Below are positions 1-64,000 of a stretch of 64,000 nucleotides of DNA, piece by piece. The notes under the pieces are model-generated. The model made no database searches and was not told where the DNA came from. It saw only the letters and a list, made by a program, of their open reading frames with translations. A program made the translations under genes and the position numbers. Source of the DNA: an uncultured Dehalococcoidia bacterium (lineage in GTDB: Bacteria; Chloroflexota; Dehalococcoidia; Lucifugimonadales; CAJWUJ01); contig CAJWUJ010000007.1 in NCBI GenBank assembly GCA_913047625.1, positions 495 through 64,494 of the forward strand, given 5' to 3'. How positions within the stretch are numbered: the stretch's first letter is position 1; each line of letters begins with the position of its first letter.

Positions 1-1542
1 GGTGTTGCATTGGAGTCTTGTTTGGACTATTACGACAATAGAATTTATCCCGAAGATATTTTTGTCAATAACGATCCCTATGAAGGGGGGAGCCATCTAC
101 CGGATATTTTTCTCTACAAACCTGTTTTTGTAGGGGATCGGGTCGTTGCTTGGTTATGTGCCATGTCGCATCATACAGATGTGGGAGGTCGAGTACCCGG
201 TGGTAATGCGTGTGATAGTACAGAAATTTATCAAGAAGGAATTAGGATTCCTCCGCTGAAACTATATGAACGAGGTAAGATAAATGAGTCGTTATTTCGA
301 ATAATAGAGAAAGCTGTTCGTGTCCCAGATAAGGTACTAGGAGACCTTCAGGGACAACTAGCTGCTTTGGTTTACGGTGAAAATGAATATAGAAAACTTA
401 TAGAGCGCTACGGAGTAGAGGATCTGTTGGTGTACCAGGATGAGTTACTGGACTATACCGAACAAGTAACTCGGCAAGGAATTAGAATGTTGCCTGATGG
501 CAAGTGGAGTTTTGAAGATTTTATTGACGATGATGGGATTACTGATGAATTAATTACCATACATGTTACCGTGACCAAGGAAGATGACCGGTTAGATGTT
601 GACTTCGAAGGTACATCGAGACAGTGTAAAGGTGCTATACAGCCTGTATTCGCGACTTCTAAAGCTGTGGTATATGGAGTTATGAAGTGTGTGCTGGGTG
701 CCATGGGAGTGAATATCCCCAACACCGGAGGATATTTCCGTCCTGTGACTATTAGTGCTCCTGAGGGTACTTTCATTAATCCGCTTCTTCCAGCACCTGT
801 AGCTGCTCGAGCTCTGGGTTTGTATAGGGCTTCCCAAGCAGTTTATGGTGCTTTTGCTCAGATGGTGCCTGACAAAGTTATGGCTTGTACCGGAGGTTGT
901 GATCTTGGTGTAGGCCTTGCCGGTTATGATAAAAGTAAAACTCCTTGGAAAGCATGGGTGCAGTTGGAATTTGCCAATGAGCAAGGAGTTGGCGGTTTCT
1001 CAAATAGAGATGGTTTGGATGCACAAACGATGGGTGGCACCCAAAATATGTCAAACATTCCCATAGAACAGTTGGAAGCAGAACAACCTGTAAAAGTCAA
1101 CGAGTATGCGTTTCTTTCGGATAGTGAAGGATCTGGAAAATTCCGTGGCGCTATGGGTATGGTTCGTGAATGGGAATGTTTGATGGACGAAACACTTATT
1201 CAGGTTAGGGCTGATCGTATGAAGAACCCCCCTTATGGGTTACACGGTGGTAAAGCCTCACTGCCCACAAAAATCATGGTTAAATCTGCTGGTAAGGAAG
1301 AGCAATGGCCGTCAAAGTTTATTACATCACTGAACAAAGGGGACGTTTTGCGCATTGAATGGCCAGGAGGAGGAGGATGGGGTAATCCCTTGGAAAGGTC
1401 ACCGCAACTAGTTCTTGCAGATGTGGTTGCAGAGAAGATTTCTATTGAAAAAGCTCAAACTACTTACGGGGTAGTAATTGATCAAGATACCCGAACGGTT
1501 AACGCGCAAAAAACCACGACTCTGCGGGATAGAATGAACTGA
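1..1542 (+). CDS. Hydantoinase B/oxoprolinase-family protein (HyuB-type), 5' end cut by window edge
   Basis: The frame is open from base 1; the TTG at 10 is only the ORF finder's first start. It is collinear with the full-length paralogs at 3650, 23095(-) and 59230 from about their residue 75 on. Shared strings: NDPYEGGSHLPDIF, GGNACDSTEIYQEGIRIPPLKLY, EKAVRVPDKVLGDLQGQLAAL. Confidence 0.92.
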   Translation, partial: GVALESCLDYYDNRIYPEDIFVNNDPYEGGSHLPDIFLYKPVFVGDRVVAWLCAMSHHTDVGGRVPGGNACDSTEIYQEGIRIPPLKLYERGKINESLFRIIEKAVRVPDKVLGDLQGQLAALVYGENEYRKLIERYGVEDLLVYQDELLDYTEQVTRQGIRMLPDGKWSFEDFIDDDGITDELITIHVTVTKEDDRLDVDFEGTSRQCKGAIQPVFATSKAVVYGVMKCVLGAMGVNIPNTGGYFRPVTISAPEGTFINPLLPAPVAARALGLYRASQAVYGAFAQMVPDKVMACTGGCDLGVGLAGYDKSKTPWKAWVQLEFANEQGVGGFSNRDGLDAQTMGGTQNMSNIPIEQLEAEQPVKVNEYAFLSDSEGSGKFRGAMGMVREWECLMDETLIQVRADRMKNPPYGLHGGKASLPTKIMVKSAGKEEQWPSKFITSLNKGDVLRIEWPGGGGWGNPLERSPQLVLADVVAEKISIEKAQTTYGVVIDQDTRTVNAQKTTTLRDRMN

Positions 1543-1604
1543 GAGAATGTTTTTCGTCTGTGTACTTAGTATTGGATTACTTTCCTTGCTTGGAAGGCCA
1601 GAAC

Positions 1605-2738
1605 CTACGGTATAGGCTCTTTAAATCCTGATCCCCCTAGAATGAATAAAATATTTTCATCTGAAGGGATTATCTTATTCTCGATCATTCGCGCTGCTCC
1701 AGCAAGGGCAACGCTGGTTGTTGCTTCGACAAAAAGTCCCTCAAGGATATTCAAGCGTTGTTGCCAGTCGAGAGTTTCTTCATCAGGTACTGCAATGAAA
1801 TGTCCCCCTGATTGCTTACACGCTTTTACAGCTTCTTCTAGTCTGGGAGGTGCTGGGATACGAATCCCAACGGCAATTGTGTAGTTATTATCGTCATGTT
1901 GCCACTTCTTTTCATGGAATGCTGCAACCATTGGTTGAAATGCCGTGGATTGCACTCCGTGGAGCTTCGGTATGCTTGCAATTCGTCCGATTGATTTCAT
2001 TTCATTAAAACCCCACCACAGACCTAAAAGTTGAGATCCATTGCCGACCGTCATGACTATATTTTCAGGCAAAGAATCCATTTGTTCTACTATTTCATAA
2101 GCCATAGTTTTATTTCCCTCTATAAAGTAGGGGTTCAAGTGATATGTTAAATCTAAGATGCCTGTTTCCTTGCAGTATAAGGTCATTGCTTTTCTGGCTT
2201 TTTCTTTATTACCTTCAATCCAGTGCATGTGAGCCCCGGTTCCTTCAATTACTTTGACCTTCGAGCTATCTTTTTCATAGATACTGGTAAAGCCGTCCAT
2301 GGTGATCCCTGCACGCACACAGTATGATGCTAGAGAGTGTCCAGTATTCCCTGCCCCTATTTCTGCTAGGCGGTTAATACCTAACTCTTTTAAAACACTT
2401 GTTTGCACTGCGTTTCCCCGATCTTTAAAAGAACCAGTGGGGTTCACATATTCCAGTTTTGCATATACTTCCTGGATAGCAACGTGTTTGGCTAAGGATG
2501 CAAGTTCTATAATGGGAGTGTTACCTTCGCCCATAGTCACTATATTGTCGGGGTTAGTTATTGGTAGCATCGGCTGATATTTACCGATGCCATGTTTGTT
2601 AGGAATCGAATATGGCATGTTCGGTTTGGACTGGTCGTACTGAGCTCTTAACAAACCACCGCACATAATGCACAGTGTTCTGTATTGGGATTGGTCGTGG
2701 CTATGGCTGCATTTGATGCAAGTGAACTTGAATGACAT
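1605..2738 (-). CDS. Threonine synthase-like PLP-dependent enzyme with N-terminal Cys4 zinc ribbon
   Basis: NPTGSFKDRG PLP-lysine motif, GAGNTGHS loop, N-terminal CIKC...CIMC pairs, 377 aa. Confidence 0.85.
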   Translation of the reverse strand: MSFKFTCIKCSHSHDQSQYRTLCIMCGGLLRAQYDQSKPNMPYSIPNKHGIGKYQPMLPITNPDNIVTMGEGNTPIIELASLAKHVAIQEVYAKLEYVNPTGSFKDRGNAVQTSVLKELGINRLAEIGAGNTGHSLASYCVRAGITMDGFTSIYEKDSSKVKVIEGTGAHMHWIEGNKEKARKAMTLYCKETGILDLTYHLNPYFIEGNKTMAYEIVEQMDSLPENIVMTVGNGSQLLGLWWGFNEMKSIGRIASIPKLHGVQSTAFQPMVAAFHEKKWQHDDNNYTIAVGIRIPAPPRLEEAVKACKQSGGHFIAVPDEETLDWQQRLNILEGLFVEATTSVALAGAARMIENKIIPSDENILFILGGSGFKEPIP

Positions 2739-2841
2739 AGATGAAACTCCGTTTCGTGTAAGTATAGGAATACTAGTATACTGCTGTAAAGAAGCTCCAA
2801 AAGAAAGTCTTTCCTAAATAAGGAGATACTGGAGGTGTTGT

Positions 2842-3570
2842 GTGTCTTTATATAAACGTATAGGTGTGATTTTACCTTCCACAAATACTACAGTCGAAAG
2901 TGATTTTTTCAAAATGTCTCCAGATGGTGTCACCGTTCATTTCCATAGGATTCTTAGGAAATCTGGACTTATCGGTGATTATGAGATTCAAGAAGAGATG
3001 AATCAAGGAATTGATGAAGCTGCTACTATGCTTGCCTCCCTGCATCCTGATGTTATTGCTTATGCATGCACTGGAGGAAGTGTGCTCAAGGGTATTGGCT
3101 ATGACAGAGAACTTATTACCAGAATAGAAACTGCCTCTGGAGTTCCCGGTGTAACTACCGCTAGTGCCGTGGTTGAAGCATTACATTCGGTAGGTGCTAG
3201 GAAAATTTCTATAGCTACTCCTTACGGAGATGACGAAAATGACAGAATCCAAAGGTTTCTTAGTAACAGCGGATTTACAGTATTGAATATTGAGGGAGAT
3301 CCCTCGACTGCTAATAAGGAGGTTTCTGAAACCTCCGAAGAGTCATCTCTATCGGTAAAGAATTTTGCTAAGTCTGTGTGTCGCAGTGAGGCAGATGTGC
3401 TTTTTTGTGCTTGTACTGCCTGGCGTTCTCTTGAAATCGTCACTGAACTGGAGGCTGAATTATCTAAACCGGTTCTTACGGCCAACCAAGTAACGATGTG
3501 GTCTGCTTTACGTACTGTAAACATGTTGCAGTCTCAATCTGGGTTCGGTACCCTACTCACATCGGTTTAA
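2842..3570 (+). CDS. Asp/Glu/hydantoin-racemase superfamily protein, maleate isomerase / arylmalonate decarboxylase-like
   Basis: GTG start follows GGAGG (2831-2835). N-terminal IGVILPSTNTTVE. Two catalytic-type Cys in YACTGGS and CACTAWRS. Paralogous to 62452 and 63225. Confidence 0.85.
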   Translation: MSLYKRIGVILPSTNTTVESDFFKMSPDGVTVHFHRILRKSGLIGDYEIQEEMNQGIDEAATMLASLHPDVIAYACTGGSVLKGIGYDRELITRIETASGVPGVTTASAVVEALHSVGARKISIATPYGDDENDRIQRFLSNSGFTVLNIEGDPSTANKEVSETSEESSLSVKNFAKSVCRSEADVLFCACTAWRSLEIVTELEAELSKPVLTANQVTMWSALRTVNMLQSQSGFGTLLTSV

Positions 3571-3649
3571 AGTTAACAGGTGGGTTTTTGATATAGTAAT
3601 CTATAAGCAATGATGAGTGTTAACGTGTAAAGTTTGGTGATAGACGTTT

Positions 3650-5353
3650 ATGACTTCTGCAAGTGATTATATTCAATTAGAAGTACTTAAGAACTCCTTA
3701 GAGAGTATTGCTGACAGTATGGCTCTTACAGTTGTACGTACCTCTCGGTCATCTGTTGTAAAGACTGGTATGGATTTTTCTACGGCGGTACTGAGTCCCC
3801 GGGGTGAACTCGTTGGACAGGGACTTTGTTCTCCTATTCATTTAGGAGGTATGATGCCTGCTCTGAAGAGTTGCCTAGAGAGATATGAATCTCGAATTTA
3901 TCCTGGTGATGTATTAATAAACAATGATCCATATGAGGGAGGGAGTCATCTTCCTGATATTTTCCTTTTCAAACCAGTTTTTTTCAACGACGATTTAGTT
4001 GGGTATCTCTGTGCGATGACCCATCAAACCGATATTGGAGGTCGAGTTGCGGGAGGTAATGCGTGTGATTCAACTGAGATTTACCAGGAAGGGTTACGTA
4101 TTCCACCATTGAAATTGTATGAAAAAGGCTATCCGAATGATGCTTTATTTAGATTGTTGGAAAAGGCAGTTCGTGTACCTGATAAGGTATTGGGTGATGT
4201 GCAAGGGCAATTGGCTGCGTTAGATTTTGGAGAAAGAGAATTCAAAAAATTAGTTAGAAAATCTGGTGCGGAACAAATCAAGCAATCTATGGATGAATTG
4301 CTTGTATATACAGAAGAGCTTACACGGAAAGGGATAAGCCGTTTTCCTGATGGTTCGTGGTTGTTCAGTGACTACTTGGATGGTGACGGTATTTCAGACG
4401 AACAAATTAAAATATCTGTTAATCTGACGAAGCAGGGCGATCAAATACATGTTGACTTTTCTGGTACATCTGAGCAGTGCAAAGGGGCTATTCAACCAGT
4501 GTTTGCTACCAGTAAAGCTATGGTGTATGCAGTGCTGAGAAGTGTGCTGGGGTCTATGGGCTATGATGTACCGAATACTGCGGGCTATTTTAAGCCTGTG
4601 ACAGTCACTGCTCCTGAAGGTACCTTTGTTAATCCATTACCTCCAGCCCCTGTAGCTGCTCGTTCTTTGGGGTGTTTACGGGTTGCTCAGGCAGTCTTTG
4701 GCGCGTTTGCTCAGATGCTTCCTAGCGAGGTTTTTGCTTGTTTTGGAGGATGTGAACTAGGAATAAGTATGAGTGGTTACAATAACTCCAAGGTGCAGAG
4801 GGTGCCGTGGATACAATTGGAATTTCACAATCAACAAGCGATAGGGGGTTATCCTTGGCGAGATGCTTGTGATGCTCAGGTCCCTGGTTTTTCTACTGTT
4901 GCAAATATCCCAGCAGAACAATTGGAGATTGACCAGCCTTTGCAGGTACTCGATTACGGTTTTGTGACAGATAGTGAAGGAGCAGGACAGTATCGAGGCG
5001 GCTTAGGAATGGTTCGAGAATTTAGATATCTTGAAGATGATATTCAGGTACAGGTTCGCGCCGATAGAAAATCAACTCAGCCTTACGGTCTGTTTGGTGG
5101 TCACTCACCATCACCTACAGTAATTACGCTGAATTCAAAATCTGGTCATACACAAGATATGCCAACGAAGTTTTTGATAAATGTAAAGAAAGGTGATCGA
5201 TTAAGATTTCAATGGCCTGGTGCGGGAGGTTGGGGTGATCCTGCTAACCGAGATCACCAAGCGGTGTTAGAAGATGTTAGGAATAATAAAATCAGTCCAG
5301 AACGCGCTGTTAAGGTATATGGTTTGATTCCTGAACAGATAGCAAACCATTAA
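3650..5353 (+). CDS. Hydantoinase B/oxoprolinase-family protein (HyuB-type), full length
   Basis: 567 aa. Carries LEVLKNSLESIADSMALTVVRTSRS, NDPYEGGSHLPDIF, GGNACDSTEIYQEGLRIPPLKLY and WPGAGGWGDP. Confidence 0.93.
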   Translation: MTSASDYIQLEVLKNSLESIADSMALTVVRTSRSSVVKTGMDFSTAVLSPRGELVGQGLCSPIHLGGMMPALKSCLERYESRIYPGDVLINNDPYEGGSHLPDIFLFKPVFFNDDLVGYLCAMTHQTDIGGRVAGGNACDSTEIYQEGLRIPPLKLYEKGYPNDALFRLLEKAVRVPDKVLGDVQGQLAALDFGEREFKKLVRKSGAEQIKQSMDELLVYTEELTRKGISRFPDGSWLFSDYLDGDGISDEQIKISVNLTKQGDQIHVDFSGTSEQCKGAIQPVFATSKAMVYAVLRSVLGSMGYDVPNTAGYFKPVTVTAPEGTFVNPLPPAPVAARSLGCLRVAQAVFGAFAQMLPSEVFACFGGCELGISMSGYNNSKVQRVPWIQLEFHNQQAIGGYPWRDACDAQVPGFSTVANIPAEQLEIDQPLQVLDYGFVTDSEGAGQYRGGLGMVREFRYLEDDIQVQVRADRKSTQPYGLFGGHSPSPTVITLNSKSGHTQDMPTKFLINVKKGDRLRFQWPGAGGWGDPANRDHQAVLEDVRNNKISPERAVKVYGLIPEQIANH

Positions 5354-5383
5354 TAAGATTCTGAATGAACAGGAGATTCGCTT

Positions 5384-6964
5384 GTGTTAGATATTATTAT
5401 ACGTAATGGCAAAATTATCGACGGGTCTGGAAATCCATGGTATAGCGCTGATATTGCAGTAGATGCGGGGCAAATTGTTGAGATTGGTCGAGTTAATAGC
5501 AAGGCAAAAGAGACAATTGATGCTGCAGGAAATATAGTCTGCCCAGGATTTATAGACATGCATGCCCATCCTGATTTGACCTTATTCTATAAGGAAGTAC
5601 AGGACTACAAGCTCCGGCAAGGTGTAACCACTGAGGTTGGAGGCAATTGTGGTTTTACTGCAGCTCCGTTATACCCTAAGACTTCCGAACAGTTGAAGAA
5701 ATTTATGGCTTTTATCACTCCTCCTACAGGAGTAGATTGGGGCTGGAGTACTTTTAAAGAATACTTGCAGAAAGTTAGCGATTCTTCTCCTGCAACAAAT
5801 TTAGTTCCCTTAGTTGGGCACGGAACCGTACGCATAGCGGTTATGGGTGTTCAACAGAGAGCTCCCACACAGAACGAATTATCGGAAATGGAAATGTTGG
5901 TGGATGAAGCGATGGAGGCTGGTGCTTATGGAATCTCCACAGGGTTAGTGTATGTTCCAGGGAATTATGCGGAGACCGAGGAAATAGTCGCACTGGCTAA
6001 AATTGCTGCTAGACATGGAGGTATCTATGCTACTCATATGCGGGACGAAGGAGAGAATCTGATTAATTCAGTTGAAGAGACTATTGCTATTTGTCAGGGT
6101 GCTGATATCGCTGTTCAGATATCTCATCACAAAGCTGCTGGGAAACTGAATCACGGTAAGGTTATCGAGTCACTCGGGGTTATTCAAAATGCTAGGAATA
6201 GCGGATTAGATGTAACAATAGATCAATATCCTTATTCGGCAAGCAGTACTACTTTGCAGGCTATTTTGCCACCATGGTCCCAAGAAGGAGGCGTTGAGAA
6301 GATTGTCGAGCGTTTGCAGGACAACGAGATTCGGTCTGAAATTCAAAATCAACTTCTGAATTCTCACGGGGAAACCCGTATGGGGGGAGTTCTGGATGAG
6401 ATTCTCATAACAGAAGTTAAGTCGCACAAAAACAAAGTATGTGTTGGGAAGACACTCAAACAACTAAGTGATCTTCGGAACCAAGAAAGTATAGACGTTG
6501 CTTTTGATCTTTTGATTGAAGAAGAGTGTGCGGTTGGCATGGTTAACTTTTCTATGTCTGAAGATGACGTCAAAACTGTTATGCAGAGTCCAGTGACAAT
6601 GATCGGGAGCGATGGCTTATACCAGGTTGGTAATCCTCATCCAAGAGTCTACGGTACCTATCCACGAGTTTTGGGGAAGTATGTAAGAGAAGATGAAGTG
6701 TTAAGTCTTGAAACAGCTGTCAGGAAAATGACAGGATTTCCCTCTCAGAAACTGGGATTACATAAAAAAGGACTCTTACGGGTTGGCTTTGATGCTGATT
6801 TGGTAGTTTTAGATCCTACTATAGTTAAAGATCAAGCCACTTTTCTTGATTCTCGTCAGTATCCAGTTGGTATTGACTACGTGATCGTCAACGGGCAAAT
6901 AGCTGTTGCTGATGGGCAATTTACCGGAACAACTGCTGGAGTAGTGGTGTCTAAGAATCGATAG
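5384..6964 (+). CDS. N-acyl-D-amino-acid deacylase (D-aminoacylase) family amidohydrolase
   Basis: N-terminus IIRNGKIIDGSGNP...CPGFIDMHAHPD (HxH metal motif). 526 aa. The GTG start lies 30 nt after the HyuB stop, so the two are probably co-transcribed. Confidence 0.85.
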   Translation: MLDIIIRNGKIIDGSGNPWYSADIAVDAGQIVEIGRVNSKAKETIDAAGNIVCPGFIDMHAHPDLTLFYKEVQDYKLRQGVTTEVGGNCGFTAAPLYPKTSEQLKKFMAFITPPTGVDWGWSTFKEYLQKVSDSSPATNLVPLVGHGTVRIAVMGVQQRAPTQNELSEMEMLVDEAMEAGAYGISTGLVYVPGNYAETEEIVALAKIAARHGGIYATHMRDEGENLINSVEETIAICQGADIAVQISHHKAAGKLNHGKVIESLGVIQNARNSGLDVTIDQYPYSASSTTLQAILPPWSQEGGVEKIVERLQDNEIRSEIQNQLLNSHGETRMGGVLDEILITEVKSHKNKVCVGKTLKQLSDLRNQESIDVAFDLLIEEECAVGMVNFSMSEDDVKTVMQSPVTMIGSDGLYQVGNPHPRVYGTYPRVLGKYVREDEVLSLETAVRKMTGFPSQKLGLHKKGLLRVGFDADLVVLDPTIVKDQATFLDSRQYPVGIDYVIVNGQIAVADGQFTGTTAGVVVSKNR

Positions 6965-6980
6965 GTTAAAGGATGGTACT

Positions 6981-7403
6981 ATGAACTTTGGAAGTGCTAA
7001 GAATTTTATGGAAAAAAATCACCAGGGAGTGATTACGACCCGAAGACCAAATGGATTACTGCATTCCAGTATTGTTGTATGTGGTGTATATGATGCCAAA
7101 GCTGTCTTTGTTTCCGTTTATCCTCGTTCTCAGAAAATAGCTAATCTTCGACGAGATCCGGTTTGTACTGTGTTGACAGTGACTCCTGACTGGCGGCATT
7201 ACCTTGCTATTGAAGGTAATGCACAACTGTTTGACTATCAGAACACTGAGGCCAAAAACATGCGCCAACTTTTTCGAGACGCCTATATAGCTTGTAGTAC
7301 TCAAGAACATCCTAATTGGGAGGAGTATGATCAAGCCATGGTTCGGCAAGAAAGTGTAGTGGTTTTGGTTCCACCCGAAAAAGTTTACGGATCAATGATA
7401 TAG
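6981..7403 (+). CDS. Pyridoxamine 5'-phosphate oxidase-fold protein, probably F420/FMN-binding PPOX class
   Basis: 140 aa. GVITTRRPNGLLHSS...ANLRRDPVCTVLTV matches the split-barrel PPOX family pattern. Confidence 0.7.
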   Translation: MNFGSAKNFMEKNHQGVITTRRPNGLLHSSIVVCGVYDAKAVFVSVYPRSQKIANLRRDPVCTVLTVTPDWRHYLAIEGNAQLFDYQNTEAKNMRQLFRDAYIACSTQEHPNWEEYDQAMVRQESVVVLVPPEKVYGSMI

Positions 7404-7775
7404 CTAAAATTCAGGTTTTCGTTGTCCGAAAATTCGATGTCTGTGCTTAGCAATATGTTTGTACAGGCTGGTGAGTAAGAAGTCGGGGACAGAGTCCAAA
7501 ATCCTGACTACTATACTCCAGATAATTTGCCATAGTGAACTTTTGCAGGACACCGCTCTTGCTATGGTCTTAAGTGCAGGTCCGCCAGTGACTGTCTGAT
7601 TATTTTTTTTCACCACAACTGATAAGTTCGAATTCAGTTGAGTAGTTATTTCGGGGTAAGCTTTGGTCTCCTGTGCATTGAAAGCCAAGAATTGTGGTTT
7701 CTCTGTAAACCTTTTGTCAGATAAAAATGTGACAAACGAATGGCATAGATTACAGGAGCTGTCAAAAAATACAAT
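7404..7775 (-). CDS. DCC1-like thiol-disulfide oxidoreductase (DUF393 family); no canonical start codon
   Basis: C-terminal YKHIAKHRHRIFG matches the family tail. The frame stays open upstream of the track's TTG (7688) and there encodes IVFFDSSCNLCH, the family CxxC motif. The only in-frame start candidates are ATT (7775) or ATA (7811, overlapping the upstream TAA). Confidence 0.55.
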   Translation of the reverse strand: MVFFDSSCNLCHSFVTFLSDKRFTEKPQFLAFNAQETKAYPEITTQLNSNLSVVVKKNNQTVTGGPALKTIARAVSCKSSLWQIIWSIVVRILDSVPDFLLTSLYKHIAKHRHRIFGQRKPEF

Positions 7776-7807
7776 TGTTTGATCCGATAGGTTTGTAGGT
7801 ACCTTGC

Positions 7808-8800
7808 TTATGTAGCTACTGTTCTTTTGTATGGTAGTACCTCCGGATTTCTGATGTTTTCAGGTGTAGTTCCTGTTAATCCGTCAAAGACTTGCTGAGC
7901 AGTCCTCCTCGAGAGTTCCTGAAGGGATTGTTGCGAAAAAAATGCGACATGTGGGGTTAAAATGACGTTTTCAAGAGAGCGTAAGGGATGATCGAGCGGC
8001 AAGGGTTCTGGTTCAGTCACATCTAATGCTGCTCCAGCAATTTGATTCGATTGAATGGCCTGTACTAATGCTTCAGTATCAATGATACCACCCCGTGCGG
8101 CATTTATTATGCTGGCTGTTCTCTTCATCTGTTTGAATTGGTTTGCTCCAAATATTCCTTTTGTTTCGGCTGTAAGGGGTGCGTGAAGAGATATAAGGTC
8201 GGACTCTGATAAAAGTTCATCAAAAGTGACTAATCTGACATTTGTTCCGGTGACATCCTGCTTTTTAATAAAAGGGTCATATCCTATAACGTCCATATCG
8301 AATGCATATGCTCTTTTTGCCATCAATTGACCTTGTCTTCCTAACCCAAACAGGCCAAGTGTCTGATTGCTGAGCCTTGGTACGGGACTTGCGAGATCAA
8401 TTTGTGTTTGCTGACTGAAGGGGAGTAGTTGTCTATTGATAGCTAGGATTAGGGAAAAAGCATGACTAGTAACCTCCTGAACACAGTAATCAGGGATATT
8501 TGTAACTACTATGCCCAACTCAGTTGCAAGTTTAAGAGGAATATTATCAATGCCTACACCAAACCTTGAAAGTTGTACACATTTTGGTGCATTGAGAATT
8601 ACACTTTCTGGCACTGTTGCCCAGTTGAACATTATGGCGTCAGCATCGGCTGCGAGTTCAGCTAATGTGCTTGGTTTTGTGTCGGGTGCGCTCACTATAG
8701 ATGCGATACCTGAAAGGATTGATTCTTCTACCGTAAGAGAAGGCCAAGCATAGTCAGTAATTAAGACTGTAAATTTTTTGGATTTGCTGTTTGAATTCAT
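7808..8800 (-). CDS. D-isomer-specific 2-hydroxyacid dehydrogenase (CtBP/PGDH-like)
   Basis: GLFGLGRQG NAD-binding motif. Catalytic-type Arg/Glu/His in AARGG, DVTEPEP and TPHVAF. Confidence 0.88.
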   Translation of the reverse strand: MNSNSKSKKFTVLITDYAWPSLTVEESILSGIASIVSAPDTKPSTLAELAADADAIMFNWATVPESVILNAPKCVQLSRFGVGIDNIPLKLATELGIVVTNIPDYCVQEVTSHAFSLILAINRQLLPFSQQTQIDLASPVPRLSNQTLGLFGLGRQGQLMAKRAYAFDMDVIGYDPFIKKQDVTGTNVRLVTFDELLSESDLISLHAPLTAETKGIFGANQFKQMKRTASIINAARGGIIDTEALVQAIQSNQIAGAALDVTEPEPLPLDHPLRSLENVILTPHVAFFSQQSLQELSRRTAQQVFDGLTGTTPENIRNPEVLPYKRTVAT

Positions 8801-8901
8801 ATATCCTCTTCAGTTTGTAATGAGTAAGTTAGTTAATATTGTTATCGTTTAATTGAGGATGCTTGTCAAACAATGCTGTGCATTGTCTTTACGTGTTCTA
8901 G

Positions 8902-10521
8902 TTAATTTATCATCGGTTGGAACATACATCCTTCAACAAAAATATCAAAAAACTCAGGTTCCGTCTCAAGTTCAATATGGCGGATATTTGTGATTAAATC
9001 CTGTAATCCTTGCCGTTTCTTTATTGACAGCAGAAGAATTGTTGCTCCTAATAATGAGGCATTGCCACATTTTACAAAACGATTTTTGTCTATCGATGGT
9101 ATCAAACCTATAGATTGAGCATTTGGTATATTGATATAGTTTGCAAATGCTCCTGCGAGTAAAACAGTCTGTACGTTTGAAAATTGAACACCATATTTTT
9201 TAGCGGCTATATATTGACCGCAGTAATTAGCAGATTTGGCTTGAGCCAAGGCACTAAGGTCATGACGGTCAATAGTAATTCGACTCTTTTCCTCAATAAG
9301 AAACTCTTTTGAATTATTTATAAAAGCCCCAAGGGAGTTGAGCTGACCGGTCCTTCTCAGCTCTGCTATGACGTCAATTAATCCAGAACCACAAATGCCA
9401 CTTGCTGGCTGATCGTCGATTGTTTTATACCGTATAGAATGATCTTCCAATATAGCAAGGGATTCAATAGCACCGGCATATCCTGGCATACCGTGTTTTA
9501 CCTCACCGCCTTCAAAGGCAGGTCCAGCCGGACACGAAGCTGCGAGCATGCCATGTTTATTTCCAATAAGCACTTCAGTGTTGGTTCCGATGTCAATGAG
9601 CATCTGTATTTCGTTGTCCTCTGTATCCATTTTAGTTGCTATTAAGTCTGCAGCCACATCGGCTCCGATATGGCTGGCTATTATAGGTGCACCGTACACT
9701 AAACCCTGTGGGGACATTTGGATTCCCAGCTCTTTAGCGGTGGAATGTAGGGTAGTGGAGTTCCGTTTTCCTTGATTTAATTCATGTTCTGTCAGTGATT
9801 TATATGGCTTTTGTCCAATTGATTGGACGTCTAATCCAAAAAACAGGTCTCTCATTGTCGAGTTCCCTACTATCAAGACTTCATATATATGTTTACGTCT
9901 GATTTTCAGTAGTTTACAAGCATTTCTTATTTCGTGATTGAGACTTGAAATAATTGCTTTCTGAAGTTCACCCCGGAAGGGGGTAGCATCATATGAAATG
10001 CGCCTCATAATATCACTGCCACCAAACTTTTGAGGATTCTCAAACGATCCTGTGTATATAATGCCTCCCGATTCAAGATTGACAATGTTGAAAGCAACAG
10101 TGGTTGTCCCGATGTCTACTGCTATTCCGTATATAAATCCATCGTAGTCACTCAAGATGGTATTGTCTCCGTATACCTTACCGTCCTTATGTGTAATGCG
10201 TGGAAGAATTTCAAATTCTTGTGGTATATAACTCGTTAGGATTTGCCGTTGCTTCCTGGACAATCCAAAATGAATATCCGAGGAAGTTTTTTCTACTATA
10301 GCCTGACAGGCTAATCGGAAGTTTTCTTGGAGAAATAGTTCTTTCTTTGAAGGGGAATTTAGGTTTGCAGCACCATCTTTGATTTCCACAATGCATTCAT
10401 GACACCGGCCATTACGGTAGCACGATGTTGGTATTTTTACTCCCAGTAAATCTGCATGCTCAAATATTGATTTTCCGATTTGACAATCAGTCGAAACCTG
10501 TTCGAAATTAATTTGGGACAT
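8902..10521 (-). CDS. RACo-type corrinoid reductive activase (N-terminal 2Fe-2S ferredoxin + ASKHA ATPase body)
   Basis: N-terminal C-x5-C-x2-C (CYRNGRCHEC) plus a later LACQA Cys. 539 aa with ASKHA-like DIGTTT / DIGTNTE phosphate motifs. Last gene of the corrinoid operon. Confidence 0.8.
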   Translation of the reverse strand: MSQINFEQVSTDCQIGKSIFEHADLLGVKIPTSCYRNGRCHECIVEIKDGAANLNSPSKKELFLQENFRLACQAIVEKTSSDIHFGLSRKQRQILTSYIPQEFEILPRITHKDGKVYGDNTILSDYDGFIYGIAVDIGTTTVAFNIVNLESGGIIYTGSFENPQKFGGSDIMRRISYDATPFRGELQKAIISSLNHEIRNACKLLKIRRKHIYEVLIVGNSTMRDLFFGLDVQSIGQKPYKSLTEHELNQGKRNSTTLHSTAKELGIQMSPQGLVYGAPIIASHIGADVAADLIATKMDTEDNEIQMLIDIGTNTEVLIGNKHGMLAASCPAGPAFEGGEVKHGMPGYAGAIESLAILEDHSIRYKTIDDQPASGICGSGLIDVIAELRRTGQLNSLGAFINNSKEFLIEEKSRITIDRHDLSALAQAKSANYCGQYIAAKKYGVQFSNVQTVLLAGAFANYINIPNAQSIGLIPSIDKNRFVKCGNASLLGATILLLSIKKRQGLQDLITNIRHIELETEPEFFDIFVEGCMFQPMIN

Positions 10522-10530
10522 GTGTATTGC

Positions 10531-10791
10531 CTAGCTCTCCCAAGCGTCACGATAATCTAATTTATCGCTACCAGTGCATATAGGGAGGGTTTTCTCATTA
10601 CATTTAGAGGTTGTAACAACCTTTTGATTCCGACATCCAAAACGTGCGGTACATTGGTCTAATGCGTTTTTATATGGGCAACGCGACTTAGAAACTTCTG
10701 TGGCTGTATCAGCGATGCCCTGATAGATATCCCATAATTTTGCTAGACTTTCTTCAAGGGCCTTTTTTCTCTGAGGGTTACTAATATTCAT
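10531..10791 (-). CDS. Hypothetical small Cys-containing protein (86 aa)
   Basis: ORF lies between MetF and the activase, with a 17-nt gap on the MetF side and a 9-nt gap on the activase side. Five Cys in the C-terminal half (CPYK...C...C...C...C). No family recognised. Confidence 0.55.
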   Translation of the reverse strand: MNISNPQRKKALEESLAKLWDIYQGIADTATEVSKSRCPYKNALDQCTARFGCRNQKVVTTSKCNEKTLPICTGSDKLDYRDAWES

Positions 10792-10808
10792 AAGATGTAT
10801 CCATCAAA

Positions 10809-11747
10809 TTAGTTCCCCGATTTTCGGGACTTCACTTCTTTATCTAGAATGGACTCTGAAACAATTTCAGGAACCAAATGGTCTAAAAGGTATGCCATTA
10901 TGTGTACACCAGCAATTCCTTCAATGGACCTCACTTGATTGATGATATCAATGCATATTTTTTTGCCTTCCTGAATCTGGGATTCTTTTGGTGTTCTTCT
11001 AAGTAGCCCAATTGTCTCATCCGGTATTACGACCCCTGGTACGTTTTTTGTAATCCATTCAGCAGTTGCTGCGGATTTTAGCGGGCCTACTCCTACAAGT
11101 ATGTGGCATTGTTTGTCTAATCCAAGATCCCGTGCTGTTTCCATAAAGCTTTTCAATCGGGGTATATCAAAGCAATACTGAGTTTGGATAAATTGACAAC
11201 CTGCTTCTATTTTCTTTTGAAGCCTGAATGGGCGAAAATCAAAAGGAGGAGCGAATGGATTTGATGCTGCTCCTAGAAACAAATCAGGTTGATTTTCGAG
11301 TTTTCGGCCACTTAGGAAAGTACCTGTATTCTTGATGTGAGATATGGTTTGAAGTAAAGTAATGGAATCAAGGTCAAATACGGCCTTCGCTTCAGGATGA
11401 TCTCCTGTTTCAACACCATCACCGGTCAGACATAAAATATTACGTATTCCGAGTGCATGGGCCCCAATAACGTCTCCTTGAATAGCTATACGATTACGGT
11501 CTCTGCAGGATATTTGTAGGATGGGCTCAATACCTTGATCGATCATAATCTTACTTGCTGCCATACTAGACATATGACAATGTGCTCCAGATGCATCGGT
11601 GGCATTTATTGCGTCACACGAGTGTTTCAGGTGATCTAGTCTCTCAATTAGTGTTGAGTGGGTACTAGCATCTGGAGAAGAAACTTCACTGGTGATCACA
11701 AAGTCTTTATTATCAAATAATTTTTGAAGGTTAGAAGCATATGGCAT
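10809..11747 (-). CDS. metF: Methylenetetrahydrofolate reductase (acetogen-type MetF)
   Basis: ITSEVSSP...DAINATD...EPILQISCRDRNRIAIQGDVIGAHALGIRNILCLTGD matches the MTHFR barrel pattern. 312 aa. Confidence 0.85.
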   Translation of the reverse strand: MPYASNLQKLFDNKDFVITSEVSSPDASTHSTLIERLDHLKHSCDAINATDASGAHCHMSSMAASKIMIDQGIEPILQISCRDRNRIAIQGDVIGAHALGIRNILCLTGDGVETGDHPEAKAVFDLDSITLLQTISHIKNTGTFLSGRKLENQPDLFLGAASNPFAPPFDFRPFRLQKKIEAGCQFIQTQYCFDIPRLKSFMETARDLGLDKQCHILVGVGPLKSAATAEWITKNVPGVVIPDETIGLLRRTPKESQIQEGKKICIDIINQVRSIEGIAGVHIMAYLLDHLVPEIVSESILDKEVKSRKSGN

Positions 11748-11753
11748 GATAAG

Positions 11754-12179
11754 TTACCTAGTAGATGAGTGTATATCATTAAGCCAAGCCGAAGTACCTG
11801 TTAGTCTCCGATCGAGTGGCTTTTGTATAGTATAAATATCCTTTTGATGATTTCGCATCTTTTTTGATTGATCCCATGCCCGTACCCACACACATTTCAT
11901 GGTTGGTTGTATCTCACAGTTTCCGTTCTGGCGTACACCTCCACATGGTCCGTTCCTGAGATTCTTGGGACAATTCATGGGGCACACCATACCTGTTGAG
12001 TGCAATATGCACTGACCGCACATTTTACAATTAAATAGTGGTTTTTTAGTAACTGTTTCTATCCCAATAAAAACTGTACTTGTCACTCTATTTTGCCTGA
12101 ACACAGGTTTAAGTCGATGCAAAATCGAGCGGGATATTTCATAGGAGATTTCTAGCAATCTTAGTCTTGCAGTTTGCAC
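11754..12179 (-). CDS. metV: MTHFR C-terminal-domain (MetV-type) Cys-rich protein
   Basis: CKMCGQCILHSTGMVCPMNCPKNLRNGPCGG is the Cys pattern of the MTHFR_C/MetV family. GTG start. The stop lies 6 nt before the metF start. Confidence 0.75.
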   Translation of the reverse strand: MQTARLRLLEISYEISRSILHRLKPVFRQNRVTSTVFIGIETVTKKPLFNCKMCGQCILHSTGMVCPMNCPKNLRNGPCGGVRQNGNCEIQPTMKCVWVRAWDQSKKMRNHQKDIYTIQKPLDRRLTGTSAWLNDIHSSTR

Positions 12180-12269
12180 GTCTATTGCTCCATGACTTGA
12201 ATATTCAAGACGTTAGATTGGCTAATTATACGTGGCTTTTAAGGATTGGCAAAATCAACGGGAAAGTAG

Positions 12270-13001
12270 TTATTTGAGATTCAAGAGTTCCTTGGCAATG
12301 TCAACACAATCTATGGCATCCTTTCCGTAGCCATCCGCACCCATTTCGTCTGCGAAATCTTGAGTTACCGGTGCCCCTCCTACCATGACTTTGACTGCAT
12401 CACGGATTCCAGCTTCCTCAAACGCTTCTATAGTTCTGCCCATATTAGGCATAGTGGTTGTTAAAAGGGCAGACATACCTATTAAAGAAGCCTCTTGCTC
12501 TTCAATTGCTTCAATGAATTCTTCAGGTTTTGTGTCTACTCCCAAGTCATGAACTACAAATCCTGCTCCTCGAAGCATCATTATACAAAGGTTTTTGCCA
12601 ATATCATGAAGGTCTCCCTTGACTGTTCCCATAATCACTATGCCTAGGGGAGGTATGTCGGAGGCTGAAAGAATAGGCTCGAGATGGGCCATACCGGCTT
12701 TCATAGCTCGTGCTGAAATGAGTACTTCGGGGACAAAAATAATATTGTCGCGAAACTTTATGCCAACAATAGCCATCCCGGCTATTAAACCATCGTCTAG
12801 GATAGTATTAGCTTCATAGTTTTCATCTAAGGCTTGTTTGGTAAGCCGATCAACTGTTTCGTTGTCACCGCAGATCAATGCGTACGAAACCTGCTGCATA
12901 AGGGCATCAGTTTTCTCCAACATTTTAGTGATATGTTGGAGTTCGTCCTGTTTTGATATATGGGTTAATTCCTCTAGAAGACCTTTGTTGGTAATTGGCA
13001 T
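12270..13001 (-). CDS. Corrinoid (cobalamin-binding) protein
   Basis: DLHDIGKN (DxHxxG), SALLTTT and GGAPV motifs of the B12-binding Rossmann domain, preceded by a helical cap domain. 243 aa. Confidence 0.9.
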   Translation of the reverse strand: MPITNKGLLEELTHISKQDELQHITKMLEKTDALMQQVSYALICGDNETVDRLTKQALDENYEANTILDDGLIAGMAIVGIKFRDNIIFVPEVLISARAMKAGMAHLEPILSASDIPPLGIVIMGTVKGDLHDIGKNLCIMMLRGAGFVVHDLGVDTKPEEFIEAIEEQEASLIGMSALLTTTMPNMGRTIEAFEEAGIRDAVKVMVGGAPVTQDFADEMGADGYGKDAIDCVDIAKELLNLK

Positions 13002-13080
13002 AACAATATTCTGTTCCTTCTTACTGCCTGACTAAAATACCCTTTATTTGTGCATAAAACAAGGTTAGAAACTGAACGTT

Positions 13081-14103
13081 CTATAATTTATTGGAGCGGA
13101 AAGCCTGAAGATACCGTACGCAAAACTCATCGTGTCCCATTAGCATATCAGCAGCAATTGCCGCACTAGGGTCATTTAGATCAAGTGCTAATATTTCTTC
13201 GATACTTGTTTGCACTGGGTCGATTATGCCTCCATCTGCTCCGTTTTGAATGGCCAGCTTGGTAAAGACCGCATTGATAAGTTTGCGCTTTGGTAACCCG
13301 AATGATATGTTGCTAAGGCCGCCAATTATATGAATTTCCTGTCCGAATTCCTGACGCAGATCAGCTACTGCGTTCAGGTAGTCTGTGCCAAAGGTGCTAT
13401 CTACAGAAATAGGGAATACCAATAAATCTACGAAAATATCTGAAAGCTCTATATTTCTCTTTAATGCTTCCTCTATCATAGCCTTGGCGTTTTGAACCCT
13501 TTCTGCTGAATTTGACGGCATACCTTCTCTGCCAGCAGCTGTTACAACCACTTGCGCGTTATGTTCTCTCACAAGATCCAGCGTATCAACCCTCTCGAGA
13601 GCAGCGGAGTTGATTAGAGGCCGGCCTAAAACCCCGTTGTATTTGTTAAGACCTGCTTGGATGATATCGGTACTGGAAGAATCAATGCTAGGAGGAGTGG
13701 AGGCAATTTCTTGATAGAGGTCAACTAACCATTCCATTGCAGCAATTTGTGTTGGTTGCTTGTAGGAAATTTCATCGATATTAAGATCGAGAAAATGCAC
13801 ACCTTTGAGTTCCTGCGCTAAAATCTCTGATTGAAGAAAACTCACTGCCTCTTCAGAACCAGACATGCCACTTTCTATTGCCAGCATCATATGCTTAATA
13901 TGGCCTTGCTGGTAGGATTGTTTCTCCTTGTGGGAGTCAGTGACTAGTATGTAGTCTTGATTGCCTTCCTTATTTATAAAAGAAACGACTTCGGTGCCAT
14001 TACTTAAAGTAGCGGATCTTTTCCCGTTTCTTTTGACTACCCTTGTTGTGTGTATATTTTCTCCGATGATAATGAACTTGTTGATATCTTTTGCGTAGTT
14101 CAG
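13081..14103 (-). CDS. Methyltetrahydrofolate:corrinoid methyltransferase (pterin-binding domain); start revised upstream to CTG
   Basis: The AMEWLVDLYQEI...IDSSSTDIIQAGL...PLINSAA pattern resembles AcsE/MeTr. The frame is open upstream of the track's ATG (13890) and encodes KFIIIGENIHTTR, the family N-terminus. There is no ATG/GTG/TTG there; CTG at 14103 lies 10 nt after AAGGAG. Confidence 0.75.
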   Translation of the reverse strand: MNYAKDINKFIIIGENIHTTRVVKRNGKRSATLSNGTEVVSFINKEGNQDYILVTDSHKEKQSYQQGHIKHMMLAIESGMSGSEEAVSFLQSEILAQELKGVHFLDLNIDEISYKQPTQIAAMEWLVDLYQEIASTPPSIDSSSTDIIQAGLNKYNGVLGRPLINSAALERVDTLDLVREHNAQVVVTAAGREGMPSNSAERVQNAKAMIEEALKRNIELSDIFVDLLVFPISVDSTFGTDYLNAVADLRQEFGQEIHIIGGLSNISFGLPKRKLINAVFTKLAIQNGADGGIIDPVQTSIEEILALDLNDPSAAIAADMLMGHDEFCVRYLQAFRSNKL

Positions 14104-14117
14104 TTTGGATGATCTCC

Positions 14118-15149
14118 TTAATGTGTTTTATGCCATTCTTTAACAGCTTCCGGTATAGCTAGTAAGTTTTCCAGTTTAGTTGCTAAAGGAATAGCACATT
14201 CAGGCGCGATTAGATTCATTCCTGCATCTAAGCAATTGAAAACAGCTTCTCGGATATCTTCAGGATTTTTGGAATACAATAACTCTGGATTGTTGAGGTT
14301 ACCTACTAATCGAATTTTCCCATCTGCTATTTCCATTGCTTCATGAGGATCGTTTTTAGAGTCTATATGAAATGCTGCCATGCCTGTTTGAGCTATGTAT
14401 CCTAGTCGATCTACTGTTTTCCCGCAAATATGAAGAATAAGAGGACATGGGATTCTCTCCTCCATTTCTTGATGGAGTTCCATGAGGAATTTTCGGTAAT
14501 ATTCCCCACTGACAAGATCGCCCGTGGCATGATCGGGAAAGGTTAAGGCATCCGCACCGGATTCGATTTGCGCTAGGGCAAATGCCACAGAAATTTCCTT
14601 TAGTTTGTCGAGGCATCGTTTAGTTTTATCTGGATCATCGATGCTCATAAGAAGAAACTTTTCCACACCGAACACGTGATATGCAAGCGTCCATGGACCC
14701 ATTGATTTACCTATAACGGCTACTTGGTCACCGTATTCTTTTTGAAGAATCTCCAGTGATTTCAAGACCACTACAATATCTTTGTGTGACCAGAACCCTT
14801 GAGGTATGTGTACGTCTTCAGGACCAGACCAAATTGGATTGTACATTCGTACTGTGGGCCAGTTGTCTTTTGTTTCCCACTGCATTTCGCATCCGAGTGC
14901 CGACGATTCTTGTATAATTGAAAATACTGGCATAATGCTATCAAAGCCGAGTTCAGTGTAACCAGTAGCGGCTAAGCGGGCGTTCATTTCTGGATCACGA
15001 TTGGCTTCTGGAAAAGGAGCTTTGACTAAGTCCATTAATTCCACAGTTGCAACATTTGTAGGATTTGACACTGGTGTGCGGTCAACAGGTTTCCCAGCCA
15101 AAGCATTTAGAACGCGTTCTCTAGGTTTCATTGTTTCTACTAAAGTCAC
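14118..15149 (-). CDS. MtaA/CmuA-like methylcobamide methyltransferase (uroporphyrinogen decarboxylase family)
   Basis: N-terminus KPRERVLNALAGKPVDRTPV. Zinc-ligand contexts LHICG and ECAIP. GTG start 4 nt after GGGAGGA. Confidence 0.82.
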   Translation of the reverse strand: MTLVETMKPRERVLNALAGKPVDRTPVSNPTNVATVELMDLVKAPFPEANRDPEMNARLAATGYTELGFDSIMPVFSIIQESSALGCEMQWETKDNWPTVRMYNPIWSGPEDVHIPQGFWSHKDIVVVLKSLEILQKEYGDQVAVIGKSMGPWTLAYHVFGVEKFLLMSIDDPDKTKRCLDKLKEISVAFALAQIESGADALTFPDHATGDLVSGEYYRKFLMELHQEMEERIPCPLILHICGKTVDRLGYIAQTGMAAFHIDSKNDPHEAMEIADGKIRLVGNLNNPELLYSKNPEDIREAVFNCLDAGMNLIAPECAIPLATKLENLLAIPEAVKEWHKTH

Positions 15150-15159
15150 ATTATCCTCC

Positions 15160-15834
15160 CTAAACTTGGGAAAAACCCAGTGTTTGTGTGGTTAACTGAC
15201 CACGCATATTATCCGACTCTAGTTGGTCTTCCACCGCGGATATGTTTTTGGCATAGGGTAAAATCAGTCGAACTAATTTGTCATGTCGTTTTCGAGATGG
15301 AAAACATGCGGAAATATTATCAATTTCTTCCAGACTACCAAATTTAGATAATCCGCGGATTACTGCCCTGATTCTCATGGGAATATTTTTATATTCACCC
15401 TCGGAACTGATTGTGTATTTCCATCCGTCGGCTGTATTCTCGGGAGTTGCAATAATAGTCAAAGGACTTTTTGTATCGCGTACCTCTATCCGTCCTTTGT
15501 TGAGGGAAAATCCGTAGGGTTTTTCTACTGCTAACCTGAATGCAAATTTCAATGGACTTATCGGAATGATTTCATCGGGAAATGTGAGTTGGTTGGGGGA
15601 GTCTTTAATGGATTTCATATCCGTTAAGCTAACTAACTGTTCAGTGATTTGAATGAGCCTTTCTTGATATCCTTCTGCCCGGTGGAATGTCCAAACAGTA
15701 AAGGTCTTATTTTTTAGATACAACGCTACTGACATGTCTTCAAAATGGGGATCCATTGGAATAAGACTTATGCATTTACCATAATCATGCATAACCTGCA
15801 AGACAGACTTAACATTCACTGATTCTGATTGCAT
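15160..15834 (-). CDS. Hypothetical protein (224 aa) embedded in the corrinoid operon
   Basis: The ORF starts 2 nt after the upstream stop (TAA-GG-ATG) and ends 10 nt before the MtaA-like start. No motif recognised. Confidence 0.7.
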   Translation of the reverse strand: MQSESVNVKSVLQVMHDYGKCISLIPMDPHFEDMSVALYLKNKTFTVWTFHRAEGYQERLIQITEQLVSLTDMKSIKDSPNQLTFPDEIIPISPLKFAFRLAVEKPYGFSLNKGRIEVRDTKSPLTIIATPENTADGWKYTISSEGEYKNIPMRIRAVIRGLSKFGSLEEIDNISACFPSRKRHDKLVRLILPYAKNISAVEDQLESDNMRGQLTTQTLGFSQV

Positions 15835-15836
15835 CC

Positions 15837-16739
15837 TTAACAGAGTCCTTTCTTATCTAGAAGATCTCTTAGCATTTCAATATGTTTTGGGGTAACTCCA
15901 CAACAGCCCCCTACAATCTTAGCACCTCTTTCAATTAAAGAGATGAAATACTCTGCCATGTACTCTGGCTCTTCATTATATACTACCTCTTTCCCTACAA
16001 TTTTTGGTATTCCTGCATTGGAGTGAATGAGAATTGGCTTGGAAGATGTTCTCCTAAGTAATTCGAAAATCTCTGTCATTTGGTCAATTCCGTTGCCGCA
16101 GTTAGCACCTAGAACAGCAACATTAGTATTTGAAAGTGCTGTTACAGTTTGATCAGGCGTGACGCCCATCATCGAAAAATAACCTCTTGGCCCCTTATCA
16201 AATGTCATCGTAGCAAGTATTGGCAGTGCAGTTGATTTATGGATAGCATCAATAGCGATTGTTATTTCATCGAGTGATGTCATCGTTTCTACGAGAATAC
16301 CGTTTGCGCCTCCCTCTTCAAGTGCTTGGGCTTGTGCTGCAAATGCATCATACATTTCTTCATGACTTACGTTTCCTAATGGCTGAAGAAATTCACCAGA
16401 GGGACCTATGGACCCTATAACCCATTGATTTTCCCCTGCTGCCATACGACCTAGACTTGCTGCTTCTCTATTGATTTCGTGTAGTTGTGATTCTACCCCG
16501 TATTTTTTTAGCATAAACTTGTTGCCACCGAATGAATTGGTGAGGACCATATCCGACCCAGCATCGAAGAAACTCTTAGCCATTTGCCTAATCACAGTGG
16601 GTTGTGTGAGGTTGAGTTTTTCGGGACTGTCTCCAGGTTCCAATCCGTGGCTTTGAAGATAAGTTCCAATTCCTCCATCTGAAATGAAATAGGGAGATTT
16701 TGCTAGATGATCAAGGAAATTTAAATATTGCTCAGTCAT
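15837..16739 (-). CDS. Homocysteine S-methyltransferase-domain protein (MetH Hcy-module-like)
   Basis: FISDGGIGT, LGANCGNG and VGGCCGVTPKHI (three-Cys zinc site). Start placed at ATG 16739, which forms an ATGA overlap with the upstream stop; the track's 16757 is the alternative. Confidence 0.85.
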   Translation of the reverse strand: MTEQYLNFLDHLAKSPYFISDGGIGTYLQSHGLEPGDSPEKLNLTQPTVIRQMAKSFFDAGSDMVLTNSFGGNKFMLKKYGVESQLHEINREAASLGRMAAGENQWVIGSIGPSGEFLQPLGNVSHEEMYDAFAAQAQALEEGGANGILVETMTSLDEITIAIDAIHKSTALPILATMTFDKGPRGYFSMMGVTPDQTVTALSNTNVAVLGANCGNGIDQMTEIFELLRRTSSKPILIHSNAGIPKIVGKEVVYNEEPEYMAEYFISLIERGAKIVGGCCGVTPKHIEMLRDLLDKKGLC

Positions 16740-17098
16740 TGTGTTTCCTTTACCCAATGATCAATCGATCCAGGCGTTCCTAACCTAGAACCAGACTTAT
16801 GAAGATCACGAATACGTTTGACAAAATCTTCAGGAAAATTACAGTTGAATTTATTACTTAAATGGCTTGTAGTTTCTGTCGCAGTCTTGTTAAATTCTTG
16901 CCAGTTACCCCATATCCATGAATTTAGATATTCGTCGGAGGTAATACTTTGATCGAACATAGCAATAGCATCTACGGCTTCTTGAAATTTGGGAGCTAAA
17001 GGAACTGATACAGTTTGTTGATTGTCGGATACCTGGAATTGAACTGGTATTTCCTTCCAGTATAGGATTCTGGCTTTGGCCTTTGGTGATTTGTTCAT
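16736..17098 (-). CDS. Small conserved protein, possibly 'virulence factor' domain family associated with MTHFR/corrinoid clusters
   Basis: ILYWKEIPVQFQV...KFQEAVDAIAM resembles that family from memory. Start taken at ATG 17098, the first ATG after a TATAAT at 17138-17133. The track's GTG 17236 would overlap the divergent gene. Confidence 0.5.
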   Translation of the reverse strand: MNKSPKAKARILYWKEIPVQFQVSDNQQTVSVPLAPKFQEAVDAIAMFDQSITSDEYLNSWIWGNWQEFNKTATETTSHLSNKFNCNFPEDFVKRIRDLHKSGSRLGTPGSIDHWVKETQ

Positions 17099-17223
17099 TG
17101 TTTGTCTCTGATCGTAGATACTGTGTTCATCCATTATAGCAAAAACTAGTGCTACTTCCTTGTGATAGTATGCAGTTCTAAGAATGAGGCATATCCTAGC
17201 TTTATATGTAGAATAATTAAGGA

Positions 17224-17928
17224 TTGATTGTGACACGATGTAAAACGTTTTTGTTTATTTTTGCCCATCCTGATGATGAAACTACGAGCAGTGGTGGAAC
17301 CATGGCTAAACTTGTGCGACAGGGTCATACGGTTTATGTATGTGTAGCAACAAAAGGAGAAGAAGGAACTCTTGGATCAGGAGGTTTTAGTGTAAAACGT
17401 AGTGATTTACCCCGTGTGCGAGAACAGGAACTCAGGGATGCTCTTGATATGTATGGAACTGAACCTCCGATTTTTTTAGGCTATAAAGATAAGCAATTAG
17501 AATTAATAGGACAAGAAGAGCTTCAAGGGCGTTTTTATCAGATAATAAATGCGATAGCTCCTGATTTTCTGATTACTTTTGGCCCAAGTGGTATTTCTCA
17601 GCATCCTGATCATATTGCCGTACACAAGAACGCAACTGCCGCATTTCATACTTTTCAATCATGCCATTCCTGTAGCAAACTTTTCTACGTAGCAATACCT
17701 GACATGTACAATGACTTTGACCTTAACTTGTCAGAAATAGAACGGAATCCGAATGTAATTATTGATATTACAGACGAATTTGATCTTAAGATAGCTGCCT
17801 TGAGGAACTACAAGAGTCAGGAGGATGCACAGTTCATGGCTAAGTTTTTCGAACAAAATAAGATATATTTTGAGTCATATGCTGAATGGAACGGAGCCGA
17901 TACACCCTCTATTCGAGATCAGTTTTGA
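17224..17928 (+). CDS. PIG-L/LmbE family deacetylase
   Basis: FAHPDDE and HPDH zinc-site motifs. The start is TTG 17224 or GTG 17230 (after AAGGA). Confidence 0.85.
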   Translation: MIVTRCKTFLFIFAHPDDETTSSGGTMAKLVRQGHTVYVCVATKGEEGTLGSGGFSVKRSDLPRVREQELRDALDMYGTEPPIFLGYKDKQLELIGQEELQGRFYQIINAIAPDFLITFGPSGISQHPDHIAVHKNATAAFHTFQSCHSCSKLFYVAIPDMYNDFDLNLSEIERNPNVIIDITDEFDLKIAALRNYKSQEDAQFMAKFFEQNKIYFESYAEWNGADTPSIRDQF

Positions 17929-17952
17929 ATAAGCACGTAGATCGTATTCTAT

Positions 17953-18699
17953 TTAAGACCATGTTTGCTTGTAAGTTGCACGGTCTAAGACCTTTCCCGT
18001 CATTGTATCTGCGCGGTGGAGAGCTAATGCTACAGCTGAAGGACCACAATCCTCAGGTTCCACTCTTTGATCCCAATTAGTGTGGGCCCAGGGAATTGCG
18101 TTAGAACCTTCACTTTTGAGTCCACCGGGGCTTAGGACATTCACGGCTATATTGTATTCTTTTAATTCTTCAGCTAGGCACATATTGAACATATGTAATG
18201 CGGCTTTACTGGAACAGTAGGCAGTACCTCCCCATCGATGTTCCACTCCTGCATTTGATCCTATATTGATGATACTGCCACTACGTTGCTGGATCATTAT
18301 CGGGATCACTGCTCGGCAGGTCAGGTACGGACCACGGGTATTTACTAGCATGAGTTCATCCCACCGTTGAGGATCGATTTCAAGAAAGGGCTCACAAGGT
18401 ATCATTATGCCAGCGTTGTTTACTAGGACATCAAGTTTACCGTATTGCTCAACAACATGGCTTACAGCGTTGTTGACTTGTACTTCATTCGTAACATCAC
18501 AAGCGATTCCTACAGCTGAACCTCCCAATTGACTTATTGCCTGAGCAGTTTGTTCAGCGGTTCCTGGAAGTCCTGTTGGTGAGTCGGCTCTGGAAGTCAC
18601 TATTACATGTGCTCCTTCTTGGGCGTAGGCGACTGCTATTGCTTTCCCCAGCCCTCGGCTTCCACCAGTAATTAGGGCAACTAAACCATTCATTTTCAT
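17953..18699 (-). CDS. Short-chain dehydrogenase/reductase (SDR)
   Basis: TGGSRGLGKA, NNAG and YCSSK (YxxxK). Confidence 0.9.
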   Translation of the reverse strand: MKMNGLVALITGGSRGLGKAIAVAYAQEGAHVIVTSRADSPTGLPGTAEQTAQAISQLGGSAVGIACDVTNEVQVNNAVSHVVEQYGKLDVLVNNAGIMIPCEPFLEIDPQRWDELMLVNTRGPYLTCRAVIPIMIQQRSGSIINIGSNAGVEHRWGGTAYCSSKAALHMFNMCLAEELKEYNIAVNVLSPGGLKSEGSNAIPWAHTNWDQRVEPEDCGPSAVALALHRADTMTGKVLDRATYKQTWS

Positions 18700-18810
18700 G
18701 GCTGTTCCTCCTTGCTTCTTGGATCGGTATTATATCATTAGACCTGTGGTTCGCAGGATACTACTTTTCTGCTGATATAATACCTAATATATTCTTGTAA
18801 GGAGCTGCTC

Positions 18811-19689
18811 ATGAATGACTTTAAGGGAGTGATAGCCGCGACCATTACCCCGTTCACTGAAAAAGGTGAGTTTAATGAAAGTGTTTTCGAACATATTATG
18901 CGGTCAAATATCGATGCAGGAGTTAATGGGTTTTGGATTAGCGGCGGTACAGGAGAAAGTGTCCTTCTCGAGGAAAATGAAGTTATACGGACTGCTGAAA
19001 TTTCTGCTGAAGTCTGTAAAAACAAAGCTAAGACCATTGTTCATGTTGGAGGATTGACTACTGACAGTTCAGTGAGGAAGGCAAAAGGGGCAGCGAAAGC
19101 TGGAGCTGATGCGATTGCCTGTGTCCCTCCGTTTTTTTATCATCCTACTGATCAAAGTATTGTGGATCACTATAAAGCGGTTGTGGATGCAGCAGAGTTG
19201 CCGCTCTTTGTCTATAACCAACCAAGATATACTGGTGTGGAATTTTCTCCCCAGATGATGGAAAAAGTGATTAAAGGTGTACCCGGTACTGTCGGAATTA
19301 AGCATTCTGCTGCAGATTTGAACAATATCTACCATTTTCGAGATATGGGATTGCAGGTCTTTACTGGCCATGGGAGTTTGTTTTTATCGGCTTTGGCAGC
19401 TGGGGCTGTTGGGGTAGTAGATGGACCATTGACACCAGTGCCTGAACTATGGGTAAGTATTTATAAAGCTTATTCTAATGGAGATCTTGCGTCAGCTTAT
19501 GAAGCTCAAAATAAAGCAACAGCTCTTGTTCACCTAATGCAAGATTATGGATTTTACGCTGCTTGCAAACTCCTTACGGGAAAACGGCTCGATGTTGACT
19601 GCGGAATTCCCCGACTACCTATACCTTCACTTTCGAAGGCAGATCAGGATGGATTTCTTGGTAAAGCCTCTAAACTAGGAGTTCTTTAA
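18811..19689 (+). CDS. Dihydrodipicolinate synthase / N-acetylneuraminate lyase family aldolase
   Basis: GGTGESVLL, YNQP and the Schiff-base lysine context VGIKHS. Confidence 0.85.
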   Translation: MNDFKGVIAATITPFTEKGEFNESVFEHIMRSNIDAGVNGFWISGGTGESVLLEENEVIRTAEISAEVCKNKAKTIVHVGGLTTDSSVRKAKGAAKAGADAIACVPPFFYHPTDQSIVDHYKAVVDAAELPLFVYNQPRYTGVEFSPQMMEKVIKGVPGTVGIKHSAADLNNIYHFRDMGLQVFTGHGSLFLSALAAGAVGVVDGPLTPVPELWVSIYKAYSNGDLASAYEAQNKATALVHLMQDYGFYAACKLLTGKRLDVDCGIPRLPIPSLSKADQDGFLGKASKLGVL

Positions 19690-19735
19690 CTGAAAAATAC
19701 TCCTAAAAATAAAAAAGCAGATATTGAGGAGCTAT

Positions 19736-19939
19736 ATGAAACAATTTTCTTGTGCAAAGTGTAATGATACATCGTTCAGGACAGGTACAATTCGCACGAC
19801 AGGATCTGGGTTGTCAAGATTCCTGAATTTACAGAATCAAAAATTCACTGCAATTTCTTGTAAGAATTGTGGATATACTGAGCTATTTCGCACAGACGGT
19901 GGAGGTGTAGGGAATATTTTTGACTTTCTTTCAGGTTGA
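19736..19939 (+). CDS. Zinc-ribbon domain protein
   Basis: CAKC...CKNC pairs. ATG 19736 lies 4 nt after GAGGAG; the track's TTG 19724 overlaps that SD. Confidence 0.7.
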   Translation: MKQFSCAKCNDTSFRTGTIRTTGSGLSRFLNLQNQKFTAISCKNCGYTELFRTDGGGVGNIFDFLSG

Positions 19940-19947
19940 TCTGTAGC

Positions 19948-20421
19948 TTATTCTTTGATCACACAATCCTGACAGACGGATTGTGGGATCAATCTCCATT
20001 TCATTAAATATTGAAAAACAAAGCACCCTGCACAGAATGATAGGATTGATTCCAAAAAAGTGAAGGCCAATAGAATTAATAACAAAATTTGTGCCGTTAA
20101 CGGTAGATTAAAAACGGCGAATGATAAGAAAATTCCAAGTGCAAATAAGGTGCCAATTAACTGCGCAAATCTTTTAGGAGGCCCTGCAACACGTTTCTCT
20201 TTTTTTATAATATAGGGAACAACTAACCGTACCGCTATTTGCCCCATCGGACTGAGTGTTGGTCCGGTCAATAATCTTGCTATAAAACCGTATAACATAA
20301 AAGCAGAAAGCCATGTTGATCCCGTAAATAGTATTGCTATCACTAGTATGAAAACCATAAAGGCGACAGATCGGGCTGCATATTCATTTACTGGGTTCGG
20401 AAAAGAAAATAGTGAGTGCAT
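19948..20421 (-). CDS. DUF4395-like integral membrane protein
   Basis: Four hydrophobic segments. C-terminal CAGCFVF...CQDC. AAGGA 9 nt before the ATG. Confidence 0.65.
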   Translation of the reverse strand: MHSLFSFPNPVNEYAARSVAFMVFILVIAILFTGSTWLSAFMLYGFIARLLTGPTLSPMGQIAVRLVVPYIIKKEKRVAGPPKRFAQLIGTLFALGIFLSFAVFNLPLTAQILLLILLAFTFLESILSFCAGCFVFQYLMKWRLIPQSVCQDCVIKE

Positions 20422-20456
20422 AATAAATATCCTTAAAATCCTTGTGTATTTTTAGT

Positions 20457-20488
20457 AAAAAAAAACCGCTCGGTTGATATTGAGCGGT
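20457..20488 (-). terminator. Rho-independent terminator on the minus strand, in the leader of the DUF4395 gene
   Basis: On the minus strand: ACCGCTC, a 10-nt loop, GAGCGGT, then nine T. It lies 36 nt upstream of ATG 20421. Confidence 0.6.
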
Positions 20489-20593
20489 AAAGTGATCGGA
20501 TCGGGGCTATGTCTGATTACTATACCTTAAAAATGGGTACACCTGCAGACGACATTAACCGTACAAAAAGATCCTACTTTCATTTGGATCGAG

Positions 20594-20622
20594 AGTCTAG
20601 CATTCACTAAAAGTGCTGTCAA
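20594..20622 (-). promoter_or_regulatory. Sigma70-like promoter (TTGACA-17 nt-TAGACT) driving the leader/sRNA
   Basis: On the minus strand: TTGACA at 20622-20617, a 17-nt spacer, TAGACT at 20599-20594. Confidence 0.35.
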
Positions 20623-20770
20623 ATTTGTATAGAAACTTACCAATAAGTTTGTTGATTACAAATGTTAAAGATGTTTTATTACCAAAAATTAGAAATCTTT
20701 GTATAATGAGGCCAGGTGTCCTTGGTATTCTGGTTTGGATAAGATTACAATCTAAATACAGGAGTTACTG

Positions 20771-22408
20771 GTGCAGAAGACAACGACCAAAAGATCAAAT
20801 TCTTTAGATATGCCATCTAGCATAAAGTATGACGTGGTTGTGGTGGGTGCTGGATTTGCTGGTATGTATTTATTGCACCGGTTCCGTAAAATGGGATTAT
20901 CTGCAAGAGTATTCGAGACAGCATCCAGCGTTGGTGGAACGTGGTATTGGAATCGTTATCCAGGAGCAAGGTGCGATACTTGGAGTATAGAATATTCCTA
21001 TAAGTTTTCTGAAGAACTTCAACAGGAATGGGAATGGTCCGAACTTTACGCGACTCAGCCTGAAATTATTCGGTATGCTAAACATGTTGCTGATCGCTTT
21101 GATCTCTGGAAGGACATACAGTTCAACACCACGGTGAATTCAGTTGTTTACGACGACTTATCAGCAAAGTGGACAGTTACAACTGATGCAGGAGATGTTT
21201 GTGAATCAAGATTTTGTGTCATGGCGACTGGCTGTATTTCATTACCCAATAAGCCAAAGTTTCAAGGTTTGGAAAATTTTGCTGGAACGTGGTATCACAC
21301 GGCTAGATGGCCGGATGAAGGAGTTGATTTTACAGGGAAGAGAGTAGCAGTAATTGGTACAGGATCATCTGGCATACAGTCAATACCTATTATTGCTGAA
21401 CAGGCACAGCACCTGTACGTGTTTCAGAGAACCCCAAACTATAGTATTCCTGCTAGGAACCGGTTACTTGATCCCAGTGAAGTGAAAGAAATTAAAGCTA
21501 ATTACAGTGAAATAAGAAAGCGAGCACAAACAACGCCTGGTAATCAAGCTCGGCTCAACTTACGAAAAGAAAATGCCATCGATGTTCCTGAGTCTGAGCG
21601 ACTTAAGGAATATCAATATCGCTGGAATGAGGGTGGTTCCTCCTTTATAGGAGCGTTTCAGGATTTATTATTTAATGCTGATTCCAATGAAACCGCTGCA
21701 GAGTTTGTTCGGGATCGGATTAGGGAAATAGTTCATGATCCTGAAACTGCTGAGAAATTATGTCCTGATAACGTTATTGGATGCAAGCGGTTGTGTGTAG
21801 ATTCAAATTATTTTGAAGCATTTAATCGAGAAACTGTTACTTTGATAGATGTATCCAATGAGCCTATCGAGTGTATTGTGGGAAAAGGTCCTAAGGTGGG
21901 TAAGCATGTCTACGATGTTGATGCAATCGTATTTGCAACAGGATTTGATAATATAACTGGTGCGCTACTTAATGTAGATATATTGGGAGCTAAGGGAAAA
22001 ATACTAAAGGAAAAATGGCAGGATGGTCCCCGTAGTTATTTGGGTCTTATGACAGCTGACTTCCCTAATTTATTTACTGTTACCGGTCCTGGCAGTCCTT
22101 CCGTTTTGACTAATATGATACCTACCATCGAGCAACATGTTGAGTGGATTACGGATTGTATTGATTATGTTATTAAGAACGAGTATGCAACAATTCAACC
22201 AACTGTTGAGGCAGAAGATGACTGGGTCAACCATGTGAATGAAGTTGCTGACAGGTCATTGCGGACAACTTGTAATTCGTGGTACATAGGGGCTAATATC
22301 AAAGGGAAACCTAGGGTTTATATGCCATACACTGGTGGTTTTCCTGCATATCTTGAGAAGTGTAAAGCCGTGATAGCAAACGGATATCAGGGCTTTAGAT
22401 TCAGTTAA
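20771..22408 (+). CDS. Baeyer-Villiger monooxygenase (cyclohexanone monooxygenase-like flavoprotein)
   Basis: VVVVGAGFAG, GGTWYWNRYPGARCD, BVMO fingerprint FAGTWYHTARWP, GTGSSG. GTG start 7 nt after AGGAG. Confidence 0.92.
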   Translation: MQKTTTKRSNSLDMPSSIKYDVVVVGAGFAGMYLLHRFRKMGLSARVFETASSVGGTWYWNRYPGARCDTWSIEYSYKFSEELQQEWEWSELYATQPEIIRYAKHVADRFDLWKDIQFNTTVNSVVYDDLSAKWTVTTDAGDVCESRFCVMATGCISLPNKPKFQGLENFAGTWYHTARWPDEGVDFTGKRVAVIGTGSSGIQSIPIIAEQAQHLYVFQRTPNYSIPARNRLLDPSEVKEIKANYSEIRKRAQTTPGNQARLNLRKENAIDVPESERLKEYQYRWNEGGSSFIGAFQDLLFNADSNETAAEFVRDRIREIVHDPETAEKLCPDNVIGCKRLCVDSNYFEAFNRETVTLIDVSNEPIECIVGKGPKVGKHVYDVDAIVFATGFDNITGALLNVDILGAKGKILKEKWQDGPRSYLGLMTADFPNLFTVTGPGSPSVLTNMIPTIEQHVEWITDCIDYVIKNEYATIQPTVEAEDDWVNHVNEVADRSLRTTCNSWYIGANIKGKPRVYMPYTGGFPAYLEKCKAVIANGYQGFRFS

Positions 22409-22436
22409 CTGAAAAATTGTTGGTGACTGATCTCTC

Positions 22437-23051
22437 CTATGAGTTGAGGGATAACATTTTCTTAAGAGTATCGTAATTAGGGAAAGGGTGGATCCACTCT
22501 ACAGGATTCCCGACATCTGTTGCTGGGTGAGGTTCCATAGAAGACTTTACGACTTCTGAACTTTTCCAAAACCGTACCACATCGTACTCTGGAGGACTTT
22601 TAGGATCGATATTCCCGTAATCAAACCAGTGATATGTTTCTTGGGGGATTTGAATTGAACAACCTGCGGTCAAGAGACAGATTCCTAGCCATTCTCCTGT
22701 GAAAATACCAAAGCATCCTCCCCCATGCAAGAAGAGCCGTGTTTCAGGAGCATGATGCCAATGAAGTTGAGAGTTCCGTCGTTTTACTTCTTTATAATTA
22801 TCACTATATTGAGGTCCAATTGATGCTAAGTCATAGTGACCAAGTTGGTAACTTTCCTGGATAGTCTTGATAGAGTTACTGGTAGGTTCAGATGAGAGCA
22901 TATCCCCCCTAATGGTAGTTGTGCTGATAGGGTATGTATTATAGTTAAGACCTACACTCTTTAACTCCGATATTATTTGTTGGGTTTCTTGCAGAATTGT
23001 TTGTGGGTTTGATTTGTCTGCTACGTCAAATAAAAAAAGACCTTGGATCAT
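22437..23051 (-). CDS. Cupin, acireductone dioxygenase (ARD)-like
   Basis: HWHHAPETRLFLHGGGCFGIF...IQIPQETYHWF...VVRFW matches the ARD metal-site pattern. It lies 43 nt downstream of a HyuB gene. Confidence 0.6.
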   Translation of the reverse strand: MIQGLFLFDVADKSNPQTILQETQQIISELKSVGLNYNTYPISTTTIRGDMLSSEPTSNSIKTIQESYQLGHYDLASIGPQYSDNYKEVKRRNSQLHWHHAPETRLFLHGGGCFGIFTGEWLGICLLTAGCSIQIPQETYHWFDYGNIDPKSPPEYDVVRFWKSSEVVKSSMEPHPATDVGNPVEWIHPFPNYDTLKKMLSLNS

Positions 23052-23094
23052 ATCATTAACTCCTCAATAAAATAGTTTATAGTTTGGTTAGTTA

Positions 23095-24873
23095 TTATGT
23101 TGTAGATTGGTTTCTAAGGTTGTTAGTTTCAGGATAGTTGATTTGTTTTTGGGTCTTGTCTATAACCACACCATAAACCTCTTTTGCTCTTTTGATAGAA
23201 ACTTTTTCGGCTATGACATCATCTAAAACCAAACTTGGATCTCTTTCAAAAGGATTTCCCCAGCCACCACCCCCTGGTACTTCGGCAATCAGAGTATCTT
23301 TGTTATTCATTGTTTCGATAAATTTTGATGGCATATTAGTTAGTTCTGTACCTGAGGCTATTTGGACATAAGTTCTTCTGGAATCATGTCCTCCATAAAG
23401 ACCGTATGGAGTATGTTCAGTTCTATCCGCTCTAATTTGAACAATGGCATCGTCGGTTAAATATTGATAGGCTCTGCGAATACCTACCCCTCCTCGAAAC
23501 TTACCTGCCCCTTCTGAGTCGGCTAGTAAATTAGTTTCAGTTACTTGAACAGGAATTTCTACTTCAAGGGTTTCAGAGGGAGCAATTGAGATATTGGTGG
23601 TCCATACATGTTGAGCATCTGCTCCATCCTTATGCGGATATCCTCCAGAACATACTTCAAGAAATCCATCTACTAGTACCCATGGCTTCCACGGTGTCTG
23701 CTGACGATTGTATCCAGCCATAGTAATTACGAACTCAGTTCCTCCAGAACACGCAGGAATAAACTCTGGCAAAATTTGAGCAAATGCTCCCATTACTGTT
23801 TGGAAAACCCTGACACAGCCAAGTGCCCTAGCAGCTACCGGGGCCGGTGGTAATGGATTCACGAACGTACCCTCTGGAGCAGTGAATGTGATTGGCCTGA
23901 AACATCCTGCAGTATTTGGAATCGATGTACCAAGTGCACTTAATGCGGTCTTAATTGCTGCGCATACAATCCCCTTTGTAGTTTGAAACACCGGCTGCAT
24001 CGCTCCTTTACATTGCGGTCCAGTTCCGGTGAAATCAACATGTAGTTCGTCTGCTGTTTTTGTCAATGTGGCTTTGATGGGAATAGGACCGATCCCGAAT
24101 CCGTCATCGTCGACGTAGTCAGTAAAGGACCATTGACCATCTGGAAGACTCGAAAGAGCCTTCCTTGTTAGATCTTCTGTGTAGTTCACCAAGTGTTCTG
24201 TATATTCAGTGATTTCTTCAATGCCAAAACGCTTGGCAAGTCTCATATATTCGGTTTCCCCATATGATAAAGCTGCTAATTGTCCGTGTAAGTCTCCCAA
24301 AACTTTATCTGGAACACGAACAGCTTTTTCCAGAATGCGAAACACTGTTTCATTTGGCTGGCCTTCGGCGTAAAGTTTGAGAGGCGGTATTCGTAGGCCT
24401 TCTTGATAGATTTCACTGCTATCGCATGCATTTCCTCCAGCCACTCTGCCTCCAATATCTGTATGGTGGCTCATTGCGCAGAGGTAACCTAGGAGAACCC
24501 CATCGAGAAAGATCGGTTTAAATAGAAAAATATCTGGCAAATGGGAGCCACCTTCATAGGGATCATTTAAAATGAAAATATCTCCAGGTTTAACCGAGTT
24601 TCTGTATCGGTTAAGGCATGAATCTAAGGCTGGCATCATGCCGCCAAGATGAATTGGAAGACATAGTCCTTGACCAATTAAATCCCCATTTGCACTTAAG
24701 ACGCCTGTTGAAAAATCAAGAGAGGCTCTCACTATAGAAGAGCGGGAGGCGCGTACCACTGTCAATGCCATACCGTCACCAATTCCTTCAAGCAGATTTC
24801 GTAGTACTTCGAGGCGGATTCCGTCGTATGCTATGTTGGATGTTGAGAAGGGTTTGGTGTTATTTGAATCCAT
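23095..24873 (-). CDS. Hydantoinase B/oxoprolinase-family protein (HyuB-type)
   Basis: NDPYEGGSHLPDIF, GGNACDSSEIYQEGLRIPPLKLY, EKAVRVPDKVLGDLHGQLAAL. Start taken at ATG 24873 (MDSNN..., after GAGGAG); the track's 24930 adds 19 non-conserved residues. Confidence 0.9.
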   Translation of the reverse strand: MDSNNTKPFSTSNIAYDGIRLEVLRNLLEGIGDGMALTVVRASRSSIVRASLDFSTGVLSANGDLIGQGLCLPIHLGGMMPALDSCLNRYRNSVKPGDIFILNDPYEGGSHLPDIFLFKPIFLDGVLLGYLCAMSHHTDIGGRVAGGNACDSSEIYQEGLRIPPLKLYAEGQPNETVFRILEKAVRVPDKVLGDLHGQLAALSYGETEYMRLAKRFGIEEITEYTEHLVNYTEDLTRKALSSLPDGQWSFTDYVDDDGFGIGPIPIKATLTKTADELHVDFTGTGPQCKGAMQPVFQTTKGIVCAAIKTALSALGTSIPNTAGCFRPITFTAPEGTFVNPLPPAPVAARALGCVRVFQTVMGAFAQILPEFIPACSGGTEFVITMAGYNRQQTPWKPWVLVDGFLEVCSGGYPHKDGADAQHVWTTNISIAPSETLEVEIPVQVTETNLLADSEGAGKFRGGVGIRRAYQYLTDDAIVQIRADRTEHTPYGLYGGHDSRRTYVQIASGTELTNMPSKFIETMNNKDTLIAEVPGGGGWGNPFERDPSLVLDDVIAEKVSIKRAKEVYGVVIDKTQKQINYPETNNLRNQSTT

Positions 24874-25007
24874 TAGATATGATTCTCCTCTTATTATTTT
24901 AAAACTGAGGAAAATTCCATAAGTGTGCAAACGCTGGATTTATGGAATAATTATTGTAGTGATTTGACATTTTGGCAGCAATATTTGGCAGGGAAGGAGT
25001 GTGTATT

Positions 25008-26183
25008 GTGTATGACATGGTAATTAAAGAGGGATTTGTTATTGATCCATCCATAGGTATGAAGGGTTTACTGGATATTGGGATAAAGAATGGCCGTATT
25101 GCGGATATATTACCAGATATATCAGTGGAGGGGGTGGGCTCAATAATCTCTGCCAAGAGCAATTTTGTAGTACCAGGGCTTATAGATGCTCACGTACATG
25201 TATATGGCTTCCCTCTATGTGTGCATCCCGACATTATTGGAGTTCAGGCAGGGGTAACAACTATGTTGGATGCAGGCAGCGGCGGCTGTGATACTTTTAA
25301 TGAATTTCCGGACACTACTGTTCCAGAGGCTATTACAGACATATATTGTTTACTGAACCTTGCTAGCAAAGGGTTAACTACAATGCCGAAGCCAGAACTT
25401 TTATCTAGGAAAGATATGGATATTCCTAGAACTATTCAAAAATTAGAATCGTATACTGAACGGGCAAAAGGAGTGAAAGTACGGACAGTTGGACCAGTTG
25501 CTAAAGAACTTGGTACTGGTCTCATCAAAATAGCTCAAGACGTGCAAACATCTACCGAATCACGCTTAATGGTTCATATTGGGGATCCATTTGATAACAC
25601 TCCTTCTGTCACACCTGATTTCCTTCCCATGTTAAAGGAAAATGACATTGTCACACATATGTTCACTCCACATATAGGCGGAATTCTTGACGGAAATGGG
25701 AGGGTGTTCCCTCAGGTTTCAGAGGCAGTGCAGTGCGGGGTTTGTTTAGATATTGGTATGGGTAGGTCTGCAGTGAGTTTTGATGTTGCCCGAAGATTGT
25801 TGGATCAGGGAATAGAACCTTACACTATAAGTACTGACCTAACATTGCCTGGGAGAACAAATCCTATTTTTAGTCTGACGGAAGTTATGTCATGGTGTAT
25901 GGCGTTAGGTTATAGTTTAGAAGATGTAATTTTGAGGACCACGTATAATGCTGCGAGAGTTCTTGGAATGTCTCATGATATTGGAACACTTAAAAAGGGT
26001 AGCACTGCAGATATTACTATTCTCAATGTTGTTGATGGTCCTTGGACTTTTTCTGATACAGATAATGGGAATATTAGCGGACAAAAGGCTATTGAACCAG
26101 TATTAACTATCAAGAATGGTGTAGCTATTCTCATAGGTAAAGGTCCTCATCCGTGGGGCTGGTTACCGAATGAGTTGAAGTGA
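25008..26183 (+). CDS. Amidohydrolase-superfamily metallohydrolase (dihydroorotase/deacetylase-like)
   Basis: VIKEGFVIDPS...VPGLIDAHVHVY. GTG 25008 lies 8 nt after GGAAGGAG; the alternatives are 24972 and 25017. Confidence 0.8.
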   Translation: MYDMVIKEGFVIDPSIGMKGLLDIGIKNGRIADILPDISVEGVGSIISAKSNFVVPGLIDAHVHVYGFPLCVHPDIIGVQAGVTTMLDAGSGGCDTFNEFPDTTVPEAITDIYCLLNLASKGLTTMPKPELLSRKDMDIPRTIQKLESYTERAKGVKVRTVGPVAKELGTGLIKIAQDVQTSTESRLMVHIGDPFDNTPSVTPDFLPMLKENDIVTHMFTPHIGGILDGNGRVFPQVSEAVQCGVCLDIGMGRSAVSFDVARRLLDQGIEPYTISTDLTLPGRTNPIFSLTEVMSWCMALGYSLEDVILRTTYNAARVLGMSHDIGTLKKGSTADITILNVVDGPWTFSDTDNGNISGQKAIEPVLTIKNGVAILIGKGPHPWGWLPNELK

Positions 26184-26244
26184 ATGATCGGACCATTGAT
26201 ATTTAGTTTGTCATGTGTTGCTAGGAATACTTAGTGGGGTAATC

Positions 26245-26706
26245 ATGGACTTAACATTATTGACACACAGACTTGCATCTATTGAAGATTTGAATGCTAT
26301 TGTTGAGTTGTTACTTGACGACGAGTTAGGCAGGAAGAGAGAAGATAAGTCTGGTTCTGTCCAGAACTATATTCCACCTTTCGAAAAGATCACGGCGGAT
26401 CCATCACAAGAATTGATTGTGACAGAGTTACATAATGAAATTGTCGCTACGCTTCATTTAACTTTTATTCAATACTTGACCTATCAAGGGGGTAAAAGAG
26501 CCCAAATTGAAGCCGTAAGAGTGAAATCATCATACAGGGGTCAGGGAATAGGTGTTTCTATAATGAGGTATGCAATTGAAAGGGCTCGCATACAACACGT
26601 GCATCTCGTTCAATTGACAACTGATAAAAGCAGGAGTAAAACGGTCGAGTTTTATCGCAGTCTAGGATTCACTGATTCGCATATTGGGATGAAGCTACCT
26701 CTTTAG
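26245..26706 (+). CDS. GNAT family N-acetyltransferase
   Basis: YRGQGIGVSIMRYAIERA acetyl-CoA-binding motif. About 150 aa. Confidence 0.8.
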   Translation: MDLTLLTHRLASIEDLNAIVELLLDDELGRKREDKSGSVQNYIPPFEKITADPSQELIVTELHNEIVATLHLTFIQYLTYQGGKRAQIEAVRVKSSYRGQGIGVSIMRYAIERARIQHVHLVQLTTDKSRSKTVEFYRSLGFTDSHIGMKLPL

Positions 26707-26730
26707 ATCTTTGTATTCAATAGTATTGAA

Positions 26731-27435
26731 TTAGTCGAGACCTGACTTTTTAAGTAGCCCTTCAAGCGAGAATTCCTTGCTTTGAAGATATGCCATAAGA
26801 TTGGCTTCCTTATTATGAAGTTCTTCTATTTTGGCAGGTAATTCATCTATTATGTCGATAGGAATCGTAATGATACCTATCTTATCTGCAAAAATAAGAT
26901 CACCTGGATGAATTAGCTGGCCACTAATATTTACCGGGTTTCCTGTATCCACCATATTTACAAAGGCTCCAGTTCCATGTGCTGGAACAGTGCCAGGAGC
27001 AAACATATGAAATCCTATGTCGTGCACGTCATCAGGGTCACGAACGCCTCCATCCGTGATTAAACCATTTGCCCCTAACGCGTACGCAGTATTAGCCATT
27101 AACCCACCAAAAACTAAACTGCGGGTTTTGTCATGACCACCAGCTTTCATTACAATCACTGCTGGCTTCGGAGATGCATCTATTGATTCCAAATATCGGC
27201 GTTGTACTTCTTTGAAGACTGGTCGATTAGGTGTCAGATTGTCTAGTACTGCTGTGACGGCATAACCGATCATTGGTCCTAAGTCAGGAAACATACAGCG
27301 GATATCGTATCCCATATATCCATCTGTCATGGATCGCACACCCATGCCTTTGATAGTATCTGAAATTTCCGGAGATGTGTATTGTTTCAGTTGTTCGATT
27401 TGTTGCTTTGTGATTTGTTTAGCCATGGTATTCAA
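26731..27435 (-). CDS. RraA-like / 4-hydroxy-4-methyl-2-oxoglutarate aldolase family protein
   Basis: GGLMANTAYALGANGLITDGGVRD core motif. 234 aa. Confidence 0.78.
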   Translation of the reverse strand: MNTMAKQITKQQIEQLKQYTSPEISDTIKGMGVRSMTDGYMGYDIRCMFPDLGPMIGYAVTAVLDNLTPNRPVFKEVQRRYLESIDASPKPAVIVMKAGGHDKTRSLVFGGLMANTAYALGANGLITDGGVRDPDDVHDIGFHMFAPGTVPAHGTGAFVNMVDTGNPVNISGQLIHPGDLIFADKIGIITIPIDIIDELPAKIEELHNKEANLMAYLQSKEFSLEGLLKKSGLD

Positions 27436-27672
27436 TCCCTCATTTTTTCTTGAGTATCTATAATAAAGGTATTATAGATGATAATAGCGTGATGCGACAT
27501 AAATTTAAAACTCCCCGATTAGCAATAATCATGATTGTAATTGCTTTGAGGAAGGGGGCAGCCTGGGGTTAGTTATAGGTTATTCATGCCAGTACCCAAT
27601 CATTAGTTTTGACTTAGATTGAAAGGTGCTGATCCCTACTTAAAAAGATGAAATTGTTTTTTTGATAAGCAT

Positions 27673-27713
27673 GTAAGCCTTAAGATTGAAACTAGTTCAT
27701 CCTTAAGGCTTAC
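27673..27713. other. Perfect 12-bp inverted repeat (GTAAGCCTTAAG / CTTAAGGCTTAC) with a 17-nt loop
   Basis: Read directly. It lies 39 nt downstream of the zinc-ribbon gene stop (27752). The T-run is on the wrong side for a classical minus-strand terminator. Confidence 0.4.
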
Positions 27714-27751
27714 TATATCAACCAATTATCGAAAAGCGTACTAGCTAAACT

Positions 27752-28045
27752 TTAAGCTCGTTGCTTGCTAAAACAGTCGCTGCAATAAACCGGGCGATCT
27801 CCACGTGGCCTGAAAGGCACGGTGGTATCAACTCCACATTCGCTACATACGACAGGATACTGGGTCCTTTCTCCACCACCGAAGCGTCCTCCACCCTGTT
27901 GGCTGCGACGCTGCTGTCGGCATGGTGCACAACGTTTGGGCTCATTGCTGAACCCTTTCTGCTCGTGATATGACTGATCATCAGCTGTGAAGATGAAAGT
28001 TGTTCCGCAGTCCTGGCAAGTAAGTTCTTTATCAGTAAATTCCAT
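27752..28045 (-). CDS. Zinc-ribbon protein (CxxC...CxxC x2, Gly/Arg-rich linker)
   Basis: CQDC...CAPC and CSECG...CSDC pairs. AAAGGAG before the ATG. The other-frame ORFs here are shadows. Confidence 0.8.
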   Translation of the reverse strand: MEFTDKELTCQDCGTTFIFTADDQSYHEQKGFSNEPKRCAPCRQQRRSQQGGGRFGGGERTQYPVVCSECGVDTTVPFRPRGDRPVYCSDCFSKQRA

Positions 28046-28410
28046 GTATTTTGCTCCTTTTATGATAGTTATAGAATTTTGACTAGAGGTGATATTTGTG
28101 TAATAGGTTTAATAGGCGAAGTTCATTAAGTGAAGAAAACTAGTGTGGGTGCCATGGTTCATGGGGTGCTTCTAGTAAGATGCAGGGGAAACAAAGGTGT
28201 TGTTTACAACACTGGGGTTAGCGCAGTCCCACATAGATTAGGGGTTGCCGTTTTTCTGTTTGACTTTAATTAGTCAGGTCTTTTAATAAGTGGGTCTCCG
28301 AATATTAGCTATATTAACAAAGGTATACCCTTCGTCGACATTGCGTACTATAAGCTTTTTTTGAACATTCGGCAAGTCCGCTAATAATAAAGGCGAATTT
28401 ATGCCTAAAG

Positions 28411-28485
28411 TGGAGCCACCGAACGGATTTGAACCGTTGACCTGAGCTTTACGAAAGCCCTGCTCTACCCCTGAGCTACGGTGGC
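28411..28485 (-). tRNA. tRNA-Thr (anticodon CGT), CCA encoded
   Basis: Hand-folded cloverleaf: acceptor GCCACCG/CGGTGGC, D stem GCTC/GAGC, anticodon loop TTCGTAA, T arm AACGG-TTCAAAT-CCGTT, discriminator T, CCA. A TATAAT lies at 28505-28500 upstream. Confidence 0.93.
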
Positions 28486-28664
28486 GTTATTCATGACGGA
28501 TTATACTCAATTTTTAACTGTTTCTCTACGTTGCAGAAATTCTTCATATTAGTAAATTGATGGATGAGTAGTATAGACCAAATGGATTTCTTGATGAGAT
28601 TGTCGGGATCATGTTACCATCGCTTTCGTCAGGGGTGAATCACAAGGATTTGTAGGGGATACCA

Positions 28665-29882
28665 TTGGCTCAGATAAGTTTTCCTAATATAAAGATATCA
28701 CGGGATTTTCATAAAATTCTTGAAAAAGCATTGGACGGTTATTTGCCTTCAAAGAAAGAGGCTACAGTAGTTCTTGATAGGTCAGAAAAAGAACTATCCT
28801 CTCTATTACTTGTTGCAGGGCAGATCAGGGATCAAGAAAAGGGTAAAACACTCACATATTCAAAGAAAGTATTTATCCCTCTTACGAATATGTGCCGCGA
28901 TCGCTGTGGATATTGTACTTTTGTGAAAAGCCCGAAAGAGAAAGAGTCACATTATTTGACGCCTGATCAAGTATTGGATATTGCTTTAGCAGGCTATAAA
29001 CAAGGATGTAAGGAAGTATTATTTAGTTTGGGAGATCATCCTGAATGGCGACATCGGGAGGCCAAGGAATGGTTGGAGCATTTAGGTTATAGTTCCACTC
29101 CTGAATATGTTATGGCAATGTCAGCTATGGTTTTAGATGAGACAGGGCTTCTGCCTCATACCAATGCGGGTATTCTTTCTCGTGATGAATTACTGGGGCT
29201 ACGAGAGACTAATGTGAGCATGGGGATAATGCTTGAAAATGTCAGTGTCCGACTCCTAAATCGAGGTGGGCCTCATTTCGGATGTGACAGTAAAGAGCCG
29301 TCTTTGAGACTTAATGTACTTCGAGAGGCAGGTAAATTGGGTATTCCTATGACTACAGGGATTTTAATTGGTATTGGTGAGACTCCTGAAGAACGATTGG
29401 AGTCGCTTCTCGCTATTAAAGGAATACATGAGGAGTATGGGAATATCCAAGAGGTTATCATTCAAAATTTTAGGGCGAAGACCAAAACCCGGATGTACAA
29501 AAAAGAAGAGCCTTCTACCGTGGATATGCTTCGGACTTTAGCAATGGCTAGACTAGTCTTAGGAGGATCGATGAATATTCAGGCGCCTCCTAATTTAAAT
29601 TCAGATGCCTGTCAAACGTATATCCTTGCTGGTATTAACGATTGGGGAGGAGTCTCTCCGGTCACTCCAGATCATATTAATCCTGAAGCTCCATGGCCTG
29701 CTATAAAGCAATTGAGTCACTTAACTGAAGAATGTGGTTACAATTTAAGAGAACGCCTGGCAATATATCCTGAGTTTCTGTGTGACGATTTATCTGCTTT
29801 TCCTCCTGCGCTTAGAAAGGCAGTGGCTGTGAAAATTCAAGAGGTAGGTTACAATGTGGAGACAGGGAGAGATGTGCTGTGA
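28665..29882 (+). CDS. cofG: FO (7,8-didemethyl-8-hydroxy-5-deazariboflavin) synthase subunit CofG
   Basis: Radical-SAM CRDRCGYC. Collinear with CofH downstream through a GTGA overlap. Confidence 0.88.
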   Translation: MAQISFPNIKISRDFHKILEKALDGYLPSKKEATVVLDRSEKELSSLLLVAGQIRDQEKGKTLTYSKKVFIPLTNMCRDRCGYCTFVKSPKEKESHYLTPDQVLDIALAGYKQGCKEVLFSLGDHPEWRHREAKEWLEHLGYSSTPEYVMAMSAMVLDETGLLPHTNAGILSRDELLGLRETNVSMGIMLENVSVRLLNRGGPHFGCDSKEPSLRLNVLREAGKLGIPMTTGILIGIGETPEERLESLLAIKGIHEEYGNIQEVIIQNFRAKTKTRMYKKEEPSTVDMLRTLAMARLVLGGSMNIQAPPNLNSDACQTYILAGINDWGGVSPVTPDHINPEAPWPAIKQLSHLTEECGYNLRERLAIYPEFLCDDLSAFPPALRKAVAVKIQEVGYNVETGRDVL

Positions 29883-31189
29883 CCAAACCTAGTTTTCATG
29901 CGAATCAAATACACTCCGTCGATTTGTTATTCAAATCTACGACAAAAGATATTGCTATTACTCTAGATAACGTCTTGATGGGAAAAGATGTTTCCGTAGA
30001 AGAGGGAACACGATTATTTGACGCCACTGGTACCGACTTGCTAGCTCTAATGGCAACTGCTGATGAGCTGCGACGTCGTTTCGCAGGAGAAACTGTGACG
30101 TATGTGGTAAACCGTAACATTAACTTTACTAATGTTTGCATTAAAAGGTGTGGTTTTTGCGCTTTTAGCCGTGATCATAGAACTGAGGAAGGCTATTGGT
30201 TGCCAGTGGAAGAGATAGTCAGACGTGCTAAGGAAGCAGTATCTTTTGGGGCAACCGAAGTCTGTATTCAGGCTGGTTTGCCTCCGAAAATGAAAGGATC
30301 TCTATACGGAGATATAACTCGAGAAATCAAGAAATATTTACCTGATTTACATATACACGGCTTTTCCCCTGAGGAAGTGTTATACGGATCTGTACGTTCA
30401 AGATCTACCATTCGTGAGCAACTTATTGAATTGAAGGAAGCCGGGGTTGGAAGTCTTCCAGGGACTTCCGCAGAGATTCTTGATGACACTGTCCGGAAAC
30501 GTATCTCACCTGGTCGAATTACCAAGGATCAATGGATGGAAGTCATAACAAATGCTCACGATTTGGGCATTCCTACAACAGCGACGATTATGTACGGGCA
30601 CGTGGAGTCAGCAATAGATCGGGTAAGACATTTAGCATTAATACGAGATATCCAAAAATCCACCGGTGGATTTACGGAGTTTGTTCCCCTAGGTTTTATT
30701 CATACTGAAGCTCCCATGTATAACAATCAGATGATTAGTGGTCTGAGAGAGGGTCCCACAGGTATGGAAGTGATAAAAATGCATGCTATTTCCCGTATCA
30801 TGCTTAATAGCTACATCAATAATATTCAAGTATCTTGGGTTAAGGAAGGTCATAAGTTAGGTCAGGTATTGCTGCAGGCTGGAGCTAACGATATGGGAGG
30901 GACTTTAATAAATGAGAGTATTTCGACTGCTGCAGGAGCAGGACATGGCCAACTAATCTCTCCTCGTATGTTACGTAATATTATCTGGGATGCCGGTAGA
31001 GTGCCTGCAGAACGAACTACTCTTTACCAAATCCGTAAAAGTTTTGATGAGAATACTGATACCATCGTTGTGGATCCTTTGGATGCGATCGATCCGGAAG
31101 ATACACAGTTTGGCTCTTATAACGAGCTGATCCAATTGAAGAAGTTCCGTTTTAACGAGAAAAATAATCTACCGGCAGTGCAATCGTAA
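29879..31189 (+). CDS. cofH: FO synthase subunit CofH
   Basis: Radical-SAM CIKRCGFCAF. 436 aa. Confidence 0.88.
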   Translation: MTKPSFHANQIHSVDLLFKSTTKDIAITLDNVLMGKDVSVEEGTRLFDATGTDLLALMATADELRRRFAGETVTYVVNRNINFTNVCIKRCGFCAFSRDHRTEEGYWLPVEEIVRRAKEAVSFGATEVCIQAGLPPKMKGSLYGDITREIKKYLPDLHIHGFSPEEVLYGSVRSRSTIREQLIELKEAGVGSLPGTSAEILDDTVRKRISPGRITKDQWMEVITNAHDLGIPTTATIMYGHVESAIDRVRHLALIRDIQKSTGGFTEFVPLGFIHTEAPMYNNQMISGLREGPTGMEVIKMHAISRIMLNSYINNIQVSWVKEGHKLGQVLLQAGANDMGGTLINESISTAAGAGHGQLISPRMLRNIIWDAGRVPAERTTLYQIRKSFDENTDTIVVDPLDAIDPEDTQFGSYNELIQLKKFRFNEKNNLPAVQS

Positions 31190-31230
31190 GCGTACTCTGA
31201 GAGCATTGGCAGGAAACAGAGGATCTTCAA

Positions 31231-32169
31231 ATGATTGAGAGGATTACAGCTTTGGCAGGCGGAGTGGGGGGAGCCAAATTGCTTTTAGGATTCTCAAAAA
31301 TTCACCCAGCTAGCTCCTTATCAGCAATTATCAATACTGGAGATGACAGTATTTTTCATGGTTTGTATGTGTGCCCGGATTTAGACACTGTGATGTACAC
31401 CTTAGCTGGATTGAGTGACCCTTTTACCGGCTGGGGTATCGCAGGTGATACCCGAGCTGTGTTAAACCAGCTAAATATTTACGGACGACCAACATGGTTT
31501 ACGTTAGGGGATAGGGATGTAGCAACCCATATTTGCAGGACTGAGATGTTGAATAATGGTTATACATTATCCGATGTAGTAGGATTTTTAGCAAAGAGAT
31601 TGGGTGTTGCTGTGAACTTATTCCCTATGTCTGACAACATTGTTCAAACTAAGGTTGCAACTGAAGAAGGTCTCCTTAATCTTGAAGATTACTTTGTTCG
31701 TCTAAAAACACAGCCAGTGGTCAAAAATGTGCAATTTGAAGGTGCAGAGACTGCTCAGATGTCATATGGTTTTCTAGATGCTTTGCAGAAGAGTGAATTG
31801 CTTGTATTTTGTCCGTCTAATCCTATAATTAGTATCAATCCAATTCTGGCTGTTGGTAGTGCAAGGACTCAAATAAAGAATTTTAGTGGATTGCGGGTGG
31901 CTGTTAGTCCTATTGTTGGGGGAAAGGCGATTCGGGGTCCTGCGGCTAAGATGATGGAAGAATTAGGTTACGAATCATCAGCTTTTTCTGTAGCTCAGAT
32001 GTATCAGGATCTATGTGATGTGTTTGTAATTGACAATGCAGATAAAGGCTATGTACAACTAATACAGGAATTGGGCCTTAGGGTACTGTGTACCAACACA
32101 ATAATGCTTGAATTAGAAGATAAAATACGCTTAGCACAAGAGATTTTAGACTATGCCAATAGTGCTTGA
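31231..32169 (+). CDS. cofD: 2-phospho-L-lactate transferase CofD
   Basis: N-terminal LAGGVGGAKLL. 312 aa. Located in the cof cluster. Confidence 0.85.
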   Translation: MIERITALAGGVGGAKLLLGFSKIHPASSLSAIINTGDDSIFHGLYVCPDLDTVMYTLAGLSDPFTGWGIAGDTRAVLNQLNIYGRPTWFTLGDRDVATHICRTEMLNNGYTLSDVVGFLAKRLGVAVNLFPMSDNIVQTKVATEEGLLNLEDYFVRLKTQPVVKNVQFEGAETAQMSYGFLDALQKSELLVFCPSNPIISINPILAVGSARTQIKNFSGLRVAVSPIVGGKAIRGPAAKMMEELGYESSAFSVAQMYQDLCDVFVIDNADKGYVQLIQELGLRVLCTNTIMLELEDKIRLAQEILDYANSA

Positions 32170-32178
32170 AGAACCAAA

Positions 32179-32877
32179 ATGAATATCCAGAATCAAAAAA
32201 TCATTGCTATAGTTCCCGTTAAGCCTCTTAACGATGGTAAGTCTAGGTTAATTGATGTCTTAAGCGAACGACAACGTCAGGCGTTGTCACTCATGTTGCT
32301 AAATAGAGTTATTAATTGTGTTAAGGGTGTTAAAGATTCTATCCACTTGTGGATCATTGGCGGAGACCCCACTGTTGAGGCGCTTTGCGCCAAGCACGGT
32401 GTAGTTTGCCTAAATGAACTTGGAGAAGATTTGAACTCAACGCTGTATAAGGGATTTCAGAAAGCCTTTGAGATAAATGCTGATGTCGCAATGTATATTC
32501 CTGCGGATTTGCCGATGTTAGAGACTCAAGATTTAACTGAGTTGATTAATTCGTCAGAAGGATTATCGAGGTTGGTGCTATGTCAAGCTGAATCTGACGG
32601 AGGCACCAATGCTTTACTGGTTCCTAAAGATATGATGGCTTTTATGCCGCAACTTGGTGATAATAGTTTTCTAAAACATATACAAATAGCCCAAGTCAAT
32701 TCTTGGAGATTCAACTTTTGCAATGCCCCAGGAATGACTTTTGATTTGGATACTCCTAGGGATTTTGACCGGTGTAGGCAAGAGTTGCCATTGTTTATGC
32801 GTGATTTAGATCAATGGACTAAAGTGCTTAAAGACAGTCTTTCGTTGAGTACTTTAGACGCATTGTTGTCTGGCTAA
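32179..32877 (+). CDS. cofC: 2-phospho-L-lactate (or PEP) guanylyltransferase CofC
   Basis: AIVPVKPLNDGKSRL N-terminus. 232 aa. Follows cofD by 9 nt. Confidence 0.8.
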   Translation: MNIQNQKIIAIVPVKPLNDGKSRLIDVLSERQRQALSLMLLNRVINCVKGVKDSIHLWIIGGDPTVEALCAKHGVVCLNELGEDLNSTLYKGFQKAFEINADVAMYIPADLPMLETQDLTELINSSEGLSRLVLCQAESDGGTNALLVPKDMMAFMPQLGDNSFLKHIQIAQVNSWRFNFCNAPGMTFDLDTPRDFDRCRQELPLFMRDLDQWTKVLKDSLSLSTLDALLSG

Positions 32878-32926
32878 GGCATGTCATATAGTTGTACAAT
32901 GAAATCAAGTGATTTGAGGTATTACA

Positions 32927-33397
32927 ATGACTGATACGATTATTATTGGCGCTGACCACGGAGGCTTTTATCTCAAGGAAGAAGTCAAGGGTATCCTTGC
33001 TGGTTTAGGATTTCAGGTGACGGATACCGGTGCAGACGTGTACGATCCTGATGATGACTATCCTGAATTTGCATCTAAGGTTGCTGCTAGTGTTTCATCT
33101 GGCGTATTTACAAAAGGAATTATAATTTGTGGTAGTGGAGTAGGTGCTTCAATTACCGCAAATAAGTTCTCTGGGGTCAGAGCTGGATTGTGCCATGATT
33201 CTTATTCAGCGCATCAAGGCGTCGAACATGACGACATGAATATCCTATGCCTAGGAGCTAGGGTTGTAGGAATTGAAGTTGCTAAGGAATTAATAGGAGC
33301 CTTCGTACGAGCTTCTTTTACAGGAGAAGAACGTCATATAAGAAGGTTAGGAAAACTAATTGATATTGAACGTCAGTGCCTTCAAAACGACACGTGA
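32927..33397 (+). CDS. rpiB: Ribose-5-phosphate isomerase B (RpiB/LacAB family)
   Basis: IIIGADHGGFYLKEEV, ICGSGVGASITANK and the SAHQGVEHDDMN region. Confidence 0.88.
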   Translation: MTDTIIIGADHGGFYLKEEVKGILAGLGFQVTDTGADVYDPDDDYPEFASKVAASVSSGVFTKGIIICGSGVGASITANKFSGVRAGLCHDSYSAHQGVEHDDMNILCLGARVVGIEVAKELIGAFVRASFTGEERHIRRLGKLIDIERQCLQNDT

Positions 33398-33413
33398 TCT
33401 CTGGAAAAATTCT

Positions 33414-34217
33414 TTATTTCCCAGAGGAAAAAAACTCAAGTGCTTCGTTCACCAGTCTACTAGGTTCCGTGAAATGCATTTCATGACCAACCCCTGCCCA
33501 TAACCTGAATTCTGCCTGGCTCGTAGCAATGCTTTTCAGATGATCGAATTCTTCTGTTGTGATATAACCACCAGCTTTCCAGTCTGCAATAAGTAAAAGG
33601 GTTGGTGCTTTGCATTTTGCAAGGAACGTTTCACATTCTAGTGCCCAACTTCTATTCACAGAGGAGATTTGTCGCAATATAGCAGGAGTAAAGGAGTGGA
33701 ATTTAGTCACTTCGTCTTCGGCTTCTTGTGGTGTCTTTCCTGCATCAGAAAATTCTTTCTGGACTGTTTCTTTACTTTTTCTCCGGCTAATTATTTTGGG
33801 AACTATGGTTACAAATGCATCTGTCATTTTCCAATACACTGGATCTTCTAGAATGACTTTTGATACTGCGTTTGAATATTCCGCTGCAATAATAGTTCCA
33901 ATATTGCCACCCCAGGAATGGCCTATATAGGCTGGGGACTTAAGGTTAAGCTTATTTATGAGCTCACAGATGTCGTTCGCATATGATTCCAACAAATAGC
34001 CTTGTTGTGGTCGGTCGGTTAATCCATTGCCTCGGTTATCTGCAGCGACGATATGGTATTTGTCTTGTAGTTCATTTGCAACGTCTTGCCAGACAAGACC
34101 TGAAGTGGACCAACCGTGCACAAGAACTAGGTCAGGTAGCGAAGGATTGCCCCATTCTCTGTAGTGAAACTTTAAGCCATTGATAGTAGTGTAGTTGCTT
34201 GTATATGACGCGGTCAT
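33414..34217 (-). CDS. Alpha/beta hydrolase
   Basis: HGWSTSG oxyanion region. GHSWGG nucleophile elbow. C-terminal GVGHEMH. Confidence 0.85.
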   Translation of the reverse strand: MTASYTSNYTTINGLKFHYREWGNPSLPDLVLVHGWSTSGLVWQDVANELQDKYHIVAADNRGNGLTDRPQQGYLLESYANDICELINKLNLKSPAYIGHSWGGNIGTIIAAEYSNAVSKVILEDPVYWKMTDAFVTIVPKIISRRKSKETVQKEFSDAGKTPQEAEDEVTKFHSFTPAILRQISSVNRSWALECETFLAKCKAPTLLLIADWKAGGYITTEEFDHLKSIATSQAEFRLWAGVGHEMHFTEPSRLVNEALEFFSSGK

Positions 34218-34455
34218 CCTAAGAGTACTCCAATCAAAAAGTTAGTTTGGTAAATGGGTGTTCTTACCATAGTTAGTCATTCGATTGTAGCACTAGTCTT
34301 TTATGAATCATACCCACTTTGCCACAACACAACTGCAGTACGTTAGTGAGTCAGGACGCTTTGATGTGTTAAGAAATGTATTAAATGAGCTGTGTTAGAA
34401 TTGGGTTTGCTTAAGTAAATCTGATTGATAATATCAGAAGAGATGGAGAGTCTTA

Positions 34456-35427
34456 ATGGAAACACGGAAGAGTATAGGTCTTTTACTGCCAACGAGGGGT
34501 ATTGTTATGAAAAATCCGGATACTCCCAATGTAGATTTATTGTTTGAGTTGGCGGAAGAGGCCGAACGGATTGGCCTTGATTCCTTATGGGTAGGTGATA
34601 GTTTGCTATCTAAGCCTCGCCTAGAACCAATAACAACGCTTTCTGCTATAGCGGCACGAACTAGTACTGTACGGATAGGGACTGCAGTTTTATTGGCGGC
34701 TATGAGAAATCCGGTATTGCTTGCCCATTCAGTAGCTACCCTTGACATCATTTCGAAAGGTAGAGCTATTCTTGGTATGGGAGTGGGCGGGGTATTTAAC
34801 GATGCTTTGCAAAAGGAATGGGGTGCGGTAGGGGTTCTTGGAAAAGAAAGGGCAAAACGGTTCGAAGAAATAGCTGAAATCCTGAGGCTTCTCTGGACAA
34901 AGAATGATGTTAGTTATTGCGGTGAGTATTTTCACTTTGACAACGTGAACTTGCAACCGAAACCTTTTCAGAAGCGAGGAGTTCCTATTTGGCTTGCCTG
35001 CCATGAGAGGGCTGGAAAACCCCAGCAATGGAAAAGAGCGGCTAAATTAAGTGATGGAATAGTTTCTATCAGTGACACGCCGGATGAGTTGGAGGTAGGC
35101 TTGCAAAAATATAGTTCTTACTTACAGAGGGATATTGATGATCCTTTACAGAAAGATGTATCTTTTTATTTAACAATTAATATTAATCAAGATAAGCATG
35201 TCGCTGAGAAAGATGCTCATGATTATCTCAATCGCTATTATGGAGCCAATATTTGGGGAACCCGTTGGGGACCCTTTGGTTCTGCGAACAGTATTATCGA
35301 CCGATGTAATCAGTATTGGGATGCTGGAGTTAATCATCTTATTGTCCGTTTTGCATCTTTTGATCCAATAGAACAGTTGAAGAGATTTGAAACCCAGGTT
35401 TTACCCTATATTAGCGATCCAGTTTGA
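34456..35427 (+). CDS. Luciferase-like (LLM class) flavin/F420-dependent oxidoreductase
   Basis: IGLLLP...AERIGLDSLWVGDS...GRAILGMGVG pattern of the LLM TIM barrel. GGAGAG before the ATG. Confidence 0.8.
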   Translation: METRKSIGLLLPTRGIVMKNPDTPNVDLLFELAEEAERIGLDSLWVGDSLLSKPRLEPITTLSAIAARTSTVRIGTAVLLAAMRNPVLLAHSVATLDIISKGRAILGMGVGGVFNDALQKEWGAVGVLGKERAKRFEEIAEILRLLWTKNDVSYCGEYFHFDNVNLQPKPFQKRGVPIWLACHERAGKPQQWKRAAKLSDGIVSISDTPDELEVGLQKYSSYLQRDIDDPLQKDVSFYLTININQDKHVAEKDAHDYLNRYYGANIWGTRWGPFGSANSIIDRCNQYWDAGVNHLIVRFASFDPIEQLKRFETQVLPYISDPV

Positions 35428-35434
35428 CCTACGG

Positions 35435-35719
35435 TTAGTAGATGTCGAGACTGAATCTGGATCCGTCAGGTGTTTCTTTGAAGTCAAGAATTCGTTGATC
35501 ATCTCCATGATTTAAAGCTGGATCAATCAATAGAAGAATTACATTTTCGTCAGTGATTTTTGCGTCACCCATGCGCTCGATGTCTAGTACTAAGCCAAAA
35601 TCTCCTTCTCCTGTCCAGGTGGGGGGTGTGGCTAGGCGGAGAAACTTGCCTTTTTTGACTGTCCCATCCTCTTTCATTTCTCGGAGTTTTGTTTTTGCTC
35701 TATTAGTTATAGTGATCAT
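35435..35719 (-). CDS. HesB/IscA-fold small protein lacking the Fe-S ligand cysteines
   Basis: MITITNRAKTKL...FLRLATPP...FGLVLD...ILLLIDP follows the IscA layout, but the protein contains no Cys. Confidence 0.5.
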   Translation of the reverse strand: MITITNRAKTKLREMKEDGTVKKGKFLRLATPPTWTGEGDFGLVLDIERMGDAKITDENVILLLIDPALNHGDDQRILDFKETPDGSRFSLDIY

Positions 35720-35841
35720 TGGTCAAAAAACTTACTAACTGAATGTAATTAAAGTTTAGTCCGATTAACGTTATGTGGCACTATCGGTTAGAGTTGTTAT
35801 AATAGGCTTTCCAGTCACATATTGTCTACTAGGAGAATACA

Positions 35842-37296
35842 TTGAATAAGCAAGCTATATATAACTATATTGATCAGAACATTGACAAACATACTGCTCG
35901 AGTTCAGGAGTGGGTAAAACAACCAAGCGTAAGCTGGGATAATTTAGGAGTCGAAGACTGTGCGAAATTAGTAGCTCGTACCTATAAGGATCTTGGTTGC
36001 AGCGAAGTAGATCTCTTAGAAGGCCGGTTCCATCCAGGGCTATGGGCTTACTATGATGCAGGAGCAACTAAAACAATTCATAACTATTGTATGTTTGATA
36101 CCAGACCTGTAGCTAACGCAGACAAATGGAACTACGACCCATGGGGTGGAGAGCTTGTTCAATACGGTGATTTCCCTAAAGTAGTAGTGGGGAGGGGAGC
36201 TTTAGGTGCAAAAGGACCATATGTAGCTTTTCTTAATGCACTTGAAGCGATTATTGCAGTAGAGGGAACCCTTCCGGTTAACATTATGTTTCTTGCTGAA
36301 GGGGAAGAGATTATGATGAGTCCTGCCTACAAGCATTTTGTTGAAGCATATAGTCATCGCTTAAAGGAAGTAAGTGCAAGTTATTGTGTGATGGGCTCGC
36401 AATCAGCTGATGGGTCTGTTCCTATTTGGTTGGGTATGAAAGGGATGGTTGTATTGGAGCTTTCAGCAAAAGGCGCTAATTGGGACAAAGGACCATCAAC
36501 TACCATTCATAGTTCTGCAGCTGGATTGGTGCAGAACCTTCCTATCAGACTGTCCCAGGCGTTGGCATCTCTTGTTGATAACGGAGGTCGATGTGTGGTA
36601 GACGGGTTGGAACAAATTTGGTCCTATCGAAAGTCAATTGCGACAGACGAAGAAGCTCTTTTACAAGGGTTGGCTCAGAGATTTAAAGGTAAAGACTGGA
36701 GGAATGCTCTACCCCTAGGCGGAACTGACAATATTGCTGAAATTGTCGGTGGTATGAATGGTATGGATCCTTTGAAGAATTACCTATACGGCCCTACAAT
36801 GAATGTATCTGGTTTAAGAAGTGGTTTCATTGGTATGGGTACACATACCAACCCCGCAATATCCCCAGGTGTAGCTACAGCGACTATTGATTTACGGATG
36901 GTGGTGGAAATGCCCGCACAGGAGATAATAGGATCAATTCGTAAGCATCTGGATTCACATGGGTTTACGGATATTGAGATTGATGTCTTGGCAGACTATG
37001 ACTTCAATCAAGCTCCGTGCAGCTTCAGCTCTCTTGATGCTTTAAAAGATACACTTCATTCATGGGATGTAGAACCTGTAGTATGGCCTTTAAACGGAGG
37101 GGGAGGTCCATGGACAGCGGTAGCTAATGCTTTTGGTGTTCCATGTATTCGTGGAGGTGCAATCGGTGGTGGAGGAAACGGTCCAGGGAATATAGACGAA
37201 TATTTGGTCATAGAAGGCAATGGGAAAGTTGCGGGATTAGCTGAATCAGAAAAGTATCATGTAGATGCTTTATTCAACTTTGCTGCTAGTCTTTGA
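35842..37296 (+). CDS. M20 family metallopeptidase/deacylase
   Basis: 484 aa. FLAEGEEIMMSP (catalytic Glu-Glu region). TTG start 5 nt after AGGAG. Confidence 0.75.
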   Translation: MNKQAIYNYIDQNIDKHTARVQEWVKQPSVSWDNLGVEDCAKLVARTYKDLGCSEVDLLEGRFHPGLWAYYDAGATKTIHNYCMFDTRPVANADKWNYDPWGGELVQYGDFPKVVVGRGALGAKGPYVAFLNALEAIIAVEGTLPVNIMFLAEGEEIMMSPAYKHFVEAYSHRLKEVSASYCVMGSQSADGSVPIWLGMKGMVVLELSAKGANWDKGPSTTIHSSAAGLVQNLPIRLSQALASLVDNGGRCVVDGLEQIWSYRKSIATDEEALLQGLAQRFKGKDWRNALPLGGTDNIAEIVGGMNGMDPLKNYLYGPTMNVSGLRSGFIGMGTHTNPAISPGVATATIDLRMVVEMPAQEIIGSIRKHLDSHGFTDIEIDVLADYDFNQAPCSFSSLDALKDTLHSWDVEPVVWPLNGGGGPWTAVANAFGVPCIRGGAIGGGGNGPGNIDEYLVIEGNGKVAGLAESEKYHVDALFNFAASL

Positions 37297-37303
37297 CAGT
37301 ATT

Positions 37304-38395
37304 CTAAGTATTCTCAAAAAGTCTAGCGAGATTGTTGCCTAGTATCATATCCATGTGCTGGTCTGGAATAAAACTACAGTAGTCTTTTAAATAGTCAAGG
37401 GATTGCTTGTAGGTACAGAATCGTTCAACGTTTGGAGCATCAGTTCCCCATACTAATTTTTCAGGACCAAGGTGTTTATAGAATTGTCTTATTATTGGTC
37501 GAAGTTCTCTGTAGGGATAGTCTATAAGACCTCCGAAGATGATTGGAAAACATAGTTCAACCATTAGGTTTGGAGCCTTCATGATGTCCCAAAACTCTTG
37601 GGGGAAAACTACGCCTCTTTTACTAGTGAAGAACCCGAAAGGAAATCCATTGGTTAAAACACAGGGAATGGTCGGGTTTTTTTGAAGCCATTTACCTAAG
37701 GAACGAATTGTTGATAGATAAGAGTTCTTGGAGGGTTCGTTTGCTGGGCAGTTCCAAAACACAGGAGTTTTAAGTGATTTGGTTAGATCAAAGAAGGTAT
37801 CAAAAACTCGATGTTCGACCTTATGATTATTTCCTCCGAAAAAGATATTTCTGGTATCAAACCATGTTCCGCTGAGCCCTAGGTTCTTAATTGCGTGTTC
37901 CAGAACTTCCAGTTGAGATCGGTGATAAGCTTTCCATTCATCGACCACTGCGAGTCCCCAAAATCGACCAGGATAGTTTTGAATTGCTTTAGCTTGATAT
38001 TCATTAAGTTTTCCGTATAAGTGTCCATTATGGATTACTGCCTTATCTACCCCTGAATGATTCATAGTGGCAACCATGACTCCCGGCAGCGCTTCAAGGT
38101 TAACCATACTGGGAGGCAGATATTGTTTGTATACATCCTGTCCCTCAGACGTCCACATAAGTCTACCGTAGCCGCCTGATCTGAAATCTCGGTCCACTAA
38201 ACCATCAAAAGTATAATTATTATCTTTGATTAGAGGCAGACTTTGAGTGACTTGTGCGTTGAGATCTGCCCTGATGGGAAGCCGATCATTGGTGGCGAGC
38301 TCCCTTTGTACAAATCTCAGATGGTGTCTAGGTGATTTATGGCCAGACGCACTTCCCATTGGTGGAAAGATATGAATGTGAGAGTCAACTATCAT
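37304..38395 (-). CDS. Amidohydrolase_2 (ACMSD-like) family metal-dependent hydrolase/decarboxylase
   Basis: MIVDSHIHIF N-terminal HxH. C-terminal WGTDAP. Confidence 0.78.
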   Translation of the reverse strand: MIVDSHIHIFPPMGSASGHKSPRHHLRFVQRELATNDRLPIRADLNAQVTQSLPLIKDNNYTFDGLVDRDFRSGGYGRLMWTSEGQDVYKQYLPPSMVNLEALPGVMVATMNHSGVDKAVIHNGHLYGKLNEYQAKAIQNYPGRFWGLAVVDEWKAYHRSQLEVLEHAIKNLGLSGTWFDTRNIFFGGNNHKVEHRVFDTFFDLTKSLKTPVFWNCPANEPSKNSYLSTIRSLGKWLQKNPTIPCVLTNGFPFGFFTSKRGVVFPQEFWDIMKAPNLMVELCFPIIFGGLIDYPYRELRPIIRQFYKHLGPEKLVWGTDAPNVERFCTYKQSLDYLKDYCSFIPDQHMDMILGNNLARLFENT

Positions 38396-38452
38396 AGAAA
38401 AATAATATAGGTTAATATCTTCCGTGGCAAACTATCAAGTGAGATGATTACC

Positions 38453-39358
38453 TCAAATGTCTAGACCAGATACTCGAATTTCAACATTGGCTCTCTGTTC
38501 TTGGAGTTTCATCGCAATTCTCGTGTCTTTATCTCCCCATCCGCGATTCATTGCCTCTTCTAGTTCAGCAGTAGCCATGTTTGTGAGTCGAGCAGGAACC
38601 TCTAGTTCTTTAGCTACACTTGTAGCTAACTTTATATCTTTTAATGCCATCTGCAAAGAAAATAGTGGCTCATAATTATCTTGGAACAGTGTTTTTGGGA
38701 TAGCTACTTTTAGGTCAAGCATGTTTCCCAATGCACCGTGAACCATGACTTCCCACAATGCTTTGGCATCTACGCCTCCTTTAACCCCCATTGATAGTGC
38801 TTCTGCGATAGCAATACCTGTGGCAATACTTGCCGCATTGTGGGCTAATTTGCATAGAGTTCCACTACCGATCAAACCGGTGTATGTGATTTTTTCTCCA
38901 ATTACGTTGAGAATATCGAAGGCTCTATCGTATACTTCTTTATCCCCACCCACCATTAATGCTAGAGTGCCTTTCTCTGCTCCACTTGGGCCACCACTTA
39001 CTGGACAGTCCAGCATATGGGCTCCTAGCAATGAAATATGTTCCCCCAGTTCTCTGGTGAGTTTTAAGGAATTTGTTGAAACATCGATATAGATACTGTT
39101 GGGCTGTATAGTAGCGCCTATACCATTTTCACCCCTAACTGCTTCATCTATTTCTTTTGGGCCTGGAAGTGAAGTAAATACTATCTCAGAATTCGCAGCT
39201 ACTTCCGAAGCATCTTTTGCTGCTTTAGCGCCGTTGTAAACGAGTTTGTCTACTACAGATGAACGAAGATCGTGAACGATAAGGCTGTGCTTTGCTTTTA
39301 GAATGTTCGATGCCATTCCATATCCCATATTCCCTAAGCCAATAAATCCAATATCCAT
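38453..39358 (-). CDS. NAD(P)-dependent 3-hydroxyisobutyrate/6-phosphogluconate dehydrogenase-like oxidoreductase
   Basis: MDIGFIGLGNMGYGMASN dinucleotide fold. Central GGPSGAEKGTL and the KLAHN region. Confidence 0.85.
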   Translation of the reverse strand: MDIGFIGLGNMGYGMASNILKAKHSLIVHDLRSSVVDKLVYNGAKAAKDASEVAANSEIVFTSLPGPKEIDEAVRGENGIGATIQPNSIYIDVSTNSLKLTRELGEHISLLGAHMLDCPVSGGPSGAEKGTLALMVGGDKEVYDRAFDILNVIGEKITYTGLIGSGTLCKLAHNAASIATGIAIAEALSMGVKGGVDAKALWEVMVHGALGNMLDLKVAIPKTLFQDNYEPLFSLQMALKDIKLATSVAKELEVPARLTNMATAELEEAMNRGWGDKDTRIAMKLQEQRANVEIRVSGLDI

Positions 39359-39523
39359 CAGAACACCTCCTAAGCATATTAGCGCAATTTGATTGTAAAC
39401 TTAAGTTGAAATTTTCTCAATTAAAGAGGGCTTTTTTTAACTGTTGCCCGTCCACCTTTTTTGAACGGATCCATCGGTGGTCTTTTATTTGATATAGTTA
39501 AGTAGACTTGGCAAGGAAAAAAC

Positions 39524-40201
39524 ATGAGTACCATTGACCAATTTAACAAAACCGAAGTGCTGGAACTGATCAGTAAGACACAAATGATCGCAGTAGTCCG
39601 CGCGAGTGAACCAGAGAAAGCATTGAAACTTGGAGAAGCTGCCGTAAAGGCTGGCGTGATTGCCGTGGAAATAACTGCTACTGTTCCTTCCTATGACAAA
39701 GTTGTGACACAACTACAGGCTAATTTTGGGAACAGTGCTGTAGTGGGAGTCGGATCAATTCTGAGTACAAAGCAGATTGAGATTGCATTAGATGCAGGTG
39801 CGCAATTTATCGTGACACCTGCTGTAAGTACGGGTCTAGTGATTTCCAATTACCTGGCTGAATCAGTTTTTATTATTGGTGCCTTAACGCCATCTGAAAT
39901 ACTATATGCTGAACATATGGGGGCTGATCTAGTTAAAGTATTTCCTGTTAATGCAGTTGGTGGAAGTTCTTACATTAGGTCAATTTTAGAACCGATGCCG
40001 TGGTTGAAGCTTGTCCCTACTGGTGGGGTAAATCTCGAAAACTTCGTATCATTTATTCATGCCGGGGCTACATGTGTAGGCCTTGGAAGTTCGTTGTTTC
40101 CTAAAGATTTGGTACAGGAAGAGAAATGGGAGGAGATTTCCCGACATATTGCTAAGTTTGGAGTTCGATTGGATGAAACGAGAGACAGTAGTGGTGAATA
40201 A
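39524..40201 (+). CDS. KDPG/KHG aldolase family protein (Eda-like)
   Basis: IAVVRA, VEIT, VKVFP (Schiff-base Lys) and VPTGGV. Confidence 0.82.
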   Translation: MSTIDQFNKTEVLELISKTQMIAVVRASEPEKALKLGEAAVKAGVIAVEITATVPSYDKVVTQLQANFGNSAVVGVGSILSTKQIEIALDAGAQFIVTPAVSTGLVISNYLAESVFIIGALTPSEILYAEHMGADLVKVFPVNAVGGSSYIRSILEPMPWLKLVPTGGVNLENFVSFIHAGATCVGLGSSLFPKDLVQEEKWEEISRHIAKFGVRLDETRDSSGE

Positions 40202-41435
40202 ACAATCAAGTGAAACCACTACTATTGTCGATTATCTTATCGTAGGGGGAGGGTATGCCGGAGATGTTGCTGCATCCGCCCTTAGGAAATCCTCGCGAGA
40301 TTCATCTATTCTGCTGGTGAGTGATGAAGAGGATTTTCCTTATCATCGGCATCAACTCTCTAAGGAATTTCTTTTAGGACGACGGTCTGACAAAGAAATT
40401 ATGTTAAGAAGGGGTAATTTTTACGAAACTCAGAATATAGAAGTGTCTTTAAATGAACGGGCACGGCGGTTGATACCCGAAGAATATTCGCTTGAAACTG
40501 ACAAAAGTATAATCCGGTATGAAAAGCTCCTGATAGCTACTGGCGCCAGGCCCAAAAAACACGATTGTCCCGGGTCAAATCTTGAAGGTATTTACTATTT
40601 GCGTACAATTGAAGACGCAAGAAGATTCCGGAGATTACTCCAGGCAAAGAGCAGAGTAGTTGTTGTGGGAGGAGGGTTTATAGGTGTTGAAGTTGCATGT
40701 GCTCTGTCCGAACTGGGGATGAACGTTTCTTTGGTTATCCAAGAAGAGACAATTTGGGAACACTTATTAGGTACGGAAATCAGCCAATATTTTCACAATA
40801 AGTGTACGAATAGAGGAATAAATATTATTGCGTCCGAAGAAGTGCAAAGTTATCACGGAGACAAGGTTGTCACAGCTGTTCAAACACGCGATCAGCGGCT
40901 CGACTGTGACTTTGTTGTTACCGGCATTGGTTCTGTTCCCAATACCGAGTGGCTTACACAATCGGGTTTAATCATTGGTGATGGATTGATGGTGGATCAG
41001 AATATGAGAACAAATGATCCTGCAATTTATGCGGCGGGAGATGTGGCTTGTATTCAAGATATGACTCTTTCTTCTCCATATAGAACACAGCATTGGGATG
41101 CTGCTCGTGAACAAGGTTTGTGCGCAGCATCTAATATGCTTGGAGGCAGCGTCGCATTTGAACATACTCCTAGTTTCTTTACGTCTATTTTTGATATCTG
41201 GATGGATCAGATAGGAATACCGAATCGATTTGATTCGGTTGTGGTTCGGCAAAAATCCCCAGATAGTTTTATTGCCTTCTACCTTTTTGGCCAACATATT
41301 GAGGCAGGGATATTAGTGAATAGTTCTGCTGATTATAAAGCCTTGAGGAAACTTGTGGTTAATAAAGTGTGTATAAAAGATACCCGAGCACTTGGTGATA
41401 TGGAGAGAGAACTAGGCTCAATTGCCATTGATTAG
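40173..41435 (+). CDS. FAD-dependent pyridine-nucleotide-disulfide oxidoreductase (ferredoxin-reductase-like)
   Basis: LIVGGGYAG and VVVGGGFIGVE dinucleotide motifs, plus AAGDVA. Start taken at ATG 40173, a 29-nt overlap with the Eda-like gene. The track's 40083 extension is non-conserved. Confidence 0.82.
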   Translation: MKRETVVVNKQSSETTTIVDYLIVGGGYAGDVAASALRKSSRDSSILLVSDEEDFPYHRHQLSKEFLLGRRSDKEIMLRRGNFYETQNIEVSLNERARRLIPEEYSLETDKSIIRYEKLLIATGARPKKHDCPGSNLEGIYYLRTIEDARRFRRLLQAKSRVVVVGGGFIGVEVACALSELGMNVSLVIQEETIWEHLLGTEISQYFHNKCTNRGINIIASEEVQSYHGDKVVTAVQTRDQRLDCDFVVTGIGSVPNTEWLTQSGLIIGDGLMVDQNMRTNDPAIYAAGDVACIQDMTLSSPYRTQHWDAAREQGLCAASNMLGGSVAFEHTPSFFTSIFDIWMDQIGIPNRFDSVVVRQKSPDSFIAFYLFGQHIEAGILVNSSADYKALRKLVVNKVCIKDTRALGDMERELGSIAID

Positions 41436-41480
41436 TCGGATGCTATAATAGCTGAAATTATTTCTGTATAGGTGGACATA

Positions 41481-42545
41481 ATGACTACGTATAATATAGC
41501 GGTGATTCCAGGTGATGGGATTGGCGATGAAGTCGTTGCTCAAGGACTACGTGTACTTCAAGAACTAGAAAAGAAAAAGAAGGTTAAATTTCAGTTCACC
41601 GAGTTTTCTTGGGGCTCTGAGCATTATTTATCTACTGGTAGGATGATGCCTTCTGATGGGCTGGATCGGCTGTTACCGTTTGATGCTATTTATTTTGGCG
41701 CGGTTGGGCATCCTGACATTCAAGACCATATCACGCTGAACGGATTGTTATTACCTATGCGGCGAGCTTTTGACCAATACGTGTGTCTGAGACCTAGTGT
41801 GTTGTATGGAGGTGTTGCTTCTCCTTTGGCAGGTAAGAGTCCAGGCGATATTGACATGCTGGTTATACGTGAGAATACAGAGGGTGAATATGCTAATATT
41901 GGAGGATTTCAATATCAGAATTCTCCCCAAGAGACCGCTGTCCAAAGTTCTATTTTTACCCGTTATGGATGTGAACGAGTTATACGCTATGCATTTGATT
42001 TGGCTGTGTCTCGTAAGCGGAAACATGTGACCTCCATAACCAAATCAAACGCCCAAGGATACGGTATGGTGCTATGGGATAAGGTTTTTCTGTCAGTTGC
42101 AGAAGAATATCCTGGGATTACTACAGATTCTCAGCTTATTGATGCAGCCTGTATGAACTTTGTTCGAAAACCTGAGTTTTTCGATGTAGTGGTTGGTAGT
42201 AATTTATTTGGTGATATTCTGACAGATATTGGGGCGATTATTACTGGAAGTATGGGCCTTGCTGCTAGTGCAAATCTAAATCCCACGCGGAAGTATCCGT
42301 CATTATTTGAACCTGTACATGGTAGTGCTCCTGATATAGCTGGACGGGGTATCGCAAACCCTCTGGCGGCTATTCTTTCTGTTGCCATGATGTTAGATCA
42401 TTTGGGAGAACAGGAACTTAGCAGTGAAGTTGAGAGAGGGACTTTAGCAGTGCTAAATGATCATACGGTTTTAACCCCTGATCTTGGAGGTACCGCTAGT
42501 ACTGAAGAAGTTGGTTCAGCAGTTGTCGAGCAGTTATTCCATTAG
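41481..42545 (+). CDS. Tartrate dehydrogenase/decarboxylase-like member of the isocitrate/isopropylmalate dehydrogenase family
   Basis: [39 protein letters not shown] and [12 protein letters not shown] 41481 lies 5 nt after AGGTGG. Confidence 0.85.
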
Positions 42546-42550
42546 GTGAT

Positions 42551-44236
42551 TTAGATTTTTTTAATAGACTTCAGTGCATGAGCTGAGGCTGGAAGTTCTT
42601 CTGGATCCACCGGAATTTCGATTACGCTAGGGTTTCCGCTTGCTAGAGCCTTGGCAATTGTGTCTCCAATGGAATCTGGGTGTTCTATATAATAGCCGTC
42701 CCCCCCGAACAACTTTGCGAGTTTGTCGAAACGCGGGTTGGTGATATCAGCACCTACATATCTGCCCTGATAAAGATCCCTTTGATATACTTTTTCGGAA
42801 CCCCATGCGTTATTATTCATAACAATAGAAACCACAGGGATATCGTGTTGTACAGCCGTAGCTATTTCTCGTGCGTGGAACAAGTATCCTCCATCGCCAT
42901 TGATGGAAACAACTGGACAGTCTGGTTTACCTATCTTTGCTCCCAGTGCAATTCCGTAGCCCCATCCAATACAGCCTAAATCCAGTGAGGAAAAGAAGGT
43001 TCTTGGTTGATAGCATTGCAATCTATCATATCCGTAGGCCACGCAACCACCGGCATCCATACTTACGATAGTATTCTTAGGAAGTACTTTGCGAAGTTCA
43101 GCATAAACTTTTTGTGGCTTTATAGGGGCACTGGACAGCAATGTCTCTTTATGCAATCGGTCCAGCCTTTGCACCTGTTTTGATTGGGCGATTTTTATCC
43201 AGGAATCACGGTGTTCCAAAGAGACTGTAGACATGTCGTTTTCCAACAACAAGGAGATATTTTGATTGATATCTCCTGTCAGGCTGTATGTTGCTGGGAA
43301 CACCTGATTGATAAAGGTAGTATCTAGGTCAATTTGAATAAGTGTACTATCTTGGCTGATGTACCTATTATCATAATACGTGTCAAAGTGACCTAGTTTA
43401 GTCCCTATGGCTACTAAAACATCCGCTTGTTTACAGAGATCACCTGCTTCAGGAGCGCCTGCTCTTCCTAGGGGGCCAATATACAGTGGGTGATCGTTTG
43501 AGACGACATCATTGTGTCCATATGTTGAGACTATCGGGATATTTAACAAAGTCGATAACTCTTCTATTTTTTGATTTGCATTGGAGTCAGTACAGTTCTC
43601 GCCTGCGAGTAATAACGGTCTTTTGGCACTTACAAGAACTTTCTTAATATTACTTATAAGTGCTTGATCCGCTGCTTTAGTCGTGAGTAGTGGTATTTCT
43701 GAGAAGTGCTGGTCGTCTATGGCGACTGAACGATTAACCGATACATCTTGCGGTATCTCCAAATACACGGGGCCTTTTCTATCTTGTGTAGCTATGTGGA
43801 ATCCCAAATTGACAAATTCTGCTATTCGGTGCGGTTTGTTGATTAGAGTAGCCAGTTTTGTGATCGGCTTAAAAGATGAGACAAGATCCGTTTCTTGTAG
43901 AACACTTGTATTTCTCGTTTGAAGGGACGTTCCTCCGCAGAATGCAATGACTGGAGAATTCGCGACATAGGCGCCTGCAATAGCGGTTGTGGTATTTGTG
44001 GCACCTGCGCCTCCCACTACTAAAGACACCCCTGGTTTTCCTGTTGCTCGGGCATAACCATCTGCCATCAGGGCAGCGGATTGTTCATGACGGCATCCGA
44101 TGAATTTAATGTCAGTCGAATCGTAAAATGCATCCAGAATCCCCAAGAAAGTATGTCCTACTACGCCGAAAACGTATTCGACTTTGTGAGATCGAAGTGA
44201 CTCTAGGAAAATTTCGCCTGCTGTTAATGATTTCAT
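42551..44236 (-). CDS. Thiamine-diphosphate-dependent enzyme (acetolactate synthase/benzoylformate decarboxylase-like)
   Basis: VEYVFGVVGH N-terminal PYR domain. GDGGYLF ThDP motif with the NNNAWG tail. Start taken at ATG 44236 (MKSLTAGE). Confidence 0.85.
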   Translation of the reverse strand: MKSLTAGEIFLESLRSHKVEYVFGVVGHTFLGILDAFYDSTDIKFIGCRHEQSAALMADGYARATGKPGVSLVVGGAGATNTTTAIAGAYVANSPVIAFCGGTSLQTRNTSVLQETDLVSSFKPITKLATLINKPHRIAEFVNLGFHIATQDRKGPVYLEIPQDVSVNRSVAIDDQHFSEIPLLTTKAADQALISNIKKVLVSAKRPLLLAGENCTDSNANQKIEELSTLLNIPIVSTYGHNDVVSNDHPLYIGPLGRAGAPEAGDLCKQADVLVAIGTKLGHFDTYYDNRYISQDSTLIQIDLDTTFINQVFPATYSLTGDINQNISLLLENDMSTVSLEHRDSWIKIAQSKQVQRLDRLHKETLLSSAPIKPQKVYAELRKVLPKNTIVSMDAGGCVAYGYDRLQCYQPRTFFSSLDLGCIGWGYGIALGAKIGKPDCPVVSINGDGGYLFHAREIATAVQHDIPVVSIVMNNNAWGSEKVYQRDLYQGRYVGADITNPRFDKLAKLFGGDGYYIEHPDSIGDTIAKALASGNPSVIEIPVDPEELPASAHALKSIKKI

Positions 44237-44503
44237 CAGTGATTCTAACCTGTGTATTCTTGATATGATTGCTTGATGGATAAGTGAAGACAAGTCCCTG
44301 CATATATCCTTAGACTCTTAAGCCTCTTGTATATGCAAGTGTGACTTAGTCTATGTATAGATGGTTTTGGCTAATATATGTCTATTGTACTACATGCTCA
44401 TGTTTAGATGGATATCTCAATTAGGCTGTTACGTTGACCATGATGGTATCATGCAAATTTAAAGACACGTTCCATAAGGAACCTTATTGAAGGCGGTGAA
44501 CTT

Positions 44504-46219
44504 TTGAGTACAGTAAGTTTTGTTTATAGACCGCAAGTTTTAGGTATGAAACATGTTGTATCTGCTGGTCATCATCTTGCAGCGGATGCGGGATATCGCA
44601 TACTGGAATCTGGTGGCAATGCAATAGATGCAGGGGTAGCAGCGGGGATAATGACCAATGTTGTTTTACCTGATAACACAGGTTTTGGTGGTGTTGCTCC
44701 TATTATGATTTATGATGCTAAAAGTAATGCTGTTAAATCGATTAGTGGGCTAGGAGTCTGGCCTTCGATTGCTTCTCCAGAATATTTTGAGAACAACTGT
44801 AATAGTGACTTGCCGTCTGGGATCTTGCGTTCTGTTGTCCCCGGGGCACCGGACGCGTGGTTTACGGCATTACAGCTGTATGGGACTATGAGTTTTGAGG
44901 AGGTAGTTCAGCCGTCATTGGAAGCTGCAAAGAATGGGTTTCCTGTACCGGATTCGTATGTTAAAGCAGTTGATACTCATATTGAAGAGTTGAAACTTTG
45001 GAGCTACACCGCTGAGCAATTTATTCCGGGAGGAATTCGGCTTAAGGCTGGGCAGAAACTAGTGCAAACAAATTTGGCGAGTACTTTCGAACATTTGATT
45101 GAAGTAGAAAGAACGAATGCTTCAAAAGGAAGAACCAGTGCTATTAAATCAGCCAGAGACGAATTCTATAAAGGGGATATTGCACGCGAGATTGCTCGAT
45201 TTTCGGCAGAACTTGGTGGTCTGCTTTCGATGAAAGATCTTCAGGACTTCACCGTTGAGGTTGAAGTTCCGCCTCGAGGATCGTATAAAGACTATGAAAT
45301 AGCCACGTGCGGTTTTTGGAGCCAGGGCCCTTTAATCATTCAGATGCTCAATATGCTTGAACAGATAGATTTGCAGGCATTGGGTCATAATTCCAGTGAA
45401 TATATTCACTTAGTTGTAGAAATAATGAAGTTGGCTTTTGCTGATCGAGAAATGTATTATGGGGATCCAAAGTTCATTGATATACCTGAGGAAATTTTGC
45501 TTTCCAAGGAATATGCAGCGCAGCGTCTTCAATCTATAGATTTTTCATCTGCATGTCCTGGCATGCCAGATCCTGGCCTCATTGAACAAAGTGGTCGTAG
45601 TCACCATGACTTCTATACAGGATCTTCGGGCTTGGATAGAGATACAAGTTATCTTTGTGTGGTAGATAGATGGGGTAATATGTTTTCAGCTACTCCTAGT
45701 GATCCGTTTGGTGCGCCGATCATTCCTGAACTAGGCTTTGCAATTTCTTCACGTGGGAGCCAGTCATGGATCGATAGATCTCATCCGAGCTGTTTGGCTC
45801 CTGGCAAGCGTCCTAGATTGACTCCAAATCCTGCTATTGTCTTTCACGAAGATCGCCCTTGGATGGCATTTGGAACTCCTGGGGGGGACGTCCAACCTCA
45901 AGCCATGGTTCAAGTGCTTTTGAATTTAATTGGTTTTAATATGGAGCCACAACAGGCAATTGAAGCACCCCGCTTCGGGACTCATAGTTTTCCAAATTCT
46001 TTTTGGCCGCATAAGTATAATCCCGGTTTACTAAAACTGGAAGCTCGTATTGATGATTCGGTAGAGAGGGATCTCACTCAAAAGGGGCATGTTATTGAAA
46101 GATGGAATGCGTGGGATGAACTGGCTGGTGGAGTGTGTTTGGCTGCTCATGGGGAAGAGCAAGGTACCCTTATCGGTGCGGCAGACCCTAGAAGGCAGTG
46201 TTATGCCATAGGCAGGTAA
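44504..46219 (+). CDS. Gamma-glutamyltransferase family protein
   Basis: GGNAIDAGVAAG. Autoprocessing nucleophile context DTSYLCVVD. GTPGG. The start is uncertain (TTG 44504 or ATG 44546). Confidence 0.85.
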   Translation: MSTVSFVYRPQVLGMKHVVSAGHHLAADAGYRILESGGNAIDAGVAAGIMTNVVLPDNTGFGGVAPIMIYDAKSNAVKSISGLGVWPSIASPEYFENNCNSDLPSGILRSVVPGAPDAWFTALQLYGTMSFEEVVQPSLEAAKNGFPVPDSYVKAVDTHIEELKLWSYTAEQFIPGGIRLKAGQKLVQTNLASTFEHLIEVERTNASKGRTSAIKSARDEFYKGDIAREIARFSAELGGLLSMKDLQDFTVEVEVPPRGSYKDYEIATCGFWSQGPLIIQMLNMLEQIDLQALGHNSSEYIHLVVEIMKLAFADREMYYGDPKFIDIPEEILLSKEYAAQRLQSIDFSSACPGMPDPGLIEQSGRSHHDFYTGSSGLDRDTSYLCVVDRWGNMFSATPSDPFGAPIIPELGFAISSRGSQSWIDRSHPSCLAPGKRPRLTPNPAIVFHEDRPWMAFGTPGGDVQPQAMVQVLLNLIGFNMEPQQAIEAPRFGTHSFPNSFWPHKYNPGLLKLEARIDDSVERDLTQKGHVIERWNAWDELAGGVCLAAHGEEQGTLIGAADPRRQCYAIGR

Positions 46220-46996
46220 TTACCATGCCGTCCAGCCTCCGTCTACAAGCAATAATTGCCCGGTAGTCCCAGTTGTGGAGGGACTTGCCAAGTAGATAGC
46301 GGCTCCTACAATTTCTTCCACTTGCAAGCGTCGGCCCATAGGGGAGTAAGTCTGGATAAATTTATTGACCTCGTCTTGGTTTCTATCCATGGTGTTCACC
46401 ATTGGTGTTTCGGTCGGTCCAGGACCGATCGCATTGACAGTAATACCTAACTTTGCCCATTCTATTGCCAAGGCTTTGGTCAAGTTGGTGACCCCTCCTT
46501 TGCTTGCACAATAATGCGCTCGATTATACATCCCTGTTTGTGATAATTGGGATGAGATGTTAATGATGCGCCCAAATTTTTGGTTTATCATATGGGATGC
46601 TGCTGCTTGGGAACAGAAAAACGTTCCCTTCAGATTTATATCAATGGTGAAATCCCAATCTTGCTCTGTGATGCTCATCGCTTCTTGGACTATCCGTACA
46701 CCTGCATTATTAACCAGAATATCTAGCTGTCCAAAATCTTGCACAACCTGATCAACGGTTGTCTGGATTTGGTTAACAGTGCTCACATCCAGTTCGTAAG
46801 CTTTAGCCTCTTTTCCGATCTTTTTGACTTCTTCGACAGTTTCTTCAGCAAGAGCCATGCGGTTTGGTATTTCGCAAACAGCGACATTAGCCCCAGCTTC
46901 TGCCATGCCAAGAGCTACAGCTTTTCCTATTCCCCTGCCTCCACCAGTGATAAAGGCAATCATGTTGTCTAAATTAAAACCATTGTAAGGCATCAT
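46220..46996 (-). CDS. SDR family oxidoreductase (FabG-like)
   Basis: ITGGGRGIGKA, NNAG, YCASK. Confidence 0.9.
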   Translation of the reverse strand: MMPYNGFNLDNMIAFITGGGRGIGKAVALGMAEAGANVAVCEIPNRMALAEETVEEVKKIGKEAKAYELDVSTVNQIQTTVDQVVQDFGQLDILVNNAGVRIVQEAMSITEQDWDFTIDINLKGTFFCSQAAASHMINQKFGRIINISSQLSQTGMYNRAHYCASKGGVTNLTKALAIEWAKLGITVNAIGPGPTETPMVNTMDRNQDEVNKFIQTYSPMGRRLQVEEIVGAAIYLASPSTTGTTGQLLLVDGGWTAW

Positions 46997-47029
46997 AAAT
47001 CCTTCAGATTCTAGTCTATCACAGTTGTA

Positions 47030-47959
47030 TTACTTTGATTGTTCTGCGCGAAGAGCTAAGGGTTTGAGAATTGAGTAGATGATGTCGTTCACTGGGGTTG
47101 GGATTCCTAGAAGTTTTCCTCTACGAATTACTTCACCCGTAAGCCCATCTAGTTCGACGGGTTTACCGTCCGTAAAATCCTTAGCCATTGAGCTTCTACT
47201 GGTAGGATTAAACGTTTGCATGGCGTGGATGCTTTTTTCTATAGAATCTTCTCCGATAGGAATTTGTGCGGCTTTTGCTACGTTTGCAGCCTCATGCATA
47301 GCTGCCAACAAGGTTTTTCTTGTTTCAAGAGTTTGGTACATTTCTCCGTAGTTAGCCCCTGTTGCAGCACACACACCAGCTGTTGCAGCTATGTAAATAA
47401 ACTTTTCCCAGCTACGGGCTGTCATATTTTCTGCAACTTCTACGGTCCATTCCGCTTCTTTGAAGGTTTCGTATAAATTTGTGACCCTTGGTGTTATTCC
47501 TGGATGTCTTTCTCCAAAAACCACCCTGCAAAACTTTCCGATTTGTCTAATGATGCCTGGTTCTTTAATTCTTCCCTCAATATATGCTGATCCTAGAAGA
47601 ACGTGCTCTTCTCCTAAAACTTCACATAGTGTGTCACCGCTTGATACTCCATTTTGAAGGGTTAATACGAGGGTACTGGGTTTGAGGAGCGGTATAAGTA
47701 AGGGGGCAGTAGTTATATTATCGTACATTTTTACGGTAAATAAAATGAGATCTACGGGATCGATGTCTGAAAAACGATCGGTTGCAAAACTGTTGACTGT
47801 GAAGGTGCCCATAGAGTCGCTTTCGACTTGTAGTCCATCTGCTTTAATCGCTTGTAGGTGGGCGCCTCTTGCAACGAATGTTACATCGTGTCCCGCTTTG
47901 GCTAGGAGAGATCCAAAAAAACCACCGACACCACCTGTCCCCACAACACAAATTTTCAT
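47030..47959 (-). CDS. 2-dehydropantoate 2-reductase family (PanE/ApbA-like)
   Basis: MKICVVGTGGVGGFFG N-terminus. 309 aa with the two-domain layout. Confidence 0.8.
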   Translation of the reverse strand: MKICVVGTGGVGGFFGSLLAKAGHDVTFVARGAHLQAIKADGLQVESDSMGTFTVNSFATDRFSDIDPVDLILFTVKMYDNITTAPLLIPLLKPSTLVLTLQNGVSSGDTLCEVLGEEHVLLGSAYIEGRIKEPGIIRQIGKFCRVVFGERHPGITPRVTNLYETFKEAEWTVEVAENMTARSWEKFIYIAATAGVCAATGANYGEMYQTLETRKTLLAAMHEAANVAKAAQIPIGEDSIEKSIHAMQTFNPTSRSSMAKDFTDGKPVELDGLTGEVIRRGKLLGIPTPVNDIIYSILKPLALRAEQSK

Positions 47960-48012
47960 AATTAAACAGACTCCATAGAGATTACCCTAATACGTACTAA
48001 TGCAAGTATGTA

Positions 48013-49326
48013 TCAAAAGCTTAGATCTGCTGTGCAACTGTCGTTGGAGTACCAACGGGGACTTGGATGGCTGTAGGTCATACAACTTACCTTGAGTGAA
48101 TGGCTCATTGGTCCTACAGTTGCTTTTTTATTCTCATACCAAAACTCAATGAACCCACCCTGATATTTTGATGTCATAGGAGCTATGGCTATCACATATT
48201 CTGAATCACTAGGGAGAACAAAGTCACTCCAGTGGTCTACCAGCCCAGCTTTTGATAGTTTTGCGTACAGGATGGATCCCGCCTTAGCAGGGCCACCATT
48301 TAAAGTTATAGTACCTTTAAAGGTCGCTGGAATCGGTGGAATCTCACTTACGCTTCCGCCGCTATCTTCATCAGGTGCTCTATTGAACAAACCTGCTTGA
48401 AGTTCAGGTAGTAATATCTCGAATGTGTTACTTGCTATAGCGTAACCACCCAGTGACGGTGCCAGATCAGCCTTATTACTGAGTGTTTTACTAACTCGTA
48501 TTCCTATTACTTCTCCTGAACTGTTGATGAGTGGTCCTCCTTGGATTCCATCTTGGAATCCAGAGCTCACTTCAAAGAATCGACGACTATACGTGAAGTC
48601 GGATTGTATAGATAAAACTTGCGAAACAGGAGTTACTAAACTCCCTGATACTTTTGGAAAACCGAGACTTGCGACTTGATCCTGTTCTTTCAATTGGTCT
48701 GAGTTGCCTATAGTAACTGGAGTAAGACCTGTGGCCTCAACATATATAACAGCGATTCCCTGGAAGTCGTCCCTACCAACGACCCATCCTTGTTTTGTAG
48801 CCCCGCTTGGTAGGGTTACATTGATCAAAGGAACTGATTCAATTTGATCTGCAGTAGTAAGGATGAATCCGTTATCAGTGATAATCATGCCAGACCATTT
48901 TCTTCCCTGTGCTTCCAGTTGGACCACGGACTTCTTCACTGCTCCTAGAGAGTCGGTTACTTGAGGAGGTGGTACCGGCGTTGGTGTTGGCGTTGCCGTT
49001 GGTGTCGGCGTTGGCGCAGGCGGAGTTGGTACCGGTGTTGGTGTTGGTGTTGGTGTTGGTGTCGGTGTCGGTGTAGGCGTAGGAGTAGGCGTAGGCGTAG
49101 CTGTTGGTGTAGGTGTATAAGTCGGTGTCGGAGTAATTGTTGGCGTGTTGGTCGGAGTTGGGTTTATATCGTCAGAACTGCCACCGCAGGCTACTGTTAG
49201 CAATAGTATTATTCCTAAAATACCAAGGCTAGCTTGTCTTTTCATGCCCAGTAGAGTCTGTTTGTTGTTTGTCATAATATCTGTATTTTGACTGCCAGTC
49301 CTACCGCGTATATTAGCATTCTCCAT
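48013..49326 (-). CDS. Putative lipoprotein with Pro/Thr linker and a degenerate trypsin/HtrA-like domain
   Basis: Signal/lipobox-like [11 protein letters not shown]-rich tract of 64 residues. The domain aligns by eye to HtrA, but TTADQ replaces TNxHV, GIAVI replaces DIAVL and GIQGGPL replaces GNSGGPL. The start is uncertain (49326, 49275 or 49245). Confidence 0.7.
48970..49161 (-). repeat. Imperfect tandem hexanucleotide repeat (GGTGTT/GGTGTC/GGCGTA on the plus strand) encoding (Pro-Thr)n
   Basis: Read directly. The plus-strand ORF 48961-49200 (RRWCW...) is its antisense artefact. Confidence 0.9.
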
Positions 49327-49345
49327 AATCGGAATGCACGAGCCA

Positions 49346-49354
49346 TGGTAGAAT
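49346..49354 (+). promoter_or_regulatory. Possible extended -10 promoter element (TGgTAGAAT) upstream of prfA
   Basis: TG at 49346-49347 and TAGAAT at 49349-49354. The -35 is poor. It lies about 85 nt before ATG 49440. Confidence 0.25.
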
Positions 49355-49439
49355 ATACCCTCATATTATATACGATAAAGTCTATAGGTAAGAAGAATCT
49401 CTATAGAAATAGGCGCTACCGTCTAAAGGAAATGAATTA

Positions 49440-50507
49440 ATGTTAGATAAGCTGAGTAATATTCAAGTGCGTTTTGACGAGGTTGAACGTCTTATGGCTT
49501 CCCCTGAAGTTGCCTCTGATTATTCTCAACTTGAAGCACTTGCAAAGGAACGGAAAACTCTTGAAAAAGTTGTTGTTCTTTATAAGAAATATTCTCTTGT
49601 AGAAGAACAAATCAAGGAAGCTAAAGAATTAGAGAATTCTGGAGATTCGGATTTAGCTGGTTTAGCTCATGACGAGTTAAATGTATTGGGAACAACGAAA
49701 ACAGAACTGGAATCCGAAATGCGTAGAGCCCTTCTTCCTGCAGATAAGCATGCGGATAGGAATGTGATTATGGAAATTCGGGCAGGTGCAGGAGGTAATG
49801 AGGCTGCTCTTTTTGCGGGTGACTTGTTTAGAATGTATATGCGCTATGCTCAAGAAAAGTCTTGGAACACGCAAATTATTGATACCAATAGAACTGGATT
49901 GAACGGGTACAAAGAGGTTATTGTAGGAATTAATGCCGTGGGAGCATATAGTAAATTAAAGCATGAAAGTGGGACTCATAGAGTACAGAGAGTTCCTTTG
50001 ACTGAATCATCAGGTAGGATTCATACCAGTACAGCAACAGTAGCAGTGCTACCTGAAGCAGAAGAAGTGGAAGTAGAAATTGACCCTGAAGATATCCGCG
50101 TGGATATCTTCCACTCAGGAGGTGCAGGCGGCCAAAATGTAAACAAGGTGGCCAGTGCTGTTCGGATCACCCATTTGCCCACTGGTATTGTAGCAGTGTG
50201 TCAGGATGAAAGATCTCAACACAGGAATAAAGCAAAGGCACTTTCAGTTGTGAGAGCCAGATTATTGGATATGGAGCAAAGGAAACAGCAACAAGAGTTA
50301 TCATCTTCTAGAAGATCTCAAGTTGGGACAGGGGATCGATCAGAGAAGGTTAGGACTTATAATTTTCCGCAGGATAGAATTACTGATCATCGCCTGAGTG
50401 TCACTTTACATGGGTTACCGCAGTTGTTGGATGGGGATTTAGATCATCTGCTGGACTTATTGGACAAGAACGGACAGGATCAGCAATTGGGGGACTTGCT
50501 ATTCTGA
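49440..50507 (+). CDS. prfA: Peptide chain release factor 1
   Basis: GGAGGQNVNKV (GGQ). RVQRVPLTESSGRIHTSTATVAVLPE (RF1-type PxT region). Confidence 0.93.
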   Translation: MLDKLSNIQVRFDEVERLMASPEVASDYSQLEALAKERKTLEKVVVLYKKYSLVEEQIKEAKELENSGDSDLAGLAHDELNVLGTTKTELESEMRRALLPADKHADRNVIMEIRAGAGGNEAALFAGDLFRMYMRYAQEKSWNTQIIDTNRTGLNGYKEVIVGINAVGAYSKLKHESGTHRVQRVPLTESSGRIHTSTATVAVLPEAEEVEVEIDPEDIRVDIFHSGGAGGQNVNKVASAVRITHLPTGIVAVCQDERSQHRNKAKALSVVRARLLDMEQRKQQQELSSSRRSQVGTGDRSEKVRTYNFPQDRITDHRLSVTLHGLPQLLDGDLDHLLDLLDKNGQDQQLGDLLF

Positions 50508-51370
50508 ATTCAGTTGGGATTGCTTTAACTCACGTGACTACGGTTTTGGGTAATGCAGGAATACCTGATTCACGAATCGAAGGAGATCTTCTATGCATGC
50601 AGGCTATGTGTGCAACACGGGAAGAGCTGTATATCTCGCTGGATCAACCGCTAGAACCTTCTGTCGCTGATTGTCTTGCATTACTTCTTGACCGTCGCTT
50701 ATCTCGGGAACCTGCGGCGTATATTTTGGGGTACAAGGAATTTTATGGTTTCGTTTTAAGTGTATCCCCTGAAGTGCTAATCCCAAGACCTGAGACCGAA
50801 CATGTAGTTGAATCAGTGCTCCAAGTACTAAGTGATAAAACGACATCGTCAAGACCTGTGGTGTTAGATATTGGTACTGGTTCTGGAGCGATAGCAATAG
50901 CGGTCGCTTCGAAGAGCCCGCAGTCCGTAGTGATAGCGTCAGATATTTCTTCTGCTGCTATAAAGATCGCTTATGCAAATAAAAGTAAGTATCCCAAGTT
51001 ACATAACATTGAATTTGTTATTGGCGATTTGCTTACATGGTTTCAAGGACCGGTAGATGTCATAGCAGCCAATTTGCCCTATGTTCCTACGTCCGTAGTT
51101 CAGACATTGGATCCGGAGATTAGATTATATGAGCCATTAGAAGCATTAGATGGAGGCAAAGATGGATTGGATTTTATACGACAAATTGTTGAGCAAGCTG
51201 CTGGATTATTAACTTCAACTGGATCGTTGATACTTGAATTAGATCCTAGTCAGGTTCATCCGCTTTGTATGTTTATTTCTGAAGCGTATAGAGGAGTGAA
51301 GCTTCGGGTTGTCAAGGATTTGCATGGACTCGATCGAGTTTTAGTGGTGACTGGTTTGGCAGTTCATTAG
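50504..51370 (+). CDS. prmC: Release-factor glutamine N5-methyltransferase PrmC/HemK; start probably non-canonical
   Basis: DIGTGSGAIAIA SAM motif and NLPY (a variant of NPPY). The frame is open upstream of the track's GTG 50534. ATT 50501 or CTG 50504 (CTGA overlap with the prfA stop) follows GGGGGA by 6-9 nt. Confidence 0.85.
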   Translation: MNSVGIALTHVTTVLGNAGIPDSRIEGDLLCMQAMCATREELYISLDQPLEPSVADCLALLLDRRLSREPAAYILGYKEFYGFVLSVSPEVLIPRPETEHVVESVLQVLSDKTTSSRPVVLDIGTGSGAIAIAVASKSPQSVVIASDISSAAIKIAYANKSKYPKLHNIEFVIGDLLTWFQGPVDVIAANLPYVPTSVVQTLDPEIRLYEPLEALDGGKDGLDFIRQIVEQAAGLLTSTGSLILELDPSQVHPLCMFISEAYRGVKLRVVKDLHGLDRVLVVTGLAVH

Positions 51371-51437
51371 ACGAAGTTTTTGATAACGGTATAATAGACT
51401 TAGATTATGGGTAGATAGTATAAATGAGGAGTGAGTC

Positions 51438-52400
51438 ATTATAGATTTACGACAGTATTTTGAGTCACTGGCAACGCCTGAAGACCAATCTTTTGGAACT
51501 GTAGTGATTGACATAGCTGATGCCGCTGGTGTTATCCATGGCAAAATTCAGCGATTAGGACTTGGGGATGATATTGGTTCTCTGGAAAAAGTAAATGTTC
51601 AAGGGGAGGAAGTCCAAAAACTTGATGAAGTAGCTACCCAAGTGTTTCTTGATGCACTGATGAAGGGCGGAAAAGTTGCGGTAGTAGGATGTGAAGAACG
51701 AGATGACCCTGTGTTTTTGGGACAAGACCAGGCTCCTTATGTTGTCAATATGGATCCCATTGATGGGTCAAGCAATATCGCAGTTGCTGTAGGTATAGGT
51801 TCCATATTTGGCATTTGGCCAAACGCCGGAAATCTCGAGACGACGGCTGACGTACTCTTGTCTCCAGGAAAATATCAAGTAGCTGCCCTTTATATTGTGT
51901 ATGGATCGAACACGGTTTTGGTGTTAGCGAGTGCGTCTGGCGTGAGAGAATTCAGTTTTGATCCCGATACAGATTCTTTTATCTTGACTAAACCTGATGT
52001 ACAGCTTCCTCAGAAGTGCCAGTATTACAGTATTAATTACGGTAATTGGGAGGGATTCTCCACCTCATTGAAAGATGCTGTTTTGGATTTGCAAACAACC
52101 TATTCACTTCGCTATGTTGGTTCGTTAGTAGCTGATTTTCATAGAAACTTGTTGAAAGGTGGCGTATTTTTGTATCCTGAAGATGTGAATAATCCATCTG
52201 GAAAATTGCGACTCATGTATGAAGCGAATCCCCTGGCATTCATTACTGAAAAAGCGGGTGGATTAAGTTCTTCAGGTAATGAGCCAATTTTAAATATTGC
52301 GCCACGGACATTGCATCAAAGAACTCCTTTGATGCTTGGGCATGCAACTGCAATGACCACGATAATGTCCCGCTTGAAGAATACAGAAACTAACCAGTAG
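51438..52400 (+). CDS. fbp: Fructose-1,6-bisphosphatase class 1; ATT start inferred
   Basis: NVQGEEVQKLD, DPIDGSSN, YVGSLVADFHRNLLKGGVFLYP. The conserved N-terminus extends upstream of GTG 51504 to ATT 51438, 6 nt after GAGGAG. Confidence 0.85.
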   Translation: MIDLRQYFESLATPEDQSFGTVVIDIADAAGVIHGKIQRLGLGDDIGSLEKVNVQGEEVQKLDEVATQVFLDALMKGGKVAVVGCEERDDPVFLGQDQAPYVVNMDPIDGSSNIAVAVGIGSIFGIWPNAGNLETTADVLLSPGKYQVAALYIVYGSNTVLVLASASGVREFSFDPDTDSFILTKPDVQLPQKCQYYSINYGNWEGFSTSLKDAVLDLQTTYSLRYVGSLVADFHRNLLKGGVFLYPEDVNNPSGKLRLMYEANPLAFITEKAGGLSSSGNEPILNIAPRTLHQRTPLMLGHATAMTTIMSRLKNTETNQ

Positions 52401-52424
52401 TTCAAAAGGAAGGACGATAATCGG

Positions 52425-53435
52425 ATGAATTCGGAACAATTAATTGAAACCGCAAAAGCATTGATTGTACATAAAAAAGGTATCTTGGCTGCTGATGAGA
52501 GTGGTAATACTATCAAAAAGAGATTCGATAGTATTGGCATCGCTAGTACGGAAATTACTCGTCGTGATTATCGGCAGATGCTTTTTGAAACAGAAGAGAT
52601 TTATTCCTACATCAGCGGGATTATTTTATTCGACGAAACGATACGCCAAGCAAGCTCTGATGGTGATTCCCTTGTTTCCAAAATAGCAGCCCAAGGAATT
52701 ATTCCAGGCATAAAGGTAGATAAAGGTGCAAAGGCATTAGCGGGATCTCACGGTGAGACAATTACGGAAGGACTGGATGGTTTGCGAGAAAGGCTTGAGG
52801 AGTACTATGAACTTGGAGCTCGCTTCACAAAGTGGCGCGGAGTTCTCTCGATAGGAAATAATTTACCTACGCCTTATTGTGTCGAGACAAATGCTCATGC
52901 TTTGGCAAGATTTGCTGCGTTAAGTCAGGAGGCAAACTTAGTACCTATTGTAGAGCCAGAAGTATTGATGGATGGAGACCATAGTATTGATGCGTGTTAC
53001 GATGCTACTTCCTATGTTCTAAGGGAGGTATACGATCATTTAGCTAGGCAAAATATTCTGCTTGAGGGAACATTGCTGAAACCCAATATGGTTCTTTCTG
53101 GTAAAGATGCAACCAATAGAGTTAATGCTGGTCAGGTTGCAGAATTTACTGTGAAATGCTTACTCGAGACAGTACCTGAACAGGTTCCAGGCATTGTGTT
53201 TTTGTCTGGAGGGCAGTCTGATGAAGAAGCTACAGTGAATCTCAGCGCTATCAATCAAGTTGCTACAGAACAATGTGTTCCTTGGCAACTCAGTTTTTCA
53301 TATGGTCGTGGATTGCAGTCTGCACCTCTAAAGGCTTGGGCTGGATCCTCTGATAATCTCCAAAGCGCCCAGCAGAGTTTTTATCAGCGTTGCAAGGTTA
53401 CGAGTCTGGCAAGACAGGGTTTATATAATACGTAG
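52425..53435 (+). CDS. Class I fructose-bisphosphate aldolase
   Basis: KGILAADESGNTIKKRF. Schiff-base lysine context LLKPNMV. FSYGRGLQ. Confidence 0.9.
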   Translation: MNSEQLIETAKALIVHKKGILAADESGNTIKKRFDSIGIASTEITRRDYRQMLFETEEIYSYISGIILFDETIRQASSDGDSLVSKIAAQGIIPGIKVDKGAKALAGSHGETITEGLDGLRERLEEYYELGARFTKWRGVLSIGNNLPTPYCVETNAHALARFAALSQEANLVPIVEPEVLMDGDHSIDACYDATSYVLREVYDHLARQNILLEGTLLKPNMVLSGKDATNRVNAGQVAEFTVKCLLETVPEQVPGIVFLSGGQSDEEATVNLSAINQVATEQCVPWQLSFSYGRGLQSAPLKAWAGSSDNLQSAQQSFYQRCKVTSLARQGLYNT

Positions 53436-53436
53436 T

Positions 53437-54036
53437 ATGCGGCAAAAACTTCTTATAGCTACCACAAATAATGGGAAAATAGCAGAATTTCGGTTTTTGT
53501 TACGTTCCCTTCCTTTTGAATTGACAACTCCAACTGAAGAAGGAAAAGTACTTCAGGTTGAAGAGACAGGTGTCACCTTTAAGGATAATGCTGTGATTAA
53601 GGCGTCCGCATACGCAGCTGAGTTTGGCATGATGGCCCTAGCTGATGATTCTGGCATTGAAGTTGAAGCATTAGGGGGTAGACCAGGGGTCTATTCAGCA
53701 AGATACGGTGGAGAACATTTGACTGATGAAGGTCGGGTTGAACTTTTGTTACATGAGATGAAAGCAGTACCGTGGGAGAAGAGAGCAGCAGCGTTTAAAG
53801 CAGTAATAGCAGTAGCATGGCCAGATGGTAGAATATTGACTAGAGAAGGTATTATGAACGGAACTGTGAATCTAACTCCAGTGGGTGATAACGGATTTGG
53901 TTATGATCCAATATTTTATTTAGCTGAATACAACGCTACCACTGCGCAGTTAACCAGCAAGCAGAAAAACTTGCTAAGTCATCGTAGCAAAGCAACAGAA
54001 GGAATACTTAAGGCACTCTTGTCAGAATTTGGCTAG
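53437..54036 (+). CDS. rdgB: Non-canonical purine NTP pyrophosphatase RdgB/HAM1
   Basis: IATTNNGKIAEF, DDSGIEVEALGGRPGVYSARY, GFGYDPIF, SHRSKA. Confidence 0.9.
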   Translation: MRQKLLIATTNNGKIAEFRFLLRSLPFELTTPTEEGKVLQVEETGVTFKDNAVIKASAYAAEFGMMALADDSGIEVEALGGRPGVYSARYGGEHLTDEGRVELLLHEMKAVPWEKRAAAFKAVIAVAWPDGRILTREGIMNGTVNLTPVGDNGFGYDPIFYLAEYNATTAQLTSKQKNLLSHRSKATEGILKALLSEFG

Positions 54037-54054
54037 AATGGGTGACCAAGCACC

Positions 54055-55068
54055 ATGATGAAAGATCTATTAGGAAGATCGTTATCGGATTTGAGGGTAT
54101 CTGTAACAGACCGTTGCAATTTTCGGTGTGTCTATTGTATGCCGGAAGAAATCTACGGAGAACGCTATCAATTTCTTCCAAAACCTGAGTTACTGACCTA
54201 TGAGGAGATAGAGCGCTTAGTGCGACTTTTTGTCACCTTAGGGGCAAGAAAAGTGCGTATAACAGGGGGAGAGCCGTTACTAAGGTCTCAGCTGGATATC
54301 TTAGTAGCAAAGTTGGCCGGGATCGATGGTCTTGCAGACTTAACGCTGACAACGAACGGCTATGCACTTAAGAAACAAGCAGTTTCTTTAAAAAACGCAG
54401 GACTTCAACGAGTAACTGTCAGTCTAGACTCGTTAGACGATACAGTTCTTGAGAAAATCAATGGGAGAAAGATTAGCAGCGGAAGAATTTTGGACGGCAT
54501 AAAAGCAGCTAATCAAGCAGGCTTGTATCCTATCAAAGTGAATGTTGTAGTCCAAAAAGGTATCAATGACCATACAATCCTAGATATCATCGAATATTTC
54601 AAAGGCACAGGAAATATTGTACGTTTTATCGAATATATGGACGTTGGAACTAGAAACCAATGGGAGTTAAATCAAGTACTTGATGCTGCTGAAATTGTGC
54701 GTATTATCAATGAACGCTTCCCTATTGAACCTATTGAGAAGGCTTATCTTGGAGAGGTAGCCGACCGCTATGAATTTTTAGATGGGAGTGGAGAAATCGG
54801 AATTATTTCTTCAGTTACTAAACCGTTTTGTTCACAGTGCACAAGAGCAAGGCTTTCTGCTGACGGTAATCTCTTCACCTGTTTATTTAGTGGGAATGGT
54901 ATTGACTTAAAAAGTCCTTTGCGGCAAGGTGCGGATGATAAAGCATTGCTAGATCTCATACATGGCATATGGTCCAAAAGAAGTGATCGATATTCTGAGC
55001 TGCGGTCACGTCTTACAGAAACAGAACGCAGTCAGCCCAAGATTGAGATGTACCAGATAGGCGGCTAG
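54055..55068 (+). CDS. moaA: GTP 3',8-cyclase MoaA (radical SAM)
   Basis: CNFRCVYCMP. C-terminal auxiliary-cluster Cys pattern CSQCTRARLSADG. Confidence 0.92.
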   Translation: MMKDLLGRSLSDLRVSVTDRCNFRCVYCMPEEIYGERYQFLPKPELLTYEEIERLVRLFVTLGARKVRITGGEPLLRSQLDILVAKLAGIDGLADLTLTTNGYALKKQAVSLKNAGLQRVTVSLDSLDDTVLEKINGRKISSGRILDGIKAANQAGLYPIKVNVVVQKGINDHTILDIIEYFKGTGNIVRFIEYMDVGTRNQWELNQVLDAAEIVRIINERFPIEPIEKAYLGEVADRYEFLDGSGEIGIISSVTKPFCSQCTRARLSADGNLFTCLFSGNGIDLKSPLRQGADDKALLDLIHGIWSKRSDRYSELRSRLTETERSQPKIEMYQIGG

Positions 55069-55087
55069 AAGCAAAGGTCGATAGATA

Positions 55088-55996
55088 ATGATTTTTATAT
55101 ATACTGATGGTAGTTGTTTAGGGAATCCTGGATTTGGTGGTTGGGCGGCTATTATGAATAATGGCGGTGTCGAGACCGTGCTGGCTGGAACTGAACGTGA
55201 TACTACTAATAATCGTATGGAAGTATTTGCAGCTATTAAGGCCTTGGAAGCCCTTGATACCCATGAGGAAGTTACCATTGTCAGCGACAGCCGTTATTTG
55301 GTAAATACTATGAGTAAGGGATGGAAGCGTAAAGCTAATCAAGATCTGTGGGCCGATCTGGATATACTTGCTAAGGGCCGCGTTATTCATTGGGAGTGGG
55401 TTCAGGGACACAATGGAGATGTTAATAATGAACGAGTCGATAAAATTGCTAATGATATTGCGAAGCAAGGTCAGATTGTAGGGACTGTGGTTAGTAATGA
55501 TCAGGAGGTTAACGTGTTATCCCATCTTGATGAGGAAGGGAAGGCTAAGATGGTTGATGTGGGAAGTAAGAATGCTACTGAGCGCGTTGCTGTTGCGACC
55601 GGCAAAGTGGTTATGAGTGCCGATACTTATCGTACAATTTCGACAGGTACTACAAAAAAAGGAGATATCGTGGGTGTGGCAAAACTTGCAGGTATCAATG
55701 CTGCGAAACATACCTGGGAATTAATTCCTTTATGCCATAACATACCGCTGAGTCATATTGACGTAGCAGTTGACTATGATGAAATATCTCATTGTTTGCA
55801 TATTACGGCTACTGTTCGCTCAACTGGAAAAACAGGCGTAGAAATGGAGGCTTTGACAGCTGTTACTGTTGCTGGTCTTACCGTTTACGATATGGTAAAA
55901 GCGATTGACCATGGGATTGAACTCACTGATATACACTTGGTGAGCAAGATTGGTGGTAAGAGTGGTAGCTGGAATCGTCCCGATAGTTCCTCATGA
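55088..55996 (+). CDS. Fusion protein: RNase HI (N-terminal ~135 aa) + cyclic pyranopterin monophosphate synthase MoaC (C-terminal ~155 aa)
   Basis: A single uninterrupted 302-codon frame. N-terminus: IYTDGSCLGNPGFGGWAAIM, TTNNRMEVFAAIKALEAL, WEWVQGHNGDVNNERVDKIA. C-terminus: AKMVDVGSKNATERVA, AKHTWELIPLCHNIPL, TGKTGVEMEALTAVTVAGLTVYDM, GGKSG. Confidence 0.88.
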   Translation: MIFIYTDGSCLGNPGFGGWAAIMNNGGVETVLAGTERDTTNNRMEVFAAIKALEALDTHEEVTIVSDSRYLVNTMSKGWKRKANQDLWADLDILAKGRVIHWEWVQGHNGDVNNERVDKIANDIAKQGQIVGTVVSNDQEVNVLSHLDEEGKAKMVDVGSKNATERVAVATGKVVMSADTYRTISTGTTKKGDIVGVAKLAGINAAKHTWELIPLCHNIPLSHIDVAVDYDEISHCLHITATVRSTGKTGVEMEALTAVTVAGLTVYDMVKAIDHGIELTDIHLVSKIGGKSGSWNRPDSSS

Positions 55997-56041
55997 TGCT
56001 GTGATATCTTGAAAACAGGTTCGGACCGTTATAAGTAGTTA

Positions 56042-56848
56042 CTATCTATTTCGTAACCACGAATATCCTGATACGCATAAAAACCAAAACGTAGCAAAGA
56101 GTACTATAGCCGCGCCAGATGAAATATCAAAATAATAACTAAGGTACATACCTGCCACCGAGTATAGTGATCCCAGTGCGACAGATATGAAGATTACCTT
56201 ATGAAAATTATTGGATAATAGTCGAGCTGTTACAGGAGGTATGACTACGGCGGCAGCAATTAAGGTGACCCCGAGGATTTGGATTGAGACAACTACGGTC
56301 GCAGCCAGAATAAGTGAGAAAATAGTGTCTATGATTGTCACGGGTAGACGGTAGACTCTGGCAACTTCTTCATCGAAAATCAGGAACAGGAACCTTTTGT
56401 ACCAGAAAAACATGATCAATGAACATAGAAGGGCGACTACTGCGATAGCTATGAGATCACCGTTGGTAATGCCTAGAATATTTCCGAATAGTGCAGCATC
56501 AAAACTTCTGGTAAATGATTTATAGCGACTGATAATCGCTATGCCAAGTGCAAAACTTGCAGTGGTGACAATTCCTATTGCAGCATCATTACTAATTTGT
56601 CGTTTTCTACTGGCTAAACTTATTAGCACTGCAGACAGAAAACCCCAAAGGCTTGCTCCCACGTAAAAATTGATGGCCATGACGTAACTTACAACAGCGC
56701 CCCCGAAAATAGCGTGTGCTAATCCGTGACCGATATAGGCCATTTTCCTGAGAACAATGTACACCCCGACGAGTCCACATAGTGCACCTACCAGGGCTCC
56801 TGCAATAATGCCCCGGACAAAAAATTCATATTGAAACGGTTCAAACAT
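56042..56848 (-). CDS. Metal (Zn/Mn-type) ABC transporter permease (ABC-3 family)
   Basis: 268 aa and highly hydrophobic with about 8 segments. Located in an operon with an ATPase and a TroA-like binding protein. Confidence 0.85.
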   Translation of the reverse strand: MFEPFQYEFFVRGIIAGALVGALCGLVGVYIVLRKMAYIGHGLAHAIFGGAVVSYVMAINFYVGASLWGFLSAVLISLASRKRQISNDAAIGIVTTASFALGIAIISRYKSFTRSFDAALFGNILGITNGDLIAIAVVALLCSLIMFFWYKRFLFLIFDEEVARVYRLPVTIIDTIFSLILAATVVVSIQILGVTLIAAAVVIPPVTARLLSNNFHKVIFISVALGSLYSVAGMYLSYYFDISSGAAIVLFATFWFLCVSGYSWLRNR

Positions 56849-56901
56849 TATTTAAAGTGGTGATACAGTGATGTTATGTAGAGTACAGGTTTATTAAGAA
56901 G

Positions 56902-57711
56902 CTACTTCTTACCAAAGACGTGTGGCTTTTCTGCCACTATAGTAAGGCCTTCAAATTCTGTGATAGGCATTTCTGCGTTATAGGTTTTATTGAGTATATC
57001 TGCAGTGAATACTGCAGATGGTGGTCCTTCCGCAATGATTGATTTGTTGAGACATATCACCCATGGAAGATGAGCTGCCACCGAATTAATTTCATGCGTG
57101 GTCATCAATATAGTGATACCTTCATGGTTTAATTGATCAAGTACGTGCATAGTATCATCGCGTGTCTTAATATCCATTCCCGAAACTGGTTCATCAAGAA
57201 GGAGAATCTTGGGATTTCCAACAAGAGCTCGTGCGAGAAATACTCGTTGCTGTTCTCCGCCTGAGAGTTCTCTTATGTGTTTGTTATGCAAATGCCTGAT
57301 GCCTAGTTGAGTCATAATATCTAGGGTTTGTTTTCGGTCTTGATGATTATGCCACGGCAGCCATGGAGAGTGGGTAATTCTTCCCATGAGAACAACTTGC
57401 TCAGCCGTTACCGGGAAATTCCAGTCTATAGTTTCCAGTTGGGGTACGTAGCCGATCAATGGTTGTTTTTTACTGGAAACTGTTTTCTCAATAAGGATTT
57501 GACCACTATACACTTTTGCTGTCCCTAGGATGGCCCGGAGGAGAGTGCTTTTGCCAGATCCGCTGGGTCCTAGGAGTCCAACAAAGTCACCAGCCATAAT
57601 TTTAAGGCTTAAATTTTCTAGAATGCTGTTATTCTGGTAGCCGCAGCTGACAGATCGTAGCTCGATCAGAGGATTTTCAGAGGTAGTATCATGAGGTTTA
57701 GGATGAAGCAT
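56902..57711 (-). CDS. Metal ABC transporter ATP-binding protein
   Basis: GPSGSGKST, LSGGEQQR, LLLDEP. ATG 57711 avoids the 32-nt overlap implied by the track start. Confidence 0.88.
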   Translation of the reverse strand: MLHPKPHDTTSENPLIELRSVSCGYQNNSILENLSLKIMAGDFVGLLGPSGSGKSTLLRAILGTAKVYSGQILIEKTVSSKKQPLIGYVPQLETIDWNFPVTAEQVVLMGRITHSPWLPWHNHQDRKQTLDIMTQLGIRHLHNKHIRELSGGEQQRVFLARALVGNPKILLLDEPVSGMDIKTRDDTMHVLDQLNHEGITILMTTHEINSVAAHLPWVICLNKSIIAEGPPSAVFTADILNKTYNAEMPITEFEGLTIVAEKPHVFGKK

Positions 57712-57721
57712 GAGTTTCCTA

Positions 57722-58753
57722 TTAAGGATATATGGCAGTCTGGTTTCCGACAAATACTACACTTGGATCAAAGTTAGTGAAAGCCTCTGCGGTTCCACCG
57801 AGGGCTGGTATCATGATTTGCATATTGGATAGTATAAGCCCAAGATAGGTATGCTGTAGATCCCCCGAGGTTCCCGGTAAATCATCGTCTCGTAACTCAT
57901 CAATAAATTCTGCGCCCCCTTCTTTGGCTATTTGCTCCATGATTGGACTGGGGAATACTTCTGAACCAAAGATACTCGGTACATTAAGTGCTTTTACTTG
58001 ATCGATTAGTTCAGCAACTGACTTGGCGGAAGGTTCTGTAAAATCTGAGGGTTGTATAGCACCCACTATTTCAATTCCGTACCGTGCACCGAACATAGGA
58101 AATGAATCATGGTATGTTACTAGTTTTCTGTTCGCAGGTGGAATCGTTTCTACTGCCAGTACAATCCGCTGATGTAGATCTTCTGTTTTTACCTTGAGTT
58201 TAGCGAAGTTAGCTTGATAGTATTCCGAGTTGACTGAATCAAGTCTGATGAGTTCCTGGAGGATTAATTCAGCGTATTTTATTCCCATAAGAGGATCAGT
58301 CCAGAGGTGGGGATTGGGATGACCGTTTGCTTCAGGAAAAGAAAAATCAAATACCCACTCATCTTTTGTGATTGCCTTGTCTCCCAGAAGCAAAAGAGTT
58401 GCTGTCTCCTGTTTGTTTGCTTGCGCCATTGCTAGTGTAGGCTCTTCAAGAAATAATCCATTCAACACAATGAGGTCAGCTTGTGCAAGAACGGACGCAA
58501 CGGATGGTGAGGGTTCGAACGTATGGGAATTTACGCCTTCAGGAATAAGCCCCTCTAGCTGAATCAGCGTTCCTCCGATATTTTCAACCAAACTGGTAAG
58601 AGGTGAGACAGTGGTTACTACTTTCAGGCGATTGTCTTGATCTTCGGATGAGTTGTCTTTGACATCAGCACAGCCAGTTAGTGCCACAATCGTAAGACAG
58701 GCAGCTGCGAGATATAGTAGCTGTATTGGAATTTTGTACAGTGGTATTTTCAT
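57722..58753 (-). CDS. Metal ABC transporter substrate-binding lipoprotein (TroA/ZnuA-like)
   Basis: Lipobox VALTGC. GHPNPHLWTDP metal-site region. The start is ATG 58753 or TTG 58795. Confidence 0.82.
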   Translation of the reverse strand: MKIPLYKIPIQLLYLAAACLTIVALTGCADVKDNSSEDQDNRLKVVTTVSPLTSLVENIGGTLIQLEGLIPEGVNSHTFEPSPSVASVLAQADLIVLNGLFLEEPTLAMAQANKQETATLLLLGDKAITKDEWVFDFSFPEANGHPNPHLWTDPLMGIKYAELILQELIRLDSVNSEYYQANFAKLKVKTEDLHQRIVLAVETIPPANRKLVTYHDSFPMFGARYGIEIVGAIQPSDFTEPSAKSVAELIDQVKALNVPSIFGSEVFPSPIMEQIAKEGGAEFIDELRDDDLPGTSGDLQHTYLGLILSNMQIMIPALGGTAEAFTNFDPSVVFVGNQTAIYP

Positions 58754-58924
58754 ATTGGCATAAATTGGGTGTATTTCACTCAAATATTTCTTCAAATGAT
58801 ATCAAAAATTCTGGAAGCTATGAACAGTACTCTTGGACTATAAAACTGTTTAGTGTTCCTTTAAGGTAATCAGACATTGTTTTTTTCTCAGGTTTTGACA
58901 GTTTTATTAGACCTGTCGTTAGGT

Positions 58925-58953
58925 TTGACATCAATAATTCACTGGGCTATCAT
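58925..58953 (+). promoter_or_regulatory. Sigma70-like promoter (TTGACA-17 nt-TATCAT) upstream of the tRNA gene
   Basis: TTGACA at 58925-58930 and TATCAT at 58948-58953. The tRNA starts at 59001. Confidence 0.45.
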
Positions 58954-59000
58954 CGTGCCTCGTGGGTAAGTTGAGCGTCTGGCTCCTTGTCTGCTTAGGT

Positions 59001-59076
59001 GGCAACGTAGCTCAGGGGTCAGAGCGGGCGCTTCATAAGCGCTAGGTCGCTGGTTCAAATCCAGCCGTTGCCACCA
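59001..59076 (+). tRNA. tRNA with CAT anticodon, elongator type (tRNA-Met, or tRNA-Ile2 if lysidine-modified), CCA encoded
   Basis: Acceptor GGCAACG/CGTTGCC with a paired G1-C72. The anticodon stem has no GGG/CCC run, so it is not an initiator. Loop TTCATAA. T arm GCTGG-TTCAAAT-CCAGC. Confidence 0.9.
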
Positions 59077-59082
59077 GTTGCA

Positions 59083-59128
59083 TTACTCAAGACTATTAGT
59101 AATCTGAGTAAGATATTTCTTTCTATTT
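59083..59128 (+). terminator. Weak candidate terminator after the tRNA
   Basis: TTACTCA (59083-59089) pairs with TGAGTAA (59105-59111). The loop is 15 nt, followed by a T-rich ATATTTCTTTCTATTTT. Confidence 0.3.
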
Positions 59129-59229
59129 TAAACGTGGTGTTTCTATTCTTGCCACGTGTGTGTGTTTAAGGTAATCTCTCTCCATCCTATCGTGGAATCA
59201 TATTTGAATTTACTAAAAGGGGTACACCA

Positions 59230-60981
59230 ATGAATGTGCGGGATCCTATTCGGCTTGAAATCTTAAAGAATGCCCTGGAGGGTATAGCTGATGGTATGGC
59301 ACTCACGATTGTACGAACATCACGATCTACCATTGTTAGGTCATGTTTGGATTTTTCTACGGGGGTACTGGATAGGAATGGTGAACTGGTTGGTCAGGGT
59401 GCATGTTTGCCTATGCATCTCGGAGGTATGATGCCTGCCCTGCAGTCCTGTCTTTCGCGCTATCCGGGGGACGTCCATCCCGGTGACATTTTGGTTTCTA
59501 ATGATCCTTACGAGGGAGGAAGTCATCTCCCTGATATTTTCTTGTATAAACCTGTTTTTGTTGGCGGGGTTATCACAGGATACATGTGTGCTATGGCGCA
59601 TCATACTGATATCGGAGGAAGGGTTGCAGGTGGGAATGCCTGTGATAGCACCGAAATTTATCAGGAAGGATTGCGGATTCCCCCACTGAAATTGTATAGG
59701 GAAGGGGTTCCGGATGAGAGCTTATTTCGGATTCTTGAGAAAGCAGTTAGGCTCCCTGAGAAAGTAATGGGAGATTTAAAGGCCCAAATTACTGCTTTGG
59801 ATTATGGCGAAACCGCCTGGGTTAAACTAGTAGAACGATACGGAGTTGAAGGATTTAGTTCTGCTATTGAAGAGTTACTGGATTATACGGAAGAATTGAC
59901 CCGCCAGTCTCTGCTTACGTTGCCTAATGGCACATGGACTTTTACAGATTATATCGATGATGACGGGTTTGGGATGGGGCCTATTCCTATAGTTACAACG
60001 CTGACCAAGGAAGGGGATAATCTGCATGCCGACTTTACAGGAACTGGTCCTCAGGCAAAAGGCGCAATTAATCCTGTGAAAGCAACCAGCGAAGCTATGG
60101 TGTATGCGGCTCTTAAAACTGCATTAACGGCACTTGGGGCTGAGATTCCCAATACGTCTGGGTATTTTCGACCGGTCTCGATGAAGATGCCTGCAGGCAC
60201 TTTTATCAACGCAAATCCTCCTGCACCTGTCGCAGCACGATCTATGGGATGTATACGGTTGTTCCAGTCTATCATGGGAGCTTTTGCCCAAATGTTGCCG
60301 CAGGCGATACCTGCATGTTCTGGTGGATGTGAATACGGTTCAGGGATTTCCGGCTATGATAAATCAAAAACGCCATGGAAGCCTTGGATCCAGATGGACT
60401 TTGCTAATGAAACTGCGATTGGAGCATTTGCTTATAAGGATGGAACAGATGCCCAAGGTTGCTACAATACGAATCTTGCCAACATTCCTGTTGAAGAAAT
60501 AGAAGCAGAACAGCCGTTACTTGTAGAGGAGTATGCTCTGGTGGCTGACACAGAAGGGGCTGGTATGTACCGTGGAGGACTGGGTATGTCGAGAAAGTAT
60601 CGCTATCTTCTTGATGAAACGCTGGTTCAAATGCGCGCTGACAGGGAAGAACACACACCTTATGGTCTTTTTGGTGGGGAGGATTCCGCCCCAACGGAGA
60701 TTCATGCCCAGTACGGTAAGGAAGTAAAAACAATGCCTACAAAATTCCTTTCTACCTTTGGTGCCGGTGATGCTTTGCGTATTCAATGGCCTGGAGCCGG
60801 GGGATGGGGAAATCCATTAGAGCGTTCACCGGAACTATTGTTGGACGATGTTATTGCAGAAAAAATCACTGTTGAACGTGCCCGTTCCGTGTACGGTGTA
60901 GTTATTGATAATGTTGCAAGAACTGTTGACTACAAGCAGACTCAGTTGCTGAGACAAGAGAAGCAGGCTAGTGCTAAATAA
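59230..60981 (+). CDS. Hydantoinase B/oxoprolinase-family protein (HyuB-type)
   Basis: 583 aa. LEILKNALEGIADGMALTIVRTSRS, NDPYEGGSHLPDIF, GGNACDSTEIYQEGLRIPPLKLY, WPGAGGWGNP. Confidence 0.93.
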   Translation: MNVRDPIRLEILKNALEGIADGMALTIVRTSRSTIVRSCLDFSTGVLDRNGELVGQGACLPMHLGGMMPALQSCLSRYPGDVHPGDILVSNDPYEGGSHLPDIFLYKPVFVGGVITGYMCAMAHHTDIGGRVAGGNACDSTEIYQEGLRIPPLKLYREGVPDESLFRILEKAVRLPEKVMGDLKAQITALDYGETAWVKLVERYGVEGFSSAIEELLDYTEELTRQSLLTLPNGTWTFTDYIDDDGFGMGPIPIVTTLTKEGDNLHADFTGTGPQAKGAINPVKATSEAMVYAALKTALTALGAEIPNTSGYFRPVSMKMPAGTFINANPPAPVAARSMGCIRLFQSIMGAFAQMLPQAIPACSGGCEYGSGISGYDKSKTPWKPWIQMDFANETAIGAFAYKDGTDAQGCYNTNLANIPVEEIEAEQPLLVEEYALVADTEGAGMYRGGLGMSRKYRYLLDETLVQMRADREEHTPYGLFGGEDSAPTEIHAQYGKEVKTMPTKFLSTFGAGDALRIQWPGAGGWGNPLERSPELLLDDVIAEKITVERARSVYGVVIDNVARTVDYKQTQLLRQEKQASAK

Positions 60982-61013
60982 GGATAGTGTTTCCCACTGC
61001 AATCCTGGCAGTG

Positions 61014-62207
61014 CTAGAGGCTTCTCAAACTTGAAAAAACCTTAAGGATCGTCACTACAGCTAGAATGGAAAGCAGGCCAACCAGTAGTGTAGCCAGCGG
61101 AGCTGACATGATTTCCGCGAGATATCCCACGGCGACTTGGCCTACAGGCATCAACCCGAATGCCATATAGCGGATGCTAAATACGCGTCCCAGTATTTCA
61201 GTAGGAACGTTTGTTTGAATGAGTGTGAAGTTTGCGCTGATAAATGTTTGCTGGCAAAGGCCGACCAGGATTGCTATAAGCGCAGAAACAATGATCCATG
61301 GGGATTGGCTGAATAGAATAAGAACAAAACCGTAACAAAGTGCTGCTCTCCGCAGGGATTTCCCCAATATAATTGGGGTATTTCTCATTGCACAAAAAAC
61401 ACATCCGAGTAAAGCACCAAAGCCTGTTGCACCCATAAGGAGTCCAAGCCCTGAAGAATTTGAACCCAGAACATCTCTTGCAAACACAGGTAACAGTGCT
61501 TGATACGGCATGGACAGCATCATAACCGCACCACCCAGTACGATAAGTGCACCGATGCTGCTATTTACCCGTACGTAACGGAACCCTGCAATCAGTGTCG
61601 CTAAAGGAGACGCCTTTGCAGGGGATTTCCATGGACCGTGTTTTGGCTGGATTCTTGACCACTGGGTAAGTCCGAATGCAGTGACGCCGCAACTAATAAA
61701 CAATGTAACGGATTCCCCGAATATGCTAATGAAATAGCCTGCTAAGCTGGGTGCTACAAGGAATGATAAGGTCCATGACATCGTAGAAAGGGCGGCACCG
61801 TTCCGAAGGGCTTCCTTGCTTACCACTGAGGGAAGCATGGCATTACGCGCTGAAGTGCTGAGTGCAAATGCTATGCCTGATGCCAGGGTAATACCGATGA
61901 TAAGGGATGGGTTGAGGAGATCCATCCGGTAAAGCACAGCGAGCAGGATATAGAGGAGCAAAACTACGAATTCTGCAGATATAATCAGTAGTTTCCGGCT
62001 ATATTTATCCGCAAGCAATCCTCCAGCGAGTGACAGTAACAACATGGGGATGAAAAAAGCGCCTTGTGTCATAGTGACCAGTAGCGGAGAGTCGGTGAGT
62101 TCCAGCATGATCCAGCCTCTGGTAATGAGCTGAATTTGCAGACTGCACCATGTCGAAGACAGCGCGTATATATACACCCTGTAATTGGGTTCGTAGAGGG
62201 CTAACAT
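61014..62207 (-). CDS. MFS transporter
   Basis: About 12 hydrophobic segments. LADKYSRK-type loop after TM2. Start taken at ATG 62207; the track's 62315 adds a non-hydrophobic extension. Confidence 0.82.
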   Translation of the reverse strand: MLALYEPNYRVYIYALSSTWCSLQIQLITRGWIMLELTDSPLLVTMTQGAFFIPMLLLSLAGGLLADKYSRKLLIISAEFVVLLLYILLAVLYRMDLLNPSLIIGITLASGIAFALSTSARNAMLPSVVSKEALRNGAALSTMSWTLSFLVAPSLAGYFISIFGESVTLFISCGVTAFGLTQWSRIQPKHGPWKSPAKASPLATLIAGFRYVRVNSSIGALIVLGGAVMMLSMPYQALLPVFARDVLGSNSSGLGLLMGATGFGALLGCVFCAMRNTPIILGKSLRRAALCYGFVLILFSQSPWIIVSALIAILVGLCQQTFISANFTLIQTNVPTEILGRVFSIRYMAFGLMPVGQVAVGYLAEIMSAPLATLLVGLLSILAVVTILKVFSSLRSL

Positions 62208-62451
62208 CCCCTGTCTGCGCTTCTTGATGGGGTTGGCTTCGGTCAATACTATAGCTTTATAAAAAAAGTGGGTGGGGCGACCCTGTTCCTGTAGGTATAA
62301 TACCACGTTCAGCAAGAAACTTATGCCTGCTTGGATGTCAGTATTGTAAACAGGGACTCAATGTTGTATAAACCAGTTACCACAAAGTCTGTGTAGGAAA
62401 GCAGCTGTCTTTCCTGGATTTGTGGCTATTTAAATAGACAAGGAGGGTGTA

Positions 62452-63183
62452 ATGGCAGTTAGAAAACGAATCGGGGCATTGGTTCCTTCAACCAATACTA
62501 CTGCAGAGGGGGATTATCAGCTTGCAGCTCCTGCAGATGTGACAATCCATGGTATGCGTATGTGGCTCACTAACGAGGGCCTCGGCACAGGGGAATCGAT
62601 GGATTGTATGAACGCTGAAATTGCATCTGGTGCGAAATACCTTTCGACCGCTAATGTTGATGCGATCGCTTATCTCTGTACGACAGGAAGTTTCTATCGG
62701 GGGCCAGGATGGGATAAAGAAATGTGCGACATTATCCAGCAGAATGCCGGTGTGCCGGGGATTGCGACTAGTCCATCTGCTGTTGAGGCGCTCAAACAAT
62801 TCGGGGCAAAGAAGGTCTCTATTGCGACACCATATCCTGAATGGAACAATGGGAAATTACGAGAATATTTCACCGCAGCAGGTTTTGAAGTACTGAATGT
62901 TGATGGTGATCCCATTGCTTCTAAGTCAGGGAACCAAGGGATTAATGATCAGGATCCGGAACGCATTGTCGAATTTGCGTCGTCCGTTTGTGATCCGAAT
63001 GCAGACGTTTTGTTTTGTTCCTGCACTGCATGGCGCTCAATGGAAGCTGCAGATCGGCTCGAACAAAAAGTAGGTAAACCTGTTGTTGCATCTAATCAGG
63101 CTACAATCTGGAAGACACTTAAAACATTGGGACTGAAAGTCAGTTCACGAGGGTACGGACAGCTTCTGGATCAGCTTGCATAG
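62452..63183 (+). CDS. Maleate isomerase / arylmalonate decarboxylase-like protein, tandem copy 1
   Basis: IGALVPSTNTT, LCTTGS and CSCTAWRS. AAGGAGGG before the ATG. Confidence 0.88.
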   Translation: MAVRKRIGALVPSTNTTAEGDYQLAAPADVTIHGMRMWLTNEGLGTGESMDCMNAEIASGAKYLSTANVDAIAYLCTTGSFYRGPGWDKEMCDIIQQNAGVPGIATSPSAVEALKQFGAKKVSIATPYPEWNNGKLREYFTAAGFEVLNVDGDPIASKSGNQGINDQDPERIVEFASSVCDPNADVLFCSCTAWRSMEAADRLEQKVGKPVVASNQATIWKTLKTLGLKVSSRGYGQLLDQLA

Positions 63184-63224
63184 GCTGATTTAGTAGCAAG
63201 TTTATTGAACGGATAGGAGGCAGT

Positions 63225-63956
63225 ATGGCAGTTAGAAAACGGATTGGGGCATTGGTCCCTTCAACTAATACCACGGGTGAAGGGGATTATCAGCTTGCTG
63301 CACCTGCAGGTGTGACAGTTCATGGTATGAGGATGTGGTGTACTAACGAAGGTCTCGGAACCGGTGAAATTATGGACCTGATGAATTCAGAGATTGCTTC
63401 CGGTGCAAAATATCTTTCGACTGCTAATGTGGATGTTATTGCATATATGTGCACCACTGGCAGTTTTTATAAAGGTGCCGGCTGGGATAAGGAAATGCGT
63501 GAGATTATCGAACAGAATTCCGGCGTACCCGGGATCGCGACCAGTCCATCCGCTGTAGAAGCCCTTAACGAAATAGGAGCAAAGAAACTTTCTATTGCGA
63601 CGCCGTATCCAGAGTGGAATAACGGAAAATTGCGGGACTATTTCACAGCAGCCGGTTTTGAGGTATTGAATGTCGTAGGGGAAGCCAATACGGCTAGTTC
63701 AGGGAATCAAGGCATTAATGACCAGGATCCAGATGAAATCGTTGAATTTGCTGCGTCTGTCTGTCATCCTGATGCTGATGTTTTGTTTTGTTCCTGTACC
63801 GCATGGCGTGCGATGGAAGCAGCAGGCCGCTTGGAAGAGAGGGTAGGGAAGCCTGTTATTACATCCAATCAAGCGACCGTCTGGAAGACCTTTAAGACAC
63901 TGGGAATCAATGTCAGGGAACGCGGGTTCGGACAACTTCTCGATCAACTGGTGTAG
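63225..63956 (+). CDS. Maleate isomerase / arylmalonate decarboxylase-like protein, tandem copy 2
   Basis: Same length (243 aa) and motifs as copy 1. About 46 mismatches by hand count. TAGGAGG before the ATG. Confidence 0.88.
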   Translation: MAVRKRIGALVPSTNTTGEGDYQLAAPAGVTVHGMRMWCTNEGLGTGEIMDLMNSEIASGAKYLSTANVDVIAYMCTTGSFYKGAGWDKEMREIIEQNSGVPGIATSPSAVEALNEIGAKKLSIATPYPEWNNGKLRDYFTAAGFEVLNVVGEANTASSGNQGINDQDPDEIVEFAASVCHPDADVLFCSCTAWRAMEAAGRLEERVGKPVITSNQATVWKTFKTLGINVRERGFGQLLDQLV

Positions 63957-64000
63957 AGGAAAGCAAAGGAGACTATGCTGCAGTTAGTTCTCGTAGCCGC

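Follow-up and report, generated by a model that had tools for sequence, protein, structure and literature searches.

In aerobes, a split form of MetH, the Mtg hub, both makes methionine and removes methyl groups from glycine betaine (Price 2018; Mausz 2025; PMC5764234, PMC12478193). In the Mtg hub of Phaeobacter inhibens, Ruegeria pomeroyi, and Sinorhizobium meliloti, the homocysteine (Hcy) methyltransferase, the pterin methyltransferase, the corrinoid protein, and a RamA/RACo-type activase are separate proteins, and a single corrinoid protein serves several methyltransferases. Genetics in Ruegeria and Phaeobacter has established that MtgC, MtgD, and MtgE, together with the RamA-like activase, serve methionine synthesis and demethylation both (PMC5764234, PMC12478193). 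The combination of a modular MetH and an ATP-dependent activase is thus not new (Price 2018; Mausz 2025).

The locus described here lies in a 64,000-nucleotide stretch of DNA (the window), in which ten tightly spaced ORFs occupy positions 8902-17098 of the minus strand. As the initial annotation had it, these ORFs are all co-oriented, and they form a genuine operon of an uncultured marine SAR202-type bacterium (Table 1). This operon likewise encodes separate Hcy and pterin methyltransferases, one corrinoid protein to serve them, and an activase. On the evidence of its sequence, and with somewhat more belief than doubt, we read it as a variant of the MtgBCDE/split-MetH-type corrinoid methyl-transfer hub, in which a methyltransferase of the URO-D superfamily would form a third spoke, probably on the donor side.

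Table 1. Genes of the operon and the gene that follows it, with positions in the window
Positions	Strand	Feature	Support or remark
16736..17098	-	PF13769 ("Virulence_fact") protein, 120 aa	Pfam E 3e-11
15837..16739	-	Homocysteine S-methyltransferase, 300 aa, MetH-type Hcy module (MtgE/"Bmt"-like)	PF02574 7e-67
15160..15834	-	U224, 224-aa protein without Pfam family	Obligate neighbor of URO-D methyltransferase
14118..15149	-	MtaA/CmuA-family (URO-D superfamily) zinc methyltransferase, 343 aa, GTG start	PF01208 2e-68
13081..14103	-	Methyl-THF:corrinoid methyltransferase, pterin-binding barrel, MtgD/MeTr-like, ~340 aa	PF00809 1e-18
12270..13001	-	Corrinoid protein, 243 aa, B12 cap + Rossmann domain	PF02607, PF02310
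11754..12179	-	MetV, Cys-rich small subunit of MetVF-type methylene-THF reductase, 141 aa	PF12225 (MTHFR_C/DUF5981) 1e-28
10809..11747	-	MetF, methylene-THF reductase catalytic subunit, 312 aa	PF02219 4e-33
10531..10791	-	U86, four-cysteine protein, 86 aa	Conserved in 62 loci
8902..10521	-	RACo/RamA-type ATP-dependent reductive activase of corrinoid proteins, 539 aa	PF00111, PF17651, PF14574
7808..8800	-	D-2-hydroxyacid dehydrogenase, 330 aa, PGDH/glyoxylate-reductase-like	PF02826, PF00389

Three junctions show translational coupling of the genes. An ATGA overlap at 16736-16739 joins the stop of the PF13769 gene to the start of the Hcy methyltransferase gene, TAA-GG-ATG at 15839-15832 joins the latter to U224, and TAG-GGAGGATAAT-GTG at 15162-15147 joins U224 to the URO-D gene. 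The first two read as previously annotated; at the third, the spacer given, GGGAGGA, was approximately right. Gene neighborhoods in related genomes bear out the grouping, since 80 fetched loci, spread over several phyla, show this set in synteny, and it is thus not a product of chance. All of the motifs quoted in the initial annotation (GANCG/GGCCG, IIIGENIH/LDLN/AMEWLV, DLHDIGKN, LHICG/ECAIP, and CYRNGRCHEC) are present in the translations, and its domain calls (S-methyl_trans, Pterin_bind, B12-binding with its cap, URO-D, RACo, MTHFR, and MTHFR_C) were all confirmed by Pfam/NCBIfam profile searches. Two of the three proteins that it listed without a family, U224 and U86, keep that status, and the third is the PF13769 protein.

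On the same strand, a gap of 101 nt separates RACo from the 2-hydroxyacid dehydrogenase gene that follows it. The product of this gene scores 225 bits against the PGDH model, under that model's cut-off. Its orthologues lie downstream of RACo in 8 other loci, and paralogues adjoin MetV in 6 Acidobacteriota loci; it may be an eleventh, loosely associated member of the operon. Genes for a BVMO and a luciferase-like monooxygenase are also found among the neighbors in the window, and such oxygenase-type neighbors are consistent with an aerobic background of the host.

For seven of the ten genes, the S. meliloti Mtg locus has a counterpart with 32-54% identity, which supports the hub reading. The Hcy methyltransferase, whose GANCG and GGCCG motifs are of the zinc-thiolate type, finds its best PDB match in the Hcy domain of T. 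maritima MetH (1Q7M, 175 bits, compared to ~55 bits for BHMT and MmuM) and is 37% identical to S. meliloti Bmt. The pterin methyltransferase (PRK07535, 182 bits) is closest in the PDB to D. hafniense MT2 (4O0Q) and MeTr (2YCI), and is 32% identical to MtgD. Its coordinates hold as first given, with an unusual start: inspection of the sequence revealed no ATG, GTG, or TTG for the conserved N-terminus, of which the 70 residues ahead of the first ATG can be aligned with homologues. The probable start codon is the CTG at 14103, which lies 10 nt after AAGGAG and is identical in 5 public contigs. The corrinoid protein carries the DxHxxG motif as DLHDIGKN and is 48% identical to MtgC; in the PDB it matches Moorella 1Y80 and MttC best, and the MetH B12 domain less well. 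MetV and MetF are 51% and 54% identical to their S. meliloti counterparts. The PF13769 protein, which appears to be a conserved accessory of the hub, is found in most related loci and shares 35% identity with the product of the "virulence factor" gene preceding MetV-MetF-MtgD in S. meliloti; its homologues are of ~113 aa, and the ATG at 17098 therefore fits as its start.

The activase comprises a [2Fe-2S] ferredoxin domain (Fer2, CYRNGRCHEC), a middle domain (RACo_middle), and an ASKHA domain (RACo_C). It is AcsV-like (300 bits) and shares 34% identity with the ASKHA protein encoded in the S. meliloti Mtg locus. That RACo takes the place of the MetH activation domain, as the initial annotation proposed, is supported and had already been established (PMC5764234, PMC12478193). 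U86 has no family match and shares the motif RCPYK-x6-RCTA-FGCRNQ...CTGSD-LDYR-AWE across the loci that carry it. Its usual place is between the corrinoid protein and RACo, and in one genome (locus L090) it is fused to the RACo N-terminus, which suggests that it is probably an accessory module of the activase.

Against TIGR01463, the model of the MtaA/CmuA family, the URO-D protein scores 265 bits, above the cut-off of 235, and it also clears the PRK06252 cut-off. It falls short of the equivalog cut-offs for MtaA (245 bits, cut-off 400) and MtbA (213 bits, cut-off 600). Its closest solved relative is M. mazei MtaA (4AY7, 32% identity), with which its His/Cys/Cys zinc ligands and fourth-position Asp align. 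Such His-Cys-Cys ligands are typical of S/Se-methyltransferases (PMC10418091) and suggest chemistry on soft atoms (S/Se). No gene of the cluster is better conserved than URO-D (65-81% identity; median 72% across 69 loci), which, together with the corrinoid protein (median 71%), is far ahead of the other members. U224 lies directly upstream of URO-D even where relatives are only 25-30% identical. No Pfam or NCBIfam match to U224 was found even at E 10, and its confident AF2 model (pLDDT 88, pTM 0.83) has no PDB fold match. Its relatives number 247 among 1.84 billion representatives, and none of them is fused. An assignment to DUF1638 was rejected on comparison.

The URO-D-type cluster is present in at least 218 species genomes of Dehalococcoidia/SAR202, Acidobacteriota, and SAR324, plus a divergent proteobacterium-like branch, and all of its carriers are uncultured. 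The searched literature yielded no description of this URO-D/split-MetH arrangement. The constant members are URO-D, U224, U86 (with RACo), and the corrinoid protein; the Hcy and pterin methyltransferases differ from locus to locus. In the 57 loci whose flanks are long enough, URO-D is accompanied within ±10 kb by a pterin methyltransferase only in 21 (all Acidobacteriota), by an Hcy methyltransferase only in 20, and by both in 7, with copies elsewhere in those genomes possible. A MetH-type Hcy methyltransferase stands in the same operon in 53 of the 80 loci, including this window. Three distant loci (L091, L097, and L090) keep the same set in another gene order. In 7 SAR202-type loci, the cluster is followed by a regulator of SahR architecture (PMC4239095 for SahR) and a canonical MetF, which ties it to the methionine cycle.

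In the proposed hub, the small corrinoid protein would carry the methyl group on cobalt, and RACo would return oxidized Co(II) to active Co(I) with ATP and one electron, probably helped by U86. Three methyltransferases would dock in turn onto this single corrinoid protein. Through the first, the pterin-barrel enzyme would swap methyl groups with tetrahydrofolate, MetV and MetF connecting the CH3-THF pool to methylene-THF; through the second, the MetH-type enzyme would yield methionine. Judged by homology to systems established genetically, these two spokes, the corrinoid protein, and RACo would make up a complete split methionine synthase. In the third, the MtaA-like zinc enzyme with U224 would link a small molecule of sulfur, selenium, or halide type, filling the place that MttB-family MtgB (with DUF1638) holds in Alphaproteobacteria. 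We infer that this spoke most likely loads methyl groups onto the hub from an activated or a sulfur-, selenium-, or halide-type donor. Given the 21, 20, and 7 clusters above, each type of cluster could work by itself only with URO-D on the donor side. The modular methionine synthase and the demethylase, which had been offered as alternatives, are each supported, but as halves of one hub, as the double function in Ruegeria and Phaeobacter indicates.

URO-D could instead be an MtaA-like methyl-corrinoid:thiol S-methyltransferase on the acceptor side, ending a path from methylene-THF through MetVF, the pterin methyltransferase, and the corrinoid protein to a thiol, a reading that we find unlikely but weighty. 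The thiol could be homocysteine, making URO-D a non-orthologous methionine-synthase module in Acidobacteriota, or another low-molecular-weight thiol, sulfide, or selenide. MtaA and MtbA, the closest characterized relatives of URO-D, are acceptor-side thiol methylases and not donor-side enzymes, which counts against the donor-side reading, as does a conservation that looks more housekeeping than catabolic. Transfer from methyl-pterin to a thiol is favored by about -30 kJ/mol, so loading THF from a thioether would run uphill in the 21 Acidobacteriota clusters with a pterin methyltransferase only. The conserved zinc ligands and the methionine-cycle neighbors also fit an acceptor, and the Acidobacteriota and L090 clusters (URO-D, pterin methyltransferase, corrinoid protein, and RACo, with or without MetVF) would then be complete pathways. 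A second Hcy methylase would, however, be redundant in the 53 loci that already have a translationally coupled one, and the 20 loci lacking a nearby pterin methyltransferase would hold two acceptors and no donor. Moreover, no candidate thiol emerged, the neighboring bacillithiol-type deacetylase not being conserved with the cluster.

A methyl halide donor would lift the thermodynamic objection, and the layout parallels cmuA/cmuB/metF2/folD/purU on pCMU01. URO-D with the corrinoid protein would then act as CmuA, the pterin methyltransferase as CmuB, and MetVF as MetF2, dehalogenating methyl halides to methyl-THF or methionine in a split aerobic chloromethane pathway. The family model covers CmuA, which keeps the HxC...C motif too, and the CmuA C-domain shares 38% identity with the corrinoid protein. 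This pathway is nonetheless improbable, as URO-D is only 24% identical to the CmuA methyltransferase (N-terminal) domain, against 32% for MtaA, and was rejected as a CmuA-like enzyme; tblastn at E 1e-5 did not recover cmuA, folD, purU, and cmuC are absent among the neighbors, and the gene upstream of cmuA is unrelated to U224. Still less probable is a methionine synthase alone, with URO-D, U224, U86, and PF13769 as unrelated passengers or generic B12-handling factors and no third substrate. The Hcy and pterin methyltransferases, corrinoid protein, RACo, and MetVF would be enough for methionine (PMC5764234), and PF13769 recurs in S. meliloti, but it is URO-D and U224 that form the constant core, with URO-D the most conserved gene and its catalytic zinc site complete, and the Hcy and pterin methyltransferases that are dispensable. 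An O-demethylase or methylamine/quaternary-amine system of the kind found in acetogens and methanogens, toward which the initial annotation had leaned in its O-demethylase form, has very little probability left. Its general layout of methyltransferase, corrinoid protein, methyltransferase, and activase matches, and the pterin enzyme is closest to an O-demethylase MT2. The zinc ligands of URO-D are, however, Cys/Cys and not carboxylate, unlike OdmB/MtvB-type enzymes, and the protein belongs to the MtaA-like branch, at ~17% from the OdmB/VdmB type (PMC10418091); no MttB-family gene was found in the window or in the 98 loci with the URO-D-type cluster, and the hosts and neighboring genes look aerobic.

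Compared to known systems, the operon thus favored as a donor-side hub shares features with several. The methanogen coenzyme M methyltransferases MtaA, MtbA, and MtsA (4AY7) are soluble and have the same full-length URO-D TIM barrel with His-x-Cys...Cys and an acidic fourth ligand, but the operon's hosts are bacterial, no coenzyme M context was seen, and its URO-D is paired with folate- and homocysteine-dependent methyltransferases and U224. Type 1 mlp clusters, proposed to act on methyl-sulfur or methyl-selenium compounds, have in common an SCMT-like URO-D with His-Cys-Cys, a corrinoid protein, and a bacterial RACE/RACo activase (Kountz & Balskus preprint, PMC10418091). They have two or three Mlps but no H4folate methyltransferase and are confined to obligate anaerobes, Firmicutes for the most part (PMC10418091), whereas the operon has one URO-D gene with pterin and Hcy methyltransferases, MetVF, U224, U86, and PF13769; its URO-D protein is only ~25% identical to an Acetoanaerobium UroD-family gene product adjoining a corrinoid protein. 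CmuA/CmuB of Methylorubrum extorquens CM4 likewise combine an MtaA/CmuA-family methyltransferase, a corrinoid module, a pterin methyltransferase, and a dedicated MTHFR in an aerobe. CmuA, however, fuses the methyltransferase and corrinoid domains that are separate proteins here, and its locus has folD and purU, which are absent here, and no adjoining Hcy methyltransferase, RACo, U224, U86, or PF13769.

The Mtg hub is closest. It had been considered that all components might nest in a characterized system with the same gene order, and seven of the ten do: PF13769, the Hcy and pterin methyltransferases, the corrinoid protein, MetV, MetF, and the activase, with the S. meliloti sub-operon order PF13769-MetV-MetF-pterin methyltransferase-...-activase. 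The MtaA-like URO-D, U224, and U86 have no counterpart there. Unlike the Mtg hub of Alphaproteobacteria, the components here stand all in one operon, the hosts are Chloroflexota, Acidobacteriota, and SAR324, and no MttB or DUF1638 homologue occurs in the window or in the 98 loci carrying the URO-D-type cluster. The new part is the MtaA-like URO-D, U224, and U86, which stand where the Mtg hub has the MttB-family donor methyltransferase and DUF1638.

The corrinoid methyl-transfer operon consists of ten ORFs, all on the minus strand and spaced by -4 to ~100 nt. These encode, in order, a PF13769 protein, a homocysteine (Hcy) methyltransferase, the 224-aa protein U224, the MtaA-like methyltransferase URO-D, a pterin methyltransferase, a corrinoid protein, MetV, MetF, the 86-aa protein U86 and the activase RACo. 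Junctions read from the sequence include an ATGA at 16739-16736, in which the TGA of gene 1 is shared with the ATG of gene 2, a TAA-GG-ATG between genes 2 and 3, and a TAG-GGAGGATAAT-GTG between genes 3 and 4. The operon described in the initial annotation is real and was parsed correctly, in that all of the quoted motifs are found in the translations and each domain call is backed by profile searches. Of the three proteins left there as unknowns, U224 and U86 are indeed orphans, but the first belongs to PF13769 ("Virulence_fact").

The modules of methionine synthase (MetH) are present as separate proteins. The Hcy methyltransferase carries an S-methyl_trans domain (PF02574, 7e-67) with the GANCG and GGCCG motifs of the Cys3 zinc site expected of a separate Hcy module, and it is of the MetH type, as its best PDB match, the Hcy domain of T. 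maritima MetH (1Q7M), scores 175 bits compared to ~55 for BHMT and MmuM. The pterin methyltransferase (Pterin_bind, PF00809, 1e-18; PRK07535, 182 bits) and the stand-alone corrinoid protein, which contains a B12 cap (PF02607), a B12-binding domain (PF02310) and a DxHxxG motif in the form DLHDIGKN, are nearer to methylotrophy-type proteins (D. hafniense MT2 4O0Q and MeTr for the former, Moorella 1Y80 and MttC for the latter) than to MetH domains. RACo has the three-domain layout of RACo/RamA, with Fer2 (PF00111, 6e-9), RACo_middle (PF17651, 1e-41) and a C-terminal ASKHA domain (RACo_C, PF14574, 2e-67). The AdoMet activation domain of MetH (PF02965) has no match among the window's ORFs of at least 150 aa, and within the window the combination of a RamA/RACo-like ASKHA activase with no such domain is that of a split MetH. 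Among the same ORFs there is also no metH, metE, MttB or DUF1638. The adjacent MetF and MetV genes are of the MetVF type (MTHFR, PF02219, 4e-33; Cys-rich MTHFR_C/DUF5981, PF12225, 1e-28). By homology to genetically proven systems, the Hcy methyltransferase, pterin methyltransferase, corrinoid protein, RACo and MetVF would make up an entire pathway from methylene-THF to methionine in which reactivation depends on ATP. This homology supports the earlier reading of a modular MetH served by RACo, but that reading describes biology that is already known.

The start of the pterin methyltransferase is unusual. Its gene has no ATG, GTG or TTG upstream of 13890, and the 70 residues encoded upstream of that position (FIIIGENIH...) align with homologues. 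The sole in-frame near-cognate start is a CTG at 14103, 10 nt after an AAGGAG (start region 14085-14120). The sequence of this region is identical in five public contigs, in all of which the gene is called at 269 aa, and the first barrel strand is thereby lost. This constitutes a systematic annotation error in this lineage, in which a non-canonical start codon leads to public gene calls that are too short. On the BATS scaffold (L002), ten Ns at ~11060-11090 lie within the N-terminal coding region of the same gene; they represent a scaffolding gap and account for the differing gene coordinates there. At the head of the operon, PF13769 homologues measure ~113 aa, which fits an ATG at 17098 for gene 1.

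Other genes of the window fit an aerobic SAR202-type heterotroph, and include four hydantoinase-B paralogues, amidohydrolases, a BVMO, a luciferase-like monooxygenase, F420 biosynthesis genes and housekeeping genes. The Hydantoinase_B and arylmalonate-decarboxylase-like sets look like paralogue expansion. A 2-hydroxyacid dehydrogenase may be a loosely linked eleventh member of the operon, as eight other loci have an orthologue downstream of RACo, and six Acidobacteriota loci have paralogues next to MetV. The PIG-L deacetylase gene is divergent from the operon and overlaps the longest possible ORF of gene 1; it was dismissed as a pointer to a thiol substrate, because it is not conserved beside the cluster elsewhere. 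No riboswitch was matched by Rfam in the window at gathering thresholds, and the region upstream of the operon gave none even with E relaxed to 1. Promoter and terminator scans gave sites no more numerous than in shuffled sequence.

Positions of the operon, selected members and neighbouring features in the window
Feature	Position	Strand	Remarks
Operon, ten genes	8902-17098	-	predicted corrinoid methyl-transfer hub
U86	10531-10791	-	86 aa
Pterin methyltransferase	13081-14103	-	probable CTG start
URO-D	14118-15149	-	MtaA-like
U224	15160-15834	-	224 aa
D-2-hydroxyacid dehydrogenase	7808-8800	-	PGDH/glyoxylate-reductase-like, under every equivalog cut-off; 101 nt downstream of RACo
PIG-L family deacetylase	17224-17928	+	closest to bacillithiol BshB2, 109 bits, under cut-off
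F420 biosynthesis block	28665-32877	+	two radical-SAM CofG/CofH-like genes, cofD, cofC
Luciferase-like monooxygenase	34456-35427		near F420 block
Four Hydantoinase_B/oxoprolinase paralogues	10-1542, 3650-5353, 23095-24930, 59230-60981		no adjoining Hydantoinase_A gene
Three arylmalonate-decarboxylase/racemase-like paralogues	2842-3570, 62452-63183, 63225-63956		
RNase H domain and MoaC (molybdenum cofactor synthesis) in one ORF	55088-55996	+	directly after MoaA-like radical-SAM gene

URO-D matches the PF01208 model at 2e-68 and, over its full length, exceeds the cut-off of the MtaA/CmuA family (TIGR01463, 265 bits vs 235.4) as well as that of PRK06252 (277.8 vs 244). It falls under the cut-offs of the MtaA/MtbA equivalogs (methylcobamide:CoM methyltransferases), with 245 vs 400 for NF040654 and 213 vs 600 for NF041608. 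Compared to MtaA of M. mazei (4AY7), URO-D shows 32% identity, with the His/Cys/Cys zinc ligands (LHICG, PECA) aligned and an acidic residue at the fourth zinc-ligand position.

U224 is predicted with confidence by AF2 (pLDDT 88), and its model has no fold match in the PDB. Its invariant residues are polar (D28 and R59 among them) and include no cysteines. A profile search of 1.84 billion representatives yielded only 247 relatives, and no Rosetta-stone fusion was found among them. Two candidate identities were ruled out, namely DUF1638 (hhalign probability 0.4%) and a protein thiol substrate, for which Cys21 is not conserved in the wider family. U86 has four conserved cysteines. In a high-GC relative (L090, 12513-14465) its sequence is fused to the N-terminus of RACo in one ORF of 650 aa; such a Rosetta stone links the two proteins functionally, and U86 is probably a RACo accessory. 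In a pSymB-labelled S. meliloti record (L099, CP090106.1, 15909-21375), a PF13769 gene annotated as "virulence factor" heads a sub-operon of MetV, MetF, MtgD, a hypothetical protein and an ASKHA protein. As this is a known Mtg sub-operon, PF13769 would be a family of accessory proteins for corrinoid methyltransferases whose name misleads, and its positions in the present cluster family and in S. meliloti suggest that it assists the MetVF/Hcy side in general.

The exact URO-D protein of the window occurs on marine metagenome contigs from Tara Oceans and BATS in identical gene order, and relatives are labeled Chloroflexi, SAR202 or Dehalococcoidia. With U224 as probe, at least 218 species-representative genomes encode a relative. 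Eighty loci fetched in this way, all from MAGs, belong to Dehalococcoidia/SAR202, Acidobacteriota, SAR324 and Aminicenantes. No carrier has been cultured, and each is known from a MAG or a metagenome contig. When the ORFs of the fetched loci were searched with the ten window proteins, a recurring order was seen: PF13769, [Hcy methyltransferase], U224, URO-D, [pterin methyltransferase], corrinoid protein, U86, RACo, [MetV MetF], where brackets mark variable members. Cluster types were counted in the 57 loci with enough flank. URO-D occurs with the pterin methyltransferase, mostly with MetV/MetF and without the Hcy methyltransferase, in 21 loci, all from Acidobacteriota. It occurs with the Hcy methyltransferase and without the pterin methyltransferase in 20 loci (Dehalococcoidia, Chloroflexota and one Acidobacteriota-labelled MAG), while both accompany it, as in the window, in seven Dehalococcoidia/Chloroflexota MAGs, several of them SAR202-type. 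Eight Dehalococcoidia loci contain only PF13769, the Hcy methyltransferase and U224.

In a divergent branch, where U224 is 25-30% identical, it still lies directly upstream of URO-D. Here L090 has the order U224, URO-D, corrinoid protein, RACo, pterin methyltransferase, and L091, whose neighbours are gammaproteobacterium-like, has U224, URO-D, corrinoid protein, U86, RACo, a MetF/V fusion, pterin methyltransferase, Hcy methyltransferase and PF13769. L097 resembles L091, minus MetFV and the pterin methyltransferase. In seven SAR202-type loci (L024, L042, L056, L061, L067, L071, L072; e.g. L042 14812-18035) the cluster is followed by a SahR-like regulator, MetF and the 2-hydroxyacid dehydrogenase. 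The regulator joins an ArsR-HTH to a SAM-methyltransferase fold, which is the architecture of SahR (PMC4239095). The same loci encode both a canonical NAD(P)H MetF and a 5′-end fused MetF-MetV (550 aa), and each thus has two different MTHFRs. The regulator, canonical MetF and dehydrogenase are supporting context for the methionine route.

URO-D and the corrinoid protein are far better conserved across phyla than all neighbouring genes. Over more than 80 loci, identity to the window protein is 65-81% for URO-D (median 72%; divergent branch 65-68%) and 62-76% for the corrinoid protein (median 71%; divergent branch 62-64%). Other operon members have medians of 41-57% and fall to 25-36% in the divergent branch, and neighbours overall range over 25-58%.

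On balance, the operon is probably, if not strongly so, a three-spoke hub with URO-D on the donor side. URO-D and U224 would form the third spoke on one shared corrinoid protein, in the niche that MtgB holds in the Mtg system of Ruegeria. A donor role is favored by parsimony, because clusters with URO-D and the Hcy methyltransferase, with URO-D and the pterin methyltransferase, and with both would then all be complete pathways. Thiols, however, are the usual methyl acceptors of MtaA-type enzymes, and the extreme conservation of URO-D resembles that of a housekeeping enzyme, both of which speak for URO-D on the acceptor side. Energetics also enter, as methyl transfer from a thioether to THF is uphill by ~+30 kJ/mol, by analogy with methyl-H4MPT:CoM. 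Unless the donor were activated (a halide or a sulfonium), the Acidobacteriota clusters would therefore be more sensible as routes that carry methyl groups from methyl-THF to a thiol. Set against the parsimony of a donor role, acceptor-side URO-D is possible, though doubtful.

A split chloromethane pathway is very unlikely. The HTC and PGC of CmuA align at the zinc-ligand places of URO-D, but CmuA orthology is ruled out by an identity of 24% over 302 aa of the CmuA methyltransferase domain, and CmuA fuses methyltransferase and corrinoid domains that are here encoded by separate genes. A tblastn search at E 1e-5 also failed to recover CmuA. According to Kountz and Balskus (PMC10418091), His-Cys-Cys is a mark of the superfamily's S/Se-methyltransferases, whereas O-demethylases carry carboxylates. 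By this criterion URO-D, which keeps both cysteines, is set apart from O-demethylase MT1 proteins of the OdmB/VdmB/MtvB type, in which zinc ligands are carboxylates or absent. Type-1 mlp clusters contain two or more different Mlps (Mlp2 and Mlp3), lack an H4folate methyltransferase and occur in obligate anaerobes (PMC10418091), while the present operon has one URO-D gene and a pterin methyltransferase, and so lies outside that definition. The remaining rivals are more improbable still.

Within the donor-side reading, a narrower proposal, unlikely as it stands, is that URO-D/U224 loads methyl groups into a cobalamin-dependent pathway whose donors are methyl-sulfur, methyl-selenium or methyl-halide compounds, either volatile or dissolved. 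Candidate donors would be dimethylsulfide, methanethiol, DMSP-type sulfonium compounds and CH3Br/CH3I, and the methyl group would pass either straight to homocysteine (a folate-independent methionine synthase) or to THF, in abundant aerobic lineages such as SAR202, SAR324 and soil or sponge Acidobacteriota. If this is true, aerobes would have a candidate for their cobalamin-dependent "DMS methyltransferase", an enzyme long proposed and never identified (discussed in PMC6548844), and three orphan protein families would be assigned functions. The operon itself suggests that one-carbon and sulfur metabolism takes up or releases a methyl substrate not recognised so far. It also extends the B12 demand known for bacteria of the dark ocean and of soil, and gives three conserved orphan proteins clear genomic partners (U224/URO-D, U86/RACo and PF13769/MetVF-Hcy genes).

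It was not until 2025 that corrinoid hubs joining methionine synthesis to demethylation were recognised in aerobic marine bacteria, in each case with MttB-type donors. Fitness genetics had earlier established that methionine synthesis in Phaeobacter relies on a three-part MetH together with a RamA-like activase and DUF1638 (Price et al., PMC5764234). [quoted passage not shown] 2025, PMC12478193). The text of that paper makes no mention of PF13769, MtaA, URO-D, SAR202 or Chloroflexi, and literature searches found no description of a URO-D-type cluster in SAR202, Acidobacteriota or SAR324.

The S. meliloti Mtg locus encodes Bmt, an MttB-family protein, a ferredoxin, the corrinoid protein and DUF1638 separately, and it also contains the sub-operon headed by PF13769, in which MtgD is the methyl-THF:cobalamin methyltransferase. 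Seven of the ten window proteins are matched there: the PF13769 protein by the "virulence factor" (35% identity), the Hcy methyltransferase by Bmt (37%), the pterin methyltransferase by MtgD (32%), the corrinoid protein by MtgC (48%), MetV by MetV (51%), MetF by MetF (54%) and RACo by the ASKHA protein (34%). URO-D, U224 and U86 have no counterpart in that locus, whereas homologues of the MttB family (PF06253; MtgB) and of DUF1638 are absent from the window and from 98 loci. The methanogen-type MtaA-like enzyme is the center of a second widespread hub design, present in at least 218 species-level genomes (SAR202/Dehalococcoidia, Acidobacteriota, SAR324) and in a divergent proteobacterium-like branch. 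The operon is a widespread variant of the Mtg-type hub, for which no description was found, and it combines an MtaA-like methyltransferase with three orphan proteins and a putative third substrate.
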